Virus record (IMG/VR): IMGVR_UViG_3300036766_001883
Span: 1 to 53,990 of that record
Source of the DNA: a virus
Taxonomy: Duplodnaviria > Caudoviricetes
Reading direction: 5' to 3' (one strand)
DNA length: 53,990 bases
The position numbers were made by a program, and so were the translations under genes. The notes under the pieces are model-generated. The model searched no databases and had not been told where the DNA came from. It saw only the letters and a program-made list of their open reading frames with translations. Numbering within the stretch: the stretch's first letter is position 1; each line of letters opens with the position of its first letter. Positions 1-53,990 of the stretch are shown piece by piece.

Positions 1-127
1 GCACTTCCTAGCCTTGGCCACTGGGGATGACCGCGGTCCAGAGTTCGTCGGTCAGATGAATATTGAGCCTGCAGACTGCTCGCCGGCGGGGGATAGCAGG
101 GGCCAATCGTGTGATATAATGGACTCG
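1..127. repeat. Terminal direct repeat, identical to 53864-53990 (circular contig overlap)
   Basis: First 127 nt match the last 127 nt exactly; 127 is a common assembler k-mer. Confidence 0.95.
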
Positions 128-915
128 CCTACGGCGTGGGCAAGGAATACGAGCAGCGCGGGATCGAGGCGTGGTTCGACACTGTCCGGCCCGTGATAGA
201 GAACCTCGCCCGGTTCGCCGACGTGGCCTGCTGGCAGATCGGCGACCTCGCGGCGACAGGAAGCCAATTCATCGAGCCGACGATGGCCTACTCGGTGCAG
301 ATGTTCATCGCCGTCGGAATGCGGCCGATCTGGACGCGCATCTGGGAGAAGCAGGGCATGAACTTTGGCATCGGTCCCTATCACCTCGTCTCGAACAAGC
401 CGGTGCAACAGTATGAATACCTGGCGGCCTTCGCCGCTGCCCTCGGGGATGATACGGGCGGCGAACCGCCGGAACTGCGAGAGTATGGCTTCCTTTGTGC
501 CTTCGCGGCGGGACAATATCGTTTCGTGCGGCGGCTGACGCAGGCTGAGCGGCGCGCCTGGGGTTACGCCGGCATCTGGCACATCAACACGGTAGCCGAG
601 AACAAAGACCACCCCGCGATGTTCCCGTTGGAGATCCCGGAACGCTGCATCCGGATGCACAGCGACGCCTGCGATATCATCCTGGACCCCTTTTCGGGCG
701 CCGGAACGACGATAATTGCAGCGGAAAGGCAGGGAAGACGCTGCTGCGCGGTGGAACTGTCGCCGGGCTACTGCGACGTCGCAGTGGAGAGGTGGCAACG
801 CATGACGGGACTGCAGGCGGTGCTGGAGGGGAGCGGGGCCTTGTTCGGCGAACAAAGCAGGCACGCAGGTGAGCCCGCAACATCAGGCACATTTGGCAGG
901 GATGAGAGGGGATGA
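128..915 (+). pseudogene. 5'-truncated N4C/N6A DNA methyltransferase (beta class)
   Basis: HPAMFP and ILDPFSGAGTT (SAM binding) motifs, VELSPGYCDVAVERWQ tail; homology begins at YGVGKEYE, so the catalytic (S/D)PPY motif is cut at the repeat junction. Confidence 0.8.
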
Positions 916-1510
916 CCGATTGCCGCGGGGCGCGCAGGAACGCGAAGTCATCAAGCAGAGGCAGGAGCGGGCATGGCAGTTCCACACGATCCGCAAGTTG
1001 ACGGTGCCGGAAGTCGCGCGGGTGCTCAATGTCTCGGAGCGGACCGTGCTGCGCGACCTCGCCAGTTCACGCCGGCGCAACCTGGCCGCCTTCCGCAAGG
1101 AGGCGAGCAAAGCCGACTGGCTCATCGCCAATGCGATGGAGGCGCTGGAAGAGGCGAATGCCATCATGCGGCAAGCGTGGACGGACCTCGTGACTGCACC
1201 AGCGGGCTCGCCGGTGAGGGCAGGTTTTCTGAACGTGCTGCTGAAGGCGGTGGGACGGCGCATCGAGATCCTCCAGTCACTCGGGCTGCTGGACAAAGCG
1301 CCGGAAGGGATACTGATAGGTGACCTCGATCTCAACCGGCTCAGCGACGACGAACTTGCGGGGACGCTTGCCGACATCCGTCAAAGAATTGACCAGGCTC
1401 GAGCGCCAAGGGGAATTGATTCTGGCGCAGCGGCTGAACCCCGCGCCCTGGATGCGGGGGAATCTGGATATCAGGACGAAGGCCAGGACGGTGATCCCCC
1501 TGCAGGCTAA
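902..1510 (+). CDS. terS: Terminase small subunit (HTH)
   Basis: HTH (LTVPEVARVLNVSERTVLRDL), C-terminal DLNRLSDDEL, directly upstream of and overlapping TerL; start may be 869. Confidence 0.75.
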   Translation: MRGDDRLPRGAQEREVIKQRQERAWQFHTIRKLTVPEVARVLNVSERTVLRDLASSRRRNLAAFRKEASKADWLIANAMEALEEANAIMRQAWTDLVTAPAGSPVRAGFLNVLLKAVGRRIEILQSLGLLDKAPEGILIGDLDLNRLSDDELAGTLADIRQRIDQARAPRGIDSGAAAEPRALDAGESGYQDEGQDGDPPAG

Positions 1511-2138
1511 CGCGGTGCAGACGCAATACCTCGAGGGGCGCAGCGCGCGCGACATCATCTGCAAGGCGCGCCAGGTCGGAATCACGACGATTGTGTGCGC
1601 GCTGTTCTTCCACGACACGATCACGAGGCCCAACACCGCATCGGTGATCGTCGCCCACGATCGAGAAAGCACGGAACTGGTCTTCCGCATCGTGCAGTTA
1701 TTCTGGCGGCGGCTGCCGCAGGCGATGAGGGAGAAGGCGGGGCCGCCGCATTTCTCGAGCAGGCGCGAGTTCTTCTGGCCGCTGATTAACAGCCAGTTCT
1801 ATATAGGGACCGCAGGTGCCGTAACATTCGGCCGCGGCCAGACGATCAACAACCTGCACTGCTGCGAGTTCGCCTTCTGGCCTCGAGCCGAAGAATCCAT
1901 GGCCACCCTCCTGGAGGCCGTGCCGGCGGATGGCCACGTGGTGATCGAGTCCACGGCGAACGGGATCGGCAACTACTTTCACACACTGTGGCGCGCGGCC
2001 GCGGACAAGCAGAGTGAGTTCAAGCCGCACTTCTTTCCCTGGTGGCTGGAGCCGAAGTATCGGCTCGAGCCCACCGATGAGGAGTTCGAAGCATGGCAGA
2101 GTCAATTGGGTCAACTGGGCGTCGCGGCACGACGCTGA
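1320..2138 (+). CDS. terL: Terminase large subunit, N-terminal ATPase part
   Basis: Walker A KARQVGITT, Walker B LHCCEFAFW, coupling motif IESTANG, FFPWW; start uncertain (1320 or TTG 1368). Confidence 0.9.
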   Translation: MTSISTGSATTNLRGRLPTSVKELTRLERQGELILAQRLNPAPWMRGNLDIRTKARTVIPLQANAVQTQYLEGRSARDIICKARQVGITTIVCALFFHDTITRPNTASVIVAHDRESTELVFRIVQLFWRRLPQAMREKAGPPHFSSRREFFWPLINSQFYIGTAGAVTFGRGQTINNLHCCEFAFWPRAEESMATLLEAVPADGHVVIESTANGIGNYFHTLWRAAADKQSEFKPHFFPWWLEPKYRLEPTDEEFEAWQSQLGQLGVAARR

Positions 2139-2596
2139 GGCCGCTGATCGCGGGGCTCTATGAAGACGGCAAATCGCTGAGCGAGGTCGGGGCGATTACT
2201 GGGTTGCATAGAGGCACTGTCAGGTATCACCTTCGGCAGATGGGTTTAGAGCGGAGACCTCAGCTAGAGGCGCTCAGAGCCGCCGGCGGGCGCATTTCGC
2301 AGCGCCTGAGAGGACGGCGCAGCCCAAACTACAAGGGAGGTCGAACTCACCAGAGTGACGGGTATATTCTGGTGCACATGCCTGGGCATCCGCGCACGGA
2401 TAAATCCGGGTACGTGTTTGAGCATCGGCTCGTCATGGAAAAGGCGGTGGGCCGGTTGCTATCTCAGCATGAGGTCGTGCACCACCGCAATGGGAGCAAG
2501 GGTGATAACCGTCTCGAGAACCTTGAGTTGCTGGCGAACCACGGCGAACATTTGGCGCGTCATGGGCACTTGAAGGGAAGTCATCATGGTAACTGA
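2093..2596 (+). CDS. HNH homing endonuclease with N-terminal HTH, inserted in terL
   Basis: GYVFEHRLVME..GRLL..EVVHHRNGSKGDNRLENLEL; RBS GAGGAG upstream. Confidence 0.92.
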   Translation: MAESIGSTGRRGTTLRPLIAGLYEDGKSLSEVGAITGLHRGTVRYHLRQMGLERRPQLEALRAAGGRISQRLRGRRSPNYKGGRTHQSDGYILVHMPGHPRTDKSGYVFEHRLVMEKAVGRLLSQHEVVHHRNGSKGDNRLENLELLANHGEHLARHGHLKGSHHGN

Positions 2597-3461
2597 AGTC
2601 ATTCCCCTGACCAGCGAAGAGGTGGCCCTGATCCACCACCATGGGTTATCGCTCTCGCAGATCAAGTGGGCGCGGCAGAGACAGCGGCAACTACGCGAGC
2701 AGTTTCTTCAGGAATATCCATGCGACGACGTCACTGCCTTCCTGACCACCGGCCGATCGTGCTTCGACGTGCAGGCTCTGCGGCAGACGCTGCAGGCGAT
2801 CGCGGGCGAATCCAAGCCGCGCAAGATCAGCGCACTGACCAAGGGAGAGGACGCGCTCTCCTTCGCGCCGGCTCAGCTGGTGGCCTGGCAGTTTCCCCAG
2901 CGCGACCGGCTCTACGTGATCGGGGCCGATGTCGGAGAGGGATTGCCAGGCGGCGATGCTTCCTGTGCCCAGGTACTGGACCGCGCCACCTGCCAGCAAG
3001 TGGCGGAACTGCACGGGCGGGTGCCGCCGGATCGGTTCGGACACATGCTCGACCGGCTGGGCCGCTGGTACAACATGGCGACCGTGGGCGTGGAGCGCAA
3101 CAACCACGGGCACTCGACCCTGAACACCTTGCGCAACGTATCCCGCTACCCGAGACTCTACTACTACATGCGCTACGACCGCACCGCGCACACGAACAAG
3201 CCGGTGCTGGGCTGGCCGACGGATGCGAGCACCAAGCCCATCCTGGTGGACGACCTGGCGGCGGCGATCAGCGGGGGCAACATCGTGATCCACTCGCCAG
3301 GGCTGGTGGACGAGTGCTTCACGTTCGTCTCTAAGTCGGGGGGCGTCCAGGAGGCGGAAGAGGGCAAGTACGACGACCGGGTCATGGCGATGGGGATCGC
3401 CTGGCAGGTGCGCAAGCGGGGCGTCGGGCGCGGGACGACGCAGAGGCCGGCGGGATGGTGA
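2586..3461 (+). CDS. terL: Terminase large subunit, C-terminal nuclease part
   Basis: FLQEYP..AFLTTGR, VIGADVGEG, VERNNHG, YDDRVMAMGIA (RNase H-fold nuclease). Confidence 0.9.
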   Translation: MVTEVIPLTSEEVALIHHHGLSLSQIKWARQRQRQLREQFLQEYPCDDVTAFLTTGRSCFDVQALRQTLQAIAGESKPRKISALTKGEDALSFAPAQLVAWQFPQRDRLYVIGADVGEGLPGGDASCAQVLDRATCQQVAELHGRVPPDRFGHMLDRLGRWYNMATVGVERNNHGHSTLNTLRNVSRYPRLYYYMRYDRTAHTNKPVLGWPTDASTKPILVDDLAAAISGGNIVIHSPGLVDECFTFVSKSGGVQEAEEGKYDDRVMAMGIAWQVRKRGVGRGTTQRPAGW

Positions 3462-3736
3462 ACCCGACGACGAGGCGCGTCCACTCTCTGCGATCGCTGG
3501 CAGAGGCAGTCGCGGCCCTCGCGTCGGAATTGCAGGTCGGCCTTCCCCCAGGGAGCGAATTGAGGATCGTCACCCCGTCCCAGGCGGCGCTGCTTGAGTT
3601 CTTTGCGGAGAACCCCTTCTGCACGATCGAACACCTCGAGATTCACGCCGGCGATCCACACCTCCTCGAGCTGCGGCTCAACGAGGTGGTGGCGGCGAAA
3701 ATCAAACTGCGGCCGCAGGAACAGAAGGTCGGTTGA
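3455..3736 (+). CDS. Small protein, DUF2292/YezD-like; candidate antitermination factor
   Basis: LLEFF..NPFCTIEHLEIHAGDP..KIKL pattern recalls DUF2292; directly upstream of RNA switch A. Confidence 0.45.
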   Translation: MVNPTTRRVHSLRSLAEAVAALASELQVGLPPGSELRIVTPSQAALLEFFAENPFCTIEHLEIHAGDPHLLELRLNEVVAAKIKLRPQEQKVG

Positions 3737-3761
3737 CATGGGCCGACCGATGGCATAGAAT
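3733..3761 (+). promoter_or_regulatory. Sigma70/SigA-type promoter
   Basis: TTGACA-N17-TAGAAT. Confidence 0.8.
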
Positions 3762-3768
3762 CGCCCGG

Positions 3769-3852
3769 ACAACTGAATAACGATGCTCGGCGACCGGAAA
3801 ACCGGAGGCGAGCCGATTGTCTCCCAAGCCTGGGAAACGCGGCTCGCTTTTT
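3769..3852 (+). promoter_or_regulatory. Attenuator A: boxA-like motif, antiterminator hairpin, overlapping intrinsic terminator
   Basis: ACAACTGAATAA, GCTCG-GCGA-CCGG-AAAA-CCGG-AGG-CGAGC; AGGCGAGCCG can instead pair with CGGCTCGCTT before a T tract. Confidence 0.75.
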
Positions 3853-3882
3853 CGTTTCGGGCGCCGCGGAAGGAAGAAAGGC

Positions 3883-5319
3883 ATGGCACTCGATCTGAAG
3901 ACGTATCCGCCGGCCGGGCACACCGACAGGGTGAACGGATACGCGCGTAACGAGAAGCTCTTTCTCGGCGATCACAAGATCGTCTTCGGAGTCCAGCCCG
4001 GCCGGTTCCAGATGCTGCGCTACATCGTCGCCAACTTCCCCGCGGCACTGTCGCGGCTGTGCGCGGACTTCCTCTTCGGGGAGGAGCCGGACTTCACCGC
4101 CGGCCAGGAGAAGGAGACCGAACGCGAGGCAGGGCAGGCAGCGCTCGACGAGATGATCAAGCGCAACAAGCTGCATGTGACCAACTACGAATCGGCGCTC
4201 TCCAACTCGTTCCGCGGCGACGCGGTCTATAAGGTGCGCTGGGGGATTCGTGATCCGGCGGCGGGAGCGGATCAGAAGCCGGAGGCGATCATCCAGGAGG
4301 TGCCGGCGACGATTTTCTTCCCCGAACTCGCGGAGGACGACGTGCGCCAGATCCTGCGGGTAACGATCGGCTGGACGAAGCGGGATCCCAACGACGCGCT
4401 CAAACAGTACCTGCGCATCGAGGAGCACGAGCCGGGCGTCGTCAGGCACCGGCTGTATCTGCTCACCGGGCAGACACCCGGGCAGCAGGTCGCCCTCGAG
4501 ACGCTCGAGCAGTACAAGGGGTTGCCGGATGAGGAGCTGACGGGCCTCACCGTGATCCCCGTCGTACACATACCCAACTTCAGGTACGGCTCGCGATTTT
4601 GGGGAATTAGCGATTACCAGGGGCTGGACTCGCTCTTCGAGGCGCTCAACAGCCGGCTGTCGCAGATCGAAGTGGTGCTTGATAAGCATACGGCGCCGAA
4701 GATCATATTGCCGCCGGGCTATGTTGACAGCGACGGCAAGGTCCGGTTCGACCAGATGGAAGCGGTCGAATTGGCGGCCGGGGATCAACCGCCGAGTTAT
4801 CTCACGTGGGAGGGGCAACTCCAGGCGGCGGGGGCGCAGTATGACCGCTTGCTGGACCTGCTGATGATCACGGCGGAGATCGCGCCCTCGGTCTTCGGAC
4901 TGGAGAAGTTCGGGCTCGCGGAGAGTGGACGCGCACTCCGGCTGAGGTTGCTGCGCACCCTGGCGAAGATCAACCGGAAGCGCCTGTACTACGATGCGGG
5001 GCTGAAGCAGGCACTGACGATCGCACAGATGCTCGATGTCACCAGGGGCGGCGGCAAGTATGCACCTGCGGAACCATCGATCGCCTGGGCGGACGGGTTG
5101 CCGGAGGACGTGGTAGAGATGGCCGAGATCGAGGTGCAGCGCATGGCTGCGGGCAACACGTCGGTAGAGTCATCCATCAGAAGGCTCGATGGTCCGGACG
5201 CGGTCGAGGCCGAGATGGACCGGATGGATGAGGAGGCCGGGCAGATGGCGGTCACCACTGGGGCCTCGCAGCGGCCCGGCCAATCGGCACAACCTGGCCA
5301 GAGGCAAGGGCAGCAGTGA
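3883..5319 (+). CDS. Portal protein (SPP1 gp6-like)
   Basis: ADFLFGEEP, IPVVHIPN, WGISDY, ESGRALRL, WADGLPED motifs; follows terL. Confidence 0.9.
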   Translation: MALDLKTYPPAGHTDRVNGYARNEKLFLGDHKIVFGVQPGRFQMLRYIVANFPAALSRLCADFLFGEEPDFTAGQEKETEREAGQAALDEMIKRNKLHVTNYESALSNSFRGDAVYKVRWGIRDPAAGADQKPEAIIQEVPATIFFPELAEDDVRQILRVTIGWTKRDPNDALKQYLRIEEHEPGVVRHRLYLLTGQTPGQQVALETLEQYKGLPDEELTGLTVIPVVHIPNFRYGSRFWGISDYQGLDSLFEALNSRLSQIEVVLDKHTAPKIILPPGYVDSDGKVRFDQMEAVELAAGDQPPSYLTWEGQLQAAGAQYDRLLDLLMITAEIAPSVFGLEKFGLAESGRALRLRLLRTLAKINRKRLYYDAGLKQALTIAQMLDVTRGGGKYAPAEPSIAWADGLPEDVVEMAEIEVQRMAAGNTSVESSIRRLDGPDAVEAEMDRMDEEAGQMAVTTGASQRPGQSAQPGQRQGQQ

Positions 5320-5600
5320 TGGGCGGCGTCTTTCACAGCGCAGTCTATGGCGCGATGAACAAACGGCAGCGGCGCCGCCTTGGCATGGCCGGATATCGGC
5401 GCGAGGAAGTCTGGGCGCGCATGGCGGCGGAGGAGGGGCGGATGCGGGCGGCCCGGGCTGCCCTGGCCTGGAAGGTGACGCCTTGGTGGCGCAAGGTGGT
5501 GATACGGATCAGGCTCTTCTGGCCCGTTCTCGTGCGGTTACTCGCGGCCTGCGGGCGGCGGCTGACTTTTTTTCGCAAGAAACCACGAGGAAAACCGTGA
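5316..5600 (+). CDS. Hypothetical basic protein
   Basis: ORF overlapping the portal stop and filling the gap. Confidence 0.45.
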   Translation: MMGGVFHSAVYGAMNKRQRRRLGMAGYRREEVWARMAAEEGRMRAARAALAWKVTPWWRKVVIRIRLFWPVLVRLLAACGRRLTFFRKKPRGKP

Positions 5601-5615
5601 GGTTCGGCCTGCCCC

Positions 5616-6707
5616 ATGCCTGCCCTCATCTCCAAGAGACGCGTTGACGAGTTCCGCCGGGCGTTCGACCGCGAGATCAACTCCCTGGCGGCGCTCTACC
5701 GCAACGCCGCCGCTGATGCCCTCGACGTGTTGAGCCAGGCGGCTGCCACGGTCGCCTCGCGCCAGCGCGCTCTGGCCTTGCTGCGGCAGTATCAATATGT
5801 CCTCGCGGGACTGAACGATGAGGCGGCGCTCTGGATCCAACTCAACGTGCCCAAGGCATACCAGTTGGGGGTCGAGTTTGGAGAGCAGGGACTCCGGGGC
5901 GTACGAAGGGCAGCCGGGCGGGCGGGCATCAACCTGCGGCCAGAGGCCCGCCGTGCGGTGGCGCTCCGGGAGCGGGATGTCTTCTCGCGGGTACACCAGG
6001 AAGCGGTGCAAGCGATAACGGGTGCGATGCTCGATCAGGTGAACGCCGCGGTCCTGGAGATCGGGCGGCGGACGGATGATGTTTTCAGGCAGCAAGGCAT
6101 CCTGGCGGTGGCCAGGGGCGTCGCCGCCGGCAAGGCGCGCGTCGAGGTGAGCCGCGAGATCAAGGACCGGCTGATCGCGGCGGGCCAGCCGGTCTTCCGC
6201 GATCGCCTCAACCGCGTCTGGACGCTGGACCGCTACGCCGAGATGGTGGCGCGGACGACCACGCGGGAGGCGATGACGCAGGGGACGATCAACCGACTGC
6301 GGGAAGAGGGGATCGTGCTGGCGCAGGTGAGTCAGCACCCCTGCAAAGATTTTTGCGTCTATTATGAAAACGTCATCGTCTGCATCCAGGGGACCCATCC
6401 GGTCTATCCCGGCATCGAGGCGATCGGCGGCGGCCCACCATTCCACCCTCGGTGCATACATGTCCTGAGGCCCTTCGTCGAACGGCTGGCGAGCCGCGAA
6501 GAGAAGCAGGAGGGCAAGGTCGCGGCGGACCTGCTGCGGCCGGAAGGGAAGAGCAAGGAGCAGCACTTCGCCCTGCTCCAGCGGCGGTTCACGAAAGAAT
6601 TCCCGCAGTTGGCGCGCGAGGAGGGGAAGCGCCTCCGAGCCGAGGGCGCCCGGGCAGAGGCGCGGCGCGAGCGCGCGATCGCGCGGGCAGGCGCAAAATC
6701 TTCCTGA
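5616..6707 (+). CDS. Minor capsid / head morphogenesis protein
   Basis: YAEMVARTTTREA, CKDFC, PPFHPRCIH motifs. Confidence 0.85.
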   Translation: MPALISKRRVDEFRRAFDREINSLAALYRNAAADALDVLSQAAATVASRQRALALLRQYQYVLAGLNDEAALWIQLNVPKAYQLGVEFGEQGLRGVRRAAGRAGINLRPEARRAVALRERDVFSRVHQEAVQAITGAMLDQVNAAVLEIGRRTDDVFRQQGILAVARGVAAGKARVEVSREIKDRLIAAGQPVFRDRLNRVWTLDRYAEMVARTTTREAMTQGTINRLREEGIVLAQVSQHPCKDFCVYYENVIVCIQGTHPVYPGIEAIGGGPPFHPRCIHVLRPFVERLASREEKQEGKVAADLLRPEGKSKEQHFALLQRRFTKEFPQLAREEGKRLRAEGARAEARRERAIARAGAKSS

Positions 6708-6714
6708 TGGGGGA

Positions 6715-6742
6715 TTGACAGGGGGAGAAGTTGCGGTAGAAT
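6715..6742 (+). promoter_or_regulatory. Sigma70/SigA-type promoter
   Basis: TTGACA-N16-TAGAAT, same hexamers as the 3733 promoter. Confidence 0.7.
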
Positions 6743-6794
6743 AGCAGGTGGCCTTGGGCTCGCCTGGACGGGATCTGGGGACGAGCCCGCGATG

Positions 6795-6894
6795 ACAACC
6801 GAATAATACGGCCTGGCGACCAGAAAACTGGAGGCAGGCATCTCGCGATCCTCGAGGTGATGGAGGGTCATGGGATGTCTGCCTCTTTCTTTTT
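6795..6894 (+). promoter_or_regulatory. Attenuator B, paralogue of A
   Basis: ACAACCGAATAA, GCCTG-GCGA-CCAG-AAAA-CTGG-AGG-CAGGC; GAGGCAGGCATCTC/GGGATGTCTGCCTC stem plus TTTCTTTTT. Confidence 0.78.
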
Positions 6895-6909
6895 GGCCAG
6901 GAGGAAAGG

Positions 6910-7092
6910 ATGCCTGTTCACGAGGTCGCCGGCGGTTGGAAATGGGGCAGGCACGGCAAGGTCTATCCGACCAAGGAACAGGCGGAGGAACAAGGCCGGG
7001 CGGCATTTGCGAGCGGTTACAGGGGCCGCAGGGTTCCGCGAGTACGCAAGTCGAGCCGGCGGTTCAAAGTCGGCCGTCGGGCAAGTAGGTGA
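6910..7092 (+). CDS. Small phage protein
   Basis: RBS GGAGG; GWKWG..GKVY..KEQA..QGRA pattern typical of small head-region proteins. Confidence 0.7.
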   Translation: MPVHEVAGGWKWGRHGKVYPTKEQAEEQGRAAFASGYRGRRVPRVRKSSRRFKVGRRASR

Positions 7093-7097
7093 TAAAA

Positions 7098-7460
7098 ATG
7101 GCGGACATCACGATTGACAACAGCACATTCGTCAGCGGGGCTTACGGTCCGGGAGAGAGAGCTGCTCTCGGGGAAAAGTTGGCCGAGGCAGGAGATGAGA
7201 AGGCTATTCGGGAGGCGTTCCTCTACGTGCCGGACCTCGAGAAGCGCAGTACCTGGGGCGGGCCGCACCACGAGTTGAGGGGCGACACACTCGTCGTCAA
7301 TCGCACCGCAGTTCACGCCAGGTTGGGTGAATTGCACGGCGGCCGCAACCCGGGCGGCCCCGACTGGCCGCGGAGCGCCATTGTCGCCGGGTTGGCCCAT
7401 CTCCGGAAGCATTACCAGGGGATGGATGAGGAAATGCCCGACAAGCCGTCGGGCGACTGA
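7098..7460 (+). CDS. Head-region protein (PHH..LVVNR..HLRKHY domain)
   Basis: RBS AGGTGA; paralogous to the next ORF. Confidence 0.65.
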   Translation: MADITIDNSTFVSGAYGPGERAALGEKLAEAGDEKAIREAFLYVPDLEKRSTWGGPHHELRGDTLVVNRTAVHARLGELHGGRNPGGPDWPRSAIVAGLAHLRKHYQGMDEEMPDKPSGD

Positions 7461-7470
7461 GGGCAGAGCC

Positions 7471-7812
7471 ATGCGAATCAACAACAAGCGCGTTTCAGAT
7501 CTGCCCTGGGATGATGAGGCGACCTTCGAGACCGAGCAGGCGATGGCCGATGCCAGCGCCAGCGTGCTCGGGGAAGCGTACTCCTATGTGGGCGGCGACA
7601 ATGTGCGTCTCGGTCTGCATCACGAGGTGGTGGACGACCAACTGCTCGTGAACCGCGAGGCGGTCTATAACGCGATGGGCGTTTTCGGACGCCGGCCAAT
7701 GGCCGTGGGCGAGGAGCTGCAGCCAAGCCCAATGATGGGGATCAGGCGCGCCGATCGCATCAAGGCGATGGAGCACCTGCACCGGCACATCCAGAGGCTG
7801 CAGCAGCACTGA
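7471..7812 (+). CDS. Head-region protein, paralogue of 7098-7460
   Basis: LHHEVVDDQLLVNREAV vs PHHELRGDTLVVNRTAV; HLHRHI vs HLRKHY. Confidence 0.65.
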   Translation: MRINNKRVSDLPWDDEATFETEQAMADASASVLGEAYSYVGGDNVRLGLHHEVVDDQLLVNREAVYNAMGVFGRRPMAVGEELQPSPMMGIRRADRIKAMEHLHRHIQRLQQH

Positions 7813-7982
7813 TAGGGATTCGTTCCGCCCCCGCAAGAGCGGGGTCGGACTTGCCAGACGCATCCGGCGGGCGGTGAATCGCCGGGAGACGCCGACGGGC
7901 GGTGGCTAAGTCTGCCGAAGGCAGACCGCCATCCCGGCCCCCAAGGGGGCTTAGGGATCAACCACGGGAGGAGACCAGGATC

Positions 7983-8699
7983 ATGCCGAAGACACCAGAG
8001 GAACTCGAAGCCGAGCGCAAGGCGCAGGAAGCCGCAGACGAGGCCAAGCGAAAAGCCGACGAAGAGGAGGCGAAGCGCAAGGCGGATGCCGCGGCCGCAG
8101 CTGCCGCTGCGGAGAGGGGCGGCTTCAAGGTCACGCTGACCGATGCCCAACGCGCGGCCCTCCTCAGGGGCGAGCCGCTGGATCTCAGCGATGAGCAGTA
8201 CACGGGCGGCGTGCGCAAGGACCTCGAGGAACAGAGGCGGCTGCGGCGGGCGGCTGAGAAGCAGCTCGCCGAGATCGCCAAGCAGCGCGAAGAGGAAGAG
8301 AAGAAAGCCCTCGTAGATCAGGAGAAGTTCAAGGACCTCTACGAGAAGGAACAGGCAGCCCATGTGACGACCCAGGGGCGCCGGAAGACCGACGCCGTGC
8401 GGGCCGACTTCATGGTGGCTGCCGCGAGGGCCGGGGTCGTGGATATGGACCTCGCCTTCCTCGCTGCGAAGGCATCGCCTCTGTTCGAGAAGGTTGCGGT
8501 GGATGACGAGGGCGCGGTTACGGGCGTCAAGGAAGTCCTCGAGCAACTGGTCAAGGACAAACCATTCCTGGTTTCCGGACAGCAAAGGCAGACGTTTGGA
8601 GGGCCGAGCAACCCCAGCACGACGGAGACGCCGGCCCCGAAGACGCTCGCCGAGGCCGGAGATCAGCTCGAAACCAGACTGAAGACCGGCCAAATCTAA
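7983..8699 (+). CDS. Capsid scaffolding protein
   Basis: Coiled-coil, charged; LVKDKPFLV C-terminal motif; precedes the major capsid gene. Confidence 0.8.
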   Translation: MPKTPEELEAERKAQEAADEAKRKADEEEAKRKADAAAAAAAAERGGFKVTLTDAQRAALLRGEPLDLSDEQYTGGVRKDLEEQRRLRRAAEKQLAEIAKQREEEEKKALVDQEKFKDLYEKEQAAHVTTQGRRKTDAVRADFMVAAARAGVVDMDLAFLAAKASPLFEKVAVDDEGAVTGVKEVLEQLVKDKPFLVSGQQRQTFGGPSNPSTTETPAPKTLAEAGDQLETRLKTGQI

Positions 8700-8768
8700 C
8701 GGTGGGCGGATGAGTCGGACTGCAGGGCTGCGCTGCCACCTGTGGACCGGCGGATCGAGGAGATTGAA

Positions 8769-9752
8769 ATGGCAGCGACTTTGAGCACGCTGGCGGAGCT
8801 GATCGTGAAGCTCTATGCCGGCCCCTGGGTGGACGCGCTCACGAAGGAGACGTTCCTATTCACCCGACTCGCGGAGCGAGGGAACGTGAAGACCGGGAAA
8901 GGCAACGGGATCCGCTGGCCCGCGCGGTATGCGGGCAACGCACAGGTGGGTTCCTATGGCGATGGGGATGCGGCCGGCGGGGCGGGAAACCAGGCCGCGA
9001 AGGAAGCCTTCCTGGCCTGGAAGTTCAACAAGGCCGAGATCTCCATCACCGGACCGTCTCTGGCCGTTGGCGCGGCTGGCGGGATGGTAGTGGACCCGTT
9101 GCGGTTCGAGCTGGACAACGGCCTGCTCGACATGCGCGATGCGATCAACACACAGATTATGACCGACGGCACCGGCAACTCGGCGAAGGATATCACCGGC
9201 CTGCTGGCGGCCCTGGCGGACTCGGGGACCTATGCGGCACTCGACCGCAGCAGCTACACGTGGTGGAAAGCCTACGTGTCGGCGAACGGCGGCACGCCGC
9301 GGGCGCTCACCGAGGCGCTGATGCGCACGGTGAAGAAGACCGTCGAGGCGCGCGGCGGCGTCGTTACGGCGATCTACGCCGGCGCCGACCAGTGGTATGC
9401 ATACGGGGATCTGCTGCGCGCCGAACGTCGGCAGCAGGACCCGCGCACCCTGACGGGCGGCTACCAGGCGCTGGACTTCGAGGGCACGCCTCTCATCAAG
9501 GTGCCTGCGTACCCGACGGGCCGCATGGACTTCGTGGACGAGCGGCTGATCGAGTACCACATGCTGCCGGTCACGAGCGAGAATACCGTGATCGCCAGTC
9601 TGCGCAACGTAGTCGCCGTGCCGGGCGTGCCGGGCTTCGGCATCCTGGTGCTGGGCGCAACGAAGGACGCAGCGGACTTCTGGATCATCCACTACAGCCA
9701 GTTGGTAGTGCGCAACCCCTACAGGATGGGCGTCCTGAAGGATCTGTCCTAG
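8769..9752 (+). CDS. Major capsid protein (HK97 fold)
   Basis: Size and position; TDGTGNS..ITGL, GGYQALDFEGTPLIK, LVVRNPYRMGVL. Confidence 0.88.
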   Translation: MAATLSTLAELIVKLYAGPWVDALTKETFLFTRLAERGNVKTGKGNGIRWPARYAGNAQVGSYGDGDAAGGAGNQAAKEAFLAWKFNKAEISITGPSLAVGAAGGMVVDPLRFELDNGLLDMRDAINTQIMTDGTGNSAKDITGLLAALADSGTYAALDRSSYTWWKAYVSANGGTPRALTEALMRTVKKTVEARGGVVTAIYAGADQWYAYGDLLRAERRQQDPRTLTGGYQALDFEGTPLIKVPAYPTGRMDFVDERLIEYHMLPVTSENTVIASLRNVVAVPGVPGFGILVLGATKDAADFWIIHYSQLVVRNPYRMGVLKDLS

Positions 9753-9787
9753 CAAGGCCCCGCTAAGCACGGGGAAGGGAGACAGGC

Positions 9788-10477
9788 ATGCCTATCAGTG
9801 ATGCGAACGAGAAGAAGTTGAACGACATGTGTCCCACGGCCAAGTTGGTTGGCCTGGGCTCTGCGATACAGGACGTAGTCGGCGGGTTGCCGCCCGATGA
9901 TACCGTCACCGCAGCCAAACTGACCACCGATGCGGTGGAGACGGCGAAGATCAAAGATGACGCTGTCACCAAGGCCAAGGTCGCGGCCGACGTGGCGGGC
10001 AACGGCCTCGGGCAGAATGCCGATGGCAGTCTCGAGGTGAAGGTTGACGACGCCACGTTGGCGATCGCCACCGACACCCTCGCCGTCAAGGACGCCGGGA
10101 TCGTCGCCGCAAAGCTCGCGGCGGATGCGGTCGAGACGGCCAAGATCAAAGACGCTAACGTCACGGCCGCAAAGCTCGCCGTGGCCCTGCAGGCGATGGT
10201 CCTCGGCGCGGCCGCGGGGTACAAACTCGCGCGGGCGGAAACCAGCGTGACGGGCGCCACCGGCGGCGACGTGACTACGGGACTTACGACCGTCGTTGCG
10301 GTTGTCGGATCACTTGCGGAGGACGCGAGCGTCGACGGACTGTTTGTGACTGCGGCCCTGGGCGGAACCGCCGGCCACATCACTCTAAAGGTCTGGAAGC
10401 CAACGGCGACCGGCGACGTTACGCCGACCCTCGCGACCGTGGCCAAGAAGGTTGACTGGATCGCCATCGGCACATAG
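9788..10477 (+). CDS. Head decoration/fibre protein
   Basis: Repeated VTAAKL/VETAKIKD units; follows the capsid gene. Confidence 0.6.
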   Translation: MPISDANEKKLNDMCPTAKLVGLGSAIQDVVGGLPPDDTVTAAKLTTDAVETAKIKDDAVTKAKVAADVAGNGLGQNADGSLEVKVDDATLAIATDTLAVKDAGIVAAKLAADAVETAKIKDANVTAAKLAVALQAMVLGAAAGYKLARAETSVTGATGGDVTTGLTTVVAVVGSLAEDASVDGLFVTAALGGTAGHITLKVWKPTATGDVTPTLATVAKKVDWIAIGT

Positions 10478-10540
10478 CCGCAAGCGATAGCGGGGACTGC
10501 GAGAGATCGGAGCCCTCGGAACATTTGAAAGGAGGCCATA

Positions 10541-10912
10541 GTGGCACCTGACGACATCAAGGCGGTCGTAGAGGCCGGGCAAGGCGTTGACAAGGCAGGC
10601 GAACCTGCGACGGCCGCAACGCGGACTGCGAAGGCCGGGTCACCGCCGGCGGAAGGGACTCCTGCCCCGCCCAGCGACACAACGCTGACCGGGATGATGG
10701 CACTGGCGGAGCCACAGCGCAGCAATGCTCTGGCGCAAGCGGTGGAGGCCGGCCTGGTGGTCAGCCTGCGCAGCCGATCGGAGGCCGAGGTCAGGCAGTC
10801 GTACGGCCAGCACGTGCTGGTCGTGACCCGCCAACCGAAGCCTTTCACGGCGGCGCATGCGATCCACCTGTTGTGGTATCGAGCAACGGAGATCGAGGAA
10901 GTCGCGGGGTAG
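10541..10912 (+). CDS. Hypothetical protein
   Basis: RBS AAGGAGG before GTG. Confidence 0.6.
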   Translation: MAPDDIKAVVEAGQGVDKAGEPATAATRTAKAGSPPAEGTPAPPSDTTLTGMMALAEPQRSNALAQAVEAGLVVSLRSRSEAEVRQSYGQHVLVVTRQPKPFTAAHAIHLLWYRATEIEEVAG

Positions 10913-10915
10913 CAG

Positions 10916-11473
10916 TTGGCCACCATCATTGACGCGACCGTAGGGGGCGCGAACAGCAACTCCTACGTGACAACTGACGAGGCGACCGCCTACTTCGCGC
11001 AGCGACTGCGATCGAGCGCGTGGACGGCTGCCAGCACGGAGGACAAGGAGAAGGCGCTCGTCATGGCCTGCCAGCACATCGAGGCGGCGCGGCCGATGAT
11101 TGACCGTGGGAGTGTGGGCACCTATGGGCCCTACGTCTCGACACAGGCGCTCTCGTTCCCCCGCAGGGCAGATTGGGTGAGCGGGACAGGTTTCGTGATC
11201 CCGCCGCCGGTGAAGCGCGGACAGTTCGAGGAGGCCCTGGCGCTGCTGGCCAGGGGCGCAGAGTCGGACCGCAGGCGCGCGCTGCAGGCGGATGGAGTCA
11301 GTTCGTTCTCCGTGGACGGGCTGAGCGAGTCGTATGGCACTGGGGCCGGGGCCCGTCATCCGATCGAGAGCCCGGAGGCCAGGGCGCTGATCGCGCCCTA
11401 CCTACGCAAGGGCGGCGTGATCGCGACATCTGATATCGCCCAGGGCGAGTTCAGCCCGGGGAGCGACATGTGA
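10916..11473 (+). CDS. Head-tail adaptor (DnaT-like ssDNA-binding family)
   Basis: ANSYVT..EATAYF, QALSFPR, IPPPVK motifs. Confidence 0.8.
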   Translation: MATIIDATVGGANSNSYVTTDEATAYFAQRLRSSAWTAASTEDKEKALVMACQHIEAARPMIDRGSVGTYGPYVSTQALSFPRRADWVSGTGFVIPPPVKRGQFEEALALLARGAESDRRRALQADGVSSFSVDGLSESYGTGAGARHPIESPEARALIAPYLRKGGVIATSDIAQGEFSPGSDM

Positions 11474-11500
11474 TCCTACTTCGCCAAGGCTACGAAGGAT
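11473..11500. repeat. REP-like palindrome, family 1
   Basis: CTTCGCCAAGGCTACG core, also at 12280 and 12311. Confidence 0.7.
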
Positions 11501-11501
11501 C

Positions 11502-11807
11502 ATGATTGCAGACTACCTGGCGCAGACGATCTGGCACAAGCCGAAGACGGGCGTGGATGGAAATGGCCAGCCGGTCTTCGGCGCGGCTGTCCAGATGACG
11601 GCGCGCTGGTTGGAGAAGCGCCGGCTGGTGCGCAACGCCCAAGGCGAGCAGGTGATCTCGGAGGTCACCGTCTCGCTGGCGGGCGATGCGCCCGTGGTTG
11701 CAGGCGACCGCCTGTCTGCCGACGGCAGCGCCTATCACGACGTGATCGCGTTCTCGGTCTCGCGCGGCTTGAGCGGTGAGGCCGAGTTGAAACGGGCTTT
11801 CATCTGA
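11502..11807 (+). CDS. Head closure protein
   Basis: DGNGQP, RLVRNAQGEQVIS motif; synteny. Confidence 0.75.
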   Translation: MIADYLAQTIWHKPKTGVDGNGQPVFGAAVQMTARWLEKRRLVRNAQGEQVISEVTVSLAGDAPVVAGDRLSADGSAYHDVIAFSVSRGLSGEAELKRAFI

Positions 11808-11823
11808 GGCAGAGGAGGAACGC

Positions 11824-12279
11824 GTGCCTCTTTTCGGACAGCGCGGCGTGGGGAAGTTCGGCCTGGTGATCACCGGCCTGAACGAACTGCGGCGCAAGAT
11901 CCGCCCGGGCGGAGAGGTGGAGCGGAAGGTGCAGGCAGCCCTGGTCCGGGCGATGATCGAGAACGTCGAGGACCTGCTGAGCCGTTCGATGCGCGATGCT
12001 CCTGTGAAGGAAGGGTTCCTGCGCGGGAGCGGCACGGCGGAGGTGCTGGTGAACGGCAAGCGGGTCAGCGGCGCCGGACCCGGCGCTGCGGAAGGCGGCG
12101 GTCGCGGGGTCGTCGGCATCGTCGCGTTCAACATGCCCTACGCCCTGGTGCAACACGAGCGGCTGGACTTCCACCACCCGAAGGGCGGGAAAGCGAAGTA
12201 CCTCGAGGACAACCTGAAGCAGCGGGCTACGGTCTATGCTGACAACATGGGCCAGCACGTGGCGGGAGCGCTGGCATGA
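11824..12279 (+). CDS. HK97 gp10-like neck protein
   Basis: APVKEGFLRGS, PYALVQHE, GKAKYLE motifs. Confidence 0.8.
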   Translation: MPLFGQRGVGKFGLVITGLNELRRKIRPGGEVERKVQAALVRAMIENVEDLLSRSMRDAPVKEGFLRGSGTAEVLVNGKRVSGAGPGAAEGGGRGVVGIVAFNMPYALVQHERLDFHHPKGGKAKYLEDNLKQRATVYADNMGQHVAGALA

Positions 12280-12335
12280 TCCGCCTTCGCCGAGGCTACG
12301 GCGGACAAGTTCCGCTTCGCCGAGGCTACGGCGGA
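12280..12335. repeat. Two tandem REP-like palindromes, family 1
   Basis: TCCGC(C)TTCGCCGAGGCTACGGCGGA twice. Confidence 0.8.
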
Positions 12336-12369
12336 GAGGGCCTGCTCCGGCTCGGGGCTAGTGAGAGCG

Positions 12370-12771
12370 ATGGCGCTGCTCATTGACCAATTGGCGGCTT
12401 ACTTGCAGACCCAGGGCGAGGGGACGGTCGGCACGGACGTCTTCAAGACGCACCGGCCGGCATCACCCCTGGCCTGCCTGACTATCTATCCGACCGGCGG
12501 TTATCCGCCAGACCGGTACACGGTGCGGGAGAAGCCGACCGTGCAAGTGGTTGCGCGCGCGGCTTCGCCGGATGCGGCGCTGCGCAAGGCCTACAGTATC
12601 TACTCCAGGCTGCACGGCAAGCAGAACCTGGACCTGGGCGGCGGGATCGTGGCGCTGACGATCGAGGCGAGCGACAGCCCGGTTTACATCGGCGAGGAGA
12701 CCGCCGCAGATCACACGGCGCACCTCGCCTCCGTGAACTTTGCATTCGACCTGCGGAGGCCGTCTTCGTGA
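12370..12771 (+). CDS. Tail terminator/completion protein
   Basis: PTVQVVARA, AYSIYSRLHG, SVNF; synteny. Confidence 0.75.
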   Translation: MALLIDQLAAYLQTQGEGTVGTDVFKTHRPASPLACLTIYPTGGYPPDRYTVREKPTVQVVARAASPDAALRKAYSIYSRLHGKQNLDLGGGIVALTIEASDSPVYIGEETAADHTAHLASVNFAFDLRRPSS

Positions 12772-12820
12772 GGGCGATGATGGGATAGGGAACGACGCCG
12801 GCGCGTGAAGGCCGGCGCGA

Positions 12821-12862
12821 CCCTTCGGCAAGCTCAGGGTCACCCCGAGCGAAGTCGAGGGG
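12821..12862. repeat. REP-like palindrome, family 2
   Basis: CCCTTCGGCAAGCTCAGGGT-CACCCCGAGCGAAGTCGAGGGG imperfect inverted pair; related copy at 20437. Confidence 0.65.
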
Positions 12863-12864
12863 CG

Positions 12865-12958
12865 ACAATCTGGCCCAAGCGAAAGCGGCCTGATCAGCCG
12901 TGGTCGCGAGACCAAGCCCTGACTCCGTTGCAACGGGCGGAGCCGGGGCTTTTCGTTT
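12865..12958 (+). terminator. Leader element C with intrinsic terminator before the major tail gene
   Basis: GCCCAAG..GGCC..GCC, then AAGCCCTGACTCCG/CGGAGCCGGGGCTT stem plus TTCGTTT. Confidence 0.6.
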
Positions 12959-12981
12959 GGGCAACGACGAGGAGGAGAGAG

Positions 12982-13803
12982 ATGTCAACAACTATCAGCA
13001 ACGTGTACCCGTCCTACGCGAAGGCGGGCGATGCGACCATCAAGGTCATCGGGACCGGGTTCGTGGACACGCCCTCCCTGACCAAGGTCTATCACCGGTT
13101 GAAGGGGGCGACCCCGTGGGAGGCGGTGGACCCGGGCCGGGTGACCTTCGTCTCGGCGACCGAGTTGACCGTGGCGATCGACGCGGGCAACACCGACGGC
13201 TGGGACATGGGCCTCAACGACGTGGCCGTCTCGGACTATGGGGAGACGACGCCGGACGGGTCCGTGATCGCGGCGCTGTTCTTCTACGGGGCGGGGACGT
13301 TCGATCCCGACGCGGTGATCAAGGGCGCGCTCGAAGAGCTGTACGTCCAGGGCCTGTTCATGGGCCACACGCACAGTTCGCTGGACCTCGACATGGGCAC
13401 CGAGACGTCGGACATCGAGGTGGAGCAGTCGCTGCTGCCGGTGCGCACGATCAAGGTCGGCGAGAGCTTCACCATGAAGGTGGCGCTGGCCGAAGTGACC
13501 CTGGAGCACATCAAGGAGCTGTGGGGCATCTCAGCCTCCATCCAGGAACTGGTGGCGGGCCGGCGGCGGCTGACCTTCGGCGGCGACACGGCCATCATCG
13601 AGAAGGCGGTGATGCTGATCGTGCCGGGGAGGTCGGGCAAGAAGTTCGCGCTGACCTTCTACCGCTGCGCCGTACGCGCATCGGGGACGCTCTCGTGGAG
13701 CAAGGAAGACCAGGTTGACCTGCCGCTGGAGTTGACGATCCTGGCGGATACGAGCCGGGCGGTCGGCGACCAGGTCGGGCGCTGGGAAGAGTACACGGTC
13801 TAG
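12982..13803 (+). CDS. Major tail (tube) protein with N-terminal Ig/IPT-like domain
   Basis: RBS GAGGAGG; ISNVYP..IKVIGTGF..FVSATELTV (IPT-like); C-terminal tube fold; synteny. Confidence 0.75.
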   Translation: MSTTISNVYPSYAKAGDATIKVIGTGFVDTPSLTKVYHRLKGATPWEAVDPGRVTFVSATELTVAIDAGNTDGWDMGLNDVAVSDYGETTPDGSVIAALFFYGAGTFDPDAVIKGALEELYVQGLFMGHTHSSLDLDMGTETSDIEVEQSLLPVRTIKVGESFTMKVALAEVTLEHIKELWGISASIQELVAGRRRLTFGGDTAIIEKAVMLIVPGRSGKKFALTFYRCAVRASGTLSWSKEDQVDLPLELTILADTSRAVGDQVGRWEEYTV

Positions 13804-13944
13804 GCGGCCCTTCAACGCATGATGATGCGGCGCCGATCTATCGGGGTCGCAAGAGTGGGGCGGGGACGGAGACGCGTCGCGTTGTTCCGCGGCAGCGCAC
13901 AACGGCGTGCGCGCTCCGTCTCCGCTGCACAGAGGAGGATTCCC

Positions 13945-14394
13945 GTGGGAGCAGACGAGGACATGGAGGAGCGGCAGGCCCCGGCTGAAGAGGCCGGGCG
14001 CCCGAGTGCGGACGAGGCGCTGATTCCGAGCGAGAAGCGGTTCACCGTCGGTGAAAAGGAGATCGTGCTGAAGCCCTTCACGATCGGGATGCTCAAGCGG
14101 GTGAGCGATGACATCGGGGCGGTCAGCCAGGAGATCATGCAGAAGCACCCGGAGATTGACCTGGCCCGGCCGGAGATGCACCTGGGCCTGATAGTCCCGA
14201 TCGTGGCCGAGTCAGTCAGCCGGATACTGGGGCGGGTCTTCGAGATCGAACCGGCCTACCTGGACGAGCACATGACCCTGCACCAGGCCGTGGAGATCAT
14301 CGCGGCGGCGATCGAGATCAACCGGCTGCCGAAGATGCGCGAGGATTTAGCGCGGGCCCGCCAGATGGTGAAGGGCGTTCCGAAGATCGCGTAG
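13945..14394 (+). CDS. Tail assembly chaperone (G-like)
   Basis: RBS GAGGAGG before GTG; lies between tube and tape measure genes. Confidence 0.7.
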   Translation: MGADEDMEERQAPAEEAGRPSADEALIPSEKRFTVGEKEIVLKPFTIGMLKRVSDDIGAVSQEIMQKHPEIDLARPEMHLGLIVPIVAESVSRILGRVFEIEPAYLDEHMTLHQAVEIIAAAIEINRLPKMREDLARARQMVKGVPKIA

Positions 14395-14714
14395 TGTTCG
14401 GTCTGGCGGGCGCGTACGACCTACTGATGTCGGAGTTCGGGGCAGCCTGCCCCGACGACATCACGGAGCGGTGGACGCCGGCGCAGGCGGTGGTGGCGAT
14501 GGAGGCGATTCACCGGCGGCGGGCGGCGCGGCTGGCTGAGGAGACGCAGGCGATGTACGTGACGATGGCGGCGGCGCAGGGCGGCAAGAAAGCCTTCAAG
14601 GCTTACCGCGGGCTGGTGAAAGGGCTGCTGCGGCAGGCGGGCCAGGCGCCGGACACCACGACGGCGGAGGACGTGGCCGCGGCGATGGGGCTGAAACAGG
14701 CGGGCGCGGGATAG
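14394..14714 (+). CDS. Tail assembly chaperone (T-like, possible -1 frameshift extension)
   Basis: In the -1 frame relative to the upstream gene, no clear RBS; ERWTPAQ motif. Confidence 0.65.
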   Translation: MFGLAGAYDLLMSEFGAACPDDITERWTPAQAVVAMEAIHRRRAARLAEETQAMYVTMAAAQGGKKAFKAYRGLVKGLLRQAGQAPDTTTAEDVAAAMGLKQAGAG

Positions 14715-14718
14715 AGCA

Positions 14719-17700
14719 ATGACGGTCGGGGAAGTCAGAGCCTTGATGGTGGCGGATGTCTCGCGGTTCCGCGCGGGACTGACCCAGGCCGACGCCTTGC
14801 TGGCCGATATGGGGGCGAAGGCTGCTGCGGCGGGCGCATTCCTGGGGGGACTTGGCGCAGCCGTTGGGGCCGGCCTCGGTATCGCAGTGAGAGAAGCCGC
14901 TACGATGCAGACCGCCCTGGCGGACCTGAACCGCGTACTGAATCTGACGGATCAGGAGCTCGAGCAGGTCAGCAAGCGGCTGGATGAATTGCACATCGCC
15001 ACCGGGATCGCGGACGAGGCCTTATCCCGGACCCTCGCCAATATCGCCAGGGCTGGAATGACGGGGGCCGAGGGATGGAAGGTCCTCGAAGCCTCGATGA
15101 AAGCCGCGGTGGCGGGCCGCGCCGATGTGGAATTGCTGGGCAGCGCGATAATCTCGATCATCCGGGCCTATAACCTCAGCGCCTCCGAAGCGGGGAATGT
15201 CACCGACACGTTGTACCAAGCGAGCATCAAGGGACGCATGAGCCTGCAGGAGGTGTCCGAGGCTCTGAAGAGCATGGGGCCGATCGCATCGCAGTTGGGC
15301 CTGACTATACCGGAAGTGAGCGCGGCGTTGGCCACTACGACCACGGTGGGATACGACGCGGAGAACAGCATCATGGGGTTGCAGCGCGCCATGATCAACC
15401 TGACCAACCCTGGCAAGCAACTCCAGGCTGCGATGAAGGCGGCGGGATATGAGACAGGGCACGCACTGATCGAGGCGAGGGGATTCGCGGGGGCGATTCA
15501 GTTCTTGACCGAGGCGGCGGGCGACGACGAGCAGGCGATGATCCAGATGGCGGGCGGCGCCCGGGCCTTCAAAGCGATCGCGGCACTGGCTGCGGACGGC
15601 GGGGCATTGTTCGCGCAGAAGCTGCAGGAACTGACCGACTCGGCCGGCTCGGTGGATGCGGGGTTCGCCAAGATGCAGGCGACGCTGGAATTTCAATGGG
15701 GGACGTTCAAGGCGGCGATCAAGGAGGCGGCGGAGGCGGTTGGAAATGTCTTCCTGCCGCCGTTGACGGCCCTGGCGGCAGTGATGAGAACCGTGGTCGC
15801 GGCAACGCTGCTCATACCTGGCCCGCTTCGGGCCGTTCTCTCGTGGGCGGTTGCCCTGGGGGGCGGGCTACTGGCGCTGATAGGCGGATTCATTCTGCTG
15901 AGAACGCACCTTGGAGGTACCGTCGTGCTTTCGGTCCAGGTAGTCGCGGCGTTCGCGCGGATGGCACTGGGGGTGGTCGGAGGATCGGCGGCGGTCTCGG
16001 CGGCGCTGGGGGGATTGCAGGCGGCGTTGATAGGGACCCGCGTGGCGGTGGAGGCGTTCTTCATTTCACTGGGACCCATCGGATGGGCGGCGGCCTTGGT
16101 GGCCGCGATCGCGGGCGTGGTGGGCGGACTGATTCTGTGGAAGCGCCACCAGGCGGAGGTGAACAAGCAGACGGCGGACTCGATCCAGTTGACGAAGGAG
16201 CAGACCGAGAACCTCAAGACGATGCTGGCCGAGTTGCAGAAGTTACAGGCGGCGCGGGCAAAAGGGGAGGCAGCGGGCAAGCCGCCCGATGTGACCGGCC
16301 TGCAAAAGGAGCGCGACCTAAACAACGAGATTGCCAAGCAATATCCGCAGTTGCTGGATTACTACGACAGGGCGGGCAATGCCCATCTGCTGATGGAGAA
16401 GGCGGTCACGGCGCTGACGGCGGCTGAAAAGAAGCACCTGGCGGAAAGCAGACGGTCGGCAGCAGAGGCAATGGCGGCAGCGGCGCAGCGGCGGTCCGAT
16501 CTAGCAGACGAGTTGGAGATCCTGGGGAAACTGCGAGAGGCATTCGAGGCGCTGCCAGCGGGCCGGCAGGAGACCCTCGCACTGCACTTCGGCCCGGGCA
16601 AGACACCGGCCGAGTACCTGAAAGATTTGCAGGAGCGCGAGGCGGCCCTGGCGCTCAAGATACGGGAGGCGACCGCGGAGTACGAAAAGCGGAGGGCGGT
16701 GTTGGTCCTGCTGGGGTGGACAGCCGACAAGGTCGCGCGCGAGCAGGCAGCGGCGCAGGCAAAAGCGGCGGCAGAGTTTGCGCGCGGGACTCAAGAGCGT
16801 CTCGCGCAGATCGACCAGGAGGCGACGGCCTTGCGACGGCTCGGGGTGGTGGCGGCCGAGGTGGACCAGTGGGTGGCGATGCGGCGGCTGGTGGTGGCGC
16901 AGCAGAACGCGGACGAGGTTCTGGGCATCTACTCGAAAGTCTATGAAGCCGAGGGCAAGCAACACCAGGCCCGAGTGGCCGAGATCAAGATCGAGGCCGA
17001 TGAGTTACGGAAGCGGGCGACCGAGGCGAAGATGCCGGCGCCGGAGGTGGGGGCACTGGTGGCGCGGTTCGAGGCCGGAGAGTTGCGCAAATTGGGAAAG
17101 GAGAGAGCCGACGAGGCAAAGCAGCATGCCGATGCGGCCCTGGCGGCTGAGGGAGAGTTGGCGGAGGGATTGAAGGGCTACGCGGGGCGGATCGCCGGGG
17201 TGCGCGAATACTACCACAACGTGCGGCTGCGGCAGATCCGCGCAGAGGCGGAGGAGATCAAGCGCACCATGATCGAGGGGGGCAAGTGGACGGCGGAGGC
17301 AGAGATCAAACTGCGGGAATTGGTGGCGCAGAGGACCGCTGAGCTCGCAAGGGATGAAGCCCGGGAGAAGGCTGAGGTCTTCGCCAAGACCGCCGAGGAG
17401 TTGATGAGCAACTGGGAGGCTCTCAACTCGGCAATGCGGGAATCGGGGCGGATGCGGACGAGCGAGTACCTCATGCAGTTGGCGATGCAGTTGGACATGA
17501 TCCGGAAGATACACCAGGCGCAGGACCAGATGGGGCAGCCGCGCGGGATGCTGGAGAAGGAGCGGAGCCTGGCGCAGACGATCTACTCGGAGCGGCAGCG
17601 GATGATCGGCGAGTTGGGCAATGCGGAGAGGCGGCTGGCGGAGGAGCGGAAGCGCTGGGGACAGGAGGAGTTGGAGCAGCGGCGGCGGGTGCACGAGGCG

Positions 17701-18345
17701 GAACTCTCGATGGTCGGCCTGCAGTTCCAATACGAGCGCGATGTGCTGGAGGCGACCGGGAGGGGCGGTCCGGAGGCCTTGGCCGGGATCGCCAGGGACG
17801 AACTGGCGGCCTTGCAGCAATACAGGCAGACGCAGATGCTGACTGCCCAGGAGCGGCTGGAATCACTGCAGCGAGAGCGGGAGTTGGCCCTGGAGATCGG
17901 AAAGGCGCCGGGCGGCGCCGGCGTGGGCGCGAGGGGGATGCTGGAGGATATCTTCGTTGCGATGAAGCAAGCGCGCGAGGAGATGGCGCTGGAGGAGAAG
18001 CGGGCATTTGAACAGCGCCGGGGCGAGGCAATGGGGGAGATCACGGGCATCGAGAGAGAGCAGATGACTCTGCGCCAGCAGATCGCGCTGACGGGCGGGA
18101 GCATCGCGGATGCGGCGAGGCGGGTCTTCTCAGAGATCCGCAGCCAGTTGGAGGCGATAGGCAGGATCAGCATCGCCCCTTCGCTGCAGCCGGCATTTGC
18201 AGGGGCGGGCAAAGCCGCCGCGGGGCAGAAGGTCTTCAACTTCTACTACCAAGGCAAGCGGGTGGAGGCGCCTGCCGATGTCAACCGGCTGATGGACGAG
18301 ATCGCGGCCCGGCTGGAACGGGAGCAGCGGTTTGCGAGGGAGTGA
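14719..18345 (+). CDS. Tail tape measure protein (TP901 family)
   Basis: 1208 aa, Ala-rich helical, TP901-like core, hydrophobic segments. Confidence 0.92.
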   Translation: MTVGEVRALMVADVSRFRAGLTQADALLADMGAKAAAAGAFLGGLGAAVGAGLGIAVREAATMQTALADLNRVLNLTDQELEQVSKRLDELHIATGIADEALSRTLANIARAGMTGAEGWKVLEASMKAAVAGRADVELLGSAIISIIRAYNLSASEAGNVTDTLYQASIKGRMSLQEVSEALKSMGPIASQLGLTIPEVSAALATTTTVGYDAENSIMGLQRAMINLTNPGKQLQAAMKAAGYETGHALIEARGFAGAIQFLTEAAGDDEQAMIQMAGGARAFKAIAALAADGGALFAQKLQELTDSAGSVDAGFAKMQATLEFQWGTFKAAIKEAAEAVGNVFLPPLTALAAVMRTVVAATLLIPGPLRAVLSWAVALGGGLLALIGGFILLRTHLGGTVVLSVQVVAAFARMALGVVGGSAAVSAALGGLQAALIGTRVAVEAFFISLGPIGWAAALVAAIAGVVGGLILWKRHQAEVNKQTADSIQLTKEQTENLKTMLAELQKLQAARAKGEAAGKPPDVTGLQKERDLNNEIAKQYPQLLDYYDRAGNAHLLMEKAVTALTAAEKKHLAESRRSAAEAMAAAAQRRSDLADELEILGKLREAFEALPAGRQETLALHFGPGKTPAEYLKDLQEREAALALKIREATAEYEKRRAVLVLLGWTADKVAREQAAAQAKAAAEFARGTQERLAQIDQEATALRRLGVVAAEVDQWVAMRRLVVAQQNADEVLGIYSKVYEAEGKQHQARVAEIKIEADELRKRATEAKMPAPEVGALVARFEAGELRKLGKERADEAKQHADAALAAEGELAEGLKGYAGRIAGVREYYHNVRLRQIRAEAEEIKRTMIEGGKWTAEAEIKLRELVAQRTAELARDEAREKAEVFAKTAEELMSNWEALNSAMRESGRMRTSEYLMQLAMQLDMIRKIHQAQDQMGQPRGMLEKERSLAQTIYSERQRMIGELGNAERRLAEERKRWGQEELEQRRRVHEAELSMVGLQFQYERDVLEATGRGGPEALAGIARDELAALQQYRQTQMLTAQERLESLQRERELALEIGKAPGGAGVGARGMLEDIFVAMKQAREEMALEEKRAFEQRRGEAMGEITGIEREQMTLRQQIALTGGSIADAARRVFSEIRSQLEAIGRISIAPSLQPAFAGAGKAAAGQKVFNFYYQGKRVEAPADVNRLMDEIAARLEREQRFARE

Positions 18346-18354
18346 GGAGCGATG

Positions 18355-19212
18355 TCAATAGCGGAGACGACTGAGGAGCGCATCGGTGAACTGCAGAAAG
18401 GCATCGCCCAGGACCAGGGCCTCGAAGTGGAGACCGATTATCTTGTCGCCGTATCGGCCCTCGCCGTCGGACACGGAGTCAGCCAAGGTCCCAAGCCAGA
18501 TGGCACCGCGGGCCTTCTGCCCTACTTCGAAGGCGCCCATTGCGCGCTCGATAAGGTCCCGGCTCGGCGGCGCCCAGTCGAATGGTTCGTGGCGCAGGAA
18601 TTCATTGATCGAGGATCGGGCCTCCAGTGCATCTGCGCCAAATTGCTCATCGGTGCCCGAGGCATAGACCCGCAAGCGCTGCAGCCTTTCCACGGCGACG
18701 TGGGCTTCCTGGATATAACGGGCACGGGCTTCCTTTGCAGCCTCGGTTCGCGGTTGGGGCCAACGGGCGAGGGGTCTGAAAGGGAAGCCGGCGCGCCGGA
18801 GACCGTCCTTCGCGGCAATCACGCCGCTTATGGCATCCTTGTCGTGCTGGGTGCCGCGTCCGCTGGCCGTCTCGACCAGGCGTGCGGTCCCACGTATCCC
18901 CCGGGTCGCCGCATCCGCTGCATCGCGCAGTACCCGATACCTGGATGCCCCGGTGTGGGCATAGAGTGTCGAGGCCTCCTTCTTTGTTGCCTCCGCGCCG
19001 TTGGCCAAGCAGTGGAGAAGGACGGTGTTGGTCCGGTCGATGCGGACGCAAATGTAGAAGGTATCCAGGAGGCCATGGAGTTCGGCCGCGATCAGCCGCG
19101 CCTCGGCACTCGGACTGGTGGAGGATGGGCGAACCTGACGAGCCTGGAGTTGGCTCCCAAGGGCCGCCACCGGAAGGACGGCAATGACAAGGAGTGCGCG
19201 GGTTCTGAACAA
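18355..19212 (-). CDS. Moron: putative secreted/envelope protein
   Basis: RBS AGGGAGGT before TTG; signal-peptide-like N-terminus; opposite strand; own promoter. Confidence 0.6.
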   Translation of the reverse strand: MFRTRALLVIAVLPVAALGSQLQARQVRPSSTSPSAEARLIAAELHGLLDTFYICVRIDRTNTVLLHCLANGAEATKKEASTLYAHTGASRYRVLRDAADAATRGIRGTARLVETASGRGTQHDKDAISGVIAAKDGLRRAGFPFRPLARWPQPRTEAAKEARARYIQEAHVAVERLQRLRVYASGTDEQFGADALEARSSINEFLRHEPFDWAPPSRDLIERAMGAFEVGQKARGAIWLGTLADSVSDGEGRYGDKIIGLHFEALVLGDAFLQFTDALLSRLRY

Positions 19213-19242
19213 TCTATGTTACCTCCCTGGTTGAAGGCTGCC

Positions 19243-19259
19243 AGCAAGAAGCGTGCCAA
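19243..19259 (-). promoter_or_regulatory. Sigma54 (RpoN) -24/-12 promoter
   Basis: TTGGCACGCTTCTTGCT matches TGGCACG-N4-TTGCW, about 30 nt upstream of the 19212 start. Confidence 0.7.
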
Positions 19260-19306
19260 GGCGGCCCTCCAGAGCATTTATGCCATGAATTGAGGCCGAA
19301 ACAGAG

Positions 19307-19684
19307 ATGGCGAGCAGTTGCTATTTGAGTCTGCCGGACGATTCGGAGAAGACGTATCTGGACGAGGATCCGGAGTCCTACGACGACGGGCCGCCGGACC
19401 GCCGGATGTCGTCAGCGGAGACGATCGGCGGCGGGCGGGTGTGGCAGGACTTCGGGGCCCAGGATGTTGACCGGACGATCCGGGTGCGGACGGGGTGGAT
19501 GACGCAGGCGACGCTGGACCTCTTCAAGGCCAAGTTCGCCGTCGTTCCCCAGGCGTGGAAGTGGGCCGACCACAAGGGGCGGGCTTACCTGGTGGTATTC
19601 CGGAGCATCAAGCCGGAGCGGATCCGGGGATACGAGGCCTACCGGGTGGAGATGGTACTCGAGGTGATGGAGGTGGTCTCGTGA
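19307..19684 (+). CDS. Distal tail-like protein
   Basis: Position after tape measure; size and beta-rich pattern. Confidence 0.55.
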   Translation: MASSCYLSLPDDSEKTYLDEDPESYDDGPPDRRMSSAETIGGGRVWQDFGAQDVDRTIRVRTGWMTQATLDLFKAKFAVVPQAWKWADHKGRAYLVVFRSIKPERIRGYEAYRVEMVLEVMEVVS

Positions 19685-20033
19685 TCCGGGTTCTCGATCG
19701 GCGGGATGAGGCGGCCGCCAGAAGGGCAACGGCGGCGCGCGGCTTGGCGGGCCTGGGGCGGGCGGCCTGCAGGCCGATGCACAGGGCGGCGGGCCTCCGA
19801 CCCGCGCAACCCAGGGCATCCTGGCGCAACATTTCTTGCCTGAAATGGGCGATTTCGGCCCACAGGGGCATTTGCAGGCTTTTGGGGCGCTTTTCGCCCA
19901 TGCGAACGGCGCAACCAGGCCGATTCTGGGGGCAGATTGCAGCGAGATCGGCCTGCGACGATGTGCGCGCGGCCGGTCCAGATACCCTCCAAGAAACTAC
20001 ACACTCTGCACACTGTACATTCGGGAGGGCAGG

Positions 20034-20504
20034 ATGAGGACCGAACCGATCGCGGATGCCCGCAATGAGGCCAAGTGGCATGCACTCTACAGGCGCTGGT
20101 TCCACCGCGTGCTTGCCCGGGCGGGCTGGAAACTCTCGATCGTCGGCGATCCGCACCTGGACTCGATGGCCGAATACAGCGTGGTGGTGCCGCGGCGCGA
20201 ACTGGTTCTCAAGTTCCGCACGGACGTCGCGCCGGATCCTAAGATCGCGGCGCATGAGATTGGGCACGTGATGGTGGCCCATGTCCAGGTCTGGGCCGAT
20301 CACATCATCGAGCAACTGCCGGCCGCCGTCCAGGACCTCGCGCGCAGGGGTATCAAGGACGCGCTCGAGGAGGCCGCGGAAGATATCGGGATGGCGCTCG
20401 TCGAGGCTTACAAGGAGACGGACGCCGGAGGGCAGGCCCATTCGGCAGGCTCAGGGCAGGGAGGCAGAGGCAATGTCAAAGCAGGTCGCGCGATACGAAA
20501 GTGA
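20034..20504 (+). CDS. Putative zinc metallopeptidase
   Basis: HEIGH (HExxH) with downstream acidic residues; RBS GGGAGG. Confidence 0.6.
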   Translation: MRTEPIADARNEAKWHALYRRWFHRVLARAGWKLSIVGDPHLDSMAEYSVVVPRRELVLKFRTDVAPDPKIAAHEIGHVMVAHVQVWADHIIEQLPAAVQDLARRGIKDALEEAAEDIGMALVEAYKETDAGGQAHSAGSGQGGRGNVKAGRAIRK

Positions 20505-21183
20505 CGGAGTGACGCCGGCGCAGGCGTCCTACGACGAGGGATCGGTGCTGGACGGCGCGGCGACGACCCCGCGGCGCCTGTGGTGGAAGAACATCTCCAC
20601 CGCCTCGGAGATCCTGGATAACTGCCGTTTCCGGCGGCTGCAGTTCGGAACCAACGACGGCCTGGACTTCTTGCAGATCGCCGACGATGTGCCGATCGCG
20701 GCGCCCGGCGCTGCGACCCTCAACCTGGCTGCGGGCTCCGAGCTCGAGGTCGGGACCTATAAATACGCGGTGACCTTCTACACGGCCAACGGCGAGACCG
20801 AGGCGGGGGTCGAGGCCGAGATCGTGACCAGCAGCGGCAACGAGCGGGTGCAACTTTCGGCGATCCCGACGGGGCCATCGGGGACGGTCGGCAGGAAGAT
20901 CTACCGGACGGCGGTGGGCGGGGCGCAGAAGAAACTGGTCGCCGCGATCGCGGACAATACGACTACGACCTATCTGGACCAGGTGCCGGACGCCAGCCTC
21001 GGAGCGAACGCCCCATCGCTCAACACCTCCGGGTCGCCCGGCACCTGGGCGACTGCGAACATCACGGTGGGCGATATGGCGGTGGGCGAATATGCCGCCT
21101 GCTGGATGCGCTACAACGTGCCGGGCGGGACGACCCAGGTGGGCAACCCGCGCAAGGCATACGTGCAGTTGGAGGAGAGCTAG
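20473..21183 (+). CDS. Virion/tail protein with FN3-like domain
   Basis: GTYKYAVTFY..GET, IPTGP..GRKIYRT..TYLD. Confidence 0.65.
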   Translation: MSKQVARYESDGVTPAQASYDEGSVLDGAATTPRRLWWKNISTASEILDNCRFRRLQFGTNDGLDFLQIADDVPIAAPGAATLNLAAGSELEVGTYKYAVTFYTANGETEAGVEAEIVTSSGNERVQLSAIPTGPSGTVGRKIYRTAVGGAQKKLVAAIADNTTTTYLDQVPDASLGANAPSLNTSGSPGTWATANITVGDMAVGEYAACWMRYNVPGGTTQVGNPRKAYVQLEES

Positions 21184-21223
21184 AGGCATAGCGGAGCAGC
21201 GCGCGCCTGAAACGCGCGCTTCG

Positions 21224-21320
21224 AACTGAATAGATCGCCCAAGAGACCAGGGTGGCCACCCTGGGGCCGAAGGGCCGAGCCCGACAGACTCACGTGAGGG
21301 GTCTGCCGGGCTTTTCTTTT
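21224..21320 (+). terminator. Leader element D: boxA-like motif, hairpins and intrinsic terminator
   Basis: AACTGAATA, GCCCAAG, CCAGGGT-GGCC-ACCCTGG, AGCCCGACAGAC/GTCTGCCGGGCT plus TTTCTTTT. Confidence 0.68.
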
Positions 21321-21347
21321 GGGCGGCGATCCAAGGAGGAGGATGAG

Positions 21348-21881
21348 ATGGAGATCTGCGATCAACTGAAGTGGCGCTGCGTCACCACGCTGCGCAAGTA
21401 CCGCGCGGACATCGCCGAGTACATCGCGCGGCACGGGAAGGCGGAGGGCGAGCGGGTCTTCGAGGTCGAGAACGCGCCCCACGAAGAGCGCACGATCCAG
21501 GGGAACCTGCTGCTGCGCGAGGGCGTGAAGGCGATCTTCGATCTGCTCGTGGGCAACACCGAGACGGCCTTCAGTGAGGCGAACGCGCGAATTGGGGTCG
21601 GGGATTCGACCACCGCGGCAGCCGACACGCAGACGGGCCTGCTGGGCAGCAACACGGCCTTCAAGGGAATGGACACGAGTTACCCGATAGTCGGGGCGCT
21701 CGCCGACAAGAAGGTGACATTCCGGGCCTCATTCGGCGCCAGCGAAGGCAACTTCGCGTGGGAGGAGTGGACGGTTGACAACGGGTCGTCGGCCAACAAG
21801 AACCTGAACCGGAAGGTCGAGGCGCTGGGCCAAAAGAGCGGCGGGACGTGGCAGCTATCTTGTGACATCTCACTTGCTTAG
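21348..21881 (+). CDS. Tail structural protein, paralogue of 23918-24427
   Basis: Shared GNLLL.EG, GVGDS, TQTGL, NFAW.E.TV.NG, KNLNRKV. Confidence 0.75.
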   Translation: MEICDQLKWRCVTTLRKYRADIAEYIARHGKAEGERVFEVENAPHEERTIQGNLLLREGVKAIFDLLVGNTETAFSEANARIGVGDSTTAAADTQTGLLGSNTAFKGMDTSYPIVGALADKKVTFRASFGASEGNFAWEEWTVDNGSSANKNLNRKVEALGQKSGGTWQLSCDISLA

Positions 21882-22435
21882 ACCCGACGTTGGTCTGCGT
21901 GAGGTCGGTATGGCCGGTCTGATTTTCGCCTACGAATGTAGGAGAGGATGTTTGCTTGCCGACGACATTTCTTGCACCAGGAGTCGTGCGCATCTGCCGA
22001 AGGAGCGCGAATGCCAGGCGAGAACTCGTCTCGCGGTTTGATGACAAGACACCGATGGCATTGCTTCTGCGTCGTGGAGCGGTAGGTGGCGTGGGTCTGG
22101 CTATGGGCGCGATGAGATTTGATGAGCACAAGATTGGAGGGGTCGTTGTTCATCCCATTTCCGTCTTTGTGATGAACCACCTCGCCCGGCTCAAGCGGGC
22201 GACCGAGGTGCTGCTCCATGACGTAGCGATGCTCATAGACCTTCCTTCCGTTGAGGCCGAATACATGATAGCCCCTACTCACGCAGCCGCCCTTCCACCG
22301 CGGATGTCTCGTCCCCCGCTGGGCCATTCCGAGACATTGGGGCGAGCAATAGATCTGAGGTCTGTGGCACGGTCTGTAACTTTGCCCGCAAATAGGACAG
22401 GTTCGGTTCGCCCGCCAGAGAGCTCGAGGTTTCAT
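21878..22435 (-). CDS. HNH homing endonuclease with zinc-ribbon motifs
   Basis: VYEHRYVMEQHLGRPL..EVVHHKDGNGMNNDPSNL; several CxxC. Confidence 0.9.
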   Translation of the reverse strand: MKPRALWRANRTCPICGQSYRPCHRPQIYCSPQCLGMAQRGTRHPRWKGGCVSRGYHVFGLNGRKVYEHRYVMEQHLGRPLEPGEVVHHKDGNGMNNDPSNLVLIKSHRAHSQTHATYRSTTQKQCHRCLVIKPRDEFSPGIRAPSADAHDSWCKKCRRQANILSYIRRRKSDRPYRPHADQRRV

Positions 22436-22442
22436 GCGCCTG

Positions 22443-22471
22443 ATGATAGCACACTAAAGGGCAAGGGGCAA
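22443..22471 (-). promoter_or_regulatory. Promoter for a probably leaderless HNH mRNA
   Basis: TTGCCC-N17-TATCAT with extended TG; ATG 7 nt after the -10. Confidence 0.55.
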
Positions 22472-22481
22472 TAGGTGCCTC

Positions 22482-23894
22482 ATGCAACTCGCCCTCGGAT
22501 CCTATACCGGCGATGGGACGGATAACCGGCAGATCACCGGGATCGGCTTTCAGCCGGACCTGGTGATCATGCGTGCGCGCGACTCCGGCCAGTATGCGGT
22601 CTGGCGCTCGAGCACGATGTCGGGGGATAAGACGGCCTACTTCGCGCAGGCGGCCGCCCTCTTTGCGAACGCGATCCAGTCACTGGACTCCGACGGGTTC
22701 ACGGTCGGTACGCACGCGACCGTCAACAGCAACGGGGTCACCTACGACTGGCAGGCCTTCAAAGACAACGGGGTCCCGGATTTCAAGGTCGGCACATTCA
22801 CCGGCGACGGGACTGACAACCGCGACATCACGGCCCTCGGGTTCGATCCGGACTTCGTGACCATCAAGAGGGATGGCCTCTGGTACGGCCGATGGCGCAC
22901 CTCGAGTAACTCGGGGGACCAGGCGGTTTCCTTCACTGATGACGGGGACCAGTCCAACGAGATCCAGGCGTTCGTGACCGACGGGTTTCAGGTCGGCACC
23001 GGCCAGAACGCCAACGGCGCCCCCTATCACTGGTTCGCCTTCAAGGCAGTCGCCGGCGCGAGCGGTTACGGCTCGTACGCCGGCAACAATGCCGACGATC
23101 GGAGCATCAACGGGGTTGGGTTCCAGCCGGACCTCGTCTGGGTCAAGGGCAATAGTTCCCTGGCGAGGGGGGCCAGTAGGCCGTCGAGCATTGCGGGCGA
23201 CACGACGGTCTTCTTCACCTCAGCGGCTGCGGCCGCAAACCACGTGCAAGCGCTCGAGTCGGATGGTTTCCAGGTCGGCACGAGCCAGAATGCGAGCGGC
23301 TATACCTACAGGTGGTTCGCCTGGAAGTCGGGCGAGACCGTCGCTGAGAAGTCATCGAGCGATTCGGCTGCGGGGACCGACTCGGCGGTGATGGCGATCG
23401 CCAAGTCCTCGAGCGACTCGGGCACCTCGACGGAGGCGGGCGCGCACGAGGATGCGCCCCACGGGACGGATGAGGGCTTTGGCGACGACAGGGTCGCGGA
23501 TCGGGAGTTCGGGGCGGCGCAGGCGGGCGTCGCGGGGGAGGCGGGTTCAGTGGCAGCCGCACAGACCGGCGGCGATGCTGCCACGGGCACGGACTCGACG
23601 GCCGTGGGGCAGGCCCGGGCGGATGCCGGTGCAGCAACCGATTCGGCCTCCGTTTTCCCGCAGACCGCAGCCGTCCTGCTCGAGGCAGAGGTGATCAACC
23701 GCCTCACTGACCAGGTCCGGTTCGACGTGGAGGTCTTCTACGAGCGGATCGCCTCGGCGGTGCTGCTCGGGGCGACGGTGATGCCGCTGCTGGTGACCCC
23801 GGTGCAGATCGCTGTCTCGGTGATCAACCAGGAGTTCAGGGACGCCGCGGCAGGCGATCTGATCGCGCCGGCGGCCCAGATTGATTTCATCTGA
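22482..23894 (+). CDS. Tail fibre/virion protein with three internal repeats
   Basis: G(S/T)(Y/F)xG...I.G.GF.PD.V..GF.VG repeated three times; S/D/G/A-rich stalk. Confidence 0.7.
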   Translation: MQLALGSYTGDGTDNRQITGIGFQPDLVIMRARDSGQYAVWRSSTMSGDKTAYFAQAAALFANAIQSLDSDGFTVGTHATVNSNGVTYDWQAFKDNGVPDFKVGTFTGDGTDNRDITALGFDPDFVTIKRDGLWYGRWRTSSNSGDQAVSFTDDGDQSNEIQAFVTDGFQVGTGQNANGAPYHWFAFKAVAGASGYGSYAGNNADDRSINGVGFQPDLVWVKGNSSLARGASRPSSIAGDTTVFFTSAAAAANHVQALESDGFQVGTSQNASGYTYRWFAWKSGETVAEKSSSDSAAGTDSAVMAIAKSSSDSGTSTEAGAHEDAPHGTDEGFGDDRVADREFGAAQAGVAGEAGSVAAAQTGGDAATGTDSTAVGQARADAGAATDSASVFPQTAAVLLEAEVINRLTDQVRFDVEVFYERIASAVLLGATVMPLLVTPVQIAVSVINQEFRDAAAGDLIAPAAQIDFI

Positions 23895-23917
23895 AACCAG
23901 ACTGAGAGGAGACGGAG

Positions 23918-24427
23918 ATGCAAGCGATGACGATGGAGGCCCTCCTGGAGAAGATCCGGGAGACGGCCAAATGGCGGATCACGAAGTTCGCCAGCGACGA
24001 GGACCTGGCCGCGGGCCGGCCGTATGAGGAGGTCGAGTTCGACGGCAACCTGCTGCTCAACGAAGGTATCAATGAGGCGTGGACCCACCTCTGCTCGGCG
24101 GGCGGCACCAAATTCGACAACGCGAATGCCTACCTCGGGGTCGGGGACAGCGCGACGGGCGAGGTGGCGACGCAGACTGGCCTGCAGGCCGCGACGAACA
24201 AACTGTACAAGGCGATGATGACCTCCTTTCCGACGTACGGCGCCAGCCAGCAGGCAGTCTGGAAGTCATCCTTCGGGCCAACCGAGGCCAACTTTGCGTG
24301 GAACGAATTCACGGTCGCGAACGGCAACTCTGACGCCGCCAAGAACCTGAACCGAAAGGTCAGCGCCCAGGGGACCAAGACGAGCGGGCAGACCTGGGAG
24401 CTCACCCTGACGATCACCCTATCGTAG
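23918..24427 (+). CDS. Tail structural protein, paralogue of 21348-21881
   Basis: Shared motifs as above; RBS GGAG. Confidence 0.75.
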   Translation: MQAMTMEALLEKIRETAKWRITKFASDEDLAAGRPYEEVEFDGNLLLNEGINEAWTHLCSAGGTKFDNANAYLGVGDSATGEVATQTGLQAATNKLYKAMMTSFPTYGASQQAVWKSSFGPTEANFAWNEFTVANGNSDAAKNLNRKVSAQGTKTSGQTWELTLTITLS

Positions 24428-24436
24428 AGGCGCGCC

Positions 24437-27400
24437 ATGGCGACGATTGCCTCGAAGGACCGGACGCAGACCTTCACCCTGCGGGTTGGCGAACTCGCCG
24501 AGGTCCTTGACCGGCGCACGCGGGCTGCGAAGACCTTCCGTCTTCCCGACGCGCCCGATGGGCGCCGGCGGTTCCGCATCGGCGCGGGTATCGGGCCCGT
24601 TCACTACCGGGCCGACCCGTTCGATGGCGGCCAGCCGCTCCAGGAAATTGACCTCGACGTCAACTTGACGCCGGGGCAGGACTGGGACGCCGCCTGCGAA
24701 ACCAACGGCTACCAGGCTCGATTCTGGCAGTCCCGCGTCATCGGCGGCCGCACGGTCCGCTACATCGCGGAGTTCCGACGCGCCGGGGAATGGATCGGAA
24801 TGGCGCCCGTCGCATTGGCCTGGGAAAACGATGCCGGCCAACGGCAACTGATCGCAACCCCCCAGGCGGTCGGCGCGCCGGCGATAGACAACGACGCCAA
24901 CACGGTCACCTGGGCGAATGCCTTCGGACCCGGCCTTTCGTGGCGCTACAACCTGCGGCCGGACGAATTCTTCAAGACCGTGATCATCCGGCACCGCAGC
25001 GACCTGCCCGCGCCGACGATTGGAACCCAAGGACTGAGACTGGGCATAGTGGTCGCGGTCGCCTGGGGCGACCTCGGGCCTAGCAACGGGTTCACGGCCG
25101 GCAACGCGGTCGCGGACTATGGCGCGGAGTTCTCGGACCTCGACGCGCCCGATGAGGCGGCGCAGGAGCCCGAACCGTTTTCGATGCGCGACCTGGCGGC
25201 CAGGGATATCTGCTGGCTTCGCCGGCCCCGGGCCTGGGACTCCTCGCGGAGGCAGCAAACCGCGGCAATGGGTTGGAAACTGCTGAGGAAGGCCGGAAGG
25301 GTCTATCTGGTTCTGAGCCTTCCGGCGGCCACACTCAACTCCGCCCAGGTCCAGTATCCGGTCTTCCTCGACACGGCGATCAGCGAGGAGCAAGTTGGGG
25401 CCAGCACCGATGATTGTAGGGTCTTGCCGCCTTGGAGTGAGATCGACCTGGCTGGCTACTATGCCTGGGCAGGGGACTACTCCTCCCTCTACTACGACTA
25501 TGAGTCCGGGTTTCGCTTTACGACGGTTCCGATACCGCAGGGGGTGACGATAGACAGCGCCGACCTGAGCGTTTGTGCAGGCTGGGGAACCGTTGGCATT
25601 CCCCTTACGAAGGTCCGCGGGGAGGCCGCCGACAACCCTGTCACTTTCTCAACCTATGCCGATTTCATCAGCAGGGCACGAACGACCGCAGGGCTTGACT
25701 GGGACTTCAGCGACTGGCCAGCGGATGTCTGGGAAACGAGCCCCGATTTGAAGTCCGTCGTGCAGGAAATCACCAACCGCAGCGGCTGGGCGAGCAATAA
25801 TGCTCTTGTTCTATTTTGGGGTGATGACCAGGGGTCGGGCTACCAGGGCAGCAACTACCAGGCCGTCAAGACGTACGACCTGGAGACCACCACAGCCGCG
25901 AAGTTCAACTGCTCCTACACGGAAAACCCGGCCAAGGCGGTATCCGACACCGGCGCGGGGGCGGACGCGACTCCGTCAATCAAGGCGGCAGTTGCGCGCA
26001 CCGATTCCGGCGCGGGGGCGGACGCGACTCCGTCAATCAAGGCGGCAGTTGCGCGCACCGATTCCGGCGCGGGGGCGGACGCGACTCCGTCAATCAAGGC
26101 GGCAGTTGCGCGCACCGATTCCGGCGCGGGGGCGGACGAGGTCTGGGCGGCGGGGCCGGCTGTAATTACCGAGGACGACATGGGCGCCGGCGCAGATGCG
26201 GTAACGACGACTGTGGTCATCGCCGTGGCGGACGAGGTGGTTGGCCCCGATCATCTGCTTGATATCCTCGCGGGATTGAGTGTCCTTGATAACGGCGTGG
26301 CAGACGACACCCTGGCGGTATCAGCGGGGGTTCCAGTCGAAGACGCCGGCCTCGGAGAGGACGCCACAGGTGTGACGGTCGCAGGCCAAGCGCCATTTGT
26401 CTCCGACATGGCCAGTGGAGCAGAGACGATCTCGATCACCCGAGCCGGGATCGTCGTGATGCCGGTCAGTTGTGAGATAGATTCGGACCTGGAAAACCTG
26501 GCGGACTCGGTACAGTTGGCGATCCTGGAGAAAGACTTGGCGGCGCCACTCGCGCCGGCGGCGCTGAAATGGCTGACGATCAGCGACGGCGATAGCATAC
26601 GCGTGAGGCTCGGCCTGCGCGGACTGGATCTGCTGGACTACGGGGAATTTCGCGTGGATGAGTCTTCGCTCGAGGCGATCGGGTCCCAACTGGCTACGGC
26701 AATCCGAGGGCGGGACAAGGCCGCCCGTCTGATCGAGGAGCGGGCGCGCATCCAGTATGGCCAGGGCGATTATCCAGAGGAGAACCCGGAGATCTTCACC
26801 AACCCGACCGCCCGGGCGGTCGCGCTGCGGATCTGCCAGCGCGTCGGCATGTCCTTGATCTGGGATGCCCCCAACTACCAGTTGGTCTCTTTCACGCTGA
26901 AGCCTGAGGACACGCTGAGCAAGGCACTGGGCGACCTCCTGGGGCCCCTGAGACAGGGGAAGCGCTACCGGGCGGATGCCTGGGCCGAAGGCGACCAGGT
27001 GATCGTGCGCCGGCGGGGGTATGGGCCGATCGAGGGCAGGATTGACTGCCGCCTGGCGCCCCATGTCTCCATTCGCAGGGAGAAGCGGCCGACCGTCGGT
27101 GAGATCAGCGTAAGCGGCGCCGGCTGGGGCAGTGTAGGGGCAATGGAGTGGCCAGCGCTCGAGGCGCAGGCCGGCGAGAGTTCGATTTACGGGGTCAATG
27201 GCCCGCTGCACCGCGAGGTCGTCACCACAACCTCGGAAGGCGTAATTGCGCGAGAAACCGAGGACATCGAGACGACGCAGTGGGGGAACGAGATCCTGAT
27301 ATCCAGGCGGGTCACGACCGAGGAACGAGATCTGCACACCAGCGACCCGAAGTCATCGCGGCGCGAGACGAGTTACGGCCACGACACCCGGGGCAAACTG

Positions 27401-27979
27401 ATCCTGCAAGATGAACTGGTCACCGAAAACGGCAAGCGGACCCGCCACACAATCACACGCTGGACGCCCGGGCTGCATACGGTCTGCCAGACCGTCATCG
27501 AGTGCGGCTACGACTACGACGGGCACGAGTACGTGCTGGAAGGGTATCCGAGGTCTACCGAGACGCCGGGCGAGATGCCGGAGGCGCCCCGGGTGACGGG
27601 CGACCCGGACCACCGGATCGTCGTGACGGAGGAGGGCGTGGAGGGCGGGGCGCTCAGTCCGCACTCGGCCGAGGGCCAGGCGGACGGCGGCGGCACGATG
27701 CCCGTCGTTGTGCACCTGGATGGAGTTCGGGATGCCGCCTTGTGCCAGCAGGTTGCGGATGACCTGGCGGCCGAGAGTGGGAAGTGGCTCTACACGGTAA
27801 CGATGGAGTGGCCGCGGCCATTCCTTTTCCGAAAAGGCGATAAGGTGGCGCTGGGGACCGTGCCGGGAGGGATCGGCGACATCGACGAGGCGACCATCAC
27901 CGGCCTGCATACGCAGTTCGATGAGAGGCAGGCATTGTGGACCCATACGGTCAGGGTCGAATGGTGGGCAGATTCATGA
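24437..27979 (+). CDS. Large multidomain tail tip/hub protein
   Basis: 1180 aa; FRFTTVPIPQGVTIDSA.L carbohydrate-binding-like module, repeat stalk, C-terminal baseplate-hub-like region. Confidence 0.65.
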   Translation: MATIASKDRTQTFTLRVGELAEVLDRRTRAAKTFRLPDAPDGRRRFRIGAGIGPVHYRADPFDGGQPLQEIDLDVNLTPGQDWDAACETNGYQARFWQSRVIGGRTVRYIAEFRRAGEWIGMAPVALAWENDAGQRQLIATPQAVGAPAIDNDANTVTWANAFGPGLSWRYNLRPDEFFKTVIIRHRSDLPAPTIGTQGLRLGIVVAVAWGDLGPSNGFTAGNAVADYGAEFSDLDAPDEAAQEPEPFSMRDLAARDICWLRRPRAWDSSRRQQTAAMGWKLLRKAGRVYLVLSLPAATLNSAQVQYPVFLDTAISEEQVGASTDDCRVLPPWSEIDLAGYYAWAGDYSSLYYDYESGFRFTTVPIPQGVTIDSADLSVCAGWGTVGIPLTKVRGEAADNPVTFSTYADFISRARTTAGLDWDFSDWPADVWETSPDLKSVVQEITNRSGWASNNALVLFWGDDQGSGYQGSNYQAVKTYDLETTTAAKFNCSYTENPAKAVSDTGAGADATPSIKAAVARTDSGAGADATPSIKAAVARTDSGAGADATPSIKAAVARTDSGAGADEVWAAGPAVITEDDMGAGADAVTTTVVIAVADEVVGPDHLLDILAGLSVLDNGVADDTLAVSAGVPVEDAGLGEDATGVTVAGQAPFVSDMASGAETISITRAGIVVMPVSCEIDSDLENLADSVQLAILEKDLAAPLAPAALKWLTISDGDSIRVRLGLRGLDLLDYGEFRVDESSLEAIGSQLATAIRGRDKAARLIEERARIQYGQGDYPEENPEIFTNPTARAVALRICQRVGMSLIWDAPNYQLVSFTLKPEDTLSKALGDLLGPLRQGKRYRADAWAEGDQVIVRRRGYGPIEGRIDCRLAPHVSIRREKRPTVGEISVSGAGWGSVGAMEWPALEAQAGESSIYGVNGPLHREVVTTTSEGVIARETEDIETTQWGNEILISRRVTTEERDLHTSDPKSSRRETSYGHDTRGKLILQDELVTENGKRTRHTITRWTPGLHTVCQTVIECGYDYDGHEYVLEGYPRSTETPGEMPEAPRVTGDPDHRIVVTEEGVEGGALSPHSAEGQADGGGTMPVVVHLDGVRDAALCQQVADDLAAESGKWLYTVTMEWPRPFLFRKGDKVALGTVPGGIGDIDEATITGLHTQFDERQALWTHTVRVEWWADS
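25950..26138 (+). repeat. Perfect 57-bp tandem repeat, about 3.3 copies, in frame
   Basis: Units start at 25950, 26007, 26064, 26121; encode GAGADATPSIKAAVARTDS. Confidence 0.95.
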
Positions 27980-30135
27980 GCCGCCTTGGCAGGATCGTCA
28001 GCAGGATCGTGGCGGCCGGGCAGACCGTTGGGACCGGCCTGGTTTCGGCGCGGGTCACCGCGAGCGAACTGAGGCTTGGCGACCGGGGGGAGCGGGTGCT
28101 GCTGGCAGGCAATGAAGCCCCGCGCGTCGGTGAGGTCGTGCCCTGGATACGCCTCGATGCACAGACGGTCGTGACGCCGCGCAACCGGATCTTCCAGCCG
28201 CCAAGGGCGATGCCGGAGTACCAGTTGCCGTTCTGGGCCGGCGAGGTTCACGGCGGCGTGATCACGGGCGTCTTCTCGAATGGGCAGTTCGGGAACGCGT
28301 CGCCCGGGTGCGCGGCCGACAGCAAGGGAAACGCGTGGGCGATCGCCTGCGAGTGGATTGATGAGATCAACGAGGTCTTCCGCCTCCACTTCTACTGCTG
28401 CCCACGCGATACCCTGGCGACCGGCTGGTCGAGCGCAGGGCATCTGGACTTCGCCCCGCTGGCCGTGGAGAAACACGGCGGCCCAGGGTTCCGCATGCCC
28501 TGCATGACGATCGAGGATGACATCCTCTTCGCCTGGTGGCACGGCAACAACCTCTGGGAGGTGGCGCACACGACGGCGGGCGCCCTGCAGGGCGTCATGG
28601 GCCAGATCAGCGCGGACCAGTTCACTCTCAGCCTCGCCGCGCCGGTCGATCTCGATCTTCCGGTCGTGGGCGGATTCAGTCCAGGCCGCACCCCGCGTTA
28701 CGCGGCCCTCGAAGTCGGCGAGGACGGCATGCTCTGGCTCGCGGCGACGCTCGAGGAGAAACACGAGCCGCCGCTGCTCGAGTTGCTTTACGGGGACAAC
28801 CTGGCAGTGGGCAGATACGGGTATGCGATCTCTCCGGCCTCAATCGAATCGGAGATGGGCGCCGGCGCGTGGGGGCTGAACGCCAGCAACATGGTGGAGC
28901 ATGTGATCACGTATGCCCTGGAAGGCGGCGCGACCCAGTCCGGGATGTACGCAAGTCGCGGTGGCGCACTGGCGGAGGGAACGCACTTCTTCATGCTCAC
29001 GACCTACAAGCAGGATGGCACCGGCGGCGATGGCGAGACGGCGGGGGCTTATGTCGGCTCCTTCATCGCACCAGATGATGGATGGCAGGTGCATTTCCTG
29101 ATGGACGGCTGCCGGGCGAACGGCCTGCAGCGGATCTATCACTCCTACAAGGCGCCGGGCGGCGAGGCGGGGCCCTACAAGTTGGCGGTTGACGCGCTGC
29201 CCGCAAGCGGCGGATGGGCCATCTGCGCCGTCAACGGCTGGGGGCAGGTTTGCCCCGAGGTCACGACGCTGCCGGTGAGGCGCGTGCGCGTGAAAGCGAT
29301 CACACCAGGGCCGCCAGGTACGAGGAGCCGGAAGATTTACCGCACCTTGGTCTTCACCGGCGAGCCAGGGGCGACGGGCTACGTCGGGGAGGTTGACGGC
29401 AATGATGATGGCGCTCAGTGGGTTGACACGACGGGCCCGACTCCGGGCGGACCTCCCCCGGGCCAGCCGGGCCCGCCGTACTCCGCCCTGGTGGTAGGAC
29501 GATCGGCGGCGGCGCGATCGTGGGGCAGCGGCGTCACGTGGGAGGTGATCCTGCCGTGGACCCAGGGTTACGTCGGCGACAGGCCAGCGGTGCTCGGGCT
29601 CCGGGACGGGCGCGCGATCGTGGCTTACAGAGACGCGACGCTGAAGATCTCGCTCAGATACTGCGGCGAGGGCGGCTGGGGCGCGGAATATCCCGTGGCC
29701 ATTGAGGAGGACGAGGGGGAGCCGGCATCGCTGGCGCTCTTCGCGCACAATATCCACCTCGCCTATCGCACCTGGGATTCGGGGATGACGCAGGAGCGCT
29801 GGTTCTATGCGCCGGTGCAGCTCGAGGGCGGGGCGCTCTCACTGAAGGGGCCGTATGAGGCCCATGCGGGCTCGTATGATTCGCTGTCGCCGCGGCTGGT
29901 CTGCATGGAGCACTACCGGGGCCTAATCCTGCACGGCGCCGGAGATGCCGCGGCCCGGGTAGTCAACACCAGGGGCTCCGAGCGGGCCTACAAAGCCAGC
30001 GACCCAATCGAGGTGCCGCCGGTGCTCAACTGGGACTGCGCCGTCCCGCGCAGCACCGTGGGCCGGGAGATCTGGGCGGTGATGGAGGATGGGTTCCATC
30101 ACTCAATCGGGGTAGCGATCTGGAGGCGGCGGTGA
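27976..30135 (+). CDS. Tail-associated protein (beta-propeller/FN3-like)
   Basis: ATGA overlap with the previous gene; RKIYRT module shared with 20473-21183. Confidence 0.6.
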   Translation: MSRLGRIVSRIVAAGQTVGTGLVSARVTASELRLGDRGERVLLAGNEAPRVGEVVPWIRLDAQTVVTPRNRIFQPPRAMPEYQLPFWAGEVHGGVITGVFSNGQFGNASPGCAADSKGNAWAIACEWIDEINEVFRLHFYCCPRDTLATGWSSAGHLDFAPLAVEKHGGPGFRMPCMTIEDDILFAWWHGNNLWEVAHTTAGALQGVMGQISADQFTLSLAAPVDLDLPVVGGFSPGRTPRYAALEVGEDGMLWLAATLEEKHEPPLLELLYGDNLAVGRYGYAISPASIESEMGAGAWGLNASNMVEHVITYALEGGATQSGMYASRGGALAEGTHFFMLTTYKQDGTGGDGETAGAYVGSFIAPDDGWQVHFLMDGCRANGLQRIYHSYKAPGGEAGPYKLAVDALPASGGWAICAVNGWGQVCPEVTTLPVRRVRVKAITPGPPGTRSRKIYRTLVFTGEPGATGYVGEVDGNDDGAQWVDTTGPTPGGPPPGQPGPPYSALVVGRSAAARSWGSGVTWEVILPWTQGYVGDRPAVLGLRDGRAIVAYRDATLKISLRYCGEGGWGAEYPVAIEEDEGEPASLALFAHNIHLAYRTWDSGMTQERWFYAPVQLEGGALSLKGPYEAHAGSYDSLSPRLVCMEHYRGLILHGAGDAAARVVNTRGSERAYKASDPIEVPPVLNWDCAVPRSTVGREIWAVMEDGFHHSIGVAIWRRR

Positions 30136-30362
30136 GCAGGCTCTATCGGGCGATCAAGGCTCTGGCCGGCCGGGGCGATCGGGCGGCGATCGCGACCGTG
30201 ATCGGGTATGCAGGCGGCGAGTATACGGTGAGTTACGGCGGGACGATCTACACGGTGCCGGCGGTCGAGCCGGCGCAGGCGCGCGACGGCGCCGCCGTGG
30301 CGGTCCTGATTGACAGCCGCAGGAACGAGCCGATCGCAATGCTGGGGCCGATCGGCGGGTAG
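30132..30362 (+). CDS. Small tail protein, similar to the N-terminus of 27976-30135
   Basis: GTGA overlap; MSRL start shared with the previous gene. Confidence 0.55.
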   Translation: MSRLYRAIKALAGRGDRAAIATVIGYAGGEYTVSYGGTIYTVPAVEPAQARDGAAVAVLIDSRRNEPIAMLGPIGG

Positions 30363-30419
30363 AGGGTTGCACAGAGTTCGATAGGGTTTTCAAGGTAACG
30401 CAAGGGTTTTGAAGGTAAC
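30363..30419. repeat. 20-bp-period direct repeats, operator-like
   Basis: AGGGTTTT(C/G)AAGGTAAC at 30383 and 30403; AGGGTT at 30363. Confidence 0.75.
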
Positions 30420-30440
30420 AGCAGAGAGGAGGATGGAGAG

Positions 30441-30791
30441 ATGCCTTGGCTGGAACAGAGAGTAATCAAGTTGGCTCTGGGCACGGATGTGACGCAGATA
30501 CTGCCGACGACGGACCTGAAGGACCTGCCCAATAGGGTACTGGTCGCATCGTGCGCCGGCGGCACGGGCAAGAAAGGGCTGGCCGACGCGGACCTTGAGT
30601 TCGGGCCGTCTGCCGATGGTCCCTGGTTCGGCGAGGACCTGGCGGCCTCCGGGATGCCCACGTTGGCGGCAGGCGGAACCGCAGTCTATCGCTGCACGCG
30701 CACGGACCGATATGCGCGGGTGACCGCGAAGGCGGCAACCGGCACAGACGTGTGCGACCTGACGATCTATTTCGCGGCGCAGGGATCCTGA
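30441..30791 (+). CDS. Hypothetical beta-sandwich protein
   Basis: RBS GGAGG/GGAG; RYARV motif. Confidence 0.6.
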   Translation: MPWLEQRVIKLALGTDVTQILPTTDLKDLPNRVLVASCAGGTGKKGLADADLEFGPSADGPWFGEDLAASGMPTLAAGGTAVYRCTRTDRYARVTAKAATGTDVCDLTIYFAAQGS

Positions 30792-30867
30792 GGGCGGTGC
30801 CGCGCAGCGGCAGTTGCCGGGCAGTCTCGCCCGGCCGGACAGTTGAGGTCGAGAGGAGAATAATGGC

Positions 30868-31194
30868 ATGACAGGCGAAGCAATCGTCGGCATCATCACG
30901 GCCAGCGGGGCCGTTCTTACCGGGGTGTTCGAGGCTTACCGCCGGATCGCGCAGGGCAACACGAAGCGCATCACGGATGCGATCGGGGCTCAGACCACTT
31001 CCATCGCGCAGCAGAACACGGCGATCAACCAGCAAAGCGCCTGCATCACGAAGTTCGCCGAGAAGAACGGCCGTGACCAGGTGGCAATACAGGACGCCGT
31101 GGGCAGACTCAACGAAGTCGCCCTTACGATGCTGCGGACGAGCGAGCGGTGCCAGACGGTGGAATCCATGCGCCGTGACCATCCAGGAGGCTGA
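30868..31194 (+). CDS. Putative holin-like membrane protein
   Basis: One N-terminal TM segment plus coiled coil, directly upstream of the endolysin. Confidence 0.5.
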   Translation: MTGEAIVGIITASGAVLTGVFEAYRRIAQGNTKRITDAIGAQTTSIAQQNTAINQQSACITKFAEKNGRDQVAIQDAVGRLNEVALTMLRTSERCQTVESMRRDHPGG

Positions 31195-31195
31195 C

Positions 31196-31681
31196 GTGAA
31201 AGAAATAAGAACGACGCAGCAGCGCCTGGCCGTGCTCGGCCGGCCCTACATCCTGAAGGCAGACGGGTCGCTGAAGGCCGACCCGGCCTGGGAGAGCGCC
31301 AACCTGGCGACGGTGCTGATGCCGACGGCCCTGCCTCTCTCCTGGGAGCCCAGCGTTCGCACGCAGAAGGTCCGGTGCCATCGCCTGGTGGCGGCACAAC
31401 TGCGCGGAGTCTTCAAGGACCTGAAGGATCGGGATCTCTGGGGCCAGTTCCAGACCTACGGCGGCTCCTACGTGGTGCGCCGAGTGAGGAGCGCGAACGG
31501 AATCAGCGGGCACGCCTTCGGGGCGGCATTCGACTACGACAGCGAGCGCATGCCGCTGCGGAGCAGGGCCCGGTGGCCGCGCCTGGTGGTCGCAGTCTGG
31601 AATGCCCACGGTGCGATATGTGGGCAGGACTTTTCGCGTCCCGACCCGATGCATTTCGAATTCGTGAAGTGCTACGGCTGA
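31196..31681 (+). CDS. Endolysin, M15-family peptidase
   Basis: RBS AGGAGG before GTG; R...SGHAFGAAFD...DPMHFE. Confidence 0.88.
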   Translation: MKEIRTTQQRLAVLGRPYILKADGSLKADPAWESANLATVLMPTALPLSWEPSVRTQKVRCHRLVAAQLRGVFKDLKDRDLWGQFQTYGGSYVVRRVRSANGISGHAFGAAFDYDSERMPLRSRARWPRLVVAVWNAHGAICGQDFSRPDPMHFEFVKCYG

Positions 31682-32163
31682 GGTCCACGGTAACGCCACT
31701 CGGGATGATGCCGATGATTCCAGTCGCGCTTATAGCAGGGATAACATAGGCCCTTTGCCTGGATCTTGCCTACCTTGCCGCACTTGAGGCAAGGCCGGTC
31801 TGCTGCTCTGCGCCATGGCTGCTGCTTATGGTAAGGGCTGTTCTGATGCGCGCTTTCAGTAGAGAAAAGGAGCAGATTCTCCGGCCTGTTGTCGGTCTTT
31901 ATGCCATTGATGTGATGGACGGACTCTCCGGGCCGCAGCGGGCGACCCAGCACGTTCGACATCACGAATCGATGTTCTAGCAGAAACCCATTCCTGCCAG
32001 CATTCGGATGACCTGGTAGGCGCCGCATGATATGTCCAGTATTGAGTATCGTACCAGACCCGTTCGGACGGCGGCGTGGCTTTTGAGAACGGCAACTAAG
32101 GCAGGTGCGGTCGTCGCGGAAATCAAAATGTTGGCGACATCTACGACACTGGCGCTGCGACAT
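31672..32163 (-). CDS. HNH homing endonuclease
   Basis: LEHRFVMSNVLGRPL..ESVHHINGIKTDNRPENL; RBS AAGGGAG. Confidence 0.9.
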   Translation of the reverse strand: MSQRQCRRCRQHFDFRDDRTCLSCRSQKPRRRPNGSGTILNTGHIMRRLPGHPNAGRNGFLLEHRFVMSNVLGRPLRPGESVHHINGIKTDNRPENLLLFSTESAHQNSPYHKQQPWRRAADRPCLKCGKVGKIQAKGLCYPCYKRDWNHRHHPEWRYRGPQP

Positions 32164-32370
32164 TGCACACTCCCTTCTATACGGATGAGCCTATTATAAT
32201 AGATCAACCTTCCAATGCCTACACTGTTTGGAAGCGCTCTCGCTGGGCCGGACTTTATATGCCCCGGTCCGGTGCATTTTGAGTGCGTGAAACTTTTCTG
32301 AAGGGAATCCCGATCCGCGTGGCGAATCACGAACACGCCATGTTGCGAGGCAGCGCGGAAGGAGCTGTCT

Positions 32371-32667
32371 GTGAACATTTTCAAGGTGCTGTTGAACTGG
32401 GGGAAGATAGCCGCAGGACTTGCCTCGGCTATCCCGGTCCTCGAGGAATTCGCCGAGAATGACCACGAGACCGCAGGTGCGATGATGCTCGCATGGGGCG
32501 ATGTCCAGGAGGCCATCCGGGAAGTCAAGGGCCAGGTTCCGGCCGATCTGAAAGAACAGGTGGACCCGCTGCTCGATAAACTCGCGTCCAAGGTGGCAAC
32601 CAAGGTCGCGGAGGGCCTGGACAGATTGATACCGGAGGAAGCGCTGCTCGGCCTTCTGCCGCACTAG
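32371..32667 (+). CDS. Hypothetical protein, lysis region
   Basis: RBS AAGGAG before GTG; amphipathic. Confidence 0.55.
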   Translation: MNIFKVLLNWGKIAAGLASAIPVLEEFAENDHETAGAMMLAWGDVQEAIREVKGQVPADLKEQVDPLLDKLASKVATKVAEGLDRLIPEEALLGLLPH

Positions 32668-32764
32668 GCGGCAGCACAGGCAGCGCCGGGTCAGGCCACG
32701 ATGCCGGCACTCTAACGCAGGATACGCGCTGCAAGCGCAGCAGGGGGCCTCACCTCCCCCCGCA

Positions 32765-32805
32765 CCAGGCCCCGCCTGAGCCAGCAGAGGCGGGGCCTGG
32801 CTTTT
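32765..32805 (+). terminator. Intrinsic terminator ending the late operon
   Basis: CCAGGCCCCGCCT/AGGCGGGGCCTGG 13-bp stem plus CTTTT. Confidence 0.75.
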
Positions 32806-32917
32806 CCAGCCCAGCCGGGCAGGAAGCAGAAACGGCTTTCACCCCAGATGACTGTCCACAAGGGACCCTCGCGCCTGCCATAGCCCAAAATATTCTGCCG
32901 ACACAGCCCGAACCCTC

Positions 32918-32945
32918 TTGACAAGCGGCGAATCCGTGCTATGAT
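32918..32945 (+). promoter_or_regulatory. Sigma70/SigA promoter of the RAMP-like gene
   Basis: TTGACA-N16-TATGAT with extended TG. Confidence 0.75.
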
Positions 32946-32975
32946 ATAGGCAGTTAGGAGCACGGAGGCGGCGAG

Positions 32976-33566
32976 GTGACTATCATCAGGGTCAGGATCG
33001 AAGGCGTGGCACCGCTCATGCAGCGGAGGTTCTCGGCGGGGCCCATCGGACCAGCAGAGACACGCCCAAACCAAGGGGCAGAGGACCCGCTGGCTCAGGC
33101 CGACGCATCCCTTTACCGCGGAGACGATGGGGTGATCTATCAACCGGCGGTCCATATCGAGAGGGCACTGGAGGAGGCCGGCGCACAAATGGGGCTGCCG
33201 ACACGGGGCGCGCTATTTGTGCAACCGGACCGGATCCGGCACGAGGGTCAAAAATATATCGTTGACGCGAGGCCTGTCACCGAGGGCGGCGCCAGGGTGA
33301 TGCGCTACCGGGCGCGGTTCGATGGCTGGGGACTCCACTTCGAGATTGTCCTGCTGAACGGCCGGCTGACGGAGGCTGCCGTGAGGGGGCTCCTGGACCA
33401 TGCAGGGCGCTATGTGGGGATCGGGGAGTACCGGCCTCGCCTCGGGCGGTTCGTGGTCACCGCCTGGGAGATTGCCGGAACAGGCCAACCGCCGGGCGCC
33501 AGCCAACCTGCCGGGTCGGGGCCGGCGGCCCTAGTCCCGGAAAAAATGTCCGCTTGGCCCCCTTGA
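32976..33566 (+). CDS. Stand-alone RAMP/Cas7-like protein
   Basis: N-terminal strand IRVRIEGVAPL, IYQPAVHIERAL, YRARFDGW.L.FEI, Gly-rich loop AGRYVGIGEYRPRLGRF; RBS GGAGG. Confidence 0.75.
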   Translation: MTIIRVRIEGVAPLMQRRFSAGPIGPAETRPNQGAEDPLAQADASLYRGDDGVIYQPAVHIERALEEAGAQMGLPTRGALFVQPDRIRHEGQKYIVDARPVTEGGARVMRYRARFDGWGLHFEIVLLNGRLTEAAVRGLLDHAGRYVGIGEYRPRLGRFVVTAWEIAGTGQPPGASQPAGSGPAALVPEKMSAWPP

Positions 33567-33591
33567 CAAGCGCAGACAATTCTTGTATAGA
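33563..33591 (+). promoter_or_regulatory. Sigma70/SigA promoter
   Basis: TTGACA-N17-TATAGA; shares CTTGACAAGCG with the 32918 promoter. Confidence 0.7.
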
Positions 33592-33627
33592 GGAAGGTCG
33601 AAGCAGCGCTGGGATGGAGATGCCGTG

Positions 33628-33912
33628 ATGAGGAAGCAGCGAGCGGCGAAGCGGGGAAACAAACCGAAGCCCGTCAGGCGCGCCTACATGCGCTCGCAGA
33701 GATGGCGGAAGATCGAGGCCGCCTACGGAAGTCCGCCGACCGACATTGTGCGCGGCCACCTGAGGGAGGGGCTGACTGTGACCGAGTCGGCGGGGAGGAT
33801 CCTGCGGGAGACGCGAATCAGCGTGAATCGCGCGACCCTGTATGCCTGGCTCGCCCAGGAGGCGGAACCGGGCCGGCCGTTGGTGGAGGCAGTCGCCGCA
33901 GCGGCAAAGTGA
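33628..33912 (+). CDS. Small HTH DNA-binding protein (regulator or excisionase candidate)
   Basis: LTVTESAGRI..ISVNRATLYAWL; adjacent to attP. Confidence 0.6.
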   Translation: MRKQRAAKRGNKPKPVRRAYMRSQRWRKIEAAYGSPPTDIVRGHLREGLTVTESAGRILRETRISVNRATLYAWLAQEAEPGRPLVEAVAAAAK

Positions 33913-34041
33913 CGGACGACAGATGGCGCAGGCGGTGACGATAGCGGGCGAGGGACTCGAGCGCAGGCTCGAGGCTGTTCTGTTCTGCCATGCACTCCTG
34001 CAGGCTCATGCGCCGGGCCGGTGGATGACGAACCGCGCACC

Positions 34042-34085
34042 TTGGGACCACGAGGTCGCCGGTTCAAGTCCGGCCGCCCCGACCA
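34042..34085 (+). mobile_element. attP core: 3' half of tRNA-Pro(TGG)
   Basis: TTGGGA-CCACG-AGGTC-GCCGG-TTCAAGT-CCGGC-CGCCCCG-ACCA gives anticodon loop, T arm, acceptor 3' strand and CCA; no 5' half; next to the integrase. Confidence 0.85.
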
Positions 34086-34255
34086 GCCTACTAGACTTCA
34101 GTGCCCCCTCCTTTTGCCGGGAGTCGCTCTCCTGTTACCCCACCGGCCCTCTAACGACCGATCATGCCCTGCCTTGCCCGGCGCATGGAATAGCACCCTT
34201 TGAGGATCGCGGCCAAAAAATCTCTGCGAACCGCGCACCTTGGGGAGGTGCTCAG

Positions 34256-35446
34256 ATGGGGAGTCTGCATTACGTCGTCCACTTCCTGCGCATGGAGCGG
34301 GCAGAGGGTAAAGCTTCATCCACACTTCGCAATCGCCACCGCGCCCTGAAAGCCCTCGATGCCTGGCTGGGATCGCTGGGGCTCACCGATAGCCAAGTCA
34401 GTCGCCTCGACCTGGCGGATTACGTCTGCTGCTTGCGGGAGAGGCATCCGGCGGACCAGGTCAACATTGACATCTCGGCCGCGAGGGTTTACTTCCGCTG
34501 GCTCGCCGAGATGCAGGTCCGCGGGGACAACCCGGCTGCCGCCCTGCGGTTCCTACGCGTGGAGCCGAAGCCGGTTGAGAGCCTGACGACGGAGGAGGTG
34601 CGCAGGTTGCTTTCCTTTGCCCGACGCACGCGGGGCCTGCGCTTTGGCACCGATCGAACTGCGGTGCTTGTAGTCTGCCTGATCGACACCGGCATGCGGC
34701 TGGGCGAAGCGCTGCGCCTGCGGGTCAGCGACCTGGACCTCATCCAGGGGCGACTGCAGGTGACAGCGACGAAGACGGGGAGGACACGGTCGGTACCGCT
34801 GTCGCCCATATTGCGGCGGCTGCTGGTGGCCTATCTGAGGCGCCGGGCGGCGCACTTGCAGCAGCGGAATCTGGCCGACTGCGGAGTACTCTTCATCGGC
34901 GAGCACGGCGGTCCCTGGACGATCGCCAATGCGGAGCGGTCGTGCAAGACGGTAGCCCGGCTCGCCGGCCTGAGGCGGGAGGTGTATCCACACCTGTTCC
35001 GGCACACGTTCGCCACGCAGTTGTTGGCGGGCGGGGCTTCGCTGATCGTGGTCATACTGTGGGGCGGATGGCAGAAGGTAACGACCGTGCAGCGCTATAC
35101 CCACATGTCGCCACAGCAGCAGGCAGACGTACACGCGGCGACCAGCCCGCTCATGCAGGCAAGCCGCCTGCAGTTCCTGATGCCAGAAGACCGAGGAGGT
35201 GATGATAACGACGGCGACCAGAAGCGAGGAGCGGTCAGGGCGCGAGCAGTCGGCGCGGCCCGGCGCGAGGACCGGAGTGCGCTGGTGCTAAGATCGAGTA
35301 AGGAGGCGAAAGCCCGCCGGAGCTGGCAGCCAGGCGGGCCATCGCGCACCCAGATAGGGCGACGGGATTATAGGCCGGGTCCGCTCGGCAGTCAAGCGCA
35401 GATTCGAGATCTATCCGCCGGGAGGCGGAGTAGGAGGACGAGATGA
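34256..35446 (+). CDS. int: Tyrosine recombinase/integrase (XerC/D-like)
   Basis: RBS GGAGGTG; DTGMRLGE (R), TKT (K), HLFRHTFA (HxxR), GGW, RYTH (Y). Confidence 0.92.
   Translation: MGSLHYVVHFLRMERAEGKASSTLRNRHRALKALDAWLGSLGLTDSQVSRLDLADYVCCLRERHPADQVNIDISAARVYFRWLAEMQVRGDNPAAALRFLRVEPKPVESLTTEEVRRLLSFARRTRGLRFGTDRTAVLVVCLIDTGMRLGEALRLRVSDLDLIQGRLQVTATKTGRTRSVPLSPILRRLLVAYLRRRAAHLQQRNLADCGVLFIGEHGGPWTIANAERSCKTVARLAGLRREVYPHLFRHTFATQLLAGGASLIVVILWGGWQKVTTVQRYTHMSPQQQADVHAATSPLMQASRLQFLMPEDRGGDDNDGDQKRGAVRARAVGAARREDRSALVLRSSKEAKARRSWQPGGPSRTQIGRRDYRPGPLGSQAQIRDLSAGRRSRRTR
35305..35395 (-). ncRNA. Putative ~55-nt antisense sRNA with its promoter
   Basis: TTGACT-N17-TATAAT (35395-35367), then GCCCGCC/GGCGGGC hairpin plus TTTC. 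Confidence 0.6.
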
Positions 35447-36852
35447 GAGCCAAAGATCTAGGACGTGTCTGTATCTGGCAGGATGATCCACCCGATGGTC
35501 CCGCTTGCGGCAAGGAACGGGTTGGCAAATCACTCTACTGCGGAGAGCATGCTCCGCTCTTCAACGCCGCATACCAGGCGCGTCTGCGGGCGGAAGCAGA
35601 GGCCTCTGCGGAGGCACCGCCTGCGGTGCCAACGACGAAGCCGCAGGTCGGCAGCATGCTTGATTTCTCAAACCTCGAGCCGGGAATTTACCAGGTGGCC
35701 AGCCCGGACGAGGTCCAGGCCCTCGAGGCGGCCGTCACGCTGCGCGAGGGCGAACATTTCTGGCCCATCAAGGAGCGGAAACCCAAGCCGGGGACCGACC
35801 AGTGGGAGGATGTCATAGTCGGACTGCAGTGCAACACGGCCGGCCTGTCCCTCCAGGCCGAAATGCTCGGGGTGCGCATCGTGCCGCGGATCGCCGACCA
35901 GACCTCCCGCTATGTTCTCGCCGAAGCCACGGCCTTTCGGTTGGACAGCGCCGGAATCCTGACCGTCTATCGGCGCAGCAAAGAGTACGACATGGCGGCG
36001 GAACTGTTCCGAGCGGCCCTGAAGAAGATCCCGAGAGCGACGAGGGCGGCGCCAGGGCAGAAACCCACGGAGGAACAGACGACGGCCCTGGCGACGATCG
36101 TGAGTGAAGAGACCGCCCTGGCGCTGGTGAAGACTCTGCCGGGAGGGGTTCAGGCCGAAGTGCTGCTCGCCCGGATGGAGGTCCAGGATCACCGCTTGGG
36201 CCTCTGCCAGACGAAGGCGGAGAACCAAGTGAAGCGAGAGTTCATCCGCCGCTGCGGCGGGGTACTCAAGGCGGACCCCGGCTTCAAGGAGATGACCGTC
36301 AAACTGCAGCGCGTGGTCCTCCTGCGGAAGGTCACGGCCGAGCAGGCGGCGGCCGCCGCAGAGGCCCTGTTCGGAGGGGCCCGGCGGGTCAAGGCCGAGG
36401 TGATCGAGCCCGCGGCGGAGGAGCCGCGGAAGGCGGACAATGGCAGCCACTCTGCTGCCCAGGCAGTGGATGCGCAAGCCGTCCCGGCCGAGGAGGCGAC
36501 GGCCGAGCAGGAAGCCGAGGATGCGGCGATCGTCGGGGATCAAGTCGCCGGGGAGGAAGGAGTCCACGACGACGACCGGGACGAAGAGCCGCTCCCGGGC
36601 TCGTTGCCGCCGAATGACCAACCCGCACGGGATGCGGTTCGCGGGGCCGCAGGGCCGCCGGACCAGGGCGAACCGGCAAGCGCCGACTTGCCGATGGAGG
36701 GGCCGGTTACCTGCGCCGACTGCGGCGGGGACGTGCCGGACAATGTGGTGGCATTCTGCCAGAGCGCGCGAGGCAGGCAATTGTTCCAGGGCGCGATCGT
36801 GTGCTTCAAGTGCCAGGAGAAGCGGCGCGTCCATAAAGGCAGCCAGGCATGA
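35443..36852 (+). CDS. Putative ssDNA annealing/recombination protein with C-terminal Zn finger
   Basis: RBS AGGAGG; precedes sbcDC; acidic linker; CxxC..CxxC tail. Confidence 0.45.
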   Translation: MRAKDLGRVCIWQDDPPDGPACGKERVGKSLYCGEHAPLFNAAYQARLRAEAEASAEAPPAVPTTKPQVGSMLDFSNLEPGIYQVASPDEVQALEAAVTLREGEHFWPIKERKPKPGTDQWEDVIVGLQCNTAGLSLQAEMLGVRIVPRIADQTSRYVLAEATAFRLDSAGILTVYRRSKEYDMAAELFRAALKKIPRATRAAPGQKPTEEQTTALATIVSEETALALVKTLPGGVQAEVLLARMEVQDHRLGLCQTKAENQVKREFIRRCGGVLKADPGFKEMTVKLQRVVLLRKVTAEQAAAAAEALFGGARRVKAEVIEPAAEEPRKADNGSHSAAQAVDAQAVPAEEATAEQEAEDAAIVGDQVAGEEGVHDDDRDEEPLPGSLPPNDQPARDAVRGAAGPPDQGEPASADLPMEGPVTCADCGGDVPDNVVAFCQSARGRQLFQGAIVCFKCQEKRRVHKGSQA

Positions 36853-38090
36853 AGATCGCATTTGCGGGCGATTGGCACTTGGGGGCGCAGGGCAGCCGCC
36901 TGGATCCCGAGACTGGGCTGAATGCGCGGCTCGTGGACCGCGCACGCTGCGCGCAGTTTGTCGCTAAAGAAGCGGTCGGCCAGGGCGCGGAGATCCTACT
37001 GCACGGGGGCGATATCTTCGATGGCTGCCGGCCCAGCCCGAGCGAGGTCCGGCTGGCGCGGGACATCATCAGTATGGCGACCTACTCGCGCCTCCCGACC
37101 GTGCTCCTGTTGGGCAACCACGATGGCCCGCGGTCGCCCGCGGAGAAACACGCGCTCGATCTGCTCGGCGACATGGGTCGGCTCACCATCGTTGACTCGC
37201 CCCAGGTCCTTTATTTCCGCGAGGTCCAGACCGAGCAACGGAACTTGGCGCTCGAGTGCGAGGCGGACCAGGCGGACCTGCAGATTGCCTGCTTGCCGTG
37301 GCCTAACAAGCAACTACTTCTCGCCGGCGATCAGTATCGCCGACTGAGCCCCGGCGACCTCAACCAGGTCGTGCGCGAAAAGATGCTCGAGATTGCGCAG
37401 GGCCTGGCGGACTCGCGCCTGCCCGGGGTTCCGTCCATCCTGCTCGGACATTTCTCCCTCGATCTCGCGGAGGCGGGCGGAATGAGCCGGCTGATGGTGA
37501 TGGGAGGAGAATGGACCCTCCCGATCGCCGAGATCCAGGGGCTGAACTTCGATGCGGTCCTTCTGGCGCACATCCACAAACCGCAGGCCTGGATGGACGG
37601 CGGCGGCCGTCGCCTCGTTGTCTACTGCGGATCGACAGAGGCGATGGGCTTCGGGGAGGAGGGCGAGGAGAAATCCTTCTGCCTCCTGGAGATGGCGGGC
37701 GCGGGACCGGCGGCCAACGTCGCCTTCCAGCGGATTGCGACTCCCTTCAGCCGCTTTGTGACGATCGAGATCCAGGGGCCGACAGTCAACCTGTTCACGG
37801 AGGAGGTCGCGCGGGCATCCATCCGAGTTCGACTGCCCGAGGCGATGGCGCACGAGGCGGGGCCGATTGCAAAGACCCTCGAGGAGGCTGGAGCCAATGA
37901 AGTCCGGATCGAAGTGGTCCGCGCGGAAGCCACTCCGCATCGGGCCACCGAAGTATCTGAACAAATGGCTGTCGCGGAAGCGATCCAGGCGTGGCTCAAA
38001 CAACGGCCGGACCTCGAAGCGCTGACGGCCGACGTGATGGCAGAGGCGGAGCGGCTGGAGGCGGACACGGGACAGGGGCGTGCCATATGA
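36849..38090 (+). CDS. sbcD: SbcD/Mre11-like nuclease
   Basis: GDWHLG, GGDIFD, GNHD, GH, HIHKPQ, YCGS metallophosphoesterase motifs. Confidence 0.92.
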   Translation: MKIAFAGDWHLGAQGSRLDPETGLNARLVDRARCAQFVAKEAVGQGAEILLHGGDIFDGCRPSPSEVRLARDIISMATYSRLPTVLLLGNHDGPRSPAEKHALDLLGDMGRLTIVDSPQVLYFREVQTEQRNLALECEADQADLQIACLPWPNKQLLLAGDQYRRLSPGDLNQVVREKMLEIAQGLADSRLPGVPSILLGHFSLDLAEAGGMSRLMVMGGEWTLPIAEIQGLNFDAVLLAHIHKPQAWMDGGGRRLVVYCGSTEAMGFGEEGEEKSFCLLEMAGAGPAANVAFQRIATPFSRFVTIEIQGPTVNLFTEEVARASIRVRLPEAMAHEAGPIAKTLEEAGANEVRIEVVRAEATPHRATEVSEQMAVAEAIQAWLKQRPDLEALTADVMAEAERLEADTGQGRAI

Positions 38091-40387
38091 ACCCGCGCAG
38101 ACTGACACTAGAGAACTTCCGGTCTTATAAGGGCGAGCACGTCCTCGATCTGGCGGGCGTGAACCTGATGGTGCTGAGCGGACACAACGGCGCGGGCAAG
38201 AGCACGCTGATCGAGGCGATCAGGTTCGCCCTCTACGGCCATGCGGCCGGCGGCCTCGATGCCGTCATCAGGCACGGGGAGGAGCGCTGCCGCGTGGAGT
38301 TCGCCTTCGACTTAGGCGAGGACACCTACCTGGTGAGTCGCCAGCGCAGCAGCCGGGGATCCGGCACGACGCTGCTCTCATTCCAGATGAGCAATGCGGA
38401 CGGCGCCGCCATCCTGGACGGCAAGACGGCAACCGAGACCCAGACGAAGATCGAGGGGGTTCTGGGCATGGACGACGATCTCTTCGCCGTCACAGCCTGC
38501 GCCAGCCAAGGCAATGCGGCAGCCTTCAGCCAGGCGAAACCGGCCCAGCGGAAAGATGTGCTCGCCGAGATCCTCGACCTGGAGGCATGGGAGCGGCGGG
38601 CCAAGCGTGGTCGCCAGGTCCACGCCGACCTGTCGGCTCAGACTGAGGCCGGCCGGGCGCGGCTTTCAGAACTGCTCGAGCAAGCAAACCAGATCGAAAT
38701 CATTGCCGCCGAGATCGCGCGCCTGCTGGCAGAGCAGCGGCAGCGCGAGGAGGCTATCGCCGCGAAGGAATCAGAACTGAGTGAAGCACAGGAGGCGCGG
38801 GCGAACATTGTCCGCGACCAGGAAGCCGACCGCGCCCGGCGGGCCGAGCTGGCGGACGTGGAGAAGCGGCTTCGGACTCTCGACCAGGTCATCGGCGAGG
38901 CCGCAACCCGCGCCAGGGGCCTGCGGCAGGCCGCCGCCGGCAAGCCGAAGATTGTGGCCGACCTGACGGTCGCCGAGGGAGCGCAAACGGCGGCCCAGGA
39001 GATGGAGGCCACCCGCCAGGAAGACGTGAAACTGCAGCACCAGGCTGAACTGGCGCAGCAAGAGTATGTGGCGGCCCTCAATGAGCACAAACGTGAAATC
39101 GAGAACCTAACGCGGCGTGTGGGCGACGGCAAGCGGGCGCACGCGCGAGATATCGAGGCTCTCACGGAGCGGATTCGGGGACTGCGGCGACAGACCGAAG
39201 TGCTGGAGAAGGTGCCGTGCACCAGGTTGCCTGACATCGGCCCTGATTGTGATGCCGTCACCGATCATTTCATGACGAATCGCTGCCCGCTCCTCGCTCA
39301 GGCACACGAGGCCTCGGAAAAGCTAATTGGGCTGGACGATCAAGTCAACCATCTGGGGGAAGAGCACCCGTGGGCGGAAGACGAGGGGCGGCTGAAGCAT
39401 CTACTGAGTCTCGCGCCGGGCGCGGAGCAGAAAGCCGCCGTGGCCGATCTGGCCAAGTGGCGGGCCGCCCTGGGCTACGATGCCAAGGCGCACGGCGAAG
39501 TGAAGACCAAGGCGACGGCGGGTGCGAAACTCCGGGATGCGCTCAGCGCGGCTGAACGGGCGGAGGCGCAAGCACTAGAGGTCGAGAACGGCCTGGCCGG
39601 CCGGCAAGTCGACCGGGAGGATCTCGAGGCAACCCGGGGCAACCTCGCGCGAGACTTGGGGCCACTGGCCCGGTGGGACGATCTCCTGGCCGCCACCGGC
39701 AGGCAGATCGGCGCAGTCCAGACAGCCCTCGGGGGACTCCAGCAATCGCTGCGGCTGATCGAACAGCAACGGGGCGGGGGTGAGCTGCAACTGAGCCAGG
39801 CGAAGCGGGCGCGGGAGCAGGCGGCAGAACTCGCGGACGAGTTGTCGGCATCGGACCGGCGCCTGCGGGCGCTCAAGATCCTGGTGGAGGCGTGCAGCAA
39901 GGCCGGCATCCCGGCGCTGCTCATCGAGCGCGCAGTGCCCGATCTCGAGACGGCGGCGAACGAGGTGCTGAGCCTGCTGAGCGACGGCCGCATGGCGCTG
40001 CGACTGCGCAGCCAGCACGAGACGAAGACCGGCAGCCTGCAGGAGACGCTCGACATAATCGTTGCAGACGAGAGCGGCGAGTGGCCTTACGAGGGTTATT
40101 CGGGCGGGGAGAGGATGAACGTAGATCTCGCGATACGCGTGGCACTCTCGACCCTGCTGGCGCATCGGGCCGGGGCCCGGTGCGAGTTGCTCGTACTTGA
40201 TGAGACCGCTGCGCCGCTCGATGACAACGGCAGGCTTCTATTCGTCGAATCGCTCCAGCGGGTCGCGGATCGTTTCGGCTGCATCCTGGTCGCCACGCAC
40301 GTCGCGGAGCTCAAGGATTTGTTCCCGTTCCGCTGCGAGGTGACCAAGGACGCCGACGGCAGCCACGCGGAGGTGATAGCGGCGTGA
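38087..40387 (+). CDS. sbcC: SbcC/Rad50-like SMC ATPase
   Basis: LENFRSY, Walker A GHNGAGKS, coiled coil, YSGGE, LVLDE, VATH. Confidence 0.92.
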   Translation: MNPRRLTLENFRSYKGEHVLDLAGVNLMVLSGHNGAGKSTLIEAIRFALYGHAAGGLDAVIRHGEERCRVEFAFDLGEDTYLVSRQRSSRGSGTTLLSFQMSNADGAAILDGKTATETQTKIEGVLGMDDDLFAVTACASQGNAAAFSQAKPAQRKDVLAEILDLEAWERRAKRGRQVHADLSAQTEAGRARLSELLEQANQIEIIAAEIARLLAEQRQREEAIAAKESELSEAQEARANIVRDQEADRARRAELADVEKRLRTLDQVIGEAATRARGLRQAAAGKPKIVADLTVAEGAQTAAQEMEATRQEDVKLQHQAELAQQEYVAALNEHKREIENLTRRVGDGKRAHARDIEALTERIRGLRRQTEVLEKVPCTRLPDIGPDCDAVTDHFMTNRCPLLAQAHEASEKLIGLDDQVNHLGEEHPWAEDEGRLKHLLSLAPGAEQKAAVADLAKWRAALGYDAKAHGEVKTKATAGAKLRDALSAAERAEAQALEVENGLAGRQVDREDLEATRGNLARDLGPLARWDDLLAATGRQIGAVQTALGGLQQSLRLIEQQRGGGELQLSQAKRAREQAAELADELSASDRRLRALKILVEACSKAGIPALLIERAVPDLETAANEVLSLLSDGRMALRLRSQHETKTGSLQETLDIIVADESGEWPYEGYSGGERMNVDLAIRVALSTLLAHRAGARCELLVLDETAAPLDDNGRLLFVESLQRVADRFGCILVATHVAELKDLFPFRCEVTKDADGSHAEVIAA

Positions 40388-40626
40388 GCAAGCTCGAACC
40401 GATCTGCGCGAAGTGCAAGCGCACGATGGTGTGCGCGAAGAATAACTTCCTGGTCGCTGATCCTGCAAGCGGGGATTTTCCGAGCACCTACTGGTACGGC
40501 GACAAGTGGGATTGCCCAGGGTGCGGCGCCGAGATCGTCGTTGGCTTCGGCGGGCCGCTGGCGCGTCCCACATTGGACCCGAACGAGCAGCCGCTGGTCT
40601 TTGACTACAAAGGCAGGGAAGCATGA
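40384..40626 (+). CDS. Small zinc-ribbon protein
   Basis: CAKC..CPGC; coupled to sbcC. Confidence 0.65.
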   Translation: MSKLEPICAKCKRTMVCAKNNFLVADPASGDFPSTYWYGDKWDCPGCGAEIVVGFGGPLARPTLDPNEQPLVFDYKGREA

Positions 40627-40934
40627 GCGACCAGGCAGAGGGACCCGTGACGGCGCTCTGCGTCCGCGCGGGCGAGGAGTCGCCGCCCGTGCCCTCTCAC
40701 AAGGAAGCCTGCGCCCGCTGCGGTCTCGATGTCTGGGTTGAGGATGCTCTCCAGCATGATCGCGCGATCTGCACATCATGTGCCTCCCTGGTCGTCCCGC
40801 TGGATGCGCCGGTGATACTCCATCCGACCCAGATCGCGGCATTGCGCAGGGTGGGGTTCAGCGATCGGCGGATTGCGCGCGCGTTCGCGGAGGCGCTCGC
40901 GCACATGCGGCGGGAGAGGCTGGGGATCAACTGA
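40623..40934 (+). CDS. Small zinc-finger protein
   Basis: CARC..CTSC; ATGA overlap. Confidence 0.6.
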   Translation: MSDQAEGPVTALCVRAGEESPPVPSHKEACARCGLDVWVEDALQHDRAICTSCASLVVPLDAPVILHPTQIAALRRVGFSDRRIARAFAEALAHMRRERLGIN

Positions 40935-40953
40935 TGCGCTACTGGAGGTTTGC

Positions 40954-41334
40954 ATGAGGGCCAACTCGCGAGTGAAAAGAGACCAGCGGGTTAGGCGCCG
41001 GCGCGGTTACGTCCGGGTCCAGTTCATTGGAGCTGGCCATAGGGCCGATGGATACGTGGCTTACCTGACCGACCACCAGGCGCGGGAGATGGCGCGGCAG
41101 TTGGAAGGCCGGCCGAAGCCGCTGTTGCCGACCTCGCGGGAGGTTTACAGGCTGATGCTCGAGGGTCTGCACGGTCACCCTGACCTCTGGCTCTCGTTGT
41201 TGCCGGAAGGCATTTACAGCCAGGGCCTTTCTCTTGCCGAGACCAAGCGGCGGGTGCGGCGCTGGCGGAAGGGCGCGCTGGATGAAGCGTTCCTGATTCA
41301 CACGCCGACCTGCAAGTTCGGCGGAGGTTGCTGA
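40954..41334 (+). CDS. Hypothetical protein
   Basis: RBS GGAGG. Confidence 0.55.
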   Translation: MRANSRVKRDQRVRRRRGYVRVQFIGAGHRADGYVAYLTDHQAREMARQLEGRPKPLLPTSREVYRLMLEGLHGHPDLWLSLLPEGIYSQGLSLAETKRRVRRWRKGALDEAFLIHTPTCKFGGGC

Positions 41335-41470
41335 TGGCACCAGTTGGCGAGGGCGGGCATGTGCAAGTTGATGCCTCCTGCGAAGATGCTGAGACTGGCC
41401 GCCCCGTCCTCGCCTCGTCTTTTGGAATGGGGAGTGTAGAGAGATTGGCGGGCGGGAAAGGAAAGGAGCG

Positions 41471-41767
41471 ATGATGGAGGTCATGTTCTCAGCGAAGGTG
41501 CACGACGTGAATGTCAAGGTCGTGGATGTGGGCAAGGACGCATTGCCCACCATCACCGTGAACCTGGTCAACCGAGGCACGGAGTGTATCGCCGACGCGC
41601 AGCAATTGCTCAACCTGCTGGGCAAGCGCGTGGTCGTCACCCTGGTCCAGGAGCAAGGCGACCTCCCGTTCGAGCATGATCAACAAGAGCCGGGCAGCAC
41701 AACCGCCACGCCGGGAGAGCCTGCCGGCGAATCCAGGACGGGCACCGAGGAAGGGAACCCGGACTGA
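41471..41767 (+). CDS. Hypothetical protein
   Basis: RBS AAGGAG. Confidence 0.6.
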   Translation: MMEVMFSAKVHDVNVKVVDVGKDALPTITVNLVNRGTECIADAQQLLNLLGKRVVVTLVQEQGDLPFEHDQQEPGSTTATPGEPAGESRTGTEEGNPD

Positions 41768-41961
41768 TGAGCAGGCCGATCCCACCCTGCCGGTTCTGCG
41801 GGAAGGACCTGCGGCGTGCCGCTGCGCGGATCATCGTTGATGAAGGCCCGCGCGGGGCGCGGAAGCGCTGGGCCTGCTGCGCGGAGGCCAAGTGCTTGAT
41901 GAAGTTCGCGGCCGCGGGTTCGCAATCTCCGAGATCAGCGCACCTCCAGGCAGAGGCATGA
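41767..41961 (+). CDS. Small Cys-rich protein
   Basis: TGATG coupling; CRFC..CC..C. Confidence 0.45.
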   Translation: MSRPIPPCRFCGKDLRRAAARIIVDEGPRGARKRWACCAEAKCLMKFAAAGSQSPRSAHLQAEA

Positions 41962-42455
41962 TCGAGATCGCACTCTATTTTGACGGGCTCTGCGAGCCGA
42001 TCAACCCGGGGGGCGTGGCTGCCTATGGTTGGTGCTACGAGCGGGATGGCGACCTGCTGGCCACCGGACGGGGCATCGCAGCGGCGGGGCCGCTCGCCAC
42101 CAACAACGTTGCCGAGTGGAGCGCTCTGATCGAGGGTTTGAAAGGCTTCGAGCGCGCGCTGTGGATCGGCGGGCTGACAATGTCGAGCCAGGATTGCGCC
42201 CTGGTCGTGCACGGCGACAGCCGACTGGTCTGCGAGCAGGTTGCCGGCAAGTCGAAGGTCAGGGCTGTCCATCTGCGGCCCCTCTGTGAGAAGGCGCAAT
42301 GCCTGCTGCCACCGCGCGCACGCGTCGAGTGGGTTCCGCGCGAGCGGAACGAACTCGCGGACAACTTGTCCCGCCTGGCATACCACGAATGGCGGGCGCA
42401 GAACCCGCGGCTTGCCGCCGATATGGATGCGGACACGGCGAGGAGGCGGGGATGA
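41958..42455 (+). CDS. rnhA: Ribonuclease HI family protein
   Basis: YFDG..NPG, TNNVAE, GDSRLV..Q, WVPRERNELAD. Confidence 0.88.
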   Translation: MIEIALYFDGLCEPINPGGVAAYGWCYERDGDLLATGRGIAAAGPLATNNVAEWSALIEGLKGFERALWIGGLTMSSQDCALVVHGDSRLVCEQVAGKSKVRAVHLRPLCEKAQCLLPPRARVEWVPRERNELADNLSRLAYHEWRAQNPRLAADMDADTARRRG

Positions 42456-42727
42456 GCGCCACGGTCCTCGAGCTCGAGATCGTCACGGAGGGCGGGGCCC
42501 GCTGGTTCGAGTTTACATGGACCGGCGATGCCGTGGAGTGGCGCGAGGCGCTCGATGCGATCAAGGCCTCGGTCCCGCCCGAGGCGCGGCAGTTCGATCC
42601 GGAGACGAAACGATGGAAAGTCCGCGAAGATTATGAAGCTCCTCTCTCGAGGATCTTCAACAACTTCGACACGTTTCTCGATTCCGTTCGCAGTCAGCTT
42701 TCGCTTTTTCCCGAGGAAGGAGCCTGA
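42452..42727 (+). CDS. Hypothetical protein (HARP-like motif)
   Basis: IKASVP..RQFDPETKRW; RBS GGAGG. Confidence 0.55.
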   Translation: MSATVLELEIVTEGGARWFEFTWTGDAVEWREALDAIKASVPPEARQFDPETKRWKVREDYEAPLSRIFNNFDTFLDSVRSQLSLFPEEGA

Positions 42728-42728
42728 G

Positions 42729-43022
42729 ATGAGATGGCAAGCGCTGGTAGGTGCGCCATGCTGGGCGCTGGCCCTGGCGGGGGTTGCGGGTGGGCTCGGC
42801 CTCATCGCCTGGGGTGGCCTGCGGGCCATGCGGGCGGCCGAGCTCGAGCGTTGTCCTCCGTCGCCAATCGAGCTACGACGCCTGCTGATGGCATCAGAGG
42901 CCGGGCGGCTGCGGAGGAGCGCGCGGCGGATCTGCTGCGCGAGCGCGGCAGTGCTGGTGGTGGCGGCGCTGCTGGCGATGGCGAGCAGCAGGCTGTTCGC
43001 CACGGCGATCCGGCCTCCCTGA
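42729..43022 (+). CDS. Two-TM membrane protein
   Basis: RBS AAGGAG; two hydrophobic segments. Confidence 0.5.
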   Translation: MRWQALVGAPCWALALAGVAGGLGLIAWGGLRAMRAAELERCPPSPIELRRLLMASEAGRLRRSARRICCASAAVLVVAALLAMASSRLFATAIRPP

Positions 43023-43053
43023 GCGCGGTAAACATTACAGAATAGTGCCAAGA

Positions 43054-43173
43054 CCGTGACAGAGCGGTGACAATCCGTGACAGAGCGGTGACGAACTGGT
43101 GACAGAAACGGTCTTGCTCCTCGCGCGCGCGCGCGTTGAAGACTCAGACTCAGACTCAGACTCAGACTCAGAC
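43054..43173. repeat. Putative replication origin: GTGAC iterons, (CG)n and (GACTCA)5
   Basis: CCGTGACAGAGCGGTGAC twice plus GGTGACAG, about 10.5-bp phasing; GACTCA x5 at 43141-43170. Confidence 0.65.
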
Positions 43174-43227
43174 AAGGAGGGCCCCCGCCGGCAGGGCGGG
43201 CCCTCCAGGTGAGAGAGGGATGGAAGG

Positions 43228-44094
43228 ATGACAAGGCAGGAAGGATGGTTCCGGGTCTATTCTGCGATTCTGGGCGACGCGAAGATTGCGCGGCTGACTG
43301 ACCTTCAGTTTAGGCTCTGGCTCTACGCCCTGGCCTTCTGCAACCAATCCCCCGGCCGACTGCGGCGGGGCGGGTTTCTCTACCACTCGCAAGGGTTCCC
43401 GGTCACGCCTGAGGATTTTGCTCGCCTGGTGCACAGGTCCCCGTCCAAGGTTACTCACGAGTTGGAGGCACTGACCAAGATCGGCGGCGACTCTCCGCTG
43501 ATGGCATGCGAGAAAGGAGTCTATCGGATCCCCGCATGGCGCAAGCGGCAGCACCTGTCCGATGAGGGCGACCTGAACGAGGATCCGACGGAAGGCGAGG
43601 GCGGTGGGGACGCGGCCGACGGCACAGCGAGAGCAGGGGAGTCCCCGGCCAGCGTCGGGCCAGGTGCCGCGACCCTGTGTTCCTGGTGCAGCAACCCGAC
43701 GCCGATCGGGGATGAGGCCAAGCCGGCCCCGCAGCGGCTGATGCAGGTGTATCACGACGCCTACCGCGCGCAGTACCGGGAGTGCCCGGTGCCCGTGGCC
43801 GCGGATTGGGCGGGCCTGAAACGCCTGCTCAAGCAGGGCAAGCCGGTCGAGCGCATCGCAGGAGTCATCCGCGAAGGAGTGACTTGCGAGGAGCCCTTCC
43901 TCGCGCGAACAGGGCACAAGTTGAGCGTCATCTTGAGCAATTATCAGGGCATTGCCCAGGCGGTAGATCGAGGTGAGCCATATGGAGCCAATCGGGCCCG
44001 AGGTAAAGAAACAACACGCAGACATAGTCCGCAGGACGCAGGCGACCCGCGAGATTCTGGACGAATGGTCCTGCGACGCCGAATGGAAACCTGA
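43228..44094 (+). CDS. Phage replication initiator
   Basis: WFRVY..ILGDAKIARL..FRLWLYAL N-terminal wHTH; upstream of the DnaC-like gene. Confidence 0.75.
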   Translation: MTRQEGWFRVYSAILGDAKIARLTDLQFRLWLYALAFCNQSPGRLRRGGFLYHSQGFPVTPEDFARLVHRSPSKVTHELEALTKIGGDSPLMACEKGVYRIPAWRKRQHLSDEGDLNEDPTEGEGGGDAADGTARAGESPASVGPGAATLCSWCSNPTPIGDEAKPAPQRLMQVYHDAYRAQYRECPVPVAADWAGLKRLLKQGKPVERIAGVIREGVTCEEPFLARTGHKLSVILSNYQGIAQAVDRGEPYGANRARGKETTRRHSPQDAGDPRDSGRMVLRRRMET

Positions 44095-44794
44095 TTGCGA
44101 GCGGTGCGCAGGACCGCGGGGCTTGATCTCGATGGAGCGCGCGGGCCAGCGGCTGCGCGTGGCTTGCCCGCTGCGGCGGGATGCGCTGCTGTGCCGGCTG
44201 GCGCGGCTGGACAGGGACCGCGCACTGCACGAGCGCCGGCGGTGGATGCGGGATGCGGCGATCCCACCGCGGTATCGCGGGGCAGATATCGAGCGCGTGG
44301 CACCGCAGGTGCGCGAGGATGTTCGGGCTTACCTCGACCGCCTTGCCGAGCACACTGGGAAGGGGCACGGCCTGGTGATCACGGGCGATACGGGGGTCGG
44401 AAAGTCCTCGGTCATGGGCCTGGTGGCGGACCGCGCGTGCGAGCTCTCGATGACGTCGGTCCACTGGGCCCACGCGACGGACATCTTCACGGCCGTCTGC
44501 GACCGCGACACGGAGGAGGGCAGGCAGTTATGGACTTGGCGGACCTGCCGCCTGCTGCTGGTGGATGAATTTGCGGGGGCATACATGCACGCCTTTCCGC
44601 TGGGCCGTTTCGAGGCATTCATGGAGGCACGCCACGGGCAGGCTCTCACCACGTGCCTGACGATGAACCTGCTGGTTGAGGATCTCGAGCGCGCCCGGGA
44701 GATCGCCCGGCTGGTGGACCGGTGGGGCCAAACGTGTTACGTGCTCGAGATCCGAGGCCCGTCACAGCGGCAGCCGCTGGAGGGCACACCGTGA
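43973..44794 (+). CDS. DnaC/IstB-like AAA+ helicase loader
   Basis: CERC..C, IPPRY, GDTGVGKS, LLLVDE. Confidence 0.85.
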   Translation: MSHMEPIGPEVKKQHADIVRRTQATREILDEWSCDAEWKPDCERCAGPRGLISMERAGQRLRVACPLRRDALLCRLARLDRDRALHERRRWMRDAAIPPRYRGADIERVAPQVREDVRAYLDRLAEHTGKGHGLVITGDTGVGKSSVMGLVADRACELSMTSVHWAHATDIFTAVCDRDTEEGRQLWTWRTCRLLLVDEFAGAYMHAFPLGRFEAFMEARHGQALTTCLTMNLLVEDLERAREIARLVDRWGQTCYVLEIRGPSQRQPLEGTP

Positions 44795-44799
44795 GAGAT

Positions 44800-44839
44800 C
44801 GCATGGCAACGCAGGGCATGGCATGGCGAGGCTTGGAAG
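44800..44839 (+). repeat. Intergenic 5-nt-periodic GGC-NN tract (8 units)
   Basis: CGCat GGCaa CGCag GGCat GGCat GGCga GGCtt GGAag. Confidence 0.7.
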
Positions 44840-44857
44840 CAGATCCCAAAACGGAGG

Positions 44858-45088
44858 ATGCCAACAATGGCCGAGCCGATGCAGATCGCGATCACCGAGG
44901 CAGAGGCGATCGCAGTACTCGAGTGCACGCTCGCCGCGCTGCGAGGGCCGGAGGGCCGGGGGCCGTGCGCCTCACTCGCCAAGCGGTGGGCGGGAACCCT
45001 GGCGAAGATGCTATTGGACCGGGGGGTGATTCCGGCTGCCACTGCGGACGAGTGGCAGCGAGAACTTCTGGGCGGTGGATCCGCATGA
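44858..45088 (+). CDS. Hypothetical protein
   Basis: RBS GGAGG; start 44858 or 44867. Confidence 0.5.
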   Translation: MPTMAEPMQIAITEAEAIAVLECTLAALRGPEGRGPCASLAKRWAGTLAKMLLDRGVIPAATADEWQRELLGGGSA

Positions 45089-45356
45089 CAGGATTGAGCG
45101 CAGGAGCCTAGGCGTGACGAAGGCGAGCATGATGATCGAGTTGGGGCGGGCGAAGATCGGCCTGGGCGCGCGGAAGATGCTCGATGCGCTGCTGGATGTC
45201 TATCCCGCGGCATTGACCCGCGAGAAGTTGGCCGAGGCCACGGGATACTCGCGAGCGAGCAGCACTTTCCGCAACAACCTGTCGGCCCTGCGGAGTAATG
45301 AGATCGCCGATGTCCGCGGGCAGGAAGTCTGCGCTGCAGAGGCGCTGTTCCCATGA
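45075..45356 (+). CDS. Winged-HTH protein or gene fragment
   Basis: LTREKLAEATGYS..SSTFRNNLSALRS. Confidence 0.55.
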   Translation: MDPHDRIERRSLGVTKASMMIELGRAKIGLGARKMLDALLDVYPAALTREKLAEATGYSRASSTFRNNLSALRSNEIADVRGQEVCAAEALFP

Positions 45357-45366
45357 CAGGACGGCG

Positions 45367-45633
45367 ATGAATCGATCGAAGGACATCCGGGTGCCAAGAT
45401 GCTGCCTCTGCGGACAGGCTGTTCTCATCGTGAGCGAGCCATTCGACTGCATCGTGGTCTCAGCCACGGTGGAGGGATCCGGGGTCCTGGCCCGGGCGGT
45501 CCACTGGAGATGCCTCGAGTCGGCGGCACCTGAGATCCACGTCCGATTGCATGGCGAGTACGAGAGGATCCTGACTGCGATGGCCCGGGCGCGGATCTCG
45601 CGCGGCCTGCCGGCCGATCCGAGGATGAACTGA
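45367..45633 (+). CDS. Small Cys/His protein
   Basis: CCLC..HWRC. Confidence 0.45.
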   Translation: MNRSKDIRVPRCCLCGQAVLIVSEPFDCIVVSATVEGSGVLARAVHWRCLESAAPEIHVRLHGEYERILTAMARARISRGLPADPRMN

Positions 45634-45744
45634 TGGGGCCGATTTACGAATTGATAAATTTCAGGATCGAGGAAGCGCGATGACGCGCTCCATCGGACGG
45701 TTCGAGCCCGAGAGCATCGATCGGTGCGGTGCGGGGGAGACCCG

Positions 45745-45954
45745 ATGAGGTTTCCCACGATGAGCGAGCGGTGCCCGCTTTGCGGGGAGGGTTTCGTGAA
45801 GGGGGACCCCGTTGAGACGGCACTCATGACGGTGCCGGGCGGTTTTGCGGGCGTATCTTTCCATCAGCGCTGTGTCAAGGGAGACCCGAAAGCGGCGCAG
45901 GCAAAGCAGATCGCGCGCGACCTGACTCAACCTACGCCCCGGGTCATGCACTGA
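45745..45954 (+). CDS. Small zinc-binding protein
   Basis: CPLC..HQRC; RBS GGGAG. Confidence 0.5.
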   Translation: MRFPTMSERCPLCGEGFVKGDPVETALMTVPGGFAGVSFHQRCVKGDPKAAQAKQIARDLTQPTPRVMH

Positions 45955-45975
45955 GAGGAGAAGGCAACGGTAGCG

Positions 45976-46440
45976 ATGGGCATAGATTTGGGGAGACCGG
46001 GTGGCGTCGTGGTGCTGGACGACGGGCGCCCGGGCAAGCCGGTGTGCATCTGCGCGGCGGGAGTGCCCGCCAAGATCACGGAGCTGGAGTATCAGAAGTT
46101 GCTGCATGGGCTGATGAAACAGTTCCGGCCGGACATCATCGCCGACGAGCGGCCCGGGCACTGGGGCAGGATATTCATCGGGATGAGCCAGTCTCGCGAC
46201 GACGCGCTGGCGACGGCCGCCGCGCAGGCGCTGCAGATCCCGCTGCGGCGGTTCGAGCCCCGGCGCGTGAAGATGCTGGTGGCCGCGAACGGGCGCGCCT
46301 CGAAGCAGGACGTTGGCCAGGCCGTGTCTGCGCTGGTGCGGATGCCCGCGGGCGAGCACAGCGAACACGTGACGGATGCAGCGGCTATTGCACTCGTGGC
46401 GCTCAAGGGATCGTCGCGGGGGCAGAGGGGCAGAAGATGA
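45976..46440 (+). CDS. ruvC: RuvC-like Holliday junction resolvase
   Basis: MGIDLG, PDIIADE, VK..V..NGRASK..V, EHVTDAAAIAL. Confidence 0.85.
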   Translation: MGIDLGRPGGVVVLDDGRPGKPVCICAAGVPAKITELEYQKLLHGLMKQFRPDIIADERPGHWGRIFIGMSQSRDDALATAAAQALQIPLRRFEPRRVKMLVAANGRASKQDVGQAVSALVRMPAGEHSEHVTDAAAIALVALKGSSRGQRGRR

Positions 46441-46904
46441 TCGCCTTGTCGGTGAGGCAGCCGTGGGCGGAGGCGATCGTGCTCGGCCTGAAGACGATCG
46501 AGGTGCGCACGTGGGTGCCGTTCTCGATCCGGCTGCCGAGGCGGATAGCGATTCACGCAGGCAAGGCGGTGCCGCGATCGTGGCCGCCCTCGGTGGACGC
46601 CGCGATGAAGAGAGTCGGCGACCGTTATGGATGCATCGTAGGCGTGGCGACGCTGATTGATGTGAGGCGCTTCGCGGATCGGACCGACTTCGAGAACGCG
46701 GCAAGCCAACATCTGAACCCGCTGGCCTGGTGGCAGCCGGGACTGTGCGCGTGGCAATTCGGGCAGGCGATGCGCTTCGAGGAGCCGATACCGTGCCGTG
46801 GCATGCAGGGCCTGTTCGAATTGGCCGATCAGGAAGCCCAGGTCGTGATCGCAGCGATCGCCGGCCTGAGAGCACCGCAAGAAAGGAGCAACAATGAGGA
46901 CTAA
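46437..46904 (+). CDS. ASCH domain protein
   Basis: ALSVRQPWA..I..GLKTIEVRTW..IAIHAGK..PIPCRGMQGLF. Confidence 0.9.
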   Translation: MIALSVRQPWAEAIVLGLKTIEVRTWVPFSIRLPRRIAIHAGKAVPRSWPPSVDAAMKRVGDRYGCIVGVATLIDVRRFADRTDFENAASQHLNPLAWWQPGLCAWQFGQAMRFEEPIPCRGMQGLFELADQEAQVVIAAIAGLRAPQERSNNED

Positions 46905-47448
46905 CTGGCAGCAACGAGCAGTAAGCATCAACAGGCGACTGAAGCATCGGAAGGCGCTTCGCGCGCTGAGGTTCTTCAAGCTCATGCTCGTCGCGGGTCT
47001 GTGCGGCTGGCTGTTATCGTGTCCGAGGGGGCAGACGAAGTACGTCATGGCCGCGCAGGCCAAGGCCCGAACAGGCGTTGACCCCACGGTAACCTGGACG
47101 CAGGACAAGGCCAGCCTGCATCCGGCCGAGACTTTGATCATCACGATCAAGGTGGCGGTTCCCACGACAGAGACCGCCGACGCGACGGGCGTGGTGCTCA
47201 CCGTCAACCTGTCCTCCTACCTGGAGATGCAGAGCATTGCCAGGGGGGCGTTCTCGATCGACAATTCGGCCTGCATCACCGCGACCCAGCAGCCGACCCC
47301 GTCATGCGCGAATGCCACAACCAATGTGCCGGAGTTTCCCCTGACGCTGACACCCGACTCGACGAACAAGATCACGGTCGCGATCGGGGTCTTGAAGCGG
47401 GGCGAGACAAATACCTATCTCGTCCGGGCCAAATTGCGCGGGACGTAG
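46894..47448 (+). CDS. Membrane-anchored Ig-like (DUF11-like) protein
   Basis: TM segment, then DKASLHPAETLIITIKV..ATGVVLT..IGVLKRGE. Confidence 0.55.
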   Translation: MRTNWQQRAVSINRRLKHRKALRALRFFKLMLVAGLCGWLLSCPRGQTKYVMAAQAKARTGVDPTVTWTQDKASLHPAETLIITIKVAVPTTETADATGVVLTVNLSSYLEMQSIARGAFSIDNSACITATQQPTPSCANATTNVPEFPLTLTPDSTNKITVAIGVLKRGETNTYLVRAKLRGT

Positions 47449-47518
47449 CGGTGGGGAGCCGACTGCGCGGCCGCTGGCACGGCTTCGGCGCCTTGCCGCC
47501 CTCATCGGGAGGACCCGG

Positions 47519-48028
47519 ATGATAAGCCTATCGGAAGAAACACAGAATCGGTTCTGGCGCAAAGTCTGCAAGGGCGAGTCCTGCTGGCTGTGGACCGCGG
47601 CCAAAGCCAACACAGGATATGGGGCTTTCGGCTTCCGGCGGAATGGGCGGACGATGACAATGAAGGCGCACCGCGTCGCCTACGAACTCTGCGTCGGGCC
47701 GATTCCCGAAGGGATGATTCTGCTCCACAAGTGCGACGTAGCGGCCTGTGTGAACCCTGATCATCTGTCGCTTGGAACGAAAGCCGAGAATAACCGGGAC
47801 ATGCAGGCCAAGGGTCGGAAGGTCTCTGGCGGTAGTTACGAGCGGCCGCACCGTTACAAGCGCGGCACAGAACATCATGCTGCGAAATTGACTCCGGATC
47901 TTGTCCGGCAATTGCGAAGCGATCAGAGGTCTGGAATGTCGGAGTCGCAACTTGGTCGGAAATATGGCCTATCGGCTGGGGCGGCGGGGAGAGTGGCAAG
48001 ATGCGAGCGATGGAAGCACGTCTGCTGA
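47519..48028 (+). CDS. HNH endonuclease
   Basis: RFW.KV..CWLW..AHRVAY..LHKCD..CVNPDHL..N..DM..KGR. Confidence 0.92.
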   Translation: MISLSEETQNRFWRKVCKGESCWLWTAAKANTGYGAFGFRRNGRTMTMKAHRVAYELCVGPIPEGMILLHKCDVAACVNPDHLSLGTKAENNRDMQAKGRKVSGGSYERPHRYKRGTEHHAAKLTPDLVRQLRSDQRSGMSESQLGRKYGLSAGAAGRVARCERWKHVC

Positions 48029-48765
48029 TAACCGAGGGTGCCTACCGACACCTGCCGGCGCTCGCATCCGTTGGGAAGCGCGAAACGAACCGGGAGTTCA
48101 TCATCACCGCCAGGAGGGCATGTGCGTGAGCGGCATCGGCAGGGCTGAATTTGAGATCGGGGCTTGGTATGTCGAACGCATTCGCCTCTGCATGGAAAAC
48201 CACCCCTTCGGCGTATCCCTGCGCGCCATCTGCCTCTACTGCGAACGCGGCGAGAAGGCCGAGGTTGATTGGCCGGCCCTCTATGAGGTCCTGTGCCTCC
48301 TGGAGGGACGGCAGATCGTCGAGTTGGACCGGGACGACGGCGGCAACATTAACTGGTTGCGGCGCGGCGAGAAATGGCCCGCCGCGAAGGGAGCAAGGAG
48401 GACGACGTCAATGAACCAGGTTGTATTGATGGTGGTGGTTCGAGCTGGAGAGACAGAACAGGCCTTGCAGGCCGATTGTATTCGACCTGGATGGCAAGGC
48501 CGAGTCGTTCCAACACGGCTGATCTCCAAGTCTGCTTGGCCTGCGGGCAATTTCTTCAGGCTGGGCGGATAGCGGAGATGGACGGCACGGGTGGCTTTGC
48601 GTGCACCGGGTGCGGGCAGATTTTCCCGGCAGGCCATCCCAGGAGGCCTGCGAGCTAGCAATACATTGCCCGCCCGGGCCGGGGAGCACGAAACTACAAC
48701 AGCGCTGTCTTCACACAACAATGGCCGTCGCTCCCTGGCCCAGGGCGGGAACGAGGATGGATTGG

Positions 48766-48969
48766 ATGCGGGTATCTGAGAGAATCTGGTGGCTGCTGGC
48801 GTGGTTGAAGGCGGCATGCACGATCTTCGGCCCCTGGCCGGCCTTCACGTGGCTGGCGAGGGAATGTAGCGCGCCGTGGCCTGCCGCGGTGATGGTGGGC
48901 TTCCTGTTCTGGCTACTCTCGCTGCGGGTTGTGGACTGGATACTGAAGCCGGGCGGCACGCTGGAGTAA
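48766..48969 (+). CDS. Small membrane protein
   Basis: Two hydrophobic Trp-rich segments; start uncertain. Confidence 0.4.
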   Translation: MRVSERIWWLLAWLKAACTIFGPWPAFTWLARECSAPWPAAVMVGFLFWLLSLRVVDWILKPGGTLE

Positions 48970-49023
48970 AGGGAGGCAGCCGTGCACCCCATAACGAATA
49001 CGGAGCCGGAAGGAGACGAACAG

Positions 49024-49425
49024 ATGAGCAAGGCGACTGAGGGATGGATCCTGTATGCCCTGCCCACAGGGTTCGACGACGACTATAGTATAGATGCCTA
49101 CGTGTGGGCCGCGCCAAGCGAAGACCTCAATGGGATGGCAGTTGAGTTCCTGAAGGCCACGGGTGCGCCCTACGTGGCGGCCCCGCCGCCAGTGGGCGAG
49201 GACGAGGTGGCCGTCGCCCTGACCCGCATCTCGGAGGAGGCTCTGGCTCCTGCAACCGACTGGTATTCCGAGGAGAGGAACTGGAGGGACAAGATGGTCG
49301 AGGCGGGATACGCGAAGATGCCGGGCGATGCTGACTCCGCGATATTTGTGGCCTGGCTGTGCCAGACGTATCCCGACAGGTTCCGCTCGCAGGAAGTGCG
49401 AGAGTGGCGATTGGGTAGCGGGTGA
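49024..49425 (+). CDS. Hypothetical protein
   Basis: RBS AAGGAG; phage-like codon usage. Confidence 0.55.
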   Translation: MSKATEGWILYALPTGFDDDYSIDAYVWAAPSEDLNGMAVEFLKATGAPYVAAPPPVGEDEVAVALTRISEEALAPATDWYSEERNWRDKMVEAGYAKMPGDADSAIFVAWLCQTYPDRFRSQEVREWRLGSG

Positions 49426-49811
49426 GTGATGGACTAGAACGGGTCGTGGCGGCTGACCAAGGGGATATCGCGCCGATTGAAACCGAAGCCGCCGAGCGGC
49501 TGGTGCATGAGGCGATAGGAATCGCAAACCGGGAGGGAAGCGGAATGAAACTTCGAGACTGCCTCAAGGTATTTGCTCGAGTGATGGAGGCGCGCCTCCG
49601 GGACAACGAATGGCGCGGCGGTTGGGATGTCGAGTCCTTCGGGAAGATGCTCGCTGCCCTGGATGACCAGCGACGCCAACTGAAGTTGTCGGTCAAGCAC
49701 CTGAGCCAGGGGAAGGCGCAGCCTGGGGAACTCGTGCGCCGCGCGGCCGACGTGGCCAACTACGCGATGATCGTCGCCGAGCTGGCCAGGAAGCAGCAGC
49801 CGTCAAGATGA
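49422..49811 (+). CDS. MazG-like/all-alpha NTP-PPase-like protein
   Basis: FARVME.RL..N..RGGW...AADVANYAMIVA. Confidence 0.5.
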   Translation: MSDGLERVVAADQGDIAPIETEAAERLVHEAIGIANREGSGMKLRDCLKVFARVMEARLRDNEWRGGWDVESFGKMLAALDDQRRQLKLSVKHLSQGKAQPGELVRRAADVANYAMIVAELARKQQPSR

Positions 49812-50341
49812 AACCTTTCACGGTCGAGATCTGGGACGGGCCGCTGCGAGACACGGCGGTTGTCACTTTTCCAGGGGCGGGGGATGAGTGCCGCTTGCCA
49901 CTGCTACACCACATCGTCGCGGTCGACCCCGAGGATCGTGACTACAAGGCACCCATGAGTTCCATTCTAGTCGAGATGACGCGTCGGCAGTGGCGCATTC
50001 TGCGGCAGCGGCTGGCGGCCGTCGGCAAGCGTCGTCTCGTCCTGGAGATCAGGGAGGGCAGTGGCCGAGGATATCGCGGGACGGAGAACAAGGTCATGAA
50101 ACGATTCCTGTTCCGTGCGGATTGTTTCTTTCGAGCGGACAGTATCGATGAGGCTTTTGAATTGCTCGGGAGGCACTTCCTAGCCTTGGCCACTGGGGAT
50201 GACCGCGGTCCAGAGTTCGTCGGTCAGATGAATATTGAGCCTGCAGACTGCTCGCCGGCGGGGGATAGCAGGGGCCAATCGTGTGATATAATGGACTCGA
50301 GGGCCGGCGATGATGATCCCGCGCGAGCAGATCCGCCCTAA
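49808..50341 (+). CDS. Hypothetical, probably chimeric ORF
   Basis: ATGA overlap; 3' half lies in the 298-bp repeat and has an internal RBS+ATG near 50096. Confidence 0.4.
   Translation: MKPFTVEIWDGPLRDTAVVTFPGAGDECRLPLLHHIVAVDPEDRDYKAPMSSILVEMTRRQWRILRQRLAAVGKRRLVLEIREGSGRGYRGTENKVMKRFLFRADCFFRADSIDEAFELLGRHFLALATGDDRGPEFVGQMNIEPADCSPAGDSRGQSCDIMDSRAGDDDPARADPP
50002..50299. repeat. 298-bp direct repeat, copy 1
   Basis: Identical to 53693-53990; ends with TG-n-TATAAT extended -10. Confidence 0.95.
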
Positions 50342-51197
50342 CGAGTGGAACGCGAACACGTTCGATCCCGAGAATTACCCCAAGCTGGTCGAGAGCATCC
50401 GGGACCGCGGCATCATGGAGCCTCTCAAGGTCATGCCGGACCCCTGCTGTGCGATCGCCAGGGGCGGCGATGGAAATACCGAGGATCTCCGCTACCTGCT
50501 GATTGACGGGTATCACCGCTGGCTCGCCGCCGAGGAGCTGGGGCTGATGGAACTGCCTTGCGAGGTCTGGGAGATCAGCCTCGAGGAAGCGAAGATCCGC
50601 GGCCTTCAGTTGAACTACCTTCGCGGCCAGCCGGTGCCGCAGCGGCTGGCCGCCCTGCTGCACGATCTCAATGCCACGTTCGCGGTCGAGGATCTGGCGA
50701 ACCTATTGCCCTGGTCGGCGGGCGAGATCGAGCAGGCGATAGACCTGTTGCCCTGGTCGGCGGGCGAGATCGAGCAGGCGATAGACCTGCTGGCCTGCGA
50801 TGATGACCGACTCCTCGTCGAATTGCTACGGGAACGCCAGGCGACGGGGACCCTGGCTTCGACGGGATGGGACGACGAGGCGCTGCGCGAGATGATGGGG
50901 CGGCTGGACATGCTCGACGAGGGCTTACCTGCCGATCCGGGACCGGGCGCCGTGCCGGCGCAGGCGGTGACGCACCCGGGCGACGTGTGGATGATGGGCC
51001 GCCACCGCGTCGCTGCCGCGACGGGCAAGAGGCGGGCCGAGCTAACCGAGGCTGTTCGCATCTTCTCATCCGAGCACAGTCTACCCGAGGAGCAGGTGCG
51101 GATACGCGCTGTGGTGCTCATTGATCAGCGGCAGCGCAAGCGCGATGGCTTTCTATGGGTGCCACCCAAGCCGACGCGCTACGCCTCCTTGCGTTGA
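50310..51197 (+). CDS. ParB/Srx-domain protein; N-terminal part of an interrupted ParB-methylase fusion
   Basis: IRPNEWNAN, LVESIR..G...PL, LIDGYHRW; ends with PGDVWMMGRHR followed by unrelated sequence. Confidence 0.8.
   Translation: MMIPREQIRPNEWNANTFDPENYPKLVESIRDRGIMEPLKVMPDPCCAIARGGDGNTEDLRYLLIDGYHRWLAAEELGLMELPCEVWEISLEEAKIRGLQLNYLRGQPVPQRLAALLHDLNATFAVEDLANLLPWSAGEIEQAIDLLPWSAGEIEQAIDLLACDDDRLLVELLRERQATGTLASTGWDDEALREMMGRLDMLDEGLPADPGPGAVPAQAVTHPGDVWMMGRHRVAAATGKRRAELTEAVRIFSSEHSLPEEQVRIRAVVLIDQRQRKRDGFLWVPPKPTRYASLR
50706..50789 (+). repeat. Perfect 42-bp tandem duplication, in frame
   Basis: LPWSAGEIEQAIDL encoded twice. Confidence 0.9.
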
Positions 51198-51213
51198 GAG
51201 GAGAAGCCAGCTT

Positions 51214-53064
51214 ATGCGCAGGGGTAAAGGGTCTGCGGAGAAGAGTCGGGGCACGAAGGTTCTCGAGGCGATAGTCCTGCCACGCCTGGACGATCTGGGA
51301 TACCGCGGCTCCGATCGCCTGGACCTGGGTGTGCGCTTCCTGGACGATGAAGCTGTAACTGCGGTGGCCAAGGCCGAGGGGAAGCCACGGATCGTGGTCG
51401 ACATCATTGAGACACTCCCGAAGGACACCAGCTTCGAAACGGAGGCTCGGACCAGGGCACTCATCGCCTACCAAGTTGGGACAGCATACAACGACAACTA
51501 CCCGACTCATGCCTGGGTTACTGACGGTAGCGCTCACCTATTCTACGATTACGAGAAGGAAGCCCCAGTTCTTGTTCTCCCGGAGGCAAAGCGAGCGCGC
51601 CAAAAGATTGCTCGGGAACGACAGGAAGAAGCTCGCGCGCGGGCGGCGCTCACGCGCAGCCTTGAGCCCTTCTATCGTGCGATGGGACAGCTGCGAGAAC
51701 TGCTCCACGCGAGAGGGAGGTTTGGTGGGCGAAACGAGTCCCTCGACGAGCTCGTCAAGCTACTGATGGTGAAGATGCATGAAGAGCAGCATGGAACCAA
51801 CCGCCTTTGTGTAGAGAAGCTGGAGGAGCTTGGCGAGAGGGAGTGCGGAGGACGTGCTAACATCGCAAAGGCTCTGCACCGCCTGTTTAGCGAGGTGATC
51901 GGGGTGCCAACCTACAGAAACAGCGATGGCACGTCCATATTCGGGGAGACGCCTTCGTTGTGCATTCCAACCACGGAGAATGGCTTCGCCCGTGACGTCG
52001 TTCGCATCCTGGAGGCCGTTGAGTTGCTGCATCTGGACGAAGACAACGGGGGGCGGTCGCTCGAATTGCGTTACGACATACTGAACGAGGCCTTCGGCAA
52101 CTTCATCCGCGACAACTTTGTGAACGAGAAAGAACTGGCCCAGTACCTTACCCCAATTGAGTGCGTCAACTGCATGACGGATCTTGCCTTCGCTGACATC
52201 GAACGTGACCCCGATGACCGTCATCGAATTCTCAGTGTCACATGGGAGAATCCTTACGTCATTCTCGACCCGACGTGCGGGGTGGGCAGTTTTCTGATCG
52301 CTTCCCTTCGACGAGTGCGCCAGATGGTGCGTGCGGCCGACTTGCCCAGTAGCCGGCAGCAGGAGATCTTCGACATCTTCCGCGATCACTGCGTGTATGG
52401 CCAGGACAAGGTTGACCGGATGGTGAGTTACGCGAAGCTCAACATGATCCTCTTCGGAGATGGCCATGCAAACATCTACCAAGGCAATTCAATCGTGGAT
52501 GAACCTGGCCGAACGGACAAGCTGAAACAGCTGGAAGGCCAGGTATCACTTATCTTGACGAATCCCCCCTTCGGCGGTGAGTTCTCTGGGGAAGATATTG
52601 GACCGTACGAATTCGGGCACGTAGGAGAAGACTTCTCAAAGCCCCTTGTGAAGGGACCTGTCGACTCGGAGATCCTTCTGCTCGAGCGCTACATTCGCCT
52701 GTTGCGGCCAGGAGGGCGAATGGTGGTAGTCGTGCCCGATGGCCTGTTGACCAACCAGGGCCGTCAGGCGAGGATGCGGCAGTGGCTCCGCGACCGCGCA
52801 GTCCTCAAAGCTGTCATCAGTTTCCCGACCGTCACCTTCGAGCAAGCTGGAACCGCCACGAAGACGTCCGCGCTCTACATGCAGAAACAGAGTCAAGGAA
52901 ACACACTGTCTCAGGGCCCTGTCTTCATGGCCGTGTGTGAGGATACTGGGTTCGTGATCAAGACCGAGCGGGGCCAAAAGGTCAGGTATTCGATGGGCTC
53001 CAACCAGCTTCTTGAGCTTGTGGAACTCTACGGGACTAGGCAACCAGCGGAGGCGCTTTCTTGA
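51214..53064 (+). CDS. N6-adenine DNA methyltransferase, HsdM/type IIG-like
   Basis: QYLTP, ILDPTCGVGSFL, LTNPPFG, VVPDGLL; degenerate HSDR_N-like N-terminus; lower GC. Confidence 0.9.
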   Translation: MRRGKGSAEKSRGTKVLEAIVLPRLDDLGYRGSDRLDLGVRFLDDEAVTAVAKAEGKPRIVVDIIETLPKDTSFETEARTRALIAYQVGTAYNDNYPTHAWVTDGSAHLFYDYEKEAPVLVLPEAKRARQKIARERQEEARARAALTRSLEPFYRAMGQLRELLHARGRFGGRNESLDELVKLLMVKMHEEQHGTNRLCVEKLEELGERECGGRANIAKALHRLFSEVIGVPTYRNSDGTSIFGETPSLCIPTTENGFARDVVRILEAVELLHLDEDNGGRSLELRYDILNEAFGNFIRDNFVNEKELAQYLTPIECVNCMTDLAFADIERDPDDRHRILSVTWENPYVILDPTCGVGSFLIASLRRVRQMVRAADLPSSRQQEIFDIFRDHCVYGQDKVDRMVSYAKLNMILFGDGHANIYQGNSIVDEPGRTDKLKQLEGQVSLILTNPPFGGEFSGEDIGPYEFGHVGEDFSKPLVKGPVDSEILLLERYIRLLRPGGRMVVVVPDGLLTNQGRQARMRQWLRDRAVLKAVISFPTVTFEQAGTATKTSALYMQKQSQGNTLSQGPVFMAVCEDTGFVIKTERGQKVRYSMGSNQLLELVELYGTRQPAEALS

Positions 53065-53990
53065 TCGAGATGCGACATGTAGATGAGTTCCTTTCAGACT
53101 CACCACCCGCAGCGCTGGTGGATAGTGCGCGCGTGCAAGATCGGTGGAACGCGGAATACTACAACCCGCGGTACCTTCGCTTGTCCGATCACCTTGACTC
53201 TGTCACCGATGAGTTGAACCTTGTGCCGCTGTCAGCTGTTGCAAGACTCTCGGAAGAGACTTGCGATCCTTCGCGGGGCCCGGGGGCGAGCTTCCGATAC
53301 GTTGAGATAAGCGACATCGGGATAGGAGTAGCGTCGACGCGTTTTACCGAAGTCCCACGCGCCGCAGCGCCTAGTCGCGCTCGCATGGTTCTGCGAGCAG
53401 GTGACATTCTCGTGGCGACAGTCCGGGTCAACCGTGGTGCAGTTGCCATGGTAACCCCCGACATCTGTCCCGCCGTGGGAAGCACAGGACTCGCCGTCGT
53501 GCGGGTGTCTGGAGCGGATGAGCATTTTGTCCTCACATGCCTGATGGCTAGCCATGCTAACGCGCAGCTCATGCAGCTAAGCGTCAACAGCATGTACCCA
53601 GCGGTTCGTTCTCCCGATGTCCTGACCGTGAGGATACCGCTTCTCAGCAAGTCGGCCCAGCGTGTCATCGGTGATAAAGTTCGGCGGGCGCAGCGGCAGC
53701 GGCTGGCGGCCGTCGGCAAGCGTCGTCTCGTCCTGGAGATCAGGGAGGGCAGTGGCCGAGGATATCGCGGGACGGAGAACAAGGTCATGAAACGATTCCT
53801 GTTCCGTGCGGATTGTTTCTTTCGAGCGGACAGTATCGATGAGGCTTTTGAATTGCTCGGGAGGCACTTCCTAGCCTTGGCCACTGGGGATGACCGCGGT
53901 CCAGAGTTCGTCGGTCAGATGAATATTGAGCCTGCAGACTGCTCGCCGGCGGGGGATAGCAGGGGCCAATCGTGTGATATAATGGACTCG
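53061..53990 (+). CDS. HsdS-like specificity subunit, single TRD, fused in frame to the repeat; runs off the end (stop at 196 if circular)
   Basis: Manual translation: RWNAEYY, FRYVEISDI, APSRAR..GDILVATVR, STGLAV, YPAV, IPL; absent from the ORF track because it has no stop in the window. Confidence 0.8.
   Translation, partial: MIEMRHVDEFLSDSPPAALVDSARVQDRWNAEYYNPRYLRLSDHLDSVTDELNLVPLSAVARLSEETCDPSRGPGASFRYVEISDIGIGVASTRFTEVPRAAAPSRARMVLRAGDILVATVRVNRGAVAMVTPDICPAVGSTGLAVVRVSGADEHFVLTCLMASHANAQLMQLSVNSMYPAVRSPDVLTVRIPLLSKSAQRVIGDKVRRAQRQRLAAVGKRRLVLEIREGSGRGYRGTENKVMKRFLFRADCFFRADSIDEAFELLGRHFLALATGDDRGPEFVGQMNIEPADCSPAGDSRGQSCDIMDS
53693..53990. repeat. 298-bp direct repeat, copy 2
   Basis: Identical to 50002-50299. 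Confidence 0.95.

What the first reader, a model, noticed from the sequence alone, without database searches (positions are those of the whole stretch)
3455..3852. Candidate new antitermination system: small DUF2292-like protein, promoter and boxA/hairpin/terminator switch
Seen: the 93-aa ORF ends inside a consensus -35. The transcript then starts with ACAACTGAATAA, 4 nt, and a hairpin GCTCG-GCGA-CCGG-AAAA-CCGG-AGG-CGAGC whose 3' strand is also the 5' arm of an intrinsic terminator before the portal gene. The two folds are mutually exclusive. Known: lambda N/nut and rRNA antitermination use a boxA plus hairpin, and AACTGAA(T/C)A resembles rRNA-operon boxA-region sequence. Inference: the small protein, perhaps with Nus factors, stabilises the hairpin and switches on late genes. 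No Q, N or late sigma factor is recognisable in the genome.
Basis: partly seen in the sequence, partly recalled or inferred. Interest (0 to 1): 0.8.

Follow-up and report, generated by a model that had tools for sequence, protein, structure and literature searches.

The report
Phage late-gene RNA terminator switch
Two short RNA leaders in this phage can fold either as a hairpin or as a transcription stop signal in front of the head genes, and comparison with related phages suggests that a tiny phage protein encoded next door chooses between the two folds.

Summary
After near-consensus sigma70-type promoters at 3733-3761 and 6715-6742 lie an 11-12 nt box (ACAACNGAATA), a hairpin (P1) and an intrinsic terminator whose 5' arm is P1's 3' arm. 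No Rfam family matches.

A covariance model of box plus P1 gave 115 hits in 148 loci from portal-related phages, 113 on the portal strand. They sit at two conserved sites: before the portal gene and before the scaffold/capsid block. P1 is 89.7% paired in 47 distinct sequences (36-47% in slid controls), and 8 of 11 pairs change on both sides. In 40 of 47 the terminator reuses the P1 arm (control 167 of 928).

The 93-aa protein is not DUF2292 by HMM and is absent from many motif-bearing relatives. These carry an unrelated small protein in the same slot.

The inner hairpin is the same at both sites of a genome (0.90 identity) but differs between genomes (0.49). Small-protein divergence tracks the distal hairpin core, not the portal gene between them (partial Mantel r 0.60, 0 of 10,000 permutations).

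Verdict: this is a real, undescribed antiterminator/terminator leader. A phage-specific trans factor is likely, and the small protein is the best but unproven candidate. The boxA resemblance was not tested.

The parts
3455..3736 (+). ORF93, a small protein. Its start (ATG 3455) overlaps the stop of the terminase nuclease half, and its stop lies inside the -35 hexamer. It is the candidate specificity factor.
   Evidence: Coding GC profile. 7 relatives at E <= 1e-3 among 1.84 billion representatives. No Pfam or PHROG hit. AlphaFold2 model H-H-beta hairpin-H, pLDDT 75.
3733..3761 (+). Promoter PA: TTGACA, 17 nt, TAGAAT.
   Evidence: 11 of 12 matches. Equivalent promoters lie upstream of the box in 14 of 17 relatives examined.
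3769..3780 (+). Box A: ACAACTGAATAA (conserved core ACAACNGAATA). It starts 7 nt after the -10, so it is probably the 5' end of the transcript.
   Evidence: Nearly invariant in alignment A2 and in the 53-row alignment A5.
3785..3813 (+). Antiterminator hairpin P1-A: outer stem GCTCG/CGAGC, internal loop GCGA/AGG, inner stem CCGG/CCGG, loop AAAA.
   Evidence: Covariation.
3806..3857 (+). Intrinsic terminator tA. The stem spans 3806-3849 and its 5' arm is the 3' arm of P1-A. An inner hairpin TCCCA/TGGGA and the U tract TTTTTCGTTT follow.
   Evidence: centroid structure..
3883..5319 (+). Portal gene, the first gene downstream of tA.
   Evidence: Pfam SPP1_portal E 2.9e-08 and phrog_533 E 1.4e-47.
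6715..6742 (+). Promoter PB: TTGACA, 16 nt, TAGAAT.
6795..6806 (+). Box B: ACAACCGAATAA, 52 nt after the -10 and preceded by an extra hairpin.
6811..6839 (+). Antiterminator hairpin P1-B: GCCTG-GCGA-CCAG-AAAA-CTGG-AGG-CAGGC. It has the same loops as P1-A, and both stems are changed compensatorily.
6831..6894 (+). Intrinsic terminator tB: GAGGCAGGCAT pairs with ATGTCTGCCTC, followed by TTTCTTTTT. Its 5' arm overlaps the 3' arm of P1-B.
   Evidence: (-47.1 kcal/mol full fold).
6910..7092 (+). First ORF after tB (60 aa, phrog_31267). The scaffold (7902-8699) and major capsid (8742-9752) genes follow.
21224..21325 (+). Third leader carrying the box variant AACTGAATA, followed by different hairpins and a terminator, with no promoter. 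It belongs to the same box family but not to the P1 model.
   Evidence: R1 scores only 5 bits here. Conserved in G001 at 49863 with a compensatory stem change.

Best explanation
The element is a factor-dependent transcription attenuator that gates the head genes of a temperate phage.

How it is built. Host RNA polymerase starts at strong sigma70-type promoters before the portal gene (site A) and before the scaffold/capsid block (site B). The leader RNA begins with, or soon reaches, a conserved single-stranded box, (G)ACAACNGAAUA. A hairpin P1 follows 0-5 nt later. It has an outer stem, a small GA/A-type internal loop, a 4-bp inner stem and a 4-5 nt loop. P1's 3' arm is also the 5' arm of a much stronger intrinsic terminator.

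How it most likely works. By default the terminator wins and a short RNA of about 80-95 nt is made. This would keep the structural genes off, for instance in a lysogen. During lytic growth a phage-specific trans-acting factor binds the inner part of P1 (loops and bulges) and holds it closed, so the base of the terminator cannot form and polymerase reads on. The nearly invariant box is a second contact, perhaps for a host factor or the polymerase.

Candidate factor. The best candidate is the small protein encoded directly upstream of promoter PA. This is ORF93 here and an unrelated roughly 70-aa helix-plus-beta-hairpin protein in other relatives.

Shown here: the anatomy, its conservation, covariation of P1, arm sharing with the terminator, within-genome identity of the A and B cores, and co-variation of the small protein with the distal core.

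Inferred: default termination, binding, the identity of the factor and the role of the box.

My odds: real RNA switch about 0.85-0.9; phage-specific trans factor about 0.65-0.7; the small protein is that factor about 0.45.
For: Conservation and structure:
1. Model R1 (box plus P1) gives 115 hits at E <= 1 in 148 portal-related loci (the window scanned with them), 113 on the portal strand. They fall about 100 nt upstream of the portal start and 3-5 kb downstream of it. The viral and metagenome sets overlap; the 107 hits of 15.7 bits or more reduce to 63 unique 61-mers.
2. P1 covaries. In 15 seed sequences 86.6% of cells pair and 7 of 11 pairs change on both sides. In 47 distinct hits 89.7% pair against 35.8-47.0% in slid controls, 8 of 11 pairs change on both sides, and 0 of 500 shuffles reach the paired percentage or the covariation score. 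Many G-U pairs occur (21 U-G at one outer pair, 8 at one inner pair), which points to RNA rather than a DNA palindrome.
3. In 40 of 47 distinct hits a 7-mer fully complementary to the P1 3' arm lies downstream, directly followed by a U tract. With arms from other instances the figure is 167 of 928. A cruder fold-based script found a terminator in 55 of 63 and an arm overlap of at least 4 nt in 48 of 63.
4. A TTGAC(A/G)-16/17-TAnnnT promoter precedes the box in 14 of 17 instances examined. Its -10 ends 4-12 nt before the box in 9 and 25-52 nt before it in 5.

Evidence for a phage-specific trans factor:
5. The A and B cores are 0.90 identical within a genome and 0.49 between genomes (13 genomes, 0 of 20,000 permutations). 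Outer stems are 0.72 against 0.67. In the window, L039, L091 and L115 the inner stems of A and B differ while the unpaired positions are identical or nearly so (1.00, 1.00, 1.00, 0.75).
6. The window and L145 have sister portals (100/100 support) and near-identical outer stem and terminator in leader B. Their 19-nt cores are nevertheless unrelated at both sites.

Evidence for the small protein:
7. ORF93 homologues occur in exactly the loci whose site-A hairpin has the AWAA tetraloop: 10 loci plus the window.
8. Of 65 window genes, only ORF93 hits G004 (same loops) and none of G001, G006 or G007.
9. The partial Mantel correlation between small-protein distance and B-core distance, given portal distance, is 0.60, with 0 of 10,000 permutations as high. 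The correlation of small-protein distance with portal distance is 0.03.
10. L044 has a portal only 0.06 distant from L039 and L091 but another small protein and another core at both sites.

Other:
11. An integrase lies at 33842-35446 and several relatives are classed as proviruses, so a default-off design makes sense.
Against: - No RNA data exist. The transcription start, termination at the U tract and read-through are all unobserved (one search listed no RNA run).
- The small proteins are near neutral (pI 5.0-9.2; ORF93 pI 6.0, with K+R 9 against D+E 11). They match no known RNA-binding fold: Foldseek best E 1.0 and 3.7, VIA-align best Z 2.8.
- The ORF93 family and the other small-protein family are not detectably homologous (hhalign probability 0.87%). 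'One factor family' is therefore an assumption based on position and a similar helix-plus-beta-hairpin core.
- The co-variation could arise without function. The small gene and core A are adjacent and would move together, and core B could be copied from core A by short-patch gene conversion.
- The 13 genomes include close pairs (L039/L091, L033/L037), so the independent contrasts are few, about 3 on the portal tree.
- Other early genes also differ between the compared genomes and could encode the true factor.
- The small gene follows the terminase genes and is translationally coupled to them. That position would equally suit a packaging accessory protein.
- The third box-bearing leader (21224) lacks P1, so the box can work, if it works, without the hairpin.
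Confidence: 0.55

Rival explanations
1. RNA-only element. Box plus P1 acts by itself in cis, either as a put-like RNA that modifies the polymerase or as a kinetic attenuator that sets a fixed fraction of read-through. No phage protein is involved.
For: The element lies at or near the 5' end of the transcript, like known cis-acting antiterminator RNAs. RNA-only antiterminators exist in mobile elements: canT (abstract of PMC11658703) and conAn2 at short range (passages of PMC8191782). No recognisable regulator gene was found.
Against: An RNA that contacts a conserved host polymerase should not need a genome-specific core. Yet cores differ between close relatives and match within genomes. A constitutive strong promoter with fixed read-through would leave head genes on in a lysogen.
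Confidence: 0.15
2. Small RNA genes. Each promoter-box-hairpin-terminator unit mainly makes a stable RNA of about 80-95 nt. Its conserved single-stranded 5' box is a seed that pairs with host or phage mRNAs, and read-through is secondary.
For: The layout (strong promoter, conserved unpaired 5' end, hairpins, Rho-independent terminator) is that of many trans-acting small RNAs. A short RNA terminated just after a constitutive late phage promoter has a regulatory role in Shiga-toxin phages (abstract of PMC7547250 as listed).
Against: This does not explain why the hairpin's 3' arm is reused as the terminator arm in 40 of 47 instances, nor why the units always sit directly before structural genes on the coding strand. 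No target was sought or found. The two roles are not exclusive.
Confidence: 0.1
3. DNA-level control of the Q type. The box, which lies at +1 to +11 in most copies, and the palindromic core are DNA sites where a phage protein loads onto a promoter-proximally paused polymerase or blocks it.
For: A constitutive promoter with an immediate terminator before late genes, plus a small gene directly upstream of that promoter, is the lambda Q / PR' / tR' layout (recalled textbook knowledge; abstracts listed). The box is 4-12 nt after the -10 in 9 of 17 instances. The inner stem is also an inverted repeat in DNA.
Against: The box lies 25-52 nt from the -10 in 5 of 17 instances and has no promoter at 21224, but it keeps a fixed 0-5 nt distance to P1. 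G-U pairs are frequent in both stems. Half-site sequences vary within a genome while the loops stay the same. No Q family was found.
Confidence: 0.1
4. Ribosome-mediated attenuation. A ribosome finishing the small ORF, or a 4-5 codon mini-ORF, at the TAA/TAG inside the box covers the 5' arm of P1, so translation decides between P1 and the terminator.
For: In 10 of 18 relatives examined the small ORF ends at the stop codon inside the box. Several B copies read (A/G/T)TG ACA ACN GAA TAA.
Against: In the window ORF93 ends 32 nt before the box, and in the L036 group 47-128 nt before it. Window copy A has no in-frame start between the -10 and the box. The box holds stops in two frames in a GC-rich genome, so ORFs would end there by chance. 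The base before the box is G whatever the preceding letters, which suggests an extended box rather than start codons.
Confidence: 0.05
5. Small-molecule riboswitch.
For: The terminator/antiterminator layout is that of many riboswitch expression platforms.
Against: The candidate aptamer is only about 29 nt. Its core sequence differs between close relatives, unlike a ligand pocket. No Rfam family matches.
Confidence: 0.03

Closest known systems
Lambda-type N / nut antitermination (boxA plus boxB hairpin; nutL and nutR in one genome)
   Same: A short conserved single-stranded box is followed by a small hairpin. There are two copies per genome. The hairpin core is identical within a genome but differs between related phages, while the box is shared. 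The candidate factor is a small phage protein.
   Different: Here the hairpin's 3' arm is itself the 5' arm of the terminator, giving a local switch. The elements precede late structural genes, not early genes. ORF93 has no arginine-rich motif and is slightly acidic. The box sequence does not resemble the E. coli boxA as I recall it (not tested). Processivity is unknown.
BglG / SacY / LicT family with RAT antiterminator hairpins
   Same: An imperfect hairpin of about 29 nt with internal loops overlaps the 5' arm of an intrinsic terminator and is thought to be stabilised by a protein. This is the same logic and the same size.
   Different: No CAT RNA-binding domain or PRD was found in ORF93 or any scanned protein. 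The setting is a phage, and there is an additional conserved 5' box.
Lambda Q with PR' and tR'
   Same: A strong constitutive promoter is followed at once by a terminator before the late genes. A small regulator gene lies directly upstream of that promoter, and a short terminated RNA is the default product.
   Different: No Q family was detected. The conserved elements behave as RNA: covariation with G-U pairs and variable distance from the promoter.
conAn bipartite antitermination of Gram-positive conjugative plasmids (PMC8191782; abstract and passages read)
   Same: A protein gene is followed immediately by a cis RNA element at the head of a long operon with internal terminators. Both components are poorly conserved in sequence between elements.
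   Different: The paper gives conAn2 as about 260-600 bp. It acts on separate downstream terminators and works alone at short range, with ConAn1 as a processivity factor acting only in cis. Here the RNA is about 45 nt, overlaps its terminator, and a second copy 3 kb away would need the factor in trans.
HK022 put and Tn916 canT RNA antiterminators (canT: abstract of PMC11658703 read; put: recalled)
   Same: A promoter-proximal structured RNA of a mobile element allows read-through of terminators.
   Different: Those act without an element-specific protein and do not share an arm with the terminator. The genome-specific cores seen here argue for a specific partner.

Membership tests
Any Rfam 15 RNA family | Match to a curated covariance model at its gathering score | tested here: not met
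   0 matches in the whole window at gathering thresholds. With permissive filters on 3600-4000 the only match is mir-967 at E 7.2, 14.6 bits against a gathering score of 70.
Intrinsic (Rho-independent) terminator | GC-rich stem directly followed by a U tract | tested here: met
   40 of 47 distinct family members have the complementary arm plus at least 5 T in 8. The simple scan missed both window terminators because their loops exceed its 3-8 nt limit.
Antiterminator/terminator attenuator | An upstream helix shares nucleotides with the terminator stem, and the sharing is conserved | tested here: met
   The P1 3' arm is the terminator 5' arm in 40 of 47 instances against 167 of 928 in the control.
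DUF2292 / YezD (PF10055) | Pfam HMM match at or above 22 bits | tested here: not met
   ORF93 has no family at E <= 1, and 0 of 8 members of its family match any Pfam family. The unrelated small proteins of other relatives gave 2 of 10 sub-threshold hits (14.3 and 13.2 bits) and an Atlas structural lead (TM 0.43/0.51 to a YezD cluster). For those proteins the question stays inconclusive.
Lambda N / nut | Arginine-rich N-terminal peptide that binds a boxB hairpin | tested here: not met
   ORF93 has K+R 9 of 93, pI 6.0 and no arginine-rich stretch beyond RR at residues 7-8.
Lambda N / nut | boxA bound by NusB/NusE | not testable with these tools
The host is unknown and no rRNA leader was available for comparison.
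BglG/SacY/LicT (CAT-PRD antiterminators) | CAT RNA-binding domain and PRD domains | tested here: not met
   No such Pfam hit in ORF93 or in 39 other window proteins scanned. Not every window ORF was scanned.
Q antiterminators | Phage_antitermQ (PF06530) or Antiterm (PF03589) domain | tested here: not met
   Six-frame HMM search of the complete 53,990-bp record found 0 matches at E <= 1 for either family.
NusG/RfaH/LoaP paralogues and late sigma factors | NGN domain (PF02357); Sigma70 region 2 (PF04542) | tested here: not met
   0 matches at E <= 1 in six frames. Weak sub-threshold Sigma70_r4/HTH hits occur only in the HNH protein and the terS-position protein.

The most novel reading that the evidence does not exclude
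A previously undescribed bipartite antitermination system of temperate phages. Tiny proteins with a core of about 50 residues (one helix plus one beta hairpin), unrelated to N, Q, CAT or NusG, each recognise the loops of a 19-nt hairpin cassette in two or more late-gene leaders. By holding that hairpin closed they prevent the overlapping terminator from forming. The invariant 11-nt box recruits a host factor. Protein and cassette are exchanged together between phages as a specificity module, much as N and boxB are in lambdoid phages.
Probability: 0.4. Interest if true: 0.8.

Novelty: new variant of a known kind. Interest (0 to 1): 0.68.

Why it matters
How most uncultured phages time their late genes is unknown, because N, Q and late sigma factors are often absent. 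This finding gives a defined and compact candidate system. It comprises a 45-nt RNA, a terminator and a 70-93 aa protein, and it comes with natural specificity variants (at least 9 core classes) that make direct swap experiments possible. The RNA motif alone is a new conserved cis-regulatory family found in dozens of sediment-derived phage and prophage contigs. If the protein link holds, it adds a new family of hairpin-specific antiterminators. It would also supply small orthogonal protein-RNA switches that could be useful as genetic parts.

Tried and rejected
- Rfam found nothing.
- Exact and relaxed DNA patterns in IMG/VR. The strict core gave 0 hits. The relaxed box-plus-loop pattern gave 25 hits, all AT-rich chance matches without stems. 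A third pattern gave 4 stretches: two were already-known relatives and two were chance, scoring 11.9 and 8.8 bits with R1. The motif was therefore found only through portal relatives, and its true range is not established.
- A single-protein portal scan of IMG/VR found nothing. The alignment-based scans worked. The 7 genome-contig loci have distant portals (27-37% identity) and no R1 hit.
- Word-index search with ORF93 returned only itself.
- Structure searches for ORF93 and for the other small protein gave no match better than Foldseek E 1.0 / 3.7 or VIA-align Z 2.8. This shows neither a new fold nor the absence of a known one.
- The PDB profile search had a best E of 0.39.
- The Atlas gave no usable hit for ORF93.
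- PHROGs matched 0 of 15 members of the other small-protein family.
- Profile-profile comparison of the two small-protein families was not significant.
- No RNA holder was listed among public runs.
- I looked by eye for pairing between the box and downstream sequence (pseudoknot, terminator loop, U tract, ribosome-binding site). Nothing was consistent across instances (sequences), so I dropped the idea.
- The mini-ORF / leader-peptide idea is rejected as the general mechanism (see the rival explanations).
- Literature: 'DUF2292' gave 2 papers, both seen only as search listings and neither about function. 'YezD' gave only irrelevant matches. A 5-term antitermination search listed 20 of 86 papers, none describing this motif by title or abstract. 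I do not claim that the motif is unpublished beyond these three searches and the Rfam result. Supplementary files were not consulted.
- Complex prediction was not used, because no protein-protein claim is made.
Full report
**What the window is.** The window is a complete IMG/VR virus record of 53,990 bp with direct terminal repeats. Its G+C is about 0.65 and almost all genes lie on the + strand.

The left end encodes, in order:
- a DNA methylase;
- a terS-position protein;
- a large terminase split by an HNH gene;
- the 93-aa ORF of the finding;
- the portal protein;
- a MuF-like minor head protein;
- scaffold, major capsid and tail genes.

An integrase at 33842-35446 marks the phage as temperate.

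- The ORF's stop lies inside TTGACA at 3733-3738.
- TAGAAT follows after 17 nt.
- ACAACTGAATAA starts 7 nt after the -10.
- After 4 more nt comes the hairpin at 3785-3813.
- The hairpin's 3' arm pairs alternatively with 3841-3847, which is followed by a U tract, 30 nt before the portal ATG.

The promoter scores 11 of 12, as does a second one at 6715-6742. The box and the hairpin core each occur exactly twice in the window, against 0.07 and 0.02 expected. The second copy keeps all unpaired nucleotides and changes both stems compensatorily. Folding gives the terminator as the stable state and the hairpin as the alternative at -16.7 kcal/mol. No Rfam family matches.

**It is a conserved RNA family.**
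- Direct pattern scans of IMG/VR found nothing real.
- I therefore collected relatives through the portal protein, which has 299 homologues at E <= 1e-10. The alignment-based scans (alignment) gave 61 metagenome, 80 viral and 7 genome loci.
- A simple search for the box found it again in many of them, followed by hairpins of different sequence but the same shape.
- A covariance model of box plus hairpin, built from 15 instances, gave 115 hits at E <= 1 over those 148 loci, scanned together with the window. Of these, 113 lie on the portal strand.
- The hits fall at two sites: about 100 nt before the portal start, and 3-5 kb after it, before the scaffold/capsid block.
- The two collections overlap. 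The 107 hits of 15.7 bits or more reduce to 63 unique sequences; I left the 8 weaker rows out of that count.

**Covariation supports the hairpin.**
- In 47 distinct sequences 89.7% of cells pair, against 36-47% when the partner is slid.
- 8 of 11 pairs change on both sides.
- No shuffle of 500 reaches the paired percentage or the covariation score. The count of pairs with double changes is reached by 84 of 500 shuffles.
- The seed alignment gives 86.6% paired and 7 of 11 pairs changed on both sides.
- The alignment was fitted to the model, so it leans towards this structure.

**The terminator and its overlap with the hairpin are conserved too.**
- In 40 of 47 distinct instances a 7-mer fully complementary to the hairpin's 3' arm lies downstream, directly followed by a U tract. 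With arms from other instances this happens in 167 of 928 trials.
- A cruder fold-based script found terminators in 55 of 63 and arm sharing in 48 of 63. Some of its failures are procedural, the window's own copy A among them.
- A sigma70-type promoter precedes the box in 14 of 17 instances examined. Its -10 ends 4-12 nt before the box in 9 and 25-52 nt before it in 5.

The unit is therefore: strong promoter, box at or near the 5' end, antiterminator hairpin, terminator, structural gene.

**The small protein.**
- ORF93 looks coding but belongs to a very small family: 7 relatives at E <= 1e-3 among 1.84 billion representatives, and only itself in the word-index search.
- Neither it nor any of its 7 relatives hits a Pfam family at E <= 1, so the DUF2292 label is not supported for it.
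- By tblastn it occurs in only 10 of the fetched loci.
- A profile of the family finds nothing in the CheckV-complete record G001, which has two strong copies of the motif. It also finds nothing in G006 and G007. The positive control G004 scores E 3.7e-37.

**The slot is never empty.**
- In the other relatives the roughly 220 nt between the terminase stop and the box hold a different small ORF of 69-85 aa. Its start overlaps the terminase stop, as in the window. Its tail runs across the promoter: the conserved PPLTG peptide is the -35 hexamer read as codons.
- This second family gives sub-threshold DUF2292 hits in 2 of 10 members and an Atlas lead to YezD-like models.
- It is not detectably related to the ORF93 family.
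- AlphaFold2 models share a helix followed by a long beta hairpin: ORF93 residues 41-75, pLDDT 75; the other family residues 2-48, pLDDT 84.5.
- Neither model matches a solved fold.

**Evidence for a phage-specific partner.**
- The inner part of the hairpin (bulges, 4-bp stem, loop) is 0.90 identical between sites A and B of one genome and 0.49 identical between genomes (13 genomes, 0 of 20,000 permutations). The outer stems are 0.72 against 0.67.
- In four genomes the inner stems of A and B differ by paired changes while the loops stay the same. That argues against simple recent copying.
- On a portal tree the window is sister to L145 with full support. Their B leaders share outer stem and terminator almost letter for letter, yet the 19-nt cores are unrelated at both sites and the small proteins belong to different families.
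- L044 has a portal only 0.06 distant from L039 and L091, but another small protein and another core at both sites.
- ORF93 homologues are found exactly where the hairpin has an A(A/U)AA tetraloop.
- Of 65 window genes, ORF93 is the only one with a hit in G004 (same loops) and none in G001, G006 or G007. A six-frame repeat listed only out-of-frame shadows of genes that are present in all the genomes. It left ORF93 out because its stop-to-stop segment also covers an off-frame stretch of the terminase gene, which hits G001; the ORF93 part proper hits G004 only.
- A partial Mantel test gives r = 0.60 between small-protein distance and B-core distance with portal distance held fixed, and 0 of 10,000 permutations reach it. 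Small-protein and portal distances are uncorrelated (0.03).

**Limits of that evidence.**
- The genomes are few and partly close kin. On the tree the ORF93/tetraloop state needs 3 changes, of which well-supported branches force at least 2.
- The small gene and core A are neighbours and would travel together. Core B could follow by gene conversion.
- Other early genes also differ between the compared genomes.
- The small proteins are near neutral.
- Nothing here shows binding, termination or read-through, and no RNA run was listed.

**Mechanism proposed.**
- By default the terminator forms and a short RNA is made, keeping head genes off.
- A phage-specific factor, most likely the small protein, binds the hairpin core and keeps the terminator's base from forming.
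- The invariant box is a second contact, possibly for a host factor.
- A third leader at 21224 carries the box before different hairpins and a terminator, without a promoter. It is conserved in G001 with a compensatory change, so the box seems to be a module of its own.
- No NusG paralogue, sigma region 2 or Q family is present in six frames.

**Comparison with known systems.**
- The logic is that of RAT/BglG-type attenuators (a hairpin overlapping a terminator) combined with the nut-like pattern of a shared box and a phage-specific hairpin present twice per genome.
- The genomic layout recalls lambda Q/PR'/tR'.
- conAn of conjugative plasmids is the nearest 'small gene plus adjacent RNA' system. 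Its RNA is 260-600 bp, acts on separate terminators and works alone at short range (PMC8191782, abstract and passages). canT is described as an RNA-only antiterminator (PMC11658703, abstract).
- The defining proteins of these families were sought and not found. The element is therefore filed as a new variant of factor-dependent attenuation, not as a member of any of them.

Noticed in passing
window 1320-3461: The large terminase is in two ORFs: an ATPase half (1320-2138) and a nuclease half (2586-3461, Terminase_6C). An HNH endonuclease gene (2093-2596) lies between them and overlaps both. Relatives have one uninterrupted terminase of about 540 aa, so the HNH gene is an insertion in this lineage.
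   Followed up: partly
window 21224-21325; G001 at 49863: A third leader carries the box variant AACTGAATA, different hairpins and a terminator, and has no promoter. The sequence CGCCCAAGAG, just after the box, can pair with CTTTTGGGCG, which overlaps the end of the U tract. It is conserved in G001 with a compensatory stem change (CCAGGGT/ACCCTGG to CCGGGGT/ACCCCGG).
   Followed up: partly
window 12865-12958: A terminator lies just before the major tail gene and is flanked by GCCCAAGCG and CGTTTGGGC, which can pair around it. The layout matches the third leader but has no box.
   Followed up: no
L145:4664-4879, L044:4627-4881, L110:2467-2703 and others (alignment A4): The small proteins of many relatives end in a conserved PPLTG peptide. 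This is the -35 hexamer TTGAC(A/G) read as Leu-Thr, so the gene's tail overprints the promoter. In 10 of 18 loci the ORF stops at the TAA/TAG inside the box.
   Followed up: partly
L039, L042, L098 (ORF93 homologue 3-4 kb upstream of the portal): In these relatives about 3 kb of extra genes (ORFs of 261-381 aa) sit between the ORF93 homologue and promoter PA. Adjacency of the small gene and the leader is therefore not obligatory.
   Followed up: no
L061:4485-4655, L110:2248-2451, L113/L114: A 56-74 aa protein with four-cysteine zinc-ribbon motifs (CGNCG ... CPEC) lies just upstream of the small protein in one sub-clade.
   Followed up: no
L116:3205 and 4775; L086:4009 and 4145: Some relatives carry a third copy of the box-hairpin-terminator unit 1.6 kb after site B, or two units in tandem 136 nt apart.
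   Followed up: no
window 33842-35446; records G004-G007: The window has a tyrosine integrase (Phage_integrase, E 1.5e-28). IMG/VR classes several relatives as proviruses. Two portal relatives carry the source name Armatimonadota, which is a lead to the host only.
   Followed up: no

What the first reader, a model, noticed from the sequence alone, without database searches (positions are those of the whole stretch)
6715..6894. Second copy of the RNA switch with compensatory base changes
Seen: same promoter hexamers, ACAACCGAATAA, same 4-nt spacer, and identical loops (GCGA/AGG internal loop, AAAA apical loop). Both stems are changed in register (CCGG/CCGG to CCAG/CTGG; GCTCG/CGAGC to GCCTG/CAGGC), and the hairpin again overlaps a terminator, here before the scaffold/capsid block. 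Covariation within one genome supports a functional RNA structure.
Basis: seen in the sequence. Interest (0 to 1): 0.75.

Follow-up and report, generated by a model that had tools for sequence, protein, structure and literature searches.

The report
Phage late-gene antiterminator/terminator leader RNA
This is the second of two copies of a conserved RNA leader, found in a whole group of uncultured phages, in which a small hairpin competes with a transcription terminator and so probably decides when the head genes are switched on.

Summary
Window 6715-6894 holds a near-consensus sigma70 promoter, ACAACCGAATAA, a 4-nt spacer and a two-part hairpin. The hairpin's 3' arm is also the 5' arm of an intrinsic terminator. 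A sister copy sits at 3733-3857, before the portal gene.

It is not a one-genome curiosity. A covariance model finds 104 matches (55 distinct) in related phage contigs, all on the late-gene strand. Of the base-pair cells, 94.8% pair, and 6 of 9 pairs show compensatory changes. Of 65 distinct members, 63 have a terminator arm complementary to the shared 7-mer, and 56 have a promoter. Rfam has no such family.

New points:
- AACYGAAUA is universal, but the inner stem-loop is genome-specific.
- That inner stem-loop is the same at both copies within a genome.
- In the window's copy b the inner hairpin is swapped relative to its closest relative, inside an otherwise conserved leader.
- A small ORF always lies between the terminase gene and copy a. 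The window's version (3455-3736) occurs only in genomes with the window's hairpin type.

Best reading: the leader terminates by default and reads through when a factor locks the hairpin. That factor is possibly this small protein. The partner and expression are unproven.

The parts
6715..6742 (+). Promoter b: TTGACA, 16 nt, TAGAAT
   Evidence: 11 of 12 hexamer matches
6756..6788 (+). Extra 5' hairpin (GGGCTCG...CGAGCCC) between promoter b and the motif. It is absent from copy a. It is shorter in the closest relative.
6795..6806 (+). Conserved single-stranded box ACAACCGAATAA (family core AACYGAAUA, 6797-6805)
6811..6839 (+). Antiterminator hairpin b. Outer stem GCCTG/CAGGC; internal loop GCGA/AGG; inner stem CCAG/CTGG; loop AAAA.
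6830..6894 (+). Intrinsic terminator b. Its 5' arm (GGAGGCAGGCATC...) overlaps the 3' half of the hairpin. Its 3' arm is 6872-6885, followed by the T tract 6886-6894.
6910..7092 (+). First ORF downstream of copy b (60 aa, phrog_31267). It is followed by the scaffold gene (7902-8699) and the major head gene (8742-9752).
3733..3761 (+). Promoter a: TTGACA, 17 nt, TAGAAT
3769..3780 (+). Box a: ACAACTGAATAA. It starts 7 nt after the -10 hexamer, so it lies at or next to the transcript's 5' end.
3785..3813 (+). Antiterminator hairpin a: GCTCG GCGA CCGG AAAA CCGG AGG CGAGC
3807..3857 (+). Intrinsic terminator a. GGCGAGCCG pairs with CGGCTCGC, followed by TTTTTCGTTT. It lies before the portal gene (3883-5319).
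3455..3736 (+). Small ORF g7 (93 aa), between the terminase large-subunit C-terminal half and promoter a. Its stop codon TGA lies inside the -35 hexamer. It is the candidate genome-specific trans factor (inferred, not shown).
21224..21232 (+). Third AACTGAATA box. It has no promoter and a different hairpin set, and lies before a terminator. It is conserved in the closest relative.

Best explanation
Window 6715-6894 is copy b of a cis-regulatory leader RNA. Copy a is at 3733-3857.

Proposed sequence of events:
1. A strong host-type promoter fires.
2. The transcript carries a single-stranded box, AACYGAAUA. After 2-6 nt comes a two-part hairpin: outer stem, purine-rich asymmetric internal loop, inner stem-loop.
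3. The last 5-7 nt of this hairpin (GGCRRRC) are also the first bases of a long intrinsic terminator stem.
4. Left alone, the much more stable terminator displaces the hairpin, and transcription stops about 90-150 nt after the start.
5. When a trans-acting factor clamps the box and hairpin, the base of the terminator stem cannot form. The polymerase then reads on into the portal genes (copy a) or the scaffold and capsid genes (copy b).

The universal box and the genome-specific inner hairpin suggest two recognition modules. My best guess for the specific partner is the small protein encoded just upstream of copy a (g7, 3455-3736, in this phage).

Shown:
- The two folds and their overlap.
- Conservation and covariation.
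- The genome-specific hairpin type.
- The synteny of the small ORF.

Inferred:
- That termination is the default.
- That a factor locks the hairpin.
- That the factor is g7.
For: Structure:
- The hairpins fold alone at -16.7 and -16.4 kcal/mol. In the full leader the terminator wins, at -36.9 (copy a) and -47.1 (copy b) kcal/mol.

Family:
- Model R1 gives 52 matches, then 104 matches. All lie on the strand of the portal gene. None lies in loci whose portal is under about 44% identical.
- Of 126 unrelated viral loci that carry both sequence anchors, only 6 pass at E <= 0.01.

Covariation:
- 94.8% of 464 cells pair (shuffled 80.5%; slid partners 34-61%).
- 6 of 9 pairs change on both sides.
- 72 cells show double changes, against 23.6 in shuffles (0 of 500 shuffles reach the observed value).
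- G-U pairs are frequent, which points to RNA rather than a DNA palindrome.
- RNAalifold on the unfitted MAFFT alignment A3 predicts 7 pairs, 5 compensatory.

Switch architecture:
- 63 of 65 distinct members have a downstream 7-mer complementary to the shared 7-mer, followed by a T-rich tail.
- The shared 7-mer varies (GGCGGGC, GGCGAGC, GGCAGGC, GGCGACC, GGCGGAT and others), and both partners follow it.
- 56 of 65 have a TTGAC-type promoter within 110 nt upstream.

Position:
- Copies sit before the portal gene and before the scaffold/capsid block in the window and in two relatives fetched whole, G001 and G002.

Trans factor:
- In 19 distinct genome pairs, the inner cores of copies a and b are more alike within a genome (0.88) than between genomes (0.63); 0 of 10000 permutations reach this.
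- Copy b of the window and copy b of G001 share the promoter, the box and the terminator, but a roughly 26-nt inner hairpin is replaced.
- g7 is the only one of 70 heuristic ORFs with a match in G002 (same hairpin type) but none in G001, G003 or G005.
- tblastn finds g7 relatives in 10 related loci, which are exactly the 10 loci with the window's hairpin type (two further rows there are overlapping stretches of one of these records).
- All other hairpin types have a different small ORF at the same place.
- Partial Mantel correlation of small-ORF distance with copy-b core distance, given portal distance, is r = 0.40; 1 of 10000 permutations reaches it; n = 16.
Against: - There is no transcript evidence. 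No RNA run holds this DNA.
- The partner is inferred only from synteny and co-variation. g7 is physically linked to copy a (37 nt to 3.8 kb away), so part of the association is linkage.
- The genomes are related, so the permutation tests overstate independence. Several of the 16 and of the 19 genomes are close kin.
- g7 is not basic (pI 6.0) and has no known RNA-binding family or fold.
- Homology between g7 and the small ORFs of other hairpin types is not established. hhalign gives E 0.15, then E 0.0045 with probability 7.8%.
- Alignments A4 and A5 were fitted to the model's structure, which favours pairing.
- RNAalifold on A5 predicted no pairs at all.
- G003 shows only one weak copy.
- The third box, at 21224, lacks this hairpin class, so the box can work, or at least persist, without it.
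Confidence: 0.6

Rival explanations
1. Processive antitermination site of the nut or put kind. The box and hairpin would load a factor onto RNA polymerase, or bind it directly, and make it resistant to terminators in general. The overlap with the nearest terminator would then be secondary.
For: - The layout is bipartite: a universal single-stranded box plus a genome-specific hairpin.
- There is one site behind each promoter.
- Two further terminators in the tail region lack the class-A hairpin, and one of them carries the box.
Against: - The outer stem's 5' arm co-varies with the very segment that the terminator uses, in 63 of 65 members. A site that acts only on the polymerase would not need this.
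- The apical loops are not conserved across the family.
- No N-, Q- or NusG-like family was found in the 30 ORFs scanned with Pfam or the 20 scanned with PHROGs.
Confidence: 0.12
2. Genes for short regulatory RNAs. A constitutive promoter, a conserved 5' seed (AACYGAAUA), a hairpin and a terminator would give a roughly 90-nt sRNA that acts in trans. The analogy is the short RNA made by early termination at a lambdoid late promoter.
For: - In most members the box starts 3-10 nt after the -10 hexamer, so it would sit at the RNA's 5' end.
- The promoters are strong and the terminators are strong.
- There is a precedent: a short terminated PR' transcript that acts as an sRNA (PMC7547250; I saw only the search listing and the start of the abstract).
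Against: - The window has no match to the complement of the box on the late strand (one search lists no minus-strand match).
- In a subset, the box is displaced 27-54 nt from the -10 hexamer by an added hairpin. At 21224 it has no promoter.
- An sRNA does not explain the conserved competition between hairpin and terminator.
- This reading can coexist with the main explanation.
Confidence: 0.08
3. Small-molecule riboswitch. The box and the internal loop would form a ligand pocket that stabilises the antiterminator.
For: - The single-stranded box and the purine-rich internal loop are conserved next to a terminator.
- The default-off layout is typical of transcriptional riboswitches (established knowledge).
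Against: - No Rfam family matches, at gathering score or at E <= 10.
- A ligand pocket would not be expected to change its inner stem-loop from genome to genome while keeping it identical at two sites within one genome.
- The genes controlled are virion genes only.
Confidence: 0.07
4. A DNA-level element: an operator, a Q-binding site or a sigma-dependent pause signal in the early transcribed region. The 'hairpin' would be an inverted-repeat protein site.
For: - The element lies directly downstream of a promoter.
- The g7 model has two helices and a beta hairpin, a layout that some DNA-binding domains share (recalled, not tested).
Against: - G-U pairs are common in both stems: U-G in 11, 19 and 9 of about 55 rows at three pairs.
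- Stems keep their pairing, not their sequence.
- The distance to the promoter varies from 3 to 54 nt.
Confidence: 0.05

Closest known systems
RAT/CAT antitermination (BglG, SacY, LicT family)
   Same: A short hairpin with internal loops sits just upstream of, and overlaps, an intrinsic terminator. Termination is the default, and a protein that holds the hairpin gives read-through (established knowledge; the layout is shown here).
   Different: - No CAT/PRD protein was found in the ORFs scanned.
- This element has an extra conserved single-stranded box 5' of the hairpin.
- The genes controlled are phage virion genes.
- The sequence shows no relation to any Rfam family.
Lambda N / nut (boxA + boxB)
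   Same: There is a single-stranded conserved box, a short spacer and a hairpin whose identity differs between related phages. One site lies behind each promoter. This parallels the allele specificity of N and boxB (recalled knowledge; the pattern here is).
   Different: - The box sequence is unlike the recalled boxA consensus.
- The hairpin physically competes with the adjacent terminator, so the action looks local rather than processive.
- The candidate protein is not arginine-rich.
Lambdoid Q / PR' / tR' late switch
   Same: An apparently constitutive promoter is followed at once by a terminator in front of late genes. The candidate regulator gene lies immediately upstream of its target.
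   Different: - Q acts through a DNA site and a paused polymerase. Here the conserved feature is an RNA helix with G-U pairs and compensatory changes.
- There are two to three sites per genome, not one.
ANTAR (EutV, AmiR, NasR) regulons
   Same: Several terminators within one gene block are each preceded by their own copy of a factor-binding antiterminator.
   Different: ANTAR sites are two tandem hexaloop hairpins (recalled). Here there is one two-part hairpin plus a box. No ANTAR domain was found in the scanned ORFs.

Membership tests
Any Rfam family (riboswitches, known phage RNA motifs) | Covariance-model match at the gathering score | tested here: not met
   There were 0 matches in the whole window at gathering score. 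At E <= 10 the only matches were unrelated chance rows, in 2200-5400 and in 6600-7000.
Terminator/antiterminator attenuator (general kind) | Two mutually exclusive helices share one strand, and the downstream helix is followed by a U tract | tested here: met
   Searches give the folds. In one search, 63 of 65 distinct members have the complementary 3' arm plus a T-rich tail.
Terminator/antiterminator attenuator (general kind) | The upstream helix is supported by covariation | tested here: met
RAT/CAT (BglG/SacY) | A CAT RNA-binding domain protein is encoded by the element or its host | tested here: not met
   No such Pfam family was found in the 30 of 70 heuristic ORFs scanned. The host genome is not available.
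Lambda nut | boxA-like sequence that binds NusB/S10 | not testable with these tools
   AACYGAAUA does not resemble the boxA consensus as I recall it. No host genome or binding test was available.
Lambda nut | Arginine-rich N-like protein specific for the hairpin loop | tested here: inconclusive
   One ORF (40954-41334) has an arginine-rich N-terminus, but it has no match in the four relatives. The apical loops vary across the family yet agree within a genome.
Q/qut | A Q-family protein and a DNA-level binding element | tested here: not met
   No antiterminator-Q family appears in the Pfam or PHROGs scans. The G-U pairs argue for RNA.
DUF2292 (PF10055), for the small ORF upstream of copy a | Pfam match at or above the curated cut-off | tested here: inconclusive
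   1 of 11 small ORFs of other hairpin types matches, at E 0.031. 0 of 17 g7-type proteins match. The Atlas nearest named cluster is DUF2292 at score 0.79, with structure TM 0.45-0.48. These are leads only.

The most novel reading that the evidence does not exclude
This is a previously undescribed two-component late switch of phages. A family of small proteins of about 70-90 aa (possibly DUF2292-like) would be allele-specific RNA-binding antiterminators. They are always encoded between the terminase gene and the first leader. Each allele would recognise its own inner hairpin. A universal box, AACYGAAUA, would recruit a conserved, probably host, component. Together they would lock an antiterminator at two or three leaders and release the virion genes. 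In logic this is a counterpart of N/nut and Q/qut, but it works by local hairpin competition.
Probability: 0.3. Interest if true: 0.8.

Novelty: new variant of a known kind. Interest (0 to 1): 0.68.

Why it matters
Timing of late genes in temperate phages is understood in molecular detail for only a few model systems: N, Q, put and late activators. Here a simple RNA device appears to gate the head genes of a whole lineage of uncultured phages, and it is well supported by covariation. The device is a promoter, a box, a hairpin and a terminator.

Its two-module design, a universal box plus a genome-specific hairpin that matches at distant sites, makes a clear and cheap prediction: read-through should need a cognate factor and should fail after a hairpin swap. 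If the small upstream ORF is that factor, it would define a new family of RNA-binding antiterminators, and it would give a function to a widespread phage 'hypothetical protein'. The leaders would also be compact, orthogonal parts for synthetic transcription control.

Tried and rejected
Searches that found nothing useful:
- An exact pattern scan of IMG/VR for the window's own hairpin gave 3 stretches. All are AT-rich with no stems, so they are chance matches.
- blastn of 3000-9000 against deposited phages found no match.
- The search for related loci with the single portal protein found none. The profile of 30 portals worked.
- The genome-contig scan gave only 7 distant loci, none with the element.
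- Three literature searches gave no description of such an element. The DUF2292/YezD search gave nothing on function. I saw search listings only and opened no paper.

RNA analyses that failed or were discarded:
- RNAalifold on the model-fitted alignment A5 predicted no pairs. I think this is because the alignment is gappy and the window-type rows are out of register in the inner stem. On A3 it predicted the two-part hairpin.
- Pairing of the box with the terminator's U tract appears in the copy-a fold but is not consistent in copy b or in relatives. I dropped it.

Readings considered and dropped:
- Leader peptide: copy a has an ATG at 3783, but copy b has none at that place.
- Initial-transcribed-sequence or sigma-pause reading: the box lies 27-54 nt from the -10 hexamer in a subset, and it has no promoter at 21224.

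Work on g7 that led nowhere:
- A word-based homologue search found only g7 itself.
- The Atlas gave nothing.
- The first AlphaFold run was poor, pLDDT 44.9. The second reached 73.6, but Foldseek found no match at E <= 0.001, and the best VIA Z was 3.6.
- PDB sequence searches gave only chance-level rows.
- NCBIfam gave nothing meaningful.
- hhalign of g7-type against other-type small ORFs was negative, then weak.

Other points:
- No RNA holder was listed for this DNA.
- The metagenome loci partly duplicate the IMG/VR loci, so I gave counts on distinct rows.

Full report
**What the window is.** The window is a complete 53,990-bp virus record with direct terminal repeats, 64.8% G+C. Nearly all genes lie on the + strand. 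PHROGs scans give this order around the finding:
- terminase large-subunit C-terminal half, 2586-3461
- a 93-aa ORF, g7, 3455-3736
- portal, 3883-5319
- a 93-aa ORF
- a minor head protein, 5616-6707
- a 60-aa ORF, 6910-7092
- scaffold, 7902-8699
- major head protein, 8742-9752

An integrase is present at 34256-35446, so the phage is temperate. The nearest portal proteins in the large protein collection carry few names. Two are from Armatimonadota MAGs, at 64% and 47% identity. Firmicutes names appear at 46-49%. The host is therefore uncertain.

**The observation.** Coordinates are in the observation check.
- The two copies carry the two best sigma70-like promoters (11 of 12 hexamer matches) among the 6 sites found in the first 20 kb.
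- The hairpin core GCGA-N4-AAAA-N4-AGG occurs exactly twice, against 0.03 expected.
- AACYGAATA occurs three times, all on the + strand, against 0.12 expected.
- The hairpins fold as drawn when taken alone. In the full leader they are replaced by a much more stable terminator that uses the hairpin's 3' half.
- Copy b has an extra 5' hairpin (6756-6788) between the promoter and the box.

**A family, not a pair.** A profile of 30 portal proteins brought in 80 IMG/VR loci, 7 genome loci and 61 metagenome loci.
- A plain text search showed AACYGAATA followed by a hairpin and ...AGGCGGGC on the portal strand in most close relatives.
- I aligned 20 examples, wrote the two-part structure onto the alignment, and built covariance model R1.
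- R1 found 52 matches in 815 kb, and 104 matches, 55 of them distinct, in a second set of 752 kb.
- All matches were on the + strand of loci that had been oriented by the portal gene.
- All lay in loci whose portal is at least about 44% identical to the window's.
- As a control, two loose two-anchor patterns pulled 146 stretches out of IMG/VR. Of 126 stretches from contigs not already held, only 6 passed R1 at E <= 0.01.
- The family therefore looks confined to this phage lineage. Rfam has nothing like it.

**Structure.**
- On the 55 distinct rows, 94.8% of cells form standard pairs. Shuffled 3' partners give 80.5%, and slid partners give 34-61%.
- Six of nine pairs change on both sides.
- 72 cells are double changes, against 23.6 in shuffles.
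- U-G pairs are frequent (the smaller set is).
- These alignments were fitted to the model, which favours pairing. RNAalifold on the larger one found nothing. On the plain MAFFT alignment A3, RNAalifold predicted a two-part hairpin with 5 of 7 pairs compensatory. One of its outer pairs sits in a slightly different register from the structure I drew.

The consensus anatomy is:
- AACYGAAUA
- 2-6 nt of spacer
- an outer stem of 4-7 bp
- two purines on the 5' side
- an inner stem of 3-4 bp with a 3-7-nt loop
- one A on the 3' side
- GGCRRRC

**The switch.**
- In 63 of 65 distinct members, a 7-mer complementary to the last seven bases of the hairpin lies 20-110 nt downstream and is followed at once by a T-rich tail. 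Minimum-energy folds of the whole leaders show the same.
- The shared 7-mer varies between members, and both its upstream partner and its downstream partner follow it. This three-way agreement is the main reason to read the element as an antiterminator and a terminator that compete.
- 56 of 65 members have a TTGAC-type -35 and a TAnnnT -10 upstream. The -10 ends 3-14 nt before the box in most members, and 27-54 nt before it where an extra 5' hairpin is inserted.
- Because the terminator is far more stable, I infer that termination is the default and that read-through needs the hairpin to be held.

**Two modules.**
- The box is nearly invariant across the family. The inner stem-loop is not.
- Within a genome, the copy before the portal gene and the copy before the scaffold/capsid block carry the same inner type: AAAA in the window, AUAA in G002, GYGAU in G001, and so on.
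- In 19 distinct genome pairs the inner cores are 0.88 similar within a genome and 0.63 between genomes. None of 10000 permutations reaches this.
- The clearest single case is copy b of the window against copy b of G001, its closest complete relative (portal 72%, major head protein 87%). The promoter, the box, the first 18 nt of the terminator and its 3' arm are conserved, while about 26 nt holding the inner hairpin are replaced.
- Gene conversion between the two copies could contribute. However, the outer stems and terminators right next to the inner hairpin differ between copies. I therefore favour selection by a shared, genome-specific trans factor.

**A candidate partner.**
- Of 70 heuristic ORFs, g7 is the only one with a match in G002, which has the window's hairpin type, and none in G001, G003 or G005.
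- tblastn finds g7 relatives in 10 related loci, which are exactly the 10 loci that carry the window-type hairpin before the portal gene. In some of them g7 lies 1.6-3.8 kb from the hairpin because of insertions.
- In genomes with other hairpin types, the 'intergenic' 210-250 nt between the terminase gene and copy a holds a different small ORF. Its shared pattern is W..L...GG[FY]G, then a strand, G.P, then a strand.
- So a small ORF at this position is a constant of the lineage, and its type goes with the hairpin type. The partial Mantel correlation with the copy-b core, given portal distance, is r = 0.40 with n = 16; 1 of 10000 permutations reaches it.

Caveats on the partner:
- The ORF is linked to copy a, and the genomes are not independent.
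- g7 has no known family or fold.
- Its pI is 6.0.
- Its homology to the other small ORFs is at best weak.
1 of 11 other-type ORFs matches at E 0.031, and the Atlas neighbours are weak.

**What it is most like.**
- In mechanism it is closest to protein-held antiterminators such as RAT/CAT, or to the ANTAR regulons.
- In logic it recalls N/nut: a universal box plus a phage-specific hairpin, with one site per promoter.
- It also recalls Q/PR'/tR': a constitutive promoter closed by a terminator, with the regulator gene just upstream.
- It fails the testable membership features of all of these. I file it as a new variant of the terminator/antiterminator kind.

**Limits.**
- There is no expression data.
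- No host genome was available.
- Supplementary files of papers were not available, and no paper text was opened.

Noticed in passing
window 21195-21322; G001 49863 (L095 9863): A third AACTGAATA box has no promoter. It is followed by GCCCAAGAGA, two hairpins and a terminator. The closest relative has the same element, with a compensatory change in the first hairpin: CCAGGGT/ACCCTGG becomes CCGGGGT/ACCCCGG. Model R1 scores it only 13.6 bits.
   Followed up: partly
window 12850-12960 and 21237-21323: In both tail-region leaders an upstream GCCCAAG... tract is complementary to the U tract plus GGGC that follows the terminator. The minimum-energy fold is therefore a three-way junction closed by that pairing. 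Its meaning is unknown.
   Followed up: partly
L026 2452-2706, L035 5546-5884, L013, L028, L015-L017, L112, L021, L031 and others: In 13 of the 17 distinct small ORFs listed, the reading frame stays open through the promoter (the -35 hexamer reads as ..PLTG..) and stops exactly at the UAR formed by the end of AACYGAAUA plus the next base. A ribosome finishing this ORF on a read-through transcript would sit on the 5' arm of the hairpin. This is not the case in the window, where the stop codon lies inside the -35 hexamer.
   Followed up: partly
window 1-127, 50002-50299, 53693-53990: Besides the 127-bp terminal repeat, there is a perfect 298-bp direct repeat 3691 bp apart near the right end, and it includes the terminal repeat sequence. 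The stretch between the copies holds ParB-like and N6-methylase genes.
   Followed up: no
window 1320-3461: The terminase large subunit is in two ORFs (1320-2138 and 2586-3461), with another ORF (2093-2596) between them. Relatives have one ORF of about 540 aa.
   Followed up: no
L162 4011-4186: One relative has two leader copies in tandem, 134 nt apart, with different inner hairpin types. The first looks degenerate.
   Followed up: no
window 25944-26138: There are three tandem copies of a 57-bp unit (81-nt overlapping matches, 98-100% identical) inside a large + strand ORF.
   Followed up: no
L008, L014, L119 (G002-type genomes): Between the g7 homologue and copy a, these genomes carry 1.6-3.8 kb of inserted genes. 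The small ORF and the leader are therefore not always adjacent.
   Followed up: no

What the first reader, a model, noticed from the sequence alone, without database searches (positions are those of the whole stretch)
32918..33566. Solitary Cas7/RAMP-like gene with its own promoter and no CRISPR array: candidate phage RNA-guided system
Seen: a 196-aa ORF between the late terminator and attP, with its own TTGACA/TATGAT promoter. It has the RAMP layout: first strand ending in G..PL, a YxP...I..AL helix, and a C-terminal Gly-rich loop GIGEYRPRLGRF. No other cas gene or repeat-spacer array is visible. Known: RAMP/Cas7 proteins polymerise along guide RNAs with fixed nucleotide periodicity. Inference: it binds a non-CRISPR phage RNA, most plausibly the 5-nt-periodic GGC-NN tracts (44800-44839 and weaker ones), to recognise nucleic acid for repression or inter-phage competition. 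From memory, this resembles recently reported VIPR-type systems (RAMP protein plus GGY/NN RNAs); I could not verify that here.
Basis: partly seen in the sequence, partly recalled or inferred. Interest (0 to 1): 0.92.

Follow-up and report, generated by a model that had tools for sequence, protein, structure and literature searches.

The report
Phage Vipr gene lacking adjacent guides
This phage gene encodes a relative of the recently described Vipr protein, a CRISPR-like RNA-guided DNA binder, but unlike nearly all its relatives it has no guide-RNA array beside it, only one short candidate guide 11 kb away.

Summary
The ORF is real: 32976-33566, + strand, 196 aa, GTG start. It has a near-consensus promoter (11 of 12 matches plus TG). 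It lies between a terminator-like hairpin and a tRNA-3'-end attP/integrase module in a complete 53,990-bp phage genome.

It is a Vipr, the RAMP protein of VIPR systems (bioRxiv 10.64898/2026.04.26.720920):
- A profile of the family hits PDB 36pp "SUSP1 Vipr protein" at E 3e-19. The protein alone hits it at 2.8e-9.
- The AlphaFold model (pLDDT 88.8) has 56 PDB matches at E<=0.001, and every row shown is a CRISPR RAMP effector entry.
- I found no cas gene and no repeat-spacer array.

The guide RNA is the open point. 45 of 48 related loci carry GGYNN tracts within 534 nt of vipr (median 48 nt). The window, L001 and L043 form one 100/100 clade and carry none.

The genome has a single tract, 44805-44839, of 7 units ending in GGA. 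It is intergenic, on the same strand and 11.2 kb away. Its 5-nt periodicity exceeds 200 of 200 shuffles, and its core is conserved in relative G001.

No target, tail structure or RNA data were found. The system itself is already published; this clade is an atypical variant.

The parts
32766..32807 (+). Terminator-like hairpin that ends the upstream lysis-side operon: an 11-bp GC stem, a 12-nt loop, then GCTTTTCC.
   Evidence: Read directly from the sequence. RNAalifold predicts the stem in the window, L043 and L001, with compensatory changes. The simple terminator scan did not flag it.
32918..32945 (+). Sigma-70-type promoter of vipr: TTGACA, 16 nt, TATGAT, with a TG extension.
   Evidence: 11 of 12 matches with TG present. 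Conserved in L001 and L043.
32976..33566 (+). vipr: a 196-aa Vipr-family RAMP protein. The G-loop GIGEYRPRLGRF is at residues 148-159. The thumb hairpin is at about residues 95-115. The C-terminal tail, residues 168-196, is modelled with low confidence.
33563..33591 (+). Second promoter-like site: TTGACA, 17 nt, TATAGA. It overlaps the vipr stop codon.
   Evidence: Read by eye and conserved in L001. One search did not flag it, because the -10 hexamer ends in A.
33628..33912 (+). A 94-aa all-helical protein of no known family, found only in this phage and G001. It is a possible accessory (vap-like) or excision-control gene.
   Evidence: (2 proteins in 5.8 billion). No significant family or fold match.
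33956..33973 (+). Terminator-like hairpin after the 94-aa gene.
34029..34086 (+). attP core, reading as the 3' end of a tRNA gene (T-arm, acceptor strand, ACCA). It is nearly identical in relative G001.
   Evidence: 46 nt identical at 34041-34086; no whole tRNA. The integrase lies at 34277-35446.
44800..44839 (+). Only 5-nt-periodic GGY/NN-type tract in the genome: CGCAT GGCAA CGCAG GGCAT GGCAT GGCGA GGCTT GGAAG. It is the candidate short vrRNA. It lies in the 72-nt spacer between the DnaC-like loader gene (stop codon at 44792-44794) and a 73-aa ORF (ATG at 44867).

Best explanation
The gene encodes a Vipr, the minimal RAMP protein of the phage VIPR systems. I put this at about 0.95.

By homology with SUSP1 Vipr, protomers should polymerise one per 5-nt repeat along an RNA made of GGY/NN units. 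The GGY bases are buried and the NN pairs are presented to double-stranded DNA with one target base skipped per unit. The complex then silences transcription of a competing mobile element.

The gene has its own strong promoter and would sit at one end of the integrated prophage, next to attP. I infer that it is expressed from the lysogen as a competition or defence gene.

This clade has lost the guide array that lies beside vipr in nearly all relatives. The most likely guide is the single 7-8-unit tract at 44800-44839 in the replication module, 11.2 kb away. I put that at about 0.4.

Shown: homology, fold, gene context, absence of an adjacent array, existence and partial conservation of the remote tract.
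Inferred: RNA binding, use of that tract as the guide, DNA silencing, and expression in the lysogen.
For: Protein identity:
- Profile against PDB: 36pp_D 'SUSP1 Vipr protein', E 3e-19, covering profile positions 1-171 of 177.
- The protein alone gives E 2.8e-9, and this is its only PDB match.
- AlphaFold2 model: pLDDT 88.8, pTM 0.79.
- Foldseek: 56 PDB matches at E<=0.001, and every row shown is a CRISPR RAMP effector entry of type III, IV or VII.
- SUSP1 contact residues (paper 10.64898/2026.04.26.720927, section 5): R138, W178 and R179 correspond to R112, Y152 and R153.

Context:
- Complete phage genome.
- Promoter 11 of 12 plus TG.
- Integrase and attP beside the gene.

The family carries guides: 45 of 48 related loci have GGYNN tracts on the vipr strand. 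Mycobacteriophage Zizzle does too.

The remote tract:
- It is the top 5-nt-periodic stretch of the genome, scoring 47.3. The 200 Markov shuffles had mean 35.1, sd 2.3 and maximum 44.1, so 0 of 200 reached it.
- It is the only tract that passes the criterion I used for the relatives.
- It is intergenic and on the vipr strand.
- It ends in a GGR unit. So do 125 of 170 tracts in relatives, against 73 of 1619 inner units.
- 29 of 170 tracts in relatives have 8 or fewer units.
- Its core is kept in G001 with one change, while the flanks are about 71% identical.
- It contains 4 exact GGYNN units, the minimum used by the published callers (paper 1 section 20; paper 3 section 17).
Against: - Distance. 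The tract is 11.2 kb from vipr. In 45 relatives the nearest tract is at most 534 nt away.
- Weaker statistics by another measure. By the GG-only criterion, 11% of shuffled genomes give at least one such tract.
- G001's copy has only 3-4 units, is not significant alone (35.3 against a shuffle maximum of 38.3) and fails a 4-unit GGY pattern.
- The NN bases are conserved between the two phages rather than hypervariable.
- No promoter or terminator lies next to the tract.
- No structured 3' tail was found: fold z-scores are -0.41 and -1.17. The RBS of the next gene starts 14 nt after the tract.
- No convincing target was found under the 1-nt-skip rule.
- Both G1-contact residues of SUSP1 Vipr are replaced: H17 by R17 and D177 by E151. 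The R/E pair occurs only in this clade, in 5 of 209 aligned rows.
Confidence: 0.5

Rival explanations
1. Orphan Vipr. The clade lost its guide array and the protein now works with vrRNAs supplied in trans by other elements in the same cell, or is on its way to decay or a new function. On this reading the tract at 44800-44839 is an unrelated cis element, for example a protein-binding repeat or part of the 5' UTR of the next gene.
For: - No tract lies within 11 kb of vipr in the window, and none passing my tract criterion anywhere in complete relative G001.
- The array-less rows form one clade with 100/100 support on a long stem (0.82), nested among array-bearing lineages.
- Solo vrRNAs on elements without vipr, which redirect another element's Vipr, are reported (paper 10.64898/2026.10.15.759431, abstract and section 8). 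Trans use of guides therefore exists.
- The tract's NN bases are conserved rather than variable.
Against: - The gene is intact, and all five invariant family residues and the G-loop are kept.
- The promoter and RBS are conserved in three phages at 59-69% protein identity, which argues for continued selection.
- The tract is the single best 5-nt-periodic stretch in the genome, and this is exactly the motif type a Vipr binds.
Confidence: 0.25
2. Cryptic divergent guide next to the gene. The clade uses a repeat code other than GGY, in line with its R17/E151 pocket. The guide would be encoded in a flanking non-coding stretch, such as the conserved element at 32713-32806 or the spacer at 33913-34028.
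For: - Paper 1, methods section 20, reports loci without recognisable YNNGG repeats whose candidate vrRNAs have NNNGG, YNNNG or NNNNG units.
- The R17/E151 pair is unique to this clade.
- Window 32713-32770 differs from L043 at 3 of 57 aligned positions by my count, while the surrounding DNA is about 73% identical.
- That element follows a more variable 45-nt stretch and folds into conserved hairpins: 44 predicted pairs, 11 with compensatory changes.
Against: - A general 5-nt periodicity scan found nothing above shuffles near vipr in the window, L001 or L043.
- The covariation term for the upstream element is small, -0.87 kcal/mol, and rests on three sequences.
- That element is most simply the 3' UTR and terminator of the lysis-side operon.
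- A one-base-in-five signal is below what my scan can detect, so this rival is weakly tested.
- E at position 151 also occurs in L039 and L042, which have normal GGC tracts.
Confidence: 0.15
3. Not an RNA-guided system at all: a stray Cas7-like or RRM-fold protein with an unrelated role.
For: Pfam and PADLOC give no family. PHROGs gives only phrog_4652, of unknown function.
Against: There is direct sequence homology to a structurally and functionally characterised Vipr. 45 of 48 related loci carry guide tracts.
Confidence: 0.03

Closest known systems
VIPR systems: the Vipr protein plus vrRNAs of Escherichia phage SUSP1 and the P. fulva prophage (bioRxiv 10.64898/2026.04.26.720920, .720927 and 10.64898/2026.10.15.759431)
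   Same: - The protein is homologous (E 3e-19 by profile, 2.8e-9 alone) and of similar size (196 against 202 aa).
- It has the RAMP fold with the G-loop motif G-x-G-[DE]-aromatic-R-P-x-x-G-R-F and the thumb arginine.
- It is phage-encoded with no cas genes or CRISPR array.
- A GGY/NN-type tract is present in the genome.
   Different: - No vrRNA array flanks vipr. The only tract is 11.2 kb away, has 7-8 units with two CGC units, and has no detectable structured tail.
- Both G1-contact residues are replaced (H by R, D by E).
- The neighbouring small gene has no recognisable family.
- The gene sits at the attP-proximal end of a temperate phage.
CRISPR-Cas Cas7-family RAMPs (Csm3, Cmr4, type VII Cas7, Cas7-11, Csf2)
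   Same: Same fold by Foldseek: top match 6s6b_I at E 1.5e-5, TM scores of 0.40-0.57 normalised to the query for all but one listed row. The fold has an RRM core, a glycine-rich loop and a thumb hairpin.
   Different: Sequence identity is only 9-15%. There is no Pfam RAMP match, no other cas genes, no repeat-spacer array, and the context is a phage genome.
Solo vrRNAs of satellites and VIPR-null phages (bioRxiv 10.64898/2026.10.15.759431, section 8)
   Same: A short GGYNN tract standing apart from any vipr gene.
   Different: Here the same genome also carries vipr. The published solo vrRNAs occupy the former vipr-vap1 position or lie on satellites. They have a pseudoknot tail, and most have predicted targets.

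Membership tests
VIPR system (Vipr + vrRNA) | Protein homologous to a characterised Vipr | tested here: met
   36pp_D SUSP1 Vipr at E 3e-19 over profile positions 1-171 of 177; the protein alone at E 2.8e-9.
VIPR system (Vipr + vrRNA) | Minimal RAMP fold: single RRM core, glycine-rich loop, thumb | tested here: met
   pLDDT 88.8; 56 PDB matches at E<=0.001, and all rows shown are CRISPR RAMP effector entries. The G-loop GIGEYRPRLGRF aligns to SUSP1 GVGDWRPRFGRF.
VIPR system (Vipr + vrRNA) | GGY-contact residues of SUSP1 Vipr (H17, D177, R138, W178, R179) | tested here: inconclusive
   R138, W178 and R179 correspond to R112, Y152 and R153, so these are kept. H17 and D177 correspond to R17 and E151, so these are changed. 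Across the family, position 17 is H in 98 rows, N in 57 and R in 6 of 209. Position 151 is D in 175 rows and E in 10.
VIPR system (Vipr + vrRNA) | Non-CRISPR, mostly viral context | tested here: met
   complete virus record; no array; no Cas family.
VIPR system (Vipr + vrRNA) | vrRNA of tandem GGY/NN units flanking vipr | tested here: not met
   The window has no tract within 11 kb of vipr. 45 of 48 relatives have one within 534 nt.
VIPR system (Vipr + vrRNA) | A vrRNA of at least 4 GGYNN units somewhere in the element | tested here: inconclusive
   There is one tract at 44805-44839, with 4 exact units at 44815-44834. Its periodicity exceeds 200 of 200 shuffles. The GG-only criterion is met by chance in 11% of shuffles. 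There are no expression data.
VIPR system (Vipr + vrRNA) | Conserved structured 3' tail after the repeats | tested here: inconclusive
   fold z-scores of -0.41 (window) and -1.17 (G001). No stable conserved hairpin was found.
VIPR system (Vipr + vrRNA) | Accessory vap gene beside vipr | tested here: inconclusive
   The 94-aa neighbour has no Pfam, PHROG or PADLOC family. Its best fold match is Z 5.5, which is in the noise range. The vap families are defined in supplements I could not see.
VIPR system (Vipr + vrRNA) | RNP formation and DNA binding by the 1-nt-skip code | not testable with these tools
   This needs biochemistry. My target scans gave only chance-level matches.
CRISPR-Cas class 1 Cas7 | Encoded with a CRISPR array and other cas genes | tested here: not met
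CRISPR-Cas class 1 Cas7 | Matches a curated RAMP/Cas7 sequence family | tested here: not met
   0 Pfam families at E<=10; 0 PADLOC families.

The most novel reading that the evidence does not exclude
This is a Vipr lineage that gave up its own adjacent guide array while remodelling the pocket that reads the first guanine of each repeat (H to R and D to E, a pair seen only in this clade). Either it reads a repeat code other than GGY/NN, or it is a guide-poor Vipr that is loaded mainly with vrRNAs from other elements in the cell. The second case would be the mirror image of the published solo-vrRNA 'guns for hire' arrangement.
Probability: 0.3. Interest if true: 0.75.

Novelty: new variant of a known kind. 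Interest (0 to 1): 0.5.

Why it matters
VIPR systems were first reported in 2026 and are proposed as ancestors of CRISPR RAMPs and as programmable DNA binders.

A clade that keeps an intact, well-promoted vipr but has no array beside it bears on three open questions:
- How guides and proteins are matched.
- Whether the GGY scaffold code can change.
- Whether Vipr proteins can be armed in trans.

There is also a practical point for annotation. These genes are labelled 'hypothetical' in deposited phage genomes, and guide tracts can be mis-called as small ORFs. One example is Zizzle gp53.

Tried and rejected
Family libraries. Pfam and PADLOC gave nothing for the protein. PHROGs gave only an unknown-function family.

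Tract counts. A GG-only period-5 count did not separate the tract from shuffles. An information-based score did.

[quoted passage not shown] - It gave 115 exact matches in viral contigs. All lie in low-GC DNA (median 33% GC, highest 56%), so they are chance matches.
- The 5-unit core gave 3 one-mismatch matches in the window, a count reached or exceeded in 6 of 100 shuffles.
- Identity scans of the window and G001 against shuffled-guide nulls gave two marginal results among 8 tests: 11 of 12 at window 15364 (null fraction 0.02) and 10 of 10 at G001 48486 (0.005). They lie at non-corresponding places. I treat them as noise.

RNA data. The look-up of sequencing runs listed no RNA holder.

Tail structure. 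Folding the tract with its 3' flank gave no significant structure.

Rfam. An E-value scan of 32600-34400 gave only a chance mir-370 match on the terminator.

The 94-aa neighbour. Foldseek found nothing at E<=0.001. VIA-align's best match was Z 5.5, within the noise range for helical proteins.

Binding test. Complex prediction for Vipr with the 94-aa protein returned 'no answer', score 0.00. That is neither for nor against binding.

Hexamer tract. I considered the (AGACTC)x5.7 tract at 43140-43173 as a 6-nt-periodic guide. I rejected it because it lies next to GTGACA iterons, G001 has the same pairing of repeats, and the units are identical, so they carry no code.

Supplements. The supplementary tables of the three VIPR preprints were closed. 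They may already list or type this clade.
Full report
THE OBSERVATION

The window is a complete virus record of 53,990 bp with direct terminal repeats. The ORF 32976..33566 (+) encodes 196 aa from a GTG start. GGAGG lies eight bases upstream of the start codon. L043 has ATG at the aligned position.

A sigma-70-type promoter, TTGACA-16 nt-TATGAT with a TG extension, lies at 32918-32945. It scores 11 of 12. The scan found 3 promoter-like sites in 32300-34400 against 0.2 expected from shuffles. The promoter is conserved in both close relatives.

Upstream of the gene:
- an M15-peptidase endolysin;
- a 98-aa ORF with no family;
- an 11-bp GC hairpin followed by GCTTTTCC at 32766-32807. I read it by eye, and RNAalifold predicts it. 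The simple scan did not flag it.

Downstream of the gene:
- a second promoter-like site overlapping the stop codon (33563-33591, read by eye);
- a 94-aa ORF (33628-33912);
- a terminator-like hairpin (33956-33973);
- a 46-nt block at 34041-34086 that is identical in relative L001 and reads as a tRNA 3' end with ACCA;
- a tyrosine integrase (PF00589, E 7.9e-29).

No CRISPR array or cas gene was found. Rfam gave 0 matches. TRF and the repeat finder gave only in-gene tandem repeats. PADLOC gave no Cas family in the protein or in 10 neighbouring ORFs.

WHAT THE PROTEIN IS

Pfam gives nothing at E<=10. PHROGs gives phrog_4652, of unknown function, at E 3.1e-21.

Homologue searches:
- The word-indexed search found 7 homologues among 471 candidates.
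- The exhaustive search found 1,242 representatives at E<=0.001, 199 at <=1e-10 and 2 at <=1e-30.
- tblastn against deposited phages found 154 records, all below 60% identity: Escherichia 77, Mycobacterium 27, Salmonella 17, Shigella 8 and others. All 20 rows shown are annotated as hypothetical.

Link to a characterised Vipr:
- A profile of seven homologues matches one meaningful PDB sequence, 36pp_D 'SUSP1 Vipr protein'. The E-value is 3e-19 over profile positions 1-171 of 177. The only other row, at E 2.1, is noise.
- The protein alone matches the same chain at E 2.8e-9.

Fold:
- An AlphaFold2 model from a 72-row alignment has pLDDT 88.8 and pTM 0.79. The last 29 residues are at 57-68.
- Foldseek against the PDB gives 56 matches at E<=0.001. 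Every row shown is a CRISPR RAMP effector entry: Cmr, Csm, type VII Cas7, Cas7-11/gRAMP or type IV Csf. The top match is 6s6b_I at E 1.5e-5. Sequence identity is 9-15%.

What I read on VIPR:
- bioRxiv 10.64898/2026.04.26.720920: abstract, all of Results, methods sections 18 and 20.
- bioRxiv 10.64898/2026.04.26.720927: abstract, sections 5 and 6.
- bioRxiv 10.64898/2026.10.15.759431: abstract, sections 8 and 17.

By these texts, a Vipr is a minimal RAMP that polymerises one protomer per 5-nt unit on a vrRNA of GGY/NN repeats. The RNP binds double-stranded DNA with one target base skipped per unit and silences transcription of competing phages and satellites.

THE FAMILY CARRIES GUIDES; THIS CLADE DOES NOT CARRY THEM BESIDE THE GENE

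I fetched 48 related loci: 42 viral, 5 metagenomic and 1 genomic. They are not dereplicated. One search found 8 rows that duplicate another row's protein, and L047 and L048 show identical coordinates and tracts.

My criterion for a tract was a period-5 run containing at least 6 units that start with GG, with at least 75% of all units starting with GG and at least 60% reading GGY.

Results in the relatives:
- 45 of 48 loci have at least one tract. All tracts with 10 or more units listed by the two-strand scans lie on the vipr strand.
- The nearest tract lies a median of 48 nt and at most 534 nt from the gene.
- There are 170 tracts of 6-40 units (median 11). 29 have 8 or fewer units.
- The last unit has a purine at its third base in 125 of 170 tracts. 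Inner GG units do so in 73 of 1619.
- Mycobacteriophage Zizzle also has GGCNN tracts just upstream of its homologue gp54. They overlap the annotated CDS gp53.

The three loci without a tract are L012, L001 and L043:
- In L012, vipr lies 133 nt from the end of the fetched stretch, so one side is barely sampled.
- L001 is 67% identical to the window's protein and L043 is 59% identical.

The window behaves like L001 and L043. Nothing passes the criterion within 11 kb of the gene.

L001 belongs to a complete 58,402-bp relative, G001. It is syntenic with the window across the promoter, vipr, the 94-aa gene, attP and the integrase at 73% DNA identity.

In a maximum-likelihood tree of 48 rows, the window's protein, L001 and P0004 (identical to L043) form a clade with 100/100 support on a long stem (0.82). 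The clade is nested among array-bearing lineages. The tree is midpoint-rooted for drawing only. The 10 P-rows outside this clade have no DNA context, so their array status is unknown. The simplest reading is loss or relocation of the adjacent array on that stem.

RESIDUES THAT READ THE REPEAT

Paper 2, section 5, names the SUSP1 contacts: H17 and D177 for G1; R138 and W178 for G2; E71, M72, R179 and C173 for Y3.

From the alignments:
- R138, W178 and R179 correspond to R112, Y152 and R153, so these are kept.
- H17 and D177 correspond to R17 and E151, so these are changed.

Across 209 aligned rows, which include duplicates and split hits, position 17 is H in 98, N in 57 and R in 6. Position 151 is D in 175 and E in 10. 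The R/E pair occurs in 5 rows, all from this clade.

E151 alone is compatible with GGC tracts, because L039 and L042 have both. Arginine and glutamate could still read a guanine. I therefore treat this as a lead, not as evidence of a changed code.

THE ONE TRACT IN THE GENOME

A general information score for 5-nt periodicity puts 44798-44837 first in the genome at 47.3. The 200 first-order Markov shuffles had mean 35.1, sd 2.3 and maximum 44.1, so 0 of 200 reached it.

Under the criterion used for the relatives, it is the only tract on either strand: 44805-44839, GGCAA CGCAG GGCAT GGCAT GGCGA GGCTT GGAAG. By that weaker criterion, 11% of 200 shuffled genomes give at least one tract.

It contains 4 exact GGYNN units at 44815-44834. 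That is the minimum used by the published callers.

Position and conservation:
- It lies in the 72-nt spacer between a DnaC-like helicase-loader gene (phrog_50, E 6.4e-15; stop codon at 44792-44794) and a 73-aa ORF (ATG at 44867). It is on the vipr strand.
- It ends in a GGR unit, like most tracts in relatives.
- In G001 the homologous spot keeps the core with one change, while the aligned region overall is 71% identical.
- G001's copy has only 3-4 units. It is not significant alone (35.3 against a shuffle mean of 33.0 and maximum of 38.3). G001 has no 4-unit GGY run anywhere.

Points against the tract being a guide:
- the 11.2-kb distance from vipr;
- no flanking promoter or terminator;
- no significant fold of the tract with its 3' flank;
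- an RBS 14 nt after the tract;
- NN bases that are conserved rather than variable;
- no target found.

MECHANISM AND ODDS

That the gene is a Vipr: about 0.95.

That it acts as an RNA-guided DNA binder in conflicts between mobile elements is inferred from homology, and from its moron-like position with its own promoter at the attP-proximal end of the prophage.

For the RNA partner:
- the remote tract, about 0.4;
- no guide of its own, with guides supplied in trans, or decay of the system, about 0.25;
- a cryptic non-GGY guide in the flanks, about 0.15. One candidate is the element at 32713-32770, which differs from L043 at 3 of 57 positions and folds into conserved hairpins. My scans could not detect a one-base-in-five signal, so this option is weakly tested;
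- the remainder is undetermined.

The 94-aa neighbour occurs only in this phage and G001. It is all-helical (pLDDT 81) and has no family or fold match. Whether it is a vap-type accessory protein is open.

NOVELTY

What is unusual is the clade's architecture:
- an intact, well-promoted vipr;
- no flanking array;
- at most one short remote tract;
- a clade-specific pair of substitutions in the G1 pocket.

In the sections I read, paper 1 mentions loci without recognisable YNNGG repeats and systems with a single vrRNA. Paper 3 describes solo vrRNAs without vipr. I did not see a Vipr clade with only a remote guide described.

One search found 6 papers holding 'vrRNA', of which 4 were listed. The supplements were closed and may hold this clade.

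Noticed in passing
window 43056-43210: Four to five 11-nt GTGACA-type repeats (43056-43106) are followed by a perfect (AGACTC)x5.7 tract (43140-43173) and a GC-rich hairpin. They lie just upstream of a 288-aa ORF of no family and the DnaC-like loader gene. G001 has the same pairing of repeats: GTGACAGCCTG x2.6 and AGACTT x2.7. This looks like a replication origin or operator array.
   Followed up: partly
window 32713-32770: A non-coding element after the 98-aa ORF differs from L043 at only 3 of 57 aligned positions, while the neighbouring DNA is about 73% identical. It folds into small conserved hairpins ahead of the terminator. Its role is unknown.
   Followed up: partly
window 34027-34046 and 34226-34247: Two direct copies of an 18-base repeat beginning CGAACCGCGC lie one on each side of the tRNA-like attP core. 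Both are conserved in L001. They may be integrase arm-type sites.
   Followed up: no
window 25944-26138: A perfect 57-nt tandem repeat of 3.3 copies lies inside the 1180-aa ORF 24437..27979.
   Followed up: no
L169 2114-2210 (Mycobacterium phage Zizzle, MZ274306.1): Runs of 6 and 10 exact GGCNN units lie just upstream of the Vipr homologue gp54. They overlap the annotated 'hypothetical protein' gp53, which is therefore probably a guide RNA region rather than a gene.
   Followed up: partly
window 31672-32163 (- strand): A 163-aa ORF on the opposite strand lies between the endolysin and the 98-aa ORF. Its translation shows an HNH-like H-N-H pattern. It was not run against any family library.
   Followed up: no
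window 50701-50784: A 42-nt unit is duplicated in tandem at 98% identity.
   Followed up: no

What the first reader, a model, noticed from the sequence alone, without database searches (positions are those of the whole stretch)
44800..44839. Non-coding GGC-NN pentamer array: possible gapped-code guide RNA
Seen: between the dnaC-like stop and the next RBS lie 8 in-phase pentamers with a near-constant triplet (CGC,GGC,CGC,GGC,GGC,GGC,GGC,GGA) and variable dinucleotides (AT,AA,AG,AT,AT,GA,TT,AG). Period 5 is not explained by codons. The variable, AT-rich NN positions are unlike a slippage microsatellite in a GC-rich genome. Inference: the triplets are protein-binding handles, one RAMP subunit per pentamer, and the NN positions specify a target.
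Basis: partly seen in the sequence, partly recalled or inferred. Interest (0 to 1): 0.85.

Follow-up and report, generated by a model that had tools for sequence, protein, structure and literature searches.

The report
Short remote VIPR-type guide-RNA candidate
The five-base repeat is probably a short guide-like RNA for this phage's own Vipr protein, part of a CRISPR-like phage system first described in 2026, but it is unusually short and lies unusually far from the protein's gene.

Summary
The eight pentamers are at 44800-44839 as described.

The idea matches a system published in 2026, VIPR. In it a RAMP protein (Vipr) binds one GGY per protomer on a GGY/NN repeat RNA (vrRNA), and the NN bases read DNA with a one-base skip (papers read).

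- **The phage encodes a Vipr homologue at 32976-33566.** Its profile hits the SUSP1 Vipr PDB chain at E 2.3e-19, and its model has a Cas7-like fold.
- **Homologous vipr loci carry adjacent arrays.** 40 of 42 have YNNGG arrays within 1.5 kb. This phage and its closest relative do not.
- **The tract is the only array the caller finds in the genome.** It has 7 units, 6 of them perfect. Only 4 of 500 shuffles reach 6 of 7.
- **It is conserved at the syntenic site in the relative.** That site has 4 units, and the core matches at 20 of 21 bases against 155 of 222 in the adjacent gene.

No transcript data, no target and no structured tail were found. My verdict is a probable (about 0.55) short, remote vrRNA-like element. 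The scan has reported VIPR on other DNA many times.

The parts
44802..44836 (+). YNNGG (GGY/NN) array, candidate short vrRNA: CATGG CAACG CAGGG CATGG CATGG CGAGG CTTGG. NN code: AT AA AG AT AT GA TT (then AG after a non-canonical GGA).
   Evidence: It is the only array called genome-wide. 4 of 500 shuffles reach 6 of 7 perfect units. The core 44816-44836 is 20 of 21 identical to G001.
43973..44794 (+). DnaC-like helicase-loader gene upstream of the tract. The gene call in the database starts at residue 54.
   Evidence: phrog_50 E 6.4e-15. AAA_16 and IstB hits lie below the Pfam cut-offs. P0001 is 97% identical over residues 54-273.
44837..44866 (+). Leader between the array and the next gene, with GGAGG at 44853-44857. 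No conserved tail structure was detected.
   Evidence: RNA fold z +0.64. 16 of 30 columns identical to G001.
44867..45088 (+). 73-aa helical protein of unknown function. The tract travels with this gene as its 5' leader.
   Evidence: 66% identical to L048:1556-1777 in G001. All 6 differences from L002 are synonymous in this frame. No Pfam, PHROG or PADLOC hit. Not found by tblastn in the other 41 vipr loci.
32976..33566 (+). vipr homologue (stand-alone RAMP), the presumed protein partner, 11,236 nt upstream of the tract.
   Evidence: Profile A3 against PDB 36pp_D 'SUSP1 Vipr protein', E 2.3e-19 over the full length. The single sequence gives E 2.6e-9. The model (pLDDT 73.9) matches Cas7-type chains of Csm, Cmr and type VII complexes at E from 3.7e-5. 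40 of 42 homologous loci carry adjacent YNNGG arrays.
32918..32945 (+). Promoter-like TTGACA, 16-nt spacer, TATGAT in front of vipr. No array lies between it and the start codon.
   Evidence: Read from the sequence. The block is nearly identical in L006. It was not scanned with the promoter tool.
33583..33912 (+). ORF directly downstream of vipr, a possible accessory (vap-like) gene. This is untested.
   Evidence: ORF table. No Pfam hit at E 0.001 or better. The region is homologous in L006 at 6560-6874 (found with a mis-framed query).

Best explanation
The window is a complete 54-kb temperate phage genome. It carries a VIPR system in an unusual layout.

The gene at 32976-33566 encodes a Vipr protein, a stand-alone RAMP. 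As published for phage SUSP1, Vipr polymerises on RNA with one protomer per pentamer, holds each GGY and presents the two NN bases. This phage's vipr has no adjacent guide array. The 7-unit YNNGG tract at 44802-44836 is the phage's vrRNA-like element. It is transcribed on the + strand within the replication-operon mRNA, between the DnaC-like gene and a 73-aa gene.

Inferred steps:
1. Vipr protomers coat the tract, a little over one helical turn of the published filament.
2. The protected piece then either acts as a short guide that reads a DNA site of the form ATxAAxAGxATxATxGAxTT, or acts in cis on the leader of the 73-aa gene.

What is shown and what is inferred:
- Shown here: the motif, its uniqueness in the genome, the Vipr homologue, the strand, and the conservation in a relative.
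- Taken from the papers: the binding mode and the one-base-skip code.
- Inferred only: transcription and processing of this tract, its binding by this Vipr, and any target.
For: (1) Partner protein.
- The family profile hits the SUSP1 Vipr PDB chain at E 2.3e-19 over the full length.
- The fold search gives Cas7-type chains of Csm, Cmr and type VII complexes, 35 matches at E 0.001 or better.
- Of the SUSP1 RNA-contact residues, R138 and R179 are kept. D177 is E, W178 is Y and H17 is R.

(2) Family behaviour.
- 40 of 42 homologous vipr loci have at least one YNNGG array within 1.5 kb.
- All 164 arrays near vipr are on the vipr strand.
- The two exceptions are L017 and L006, this phage's closest relative. 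The window itself also has no adjacent array, including under the alternative masks NNNGG, YNNNG and NNNNG within 2.5 kb.

(3) The tract.
- It meets the papers' calling rule of at least 4 YNNGG units.
- It passes the generic caller's lag-density prefilter of 0.55, at 22-24 of 35.
- It is the only array called in the genome, and 4 of 500 shuffles reach 6 of 7.
- It is non-coding, on the + strand like vipr, and within the 20 kb that the October preprint uses for 'not solo'.

(4) The relative G001 (Vipr 66-69% identical).
- It has exactly one YNNGGx5 match at 1 mismatch or fewer in 58,402 nt.
- The match is 12.1 kb downstream of its vipr, directly before the homologue of the 73-aa gene.
- Homology with the window begins at the tract. 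The core is 20 of 21 identical, against 16 of 30 in the leader and 155 of 222 in the CDS.

(5) Three vipr-less relatives of the replication module (G002 complete, G003 and G004 partial) have no tract.

(6) In other clades, arrays sit 40-75 nt before a start codon with a ribosome-binding site, so a position in a leader is not odd.
Against: - Length. The tract has only 7 units, one of them degenerate (CAACG), and the relative has only 4. The published range is 9-16, and the arrays called here had 6-40 units, most of them 8 or more.
- Distance. It is 11.2 kb from vipr. In 412 kb of flanks more than 1.5 kb from vipr in other loci, only 2 arrays were called. Both look like GC-rich chance hits, so remote arrays are not a usual feature.
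- False-call rate. Those 2 calls fall in 122 kb of loci with GC of 0.58 or more. The real-sequence false-call rate in GC-rich DNA could therefore approach 1 per genome of this size.
By it, 50 of 100 shuffles match.
- No tail. RNA folding is not better than shuffles (z +0.64 and +0.43), and there is no Rfam match.
- NN bases. They are nearly unchanged between the two lineages (7 of 8 in the four aligned units). That is what a fixed cis-element would show, not a fast-changing guide.
- Linkage. The tract is linked to the 73-aa gene in both phages, so its co-occurrence with vipr cannot be separated from shared ancestry (n = 2).
- No target. The best self match is 11 of 14. Relatives also give 11 of 14 at best. 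Matches in viral contigs lie almost all in AT-rich records, as chance predicts.
- A second YNNGGx5 match with 1 mismatch lies on the minus strand at 32760-32784, inside a terminator hairpin.
Confidence: 0.55

Rival explanations
1. The tract is a conserved cis-regulatory leader of the 73-aa gene, such as a binding site for a translational or transcriptional regulator or an mRNA-stability element. It fits the YNNGG pattern by coincidence and has nothing to do with Vipr.
For: - The tract is linked to the 73-aa gene in both lineages, while the upstream gene differs: a DnaC-like gene here and the rep-like gene in G001.
- The core is 20 of 21 identical including the NN bases.
- It ends 16 nt before the ribosome-binding site.
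- No target was found.
Against: - A random conserved leader would rarely spell 6 of 7 YNNGG units. Only 4 of 500 shuffles of the whole genome do so.
- It occurs in a genome whose Vipr lacks any other array, while 40 of 42 homologous loci have one.
- No regulator or RNA structure is evident.
Confidence: 0.2
2. The tract is a decaying remnant of a former vrRNA, or of an array that moved with a gene module. It is still recognisable but no longer functions as a guide.
For: - It is short (7 units here, 4 in G001), has one degenerate unit and a non-canonical GGA at the end, and has no tail.
- It lies at a mosaic joint between modules.
Against: A neutral remnant should not be better conserved than the adjacent coding sequence. 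The core is 20 of 21 identical against 155 of 222 in the CDS. vipr itself keeps its promoter and RNA-contact residues.
Confidence: 0.12
3. The tract is a chance, degenerate pentanucleotide microsatellite ((GCATG)n-like slippage product) with no function.
For: - Tandem Repeats Finder score is 33, below its default threshold.
- The lag-5 excess is marginal: 2.7% of 300 shuffles, before correction for the 11 lags tried.
- Unit number differs between lineages by 15 nt, a whole number of units.
Against: - No length or base variation was seen in the tract in the contigs that bridge it. These are 2 full bridges (X3 record 1 and X4 record 9) and 2 partial covers.
- It is conserved across a lineage whose neighbouring CDS is 70% identical.
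- It is unique by the published motif.
Confidence: 0.08

Closest known systems
VIPR type II vrRNAs of Escherichia phage SUSP1 and the P. fulva prophage (bioRxiv 10.64898/2026.04.26.720920; structures in 10.64898/2026.04.26.720927)
   Same: Tandem 5-nt units with a constant GGY and two guide bases. A stand-alone RAMP (Vipr) is encoded in the same phage. The array is on the same strand as vipr and lies in a non-coding spacer.
   Different: 7 units (4 in the relative) against 9-16. It is 11.2 kb from vipr instead of in the flanking intergenic regions. No invariable structured tail or pseudoknot was detected. It lies in the leader of an unrelated gene inside an operon. Expression, binding and target were not shown.
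Solo (orphan) vrRNAs of F5 satellites and VIPR-null SUSP1-like phages (bioRxiv 10.64898/2026.10.15.759431)
   Same: A vrRNA located away from any vipr-vap operon. Some published solos are also too short for a target to be assigned.
   Different: Published solos are defined by having no vipr on the contig or none within 20 kb, and they keep the SUSP1-type 40-nt tail. Here vipr is present 11.2 kb away and no tail is seen.
Class 1 CRISPR crRNA on a Cas7 backbone
   Same: RAMP protomers polymerise along a guide RNA, and thumb domains break the duplex periodically. The fold of the 32976 protein matches Cas7-type chains of Csm, Cmr and type VII complexes.
   Different: Class 1 complexes flip every sixth base of a contiguous spacer (as stated in the VIPR paper). 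Here the period is 5, with three sequestered bases. There is no CRISPR array and no other cas gene: Pfam RAMPs gave 0 matches in six frames and PADLOC gave 0 hits for the 10 proteins scanned.
Mini-guides that CRISPR systems use for self-regulation (CreA of CreTA, scaRNA/tracr-L). These are recalled from memory and were not checked in any call.
   Same: A short, degenerate, conserved guide-like RNA that lies outside the main array and uses the effector for gene regulation.
   Different: They belong to a different effector family. This is an analogy only, and no regulatory target was found here.

Membership tests
VIPR vrRNA | Tandem YNNGG (GGY/NN) units, at least 4 (calling rule of the discovery paper) | tested here: met
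   A run of 5 perfect units, and 6 of 7 perfect, at 44802-44836. The rule was read.
VIPR vrRNA | Typical length of 9-16 repeat units | tested here: not met
   7 units here and 4 in G001. The published range was read.
VIPR vrRNA | A cognate Vipr protein encoded on the same element (within 20 kb = not 'solo') | tested here: met
   vipr homologue at 32976-33566, 11,236 nt away. The 20-kb criterion was read.
VIPR vrRNA | Encoded in the intergenic regions that flank vipr/vap | tested here: not met
   No array within 2.5 kb of vipr under any of the four masks. 40 of 42 homologous loci do have one within 1.5 kb.
VIPR vrRNA | Same strand as vipr | tested here: met
   Both are on the + strand. All 164 arrays near vipr in the 42 loci are on the vipr strand. 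All genes of this phage are on the + strand, so the test is weak.
VIPR vrRNA | Invariable structured 3' tail after the repeats | tested here: inconclusive
   Fold z +0.64. The leader is 16 of 30 identical to G001. Other clades seen here have separators of only 2-4 nt, so a long tail is not universal.
VIPR vrRNA | GGY conserved and NN hypervariable among relatives | tested here: inconclusive
   In the four units aligned with G001, GGC is 12 of 12 identical and NN is 7 of 8. Near-identical strains show no change. There are only two lineages.
VIPR vrRNA | Expressed as a small RNA that co-purifies with Vipr | not testable with these tools
   No RNA data are on hand (see Tried and rejected).
VIPR vrRNA | Natural target with at least 80% NN match under the one-base-skip rule, and no self-target | tested here: inconclusive
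   The best self match is 11 of 14, or 79%, so there is no self-target. Matches in viral contigs are chance-like: none of the 115 eight-unit matches is in a locus with GC of 0.58 or more.
Vipr protein (stand-alone ancestral RAMP) | Sequence relation to a characterised Vipr, a RAMP fold with G-loop, and arrays beside its homologues | tested here: met
   E 2.3e-19 to PDB 36pp_D. The G-loop GIGEYRPRLGRF aligns with GVGDWRPRFGRF. Cas7-like fold. 40 of 42 loci have arrays.
CRISPR-Cas | A repeat-spacer array and further cas genes | tested here: not met
   Tandem and direct repeats show no CRISPR array. Pfam RAMPs gave 0 matches in six frames. PADLOC gave 0 hits for the 10 proteins scanned.

The most novel reading that the evidence does not exclude
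In this GC-rich Vipr sub-clade the usual guide array next to vipr has been replaced by a single conserved mini-vrRNA of 4-7 units, embedded in the replication-operon mRNA. The phage would use Vipr for its own gene control rather than for warfare between phages. Two routes are possible. A Vipr filament on the leader could control the 73-aa gene. Alternatively, the short guide could repress a conserved AT-rich site. This would parallel the mini-guides that some CRISPR systems use for self-regulation.
Probability: 0.15. Interest if true: 0.7.

Novelty: new variant of a known kind. Interest (0 to 1): 0.5.

Why it matters
VIPR was described only in 2026. What is in print covers arrays next to vipr and tailed 'solo' guides.

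If this tract works with the phage's Vipr, it would show three things. Guides can be very short. They can sit in another operon more than 10 kb from vipr, outside the ±10-kb windows of the discovery pipeline. They can stay nearly fixed between relatives, which points to a regulatory rather than a combative use.

It also gives a defined sub-clade to test for relaxed recognition of the first G. Its G-loop reads GIGE[Y/H]RP, and the residue at the position of SUSP1 H17 is R where the N-terminus is available.

If the tract does not bind Vipr, the case is a useful warning. Short GGY/NN runs in GC-rich phages are near the false-call floor.

Tried and rejected
- **Rfam** on 42000-47000 at E up to 10 gave only a chance lncRNA match. 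No tRNA was found.
- **RNA folds** of 44785-44870 on both strands were no better than shuffles.
- **Promoter/terminator scan** of 42400-46000 found nothing near the tract.
- **blastn** of 43200-46500 against the phage collection gave no match.
- **The DnaC-like protein** alone found no relative in viral contigs. In metagenome contigs it found two near-identical pieces, L001 and L002. These are too close to be informative: the tract is identical.
- **Three distant DnaC-like loci** (L003-L005) have no tract after the stop codon. I first read this as evidence against function. It later turned out that the tract belongs to the 73-aa gene module, which those loci lack.
no second site in the genome.
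- **One-base-skip pattern**: the best self matches are 11 of 14, 2 sites against 0.47 expected.
  - Relatives also give 11 of 14 at best.
  - The 8-unit pattern gave 115 matches, 103 of them in loci with GC below 0.5 and none at 0.58 or more. No convergence on a target was seen, so no target is claimed.
- **A codon-aligned exact match to the last four NN pairs** at 45132-45142 is probably chance: 30 of 100 shuffles have such a match, and the full guide matches only 10 of 14 there. G001 has no nearby counterpart.
- **Alternative masks** NNNGG, YNNNG and NNNNG near vipr found nothing in the window, and one NNNNG run of 9 in L006.
- **The 73-aa protein**: no family hit. The Atlas gave only small helical look-alikes. 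The only relative in viral contigs is G001, and there is none in genome contigs.
- **The Vipr sub-clade in genome contigs**: one distant hit only.
- **Sequencing runs**: no RNA holder listed. Laying DNA contigs of 4 runs showed no difference inside the tract.
- **Supplementary files** of the three preprints were not opened, as the brief says they are closed. Their type tables and vrRNA lists could show whether this clade, or remote short vrRNAs, are already catalogued.
- **Not used**: complex prediction, the second structure job and build_rna_model.

Full report
**What is there.** The window is a whole virus record of 53,990 bases with direct terminal repeats. It is 64.8% G+C with positive GC skew throughout, and the genes with family hits all lie on the + strand. 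The tract lies in a 72-nt spacer. Upstream is the TGA stop (44792-44794) of a DnaC-like helicase-loader gene (phrog_50, E 6.4e-15). Downstream is a 73-codon gene with GGAGG at 44853-57 and ATG at 44867. That gene is real. All six differences between the window and the near-identical metagenome piece L002 are synonymous in its frame. The neighbourhood is a replication and recombination module. It holds an RNase H-like gene, a rep-like ORF, the DnaC-like gene, a RuvC-like gene and an ASCH-domain gene. Further upstream lie an integrase and SbcCD-like genes.

**Is it more than chance?** The answer depends on the definition.
With any triplet allowed, 100 of 100 do. The genome itself has a GGG-NN run of ten at 22069.
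- Lag-5 self-similarity at the stated coordinates is 22 of 35, reached by 36% of 300 shuffles. The best window at the locus (24 of 35) is reached by 2.7% of the 300 (8 shuffles), before correction for the 11 lags examined.
- Tandem Repeats Finder scores it 33, below its default threshold.
- There is no RNA structure (z +0.64 and +0.43), no Rfam family and no promoter or terminator.

At that stage the tract looked like a weak, degenerate pentanucleotide repeat.

**The turn.**
- Pfam, PADLOC and a six-frame search with the Pfam RAMPs model found nothing. PHROGs gave only an unnamed family.
- A profile of its seven homologues hit one PDB chain, 36pp_D 'SUSP1 Vipr protein', at E 2.3e-19 over the full length. 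The single sequence gives E 2.6e-9.
- An AlphaFold model (pLDDT 73.9) matches Cas7-type chains of Csm, Cmr and type VII complexes, with 35 matches at E 0.001 or better.

A literature search on the name led to three 2026 preprints. I read the named sections of each. They report the following.
- VIPR systems consist of Vipr, a stand-alone RAMP, and vrRNAs of 9-16 YNNGG units followed by a tail.
- One Vipr protomer binds each repeat, sequesters GGY and presents NN.
- The NN bases read double-stranded DNA with one skipped base per unit.
- Candidate vrRNAs were called from four YNNGG units upward.
- Solo vrRNAs far from any vipr gene exist.

**Re-testing with the published motif.** In the YNNGG register the tract is CATGG CAACG CAGGG CATGG CATGG CGAGG CTTGG (44802-44836).
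- It has a run of five perfect units and six of seven perfect. Of 500 shuffles scanned on both strands, 15 have a run of five or more and 4 have six or more of seven.
- It is the only array my caller reports in the genome. With YNNGGx5 at one mismatch or fewer, the window has four matches against 0.68 expected. Three overlap at the tract. One lies on the minus strand at 32760-32784, inside a terminator hairpin.
- I fetched 42 loci that encode relatives of the 32976 protein and applied the same caller to all of them, with none dropped. The caller requires at least 6 units, at least 70% perfect, and stops at two consecutive misses.
- 40 of the 42 have at least one array within 1.5 kb of vipr. 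All 164 arrays near vipr are on the vipr strand.
- In the 412,288 nt that lie further away, only 2 arrays were called. Both are in one 70%-GC locus and have GC-rich NN bases.

This confirms that the family is Vipr and shows the usual layout. The two loci without an adjacent array are L017 and L006, the closest relative of this phage's Vipr (66% identity by tblastn, 69% in the alignment). The window itself also has no array next to vipr. Alternative masks find nothing within 2.5 kb. The upstream spacer holds a terminator and a conserved promoter with only about 25 nt of leader.

**The relative.** The record behind L006 is G001 (58,402 nt). It has exactly one YNNGGx5 match at one mismatch or fewer. 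The control pattern, read backwards, also gave one forward match, whose place is not listed. The match reads TTACG CATGG CATGG CGAGG CATGG. It lies 12.1 kb downstream of G001's vipr, directly in front of the homologue of the 73-aa gene (66% identical).

The gene upstream of the tract differs there. It is the rep-like gene, and G001 has no DnaC-like gene at that place. Homology with the window begins at the tract. Identities are:

| Segment (window coordinates) | Identical to G001 |
|---|---|
| Core, 44816-44836 | 20 of 21 |
| Leader, 44837-44866 | 16 of 30 |
| Coding sequence, 44867-45088 | 155 of 222 |

By my own binomial arithmetic, at 70% per-site identity 20 or more of 21 has a probability of about 0.006. 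The window has three more units than G001, and one NN pair differs (TT against AT). Three vipr-less relatives of the replication module (G002 complete, G003 and G004 partial) have neither the tract nor vipr, and L003 lacks the 73-aa gene. Contigs from four other sequencing runs show no base or length change inside the tract. Two bridge it fully and two cover it partly. They are strain-level relatives, so this says little.

**Reading.** The most likely explanation (about 0.55) is that the tract is this phage's vrRNA-like element. It would be transcribed within the replication operon and coated by the phage's Vipr. Several points fit this.
- The SUSP1 residues that hold G2 and Y3 are kept or conservatively replaced: R138, R179, and W178 to Y. 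The two residues reported to bond G1 are changed: H17 to R and D177 to E.
- Two of the eight triplets have C in place of the first G, which could mean that recognition of the first G is relaxed. This link is my inference.
- Arrays placed 40-75 nt before a start codon, and arrays with separators of only 2-4 nt instead of long tails, occur in other clades. The position in a leader and the lack of a pseudoknot therefore do not disqualify the tract.

**Against it.**
- The tract is short and remote.
- The empirical false-call rate in GC-rich phage DNA could be near one per genome (2 calls in 122 kb).
- The NN bases are almost fixed between the two lineages.
- The tract is linked to the 73-aa gene, so its co-occurrence with vipr rests on two related phages.
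- No target emerged. Self matches stop at 11 of 14, which agrees with the papers' finding that guides do not hit their own contig. Relatives give 11 of 14 at best.
- Exact matches in viral contigs lie almost all in AT-rich records, as chance predicts.
- Fourteen informative bases are too few for a database-wide search.

**Rivals.**
- A conserved leader element unrelated to Vipr (0.2).
- A non-functional remnant of a vrRNA (0.12).
- A chance microsatellite (0.08).

**Known and new.** The kind is known: VIPR, in print since April 2026. This scan has already reported it many times, with 771 findings holding the search words. Three of those notes describe solo guides that lie beside their targets. 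I tested that lead here and found only a four-unit match 300 nt downstream that chance explains.

Three things differ from what I read in the papers' main text: a vipr gene without any adjacent array, a single array of 4-7 units more than 10 kb away in another operon, and near-fixed guide bases. I did not see the supplementary tables, which may already list such cases. I rate it a new variant of a known kind, of moderate interest and uncertain function.

Noticed in passing
43056-43207: Upstream of the rep-like ORF (43228-44094) there is an 11-nt GTGACAG-type repeat x4.7, a CG run, AGACTC x5.7 (100% matches), and then a GC-rich hairpin. This is a candidate iteron, origin or operator region, and a stronger repeat signal than the finding itself.
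   Followed up: no
32884-32975: vipr has its own TTGACA/TATGAT promoter-like site. It is preceded by a block (from about 32884) that is almost identical in the relative L006, although the rest of the spacer has diverged. This is a possible operator.
   Followed up: partly
32760-32784 (minus strand): A second YNNGGx5 match with one mismatch lies inside the terminator hairpin 190 nt upstream of vipr, on the opposite strand. It is probably chance: 37% of 500 shuffles have a run of 4 or more, and all 164 arrays near vipr in the homologous loci are on the vipr strand.
   Followed up: partly
45132-45142: ATGATCGAGTT matches the last four NN pairs of the tract exactly under the one-base-skip rule, with the skipped bases at codon third positions of ORF 45075-45356. 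The full 7-unit match is only 10 of 14, and 30 of 100 shuffles have such a 4-unit match somewhere in the genome.
   Followed up: yes
45151/45152: The window and the L002/X3/X4 lineage are collinear and about 99% identical up to 45151, then diverge abruptly inside ORF 45075-45356. This is a mosaic joint.
   Followed up: no
25950-26138: A 57-nt tandem repeat, 3.3 copies, 100% identical, inside the 1180-codon ORF 24437-27979.
   Followed up: no
50701-50797: A 42-nt tandem repeat, 2.3 copies, 94% matches.
   Followed up: no
32976-33566 vs clusters P0153 and P0001: A relative whose DnaC-like protein is 97% identical (P0001) and a Vipr that is only 59-60% identical (P0153) both list a longest contig of 54,072 nt. 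If they lie on one contig, vipr diverges far faster than the replication module. I could not confirm this.
   Followed up: no
L042, L029, L043 (vipr loci of other GC-rich viral contigs): Arrays there are split into vrRNA-sized blocks of 9-12 units by separators of 2-4 nt (TT, ATAT, ACAT). Several blocks end in CTTGG/CATGG units like the end of the tract here. L043 instead has hairpin tails of about 48 nt.
   Followed up: partly
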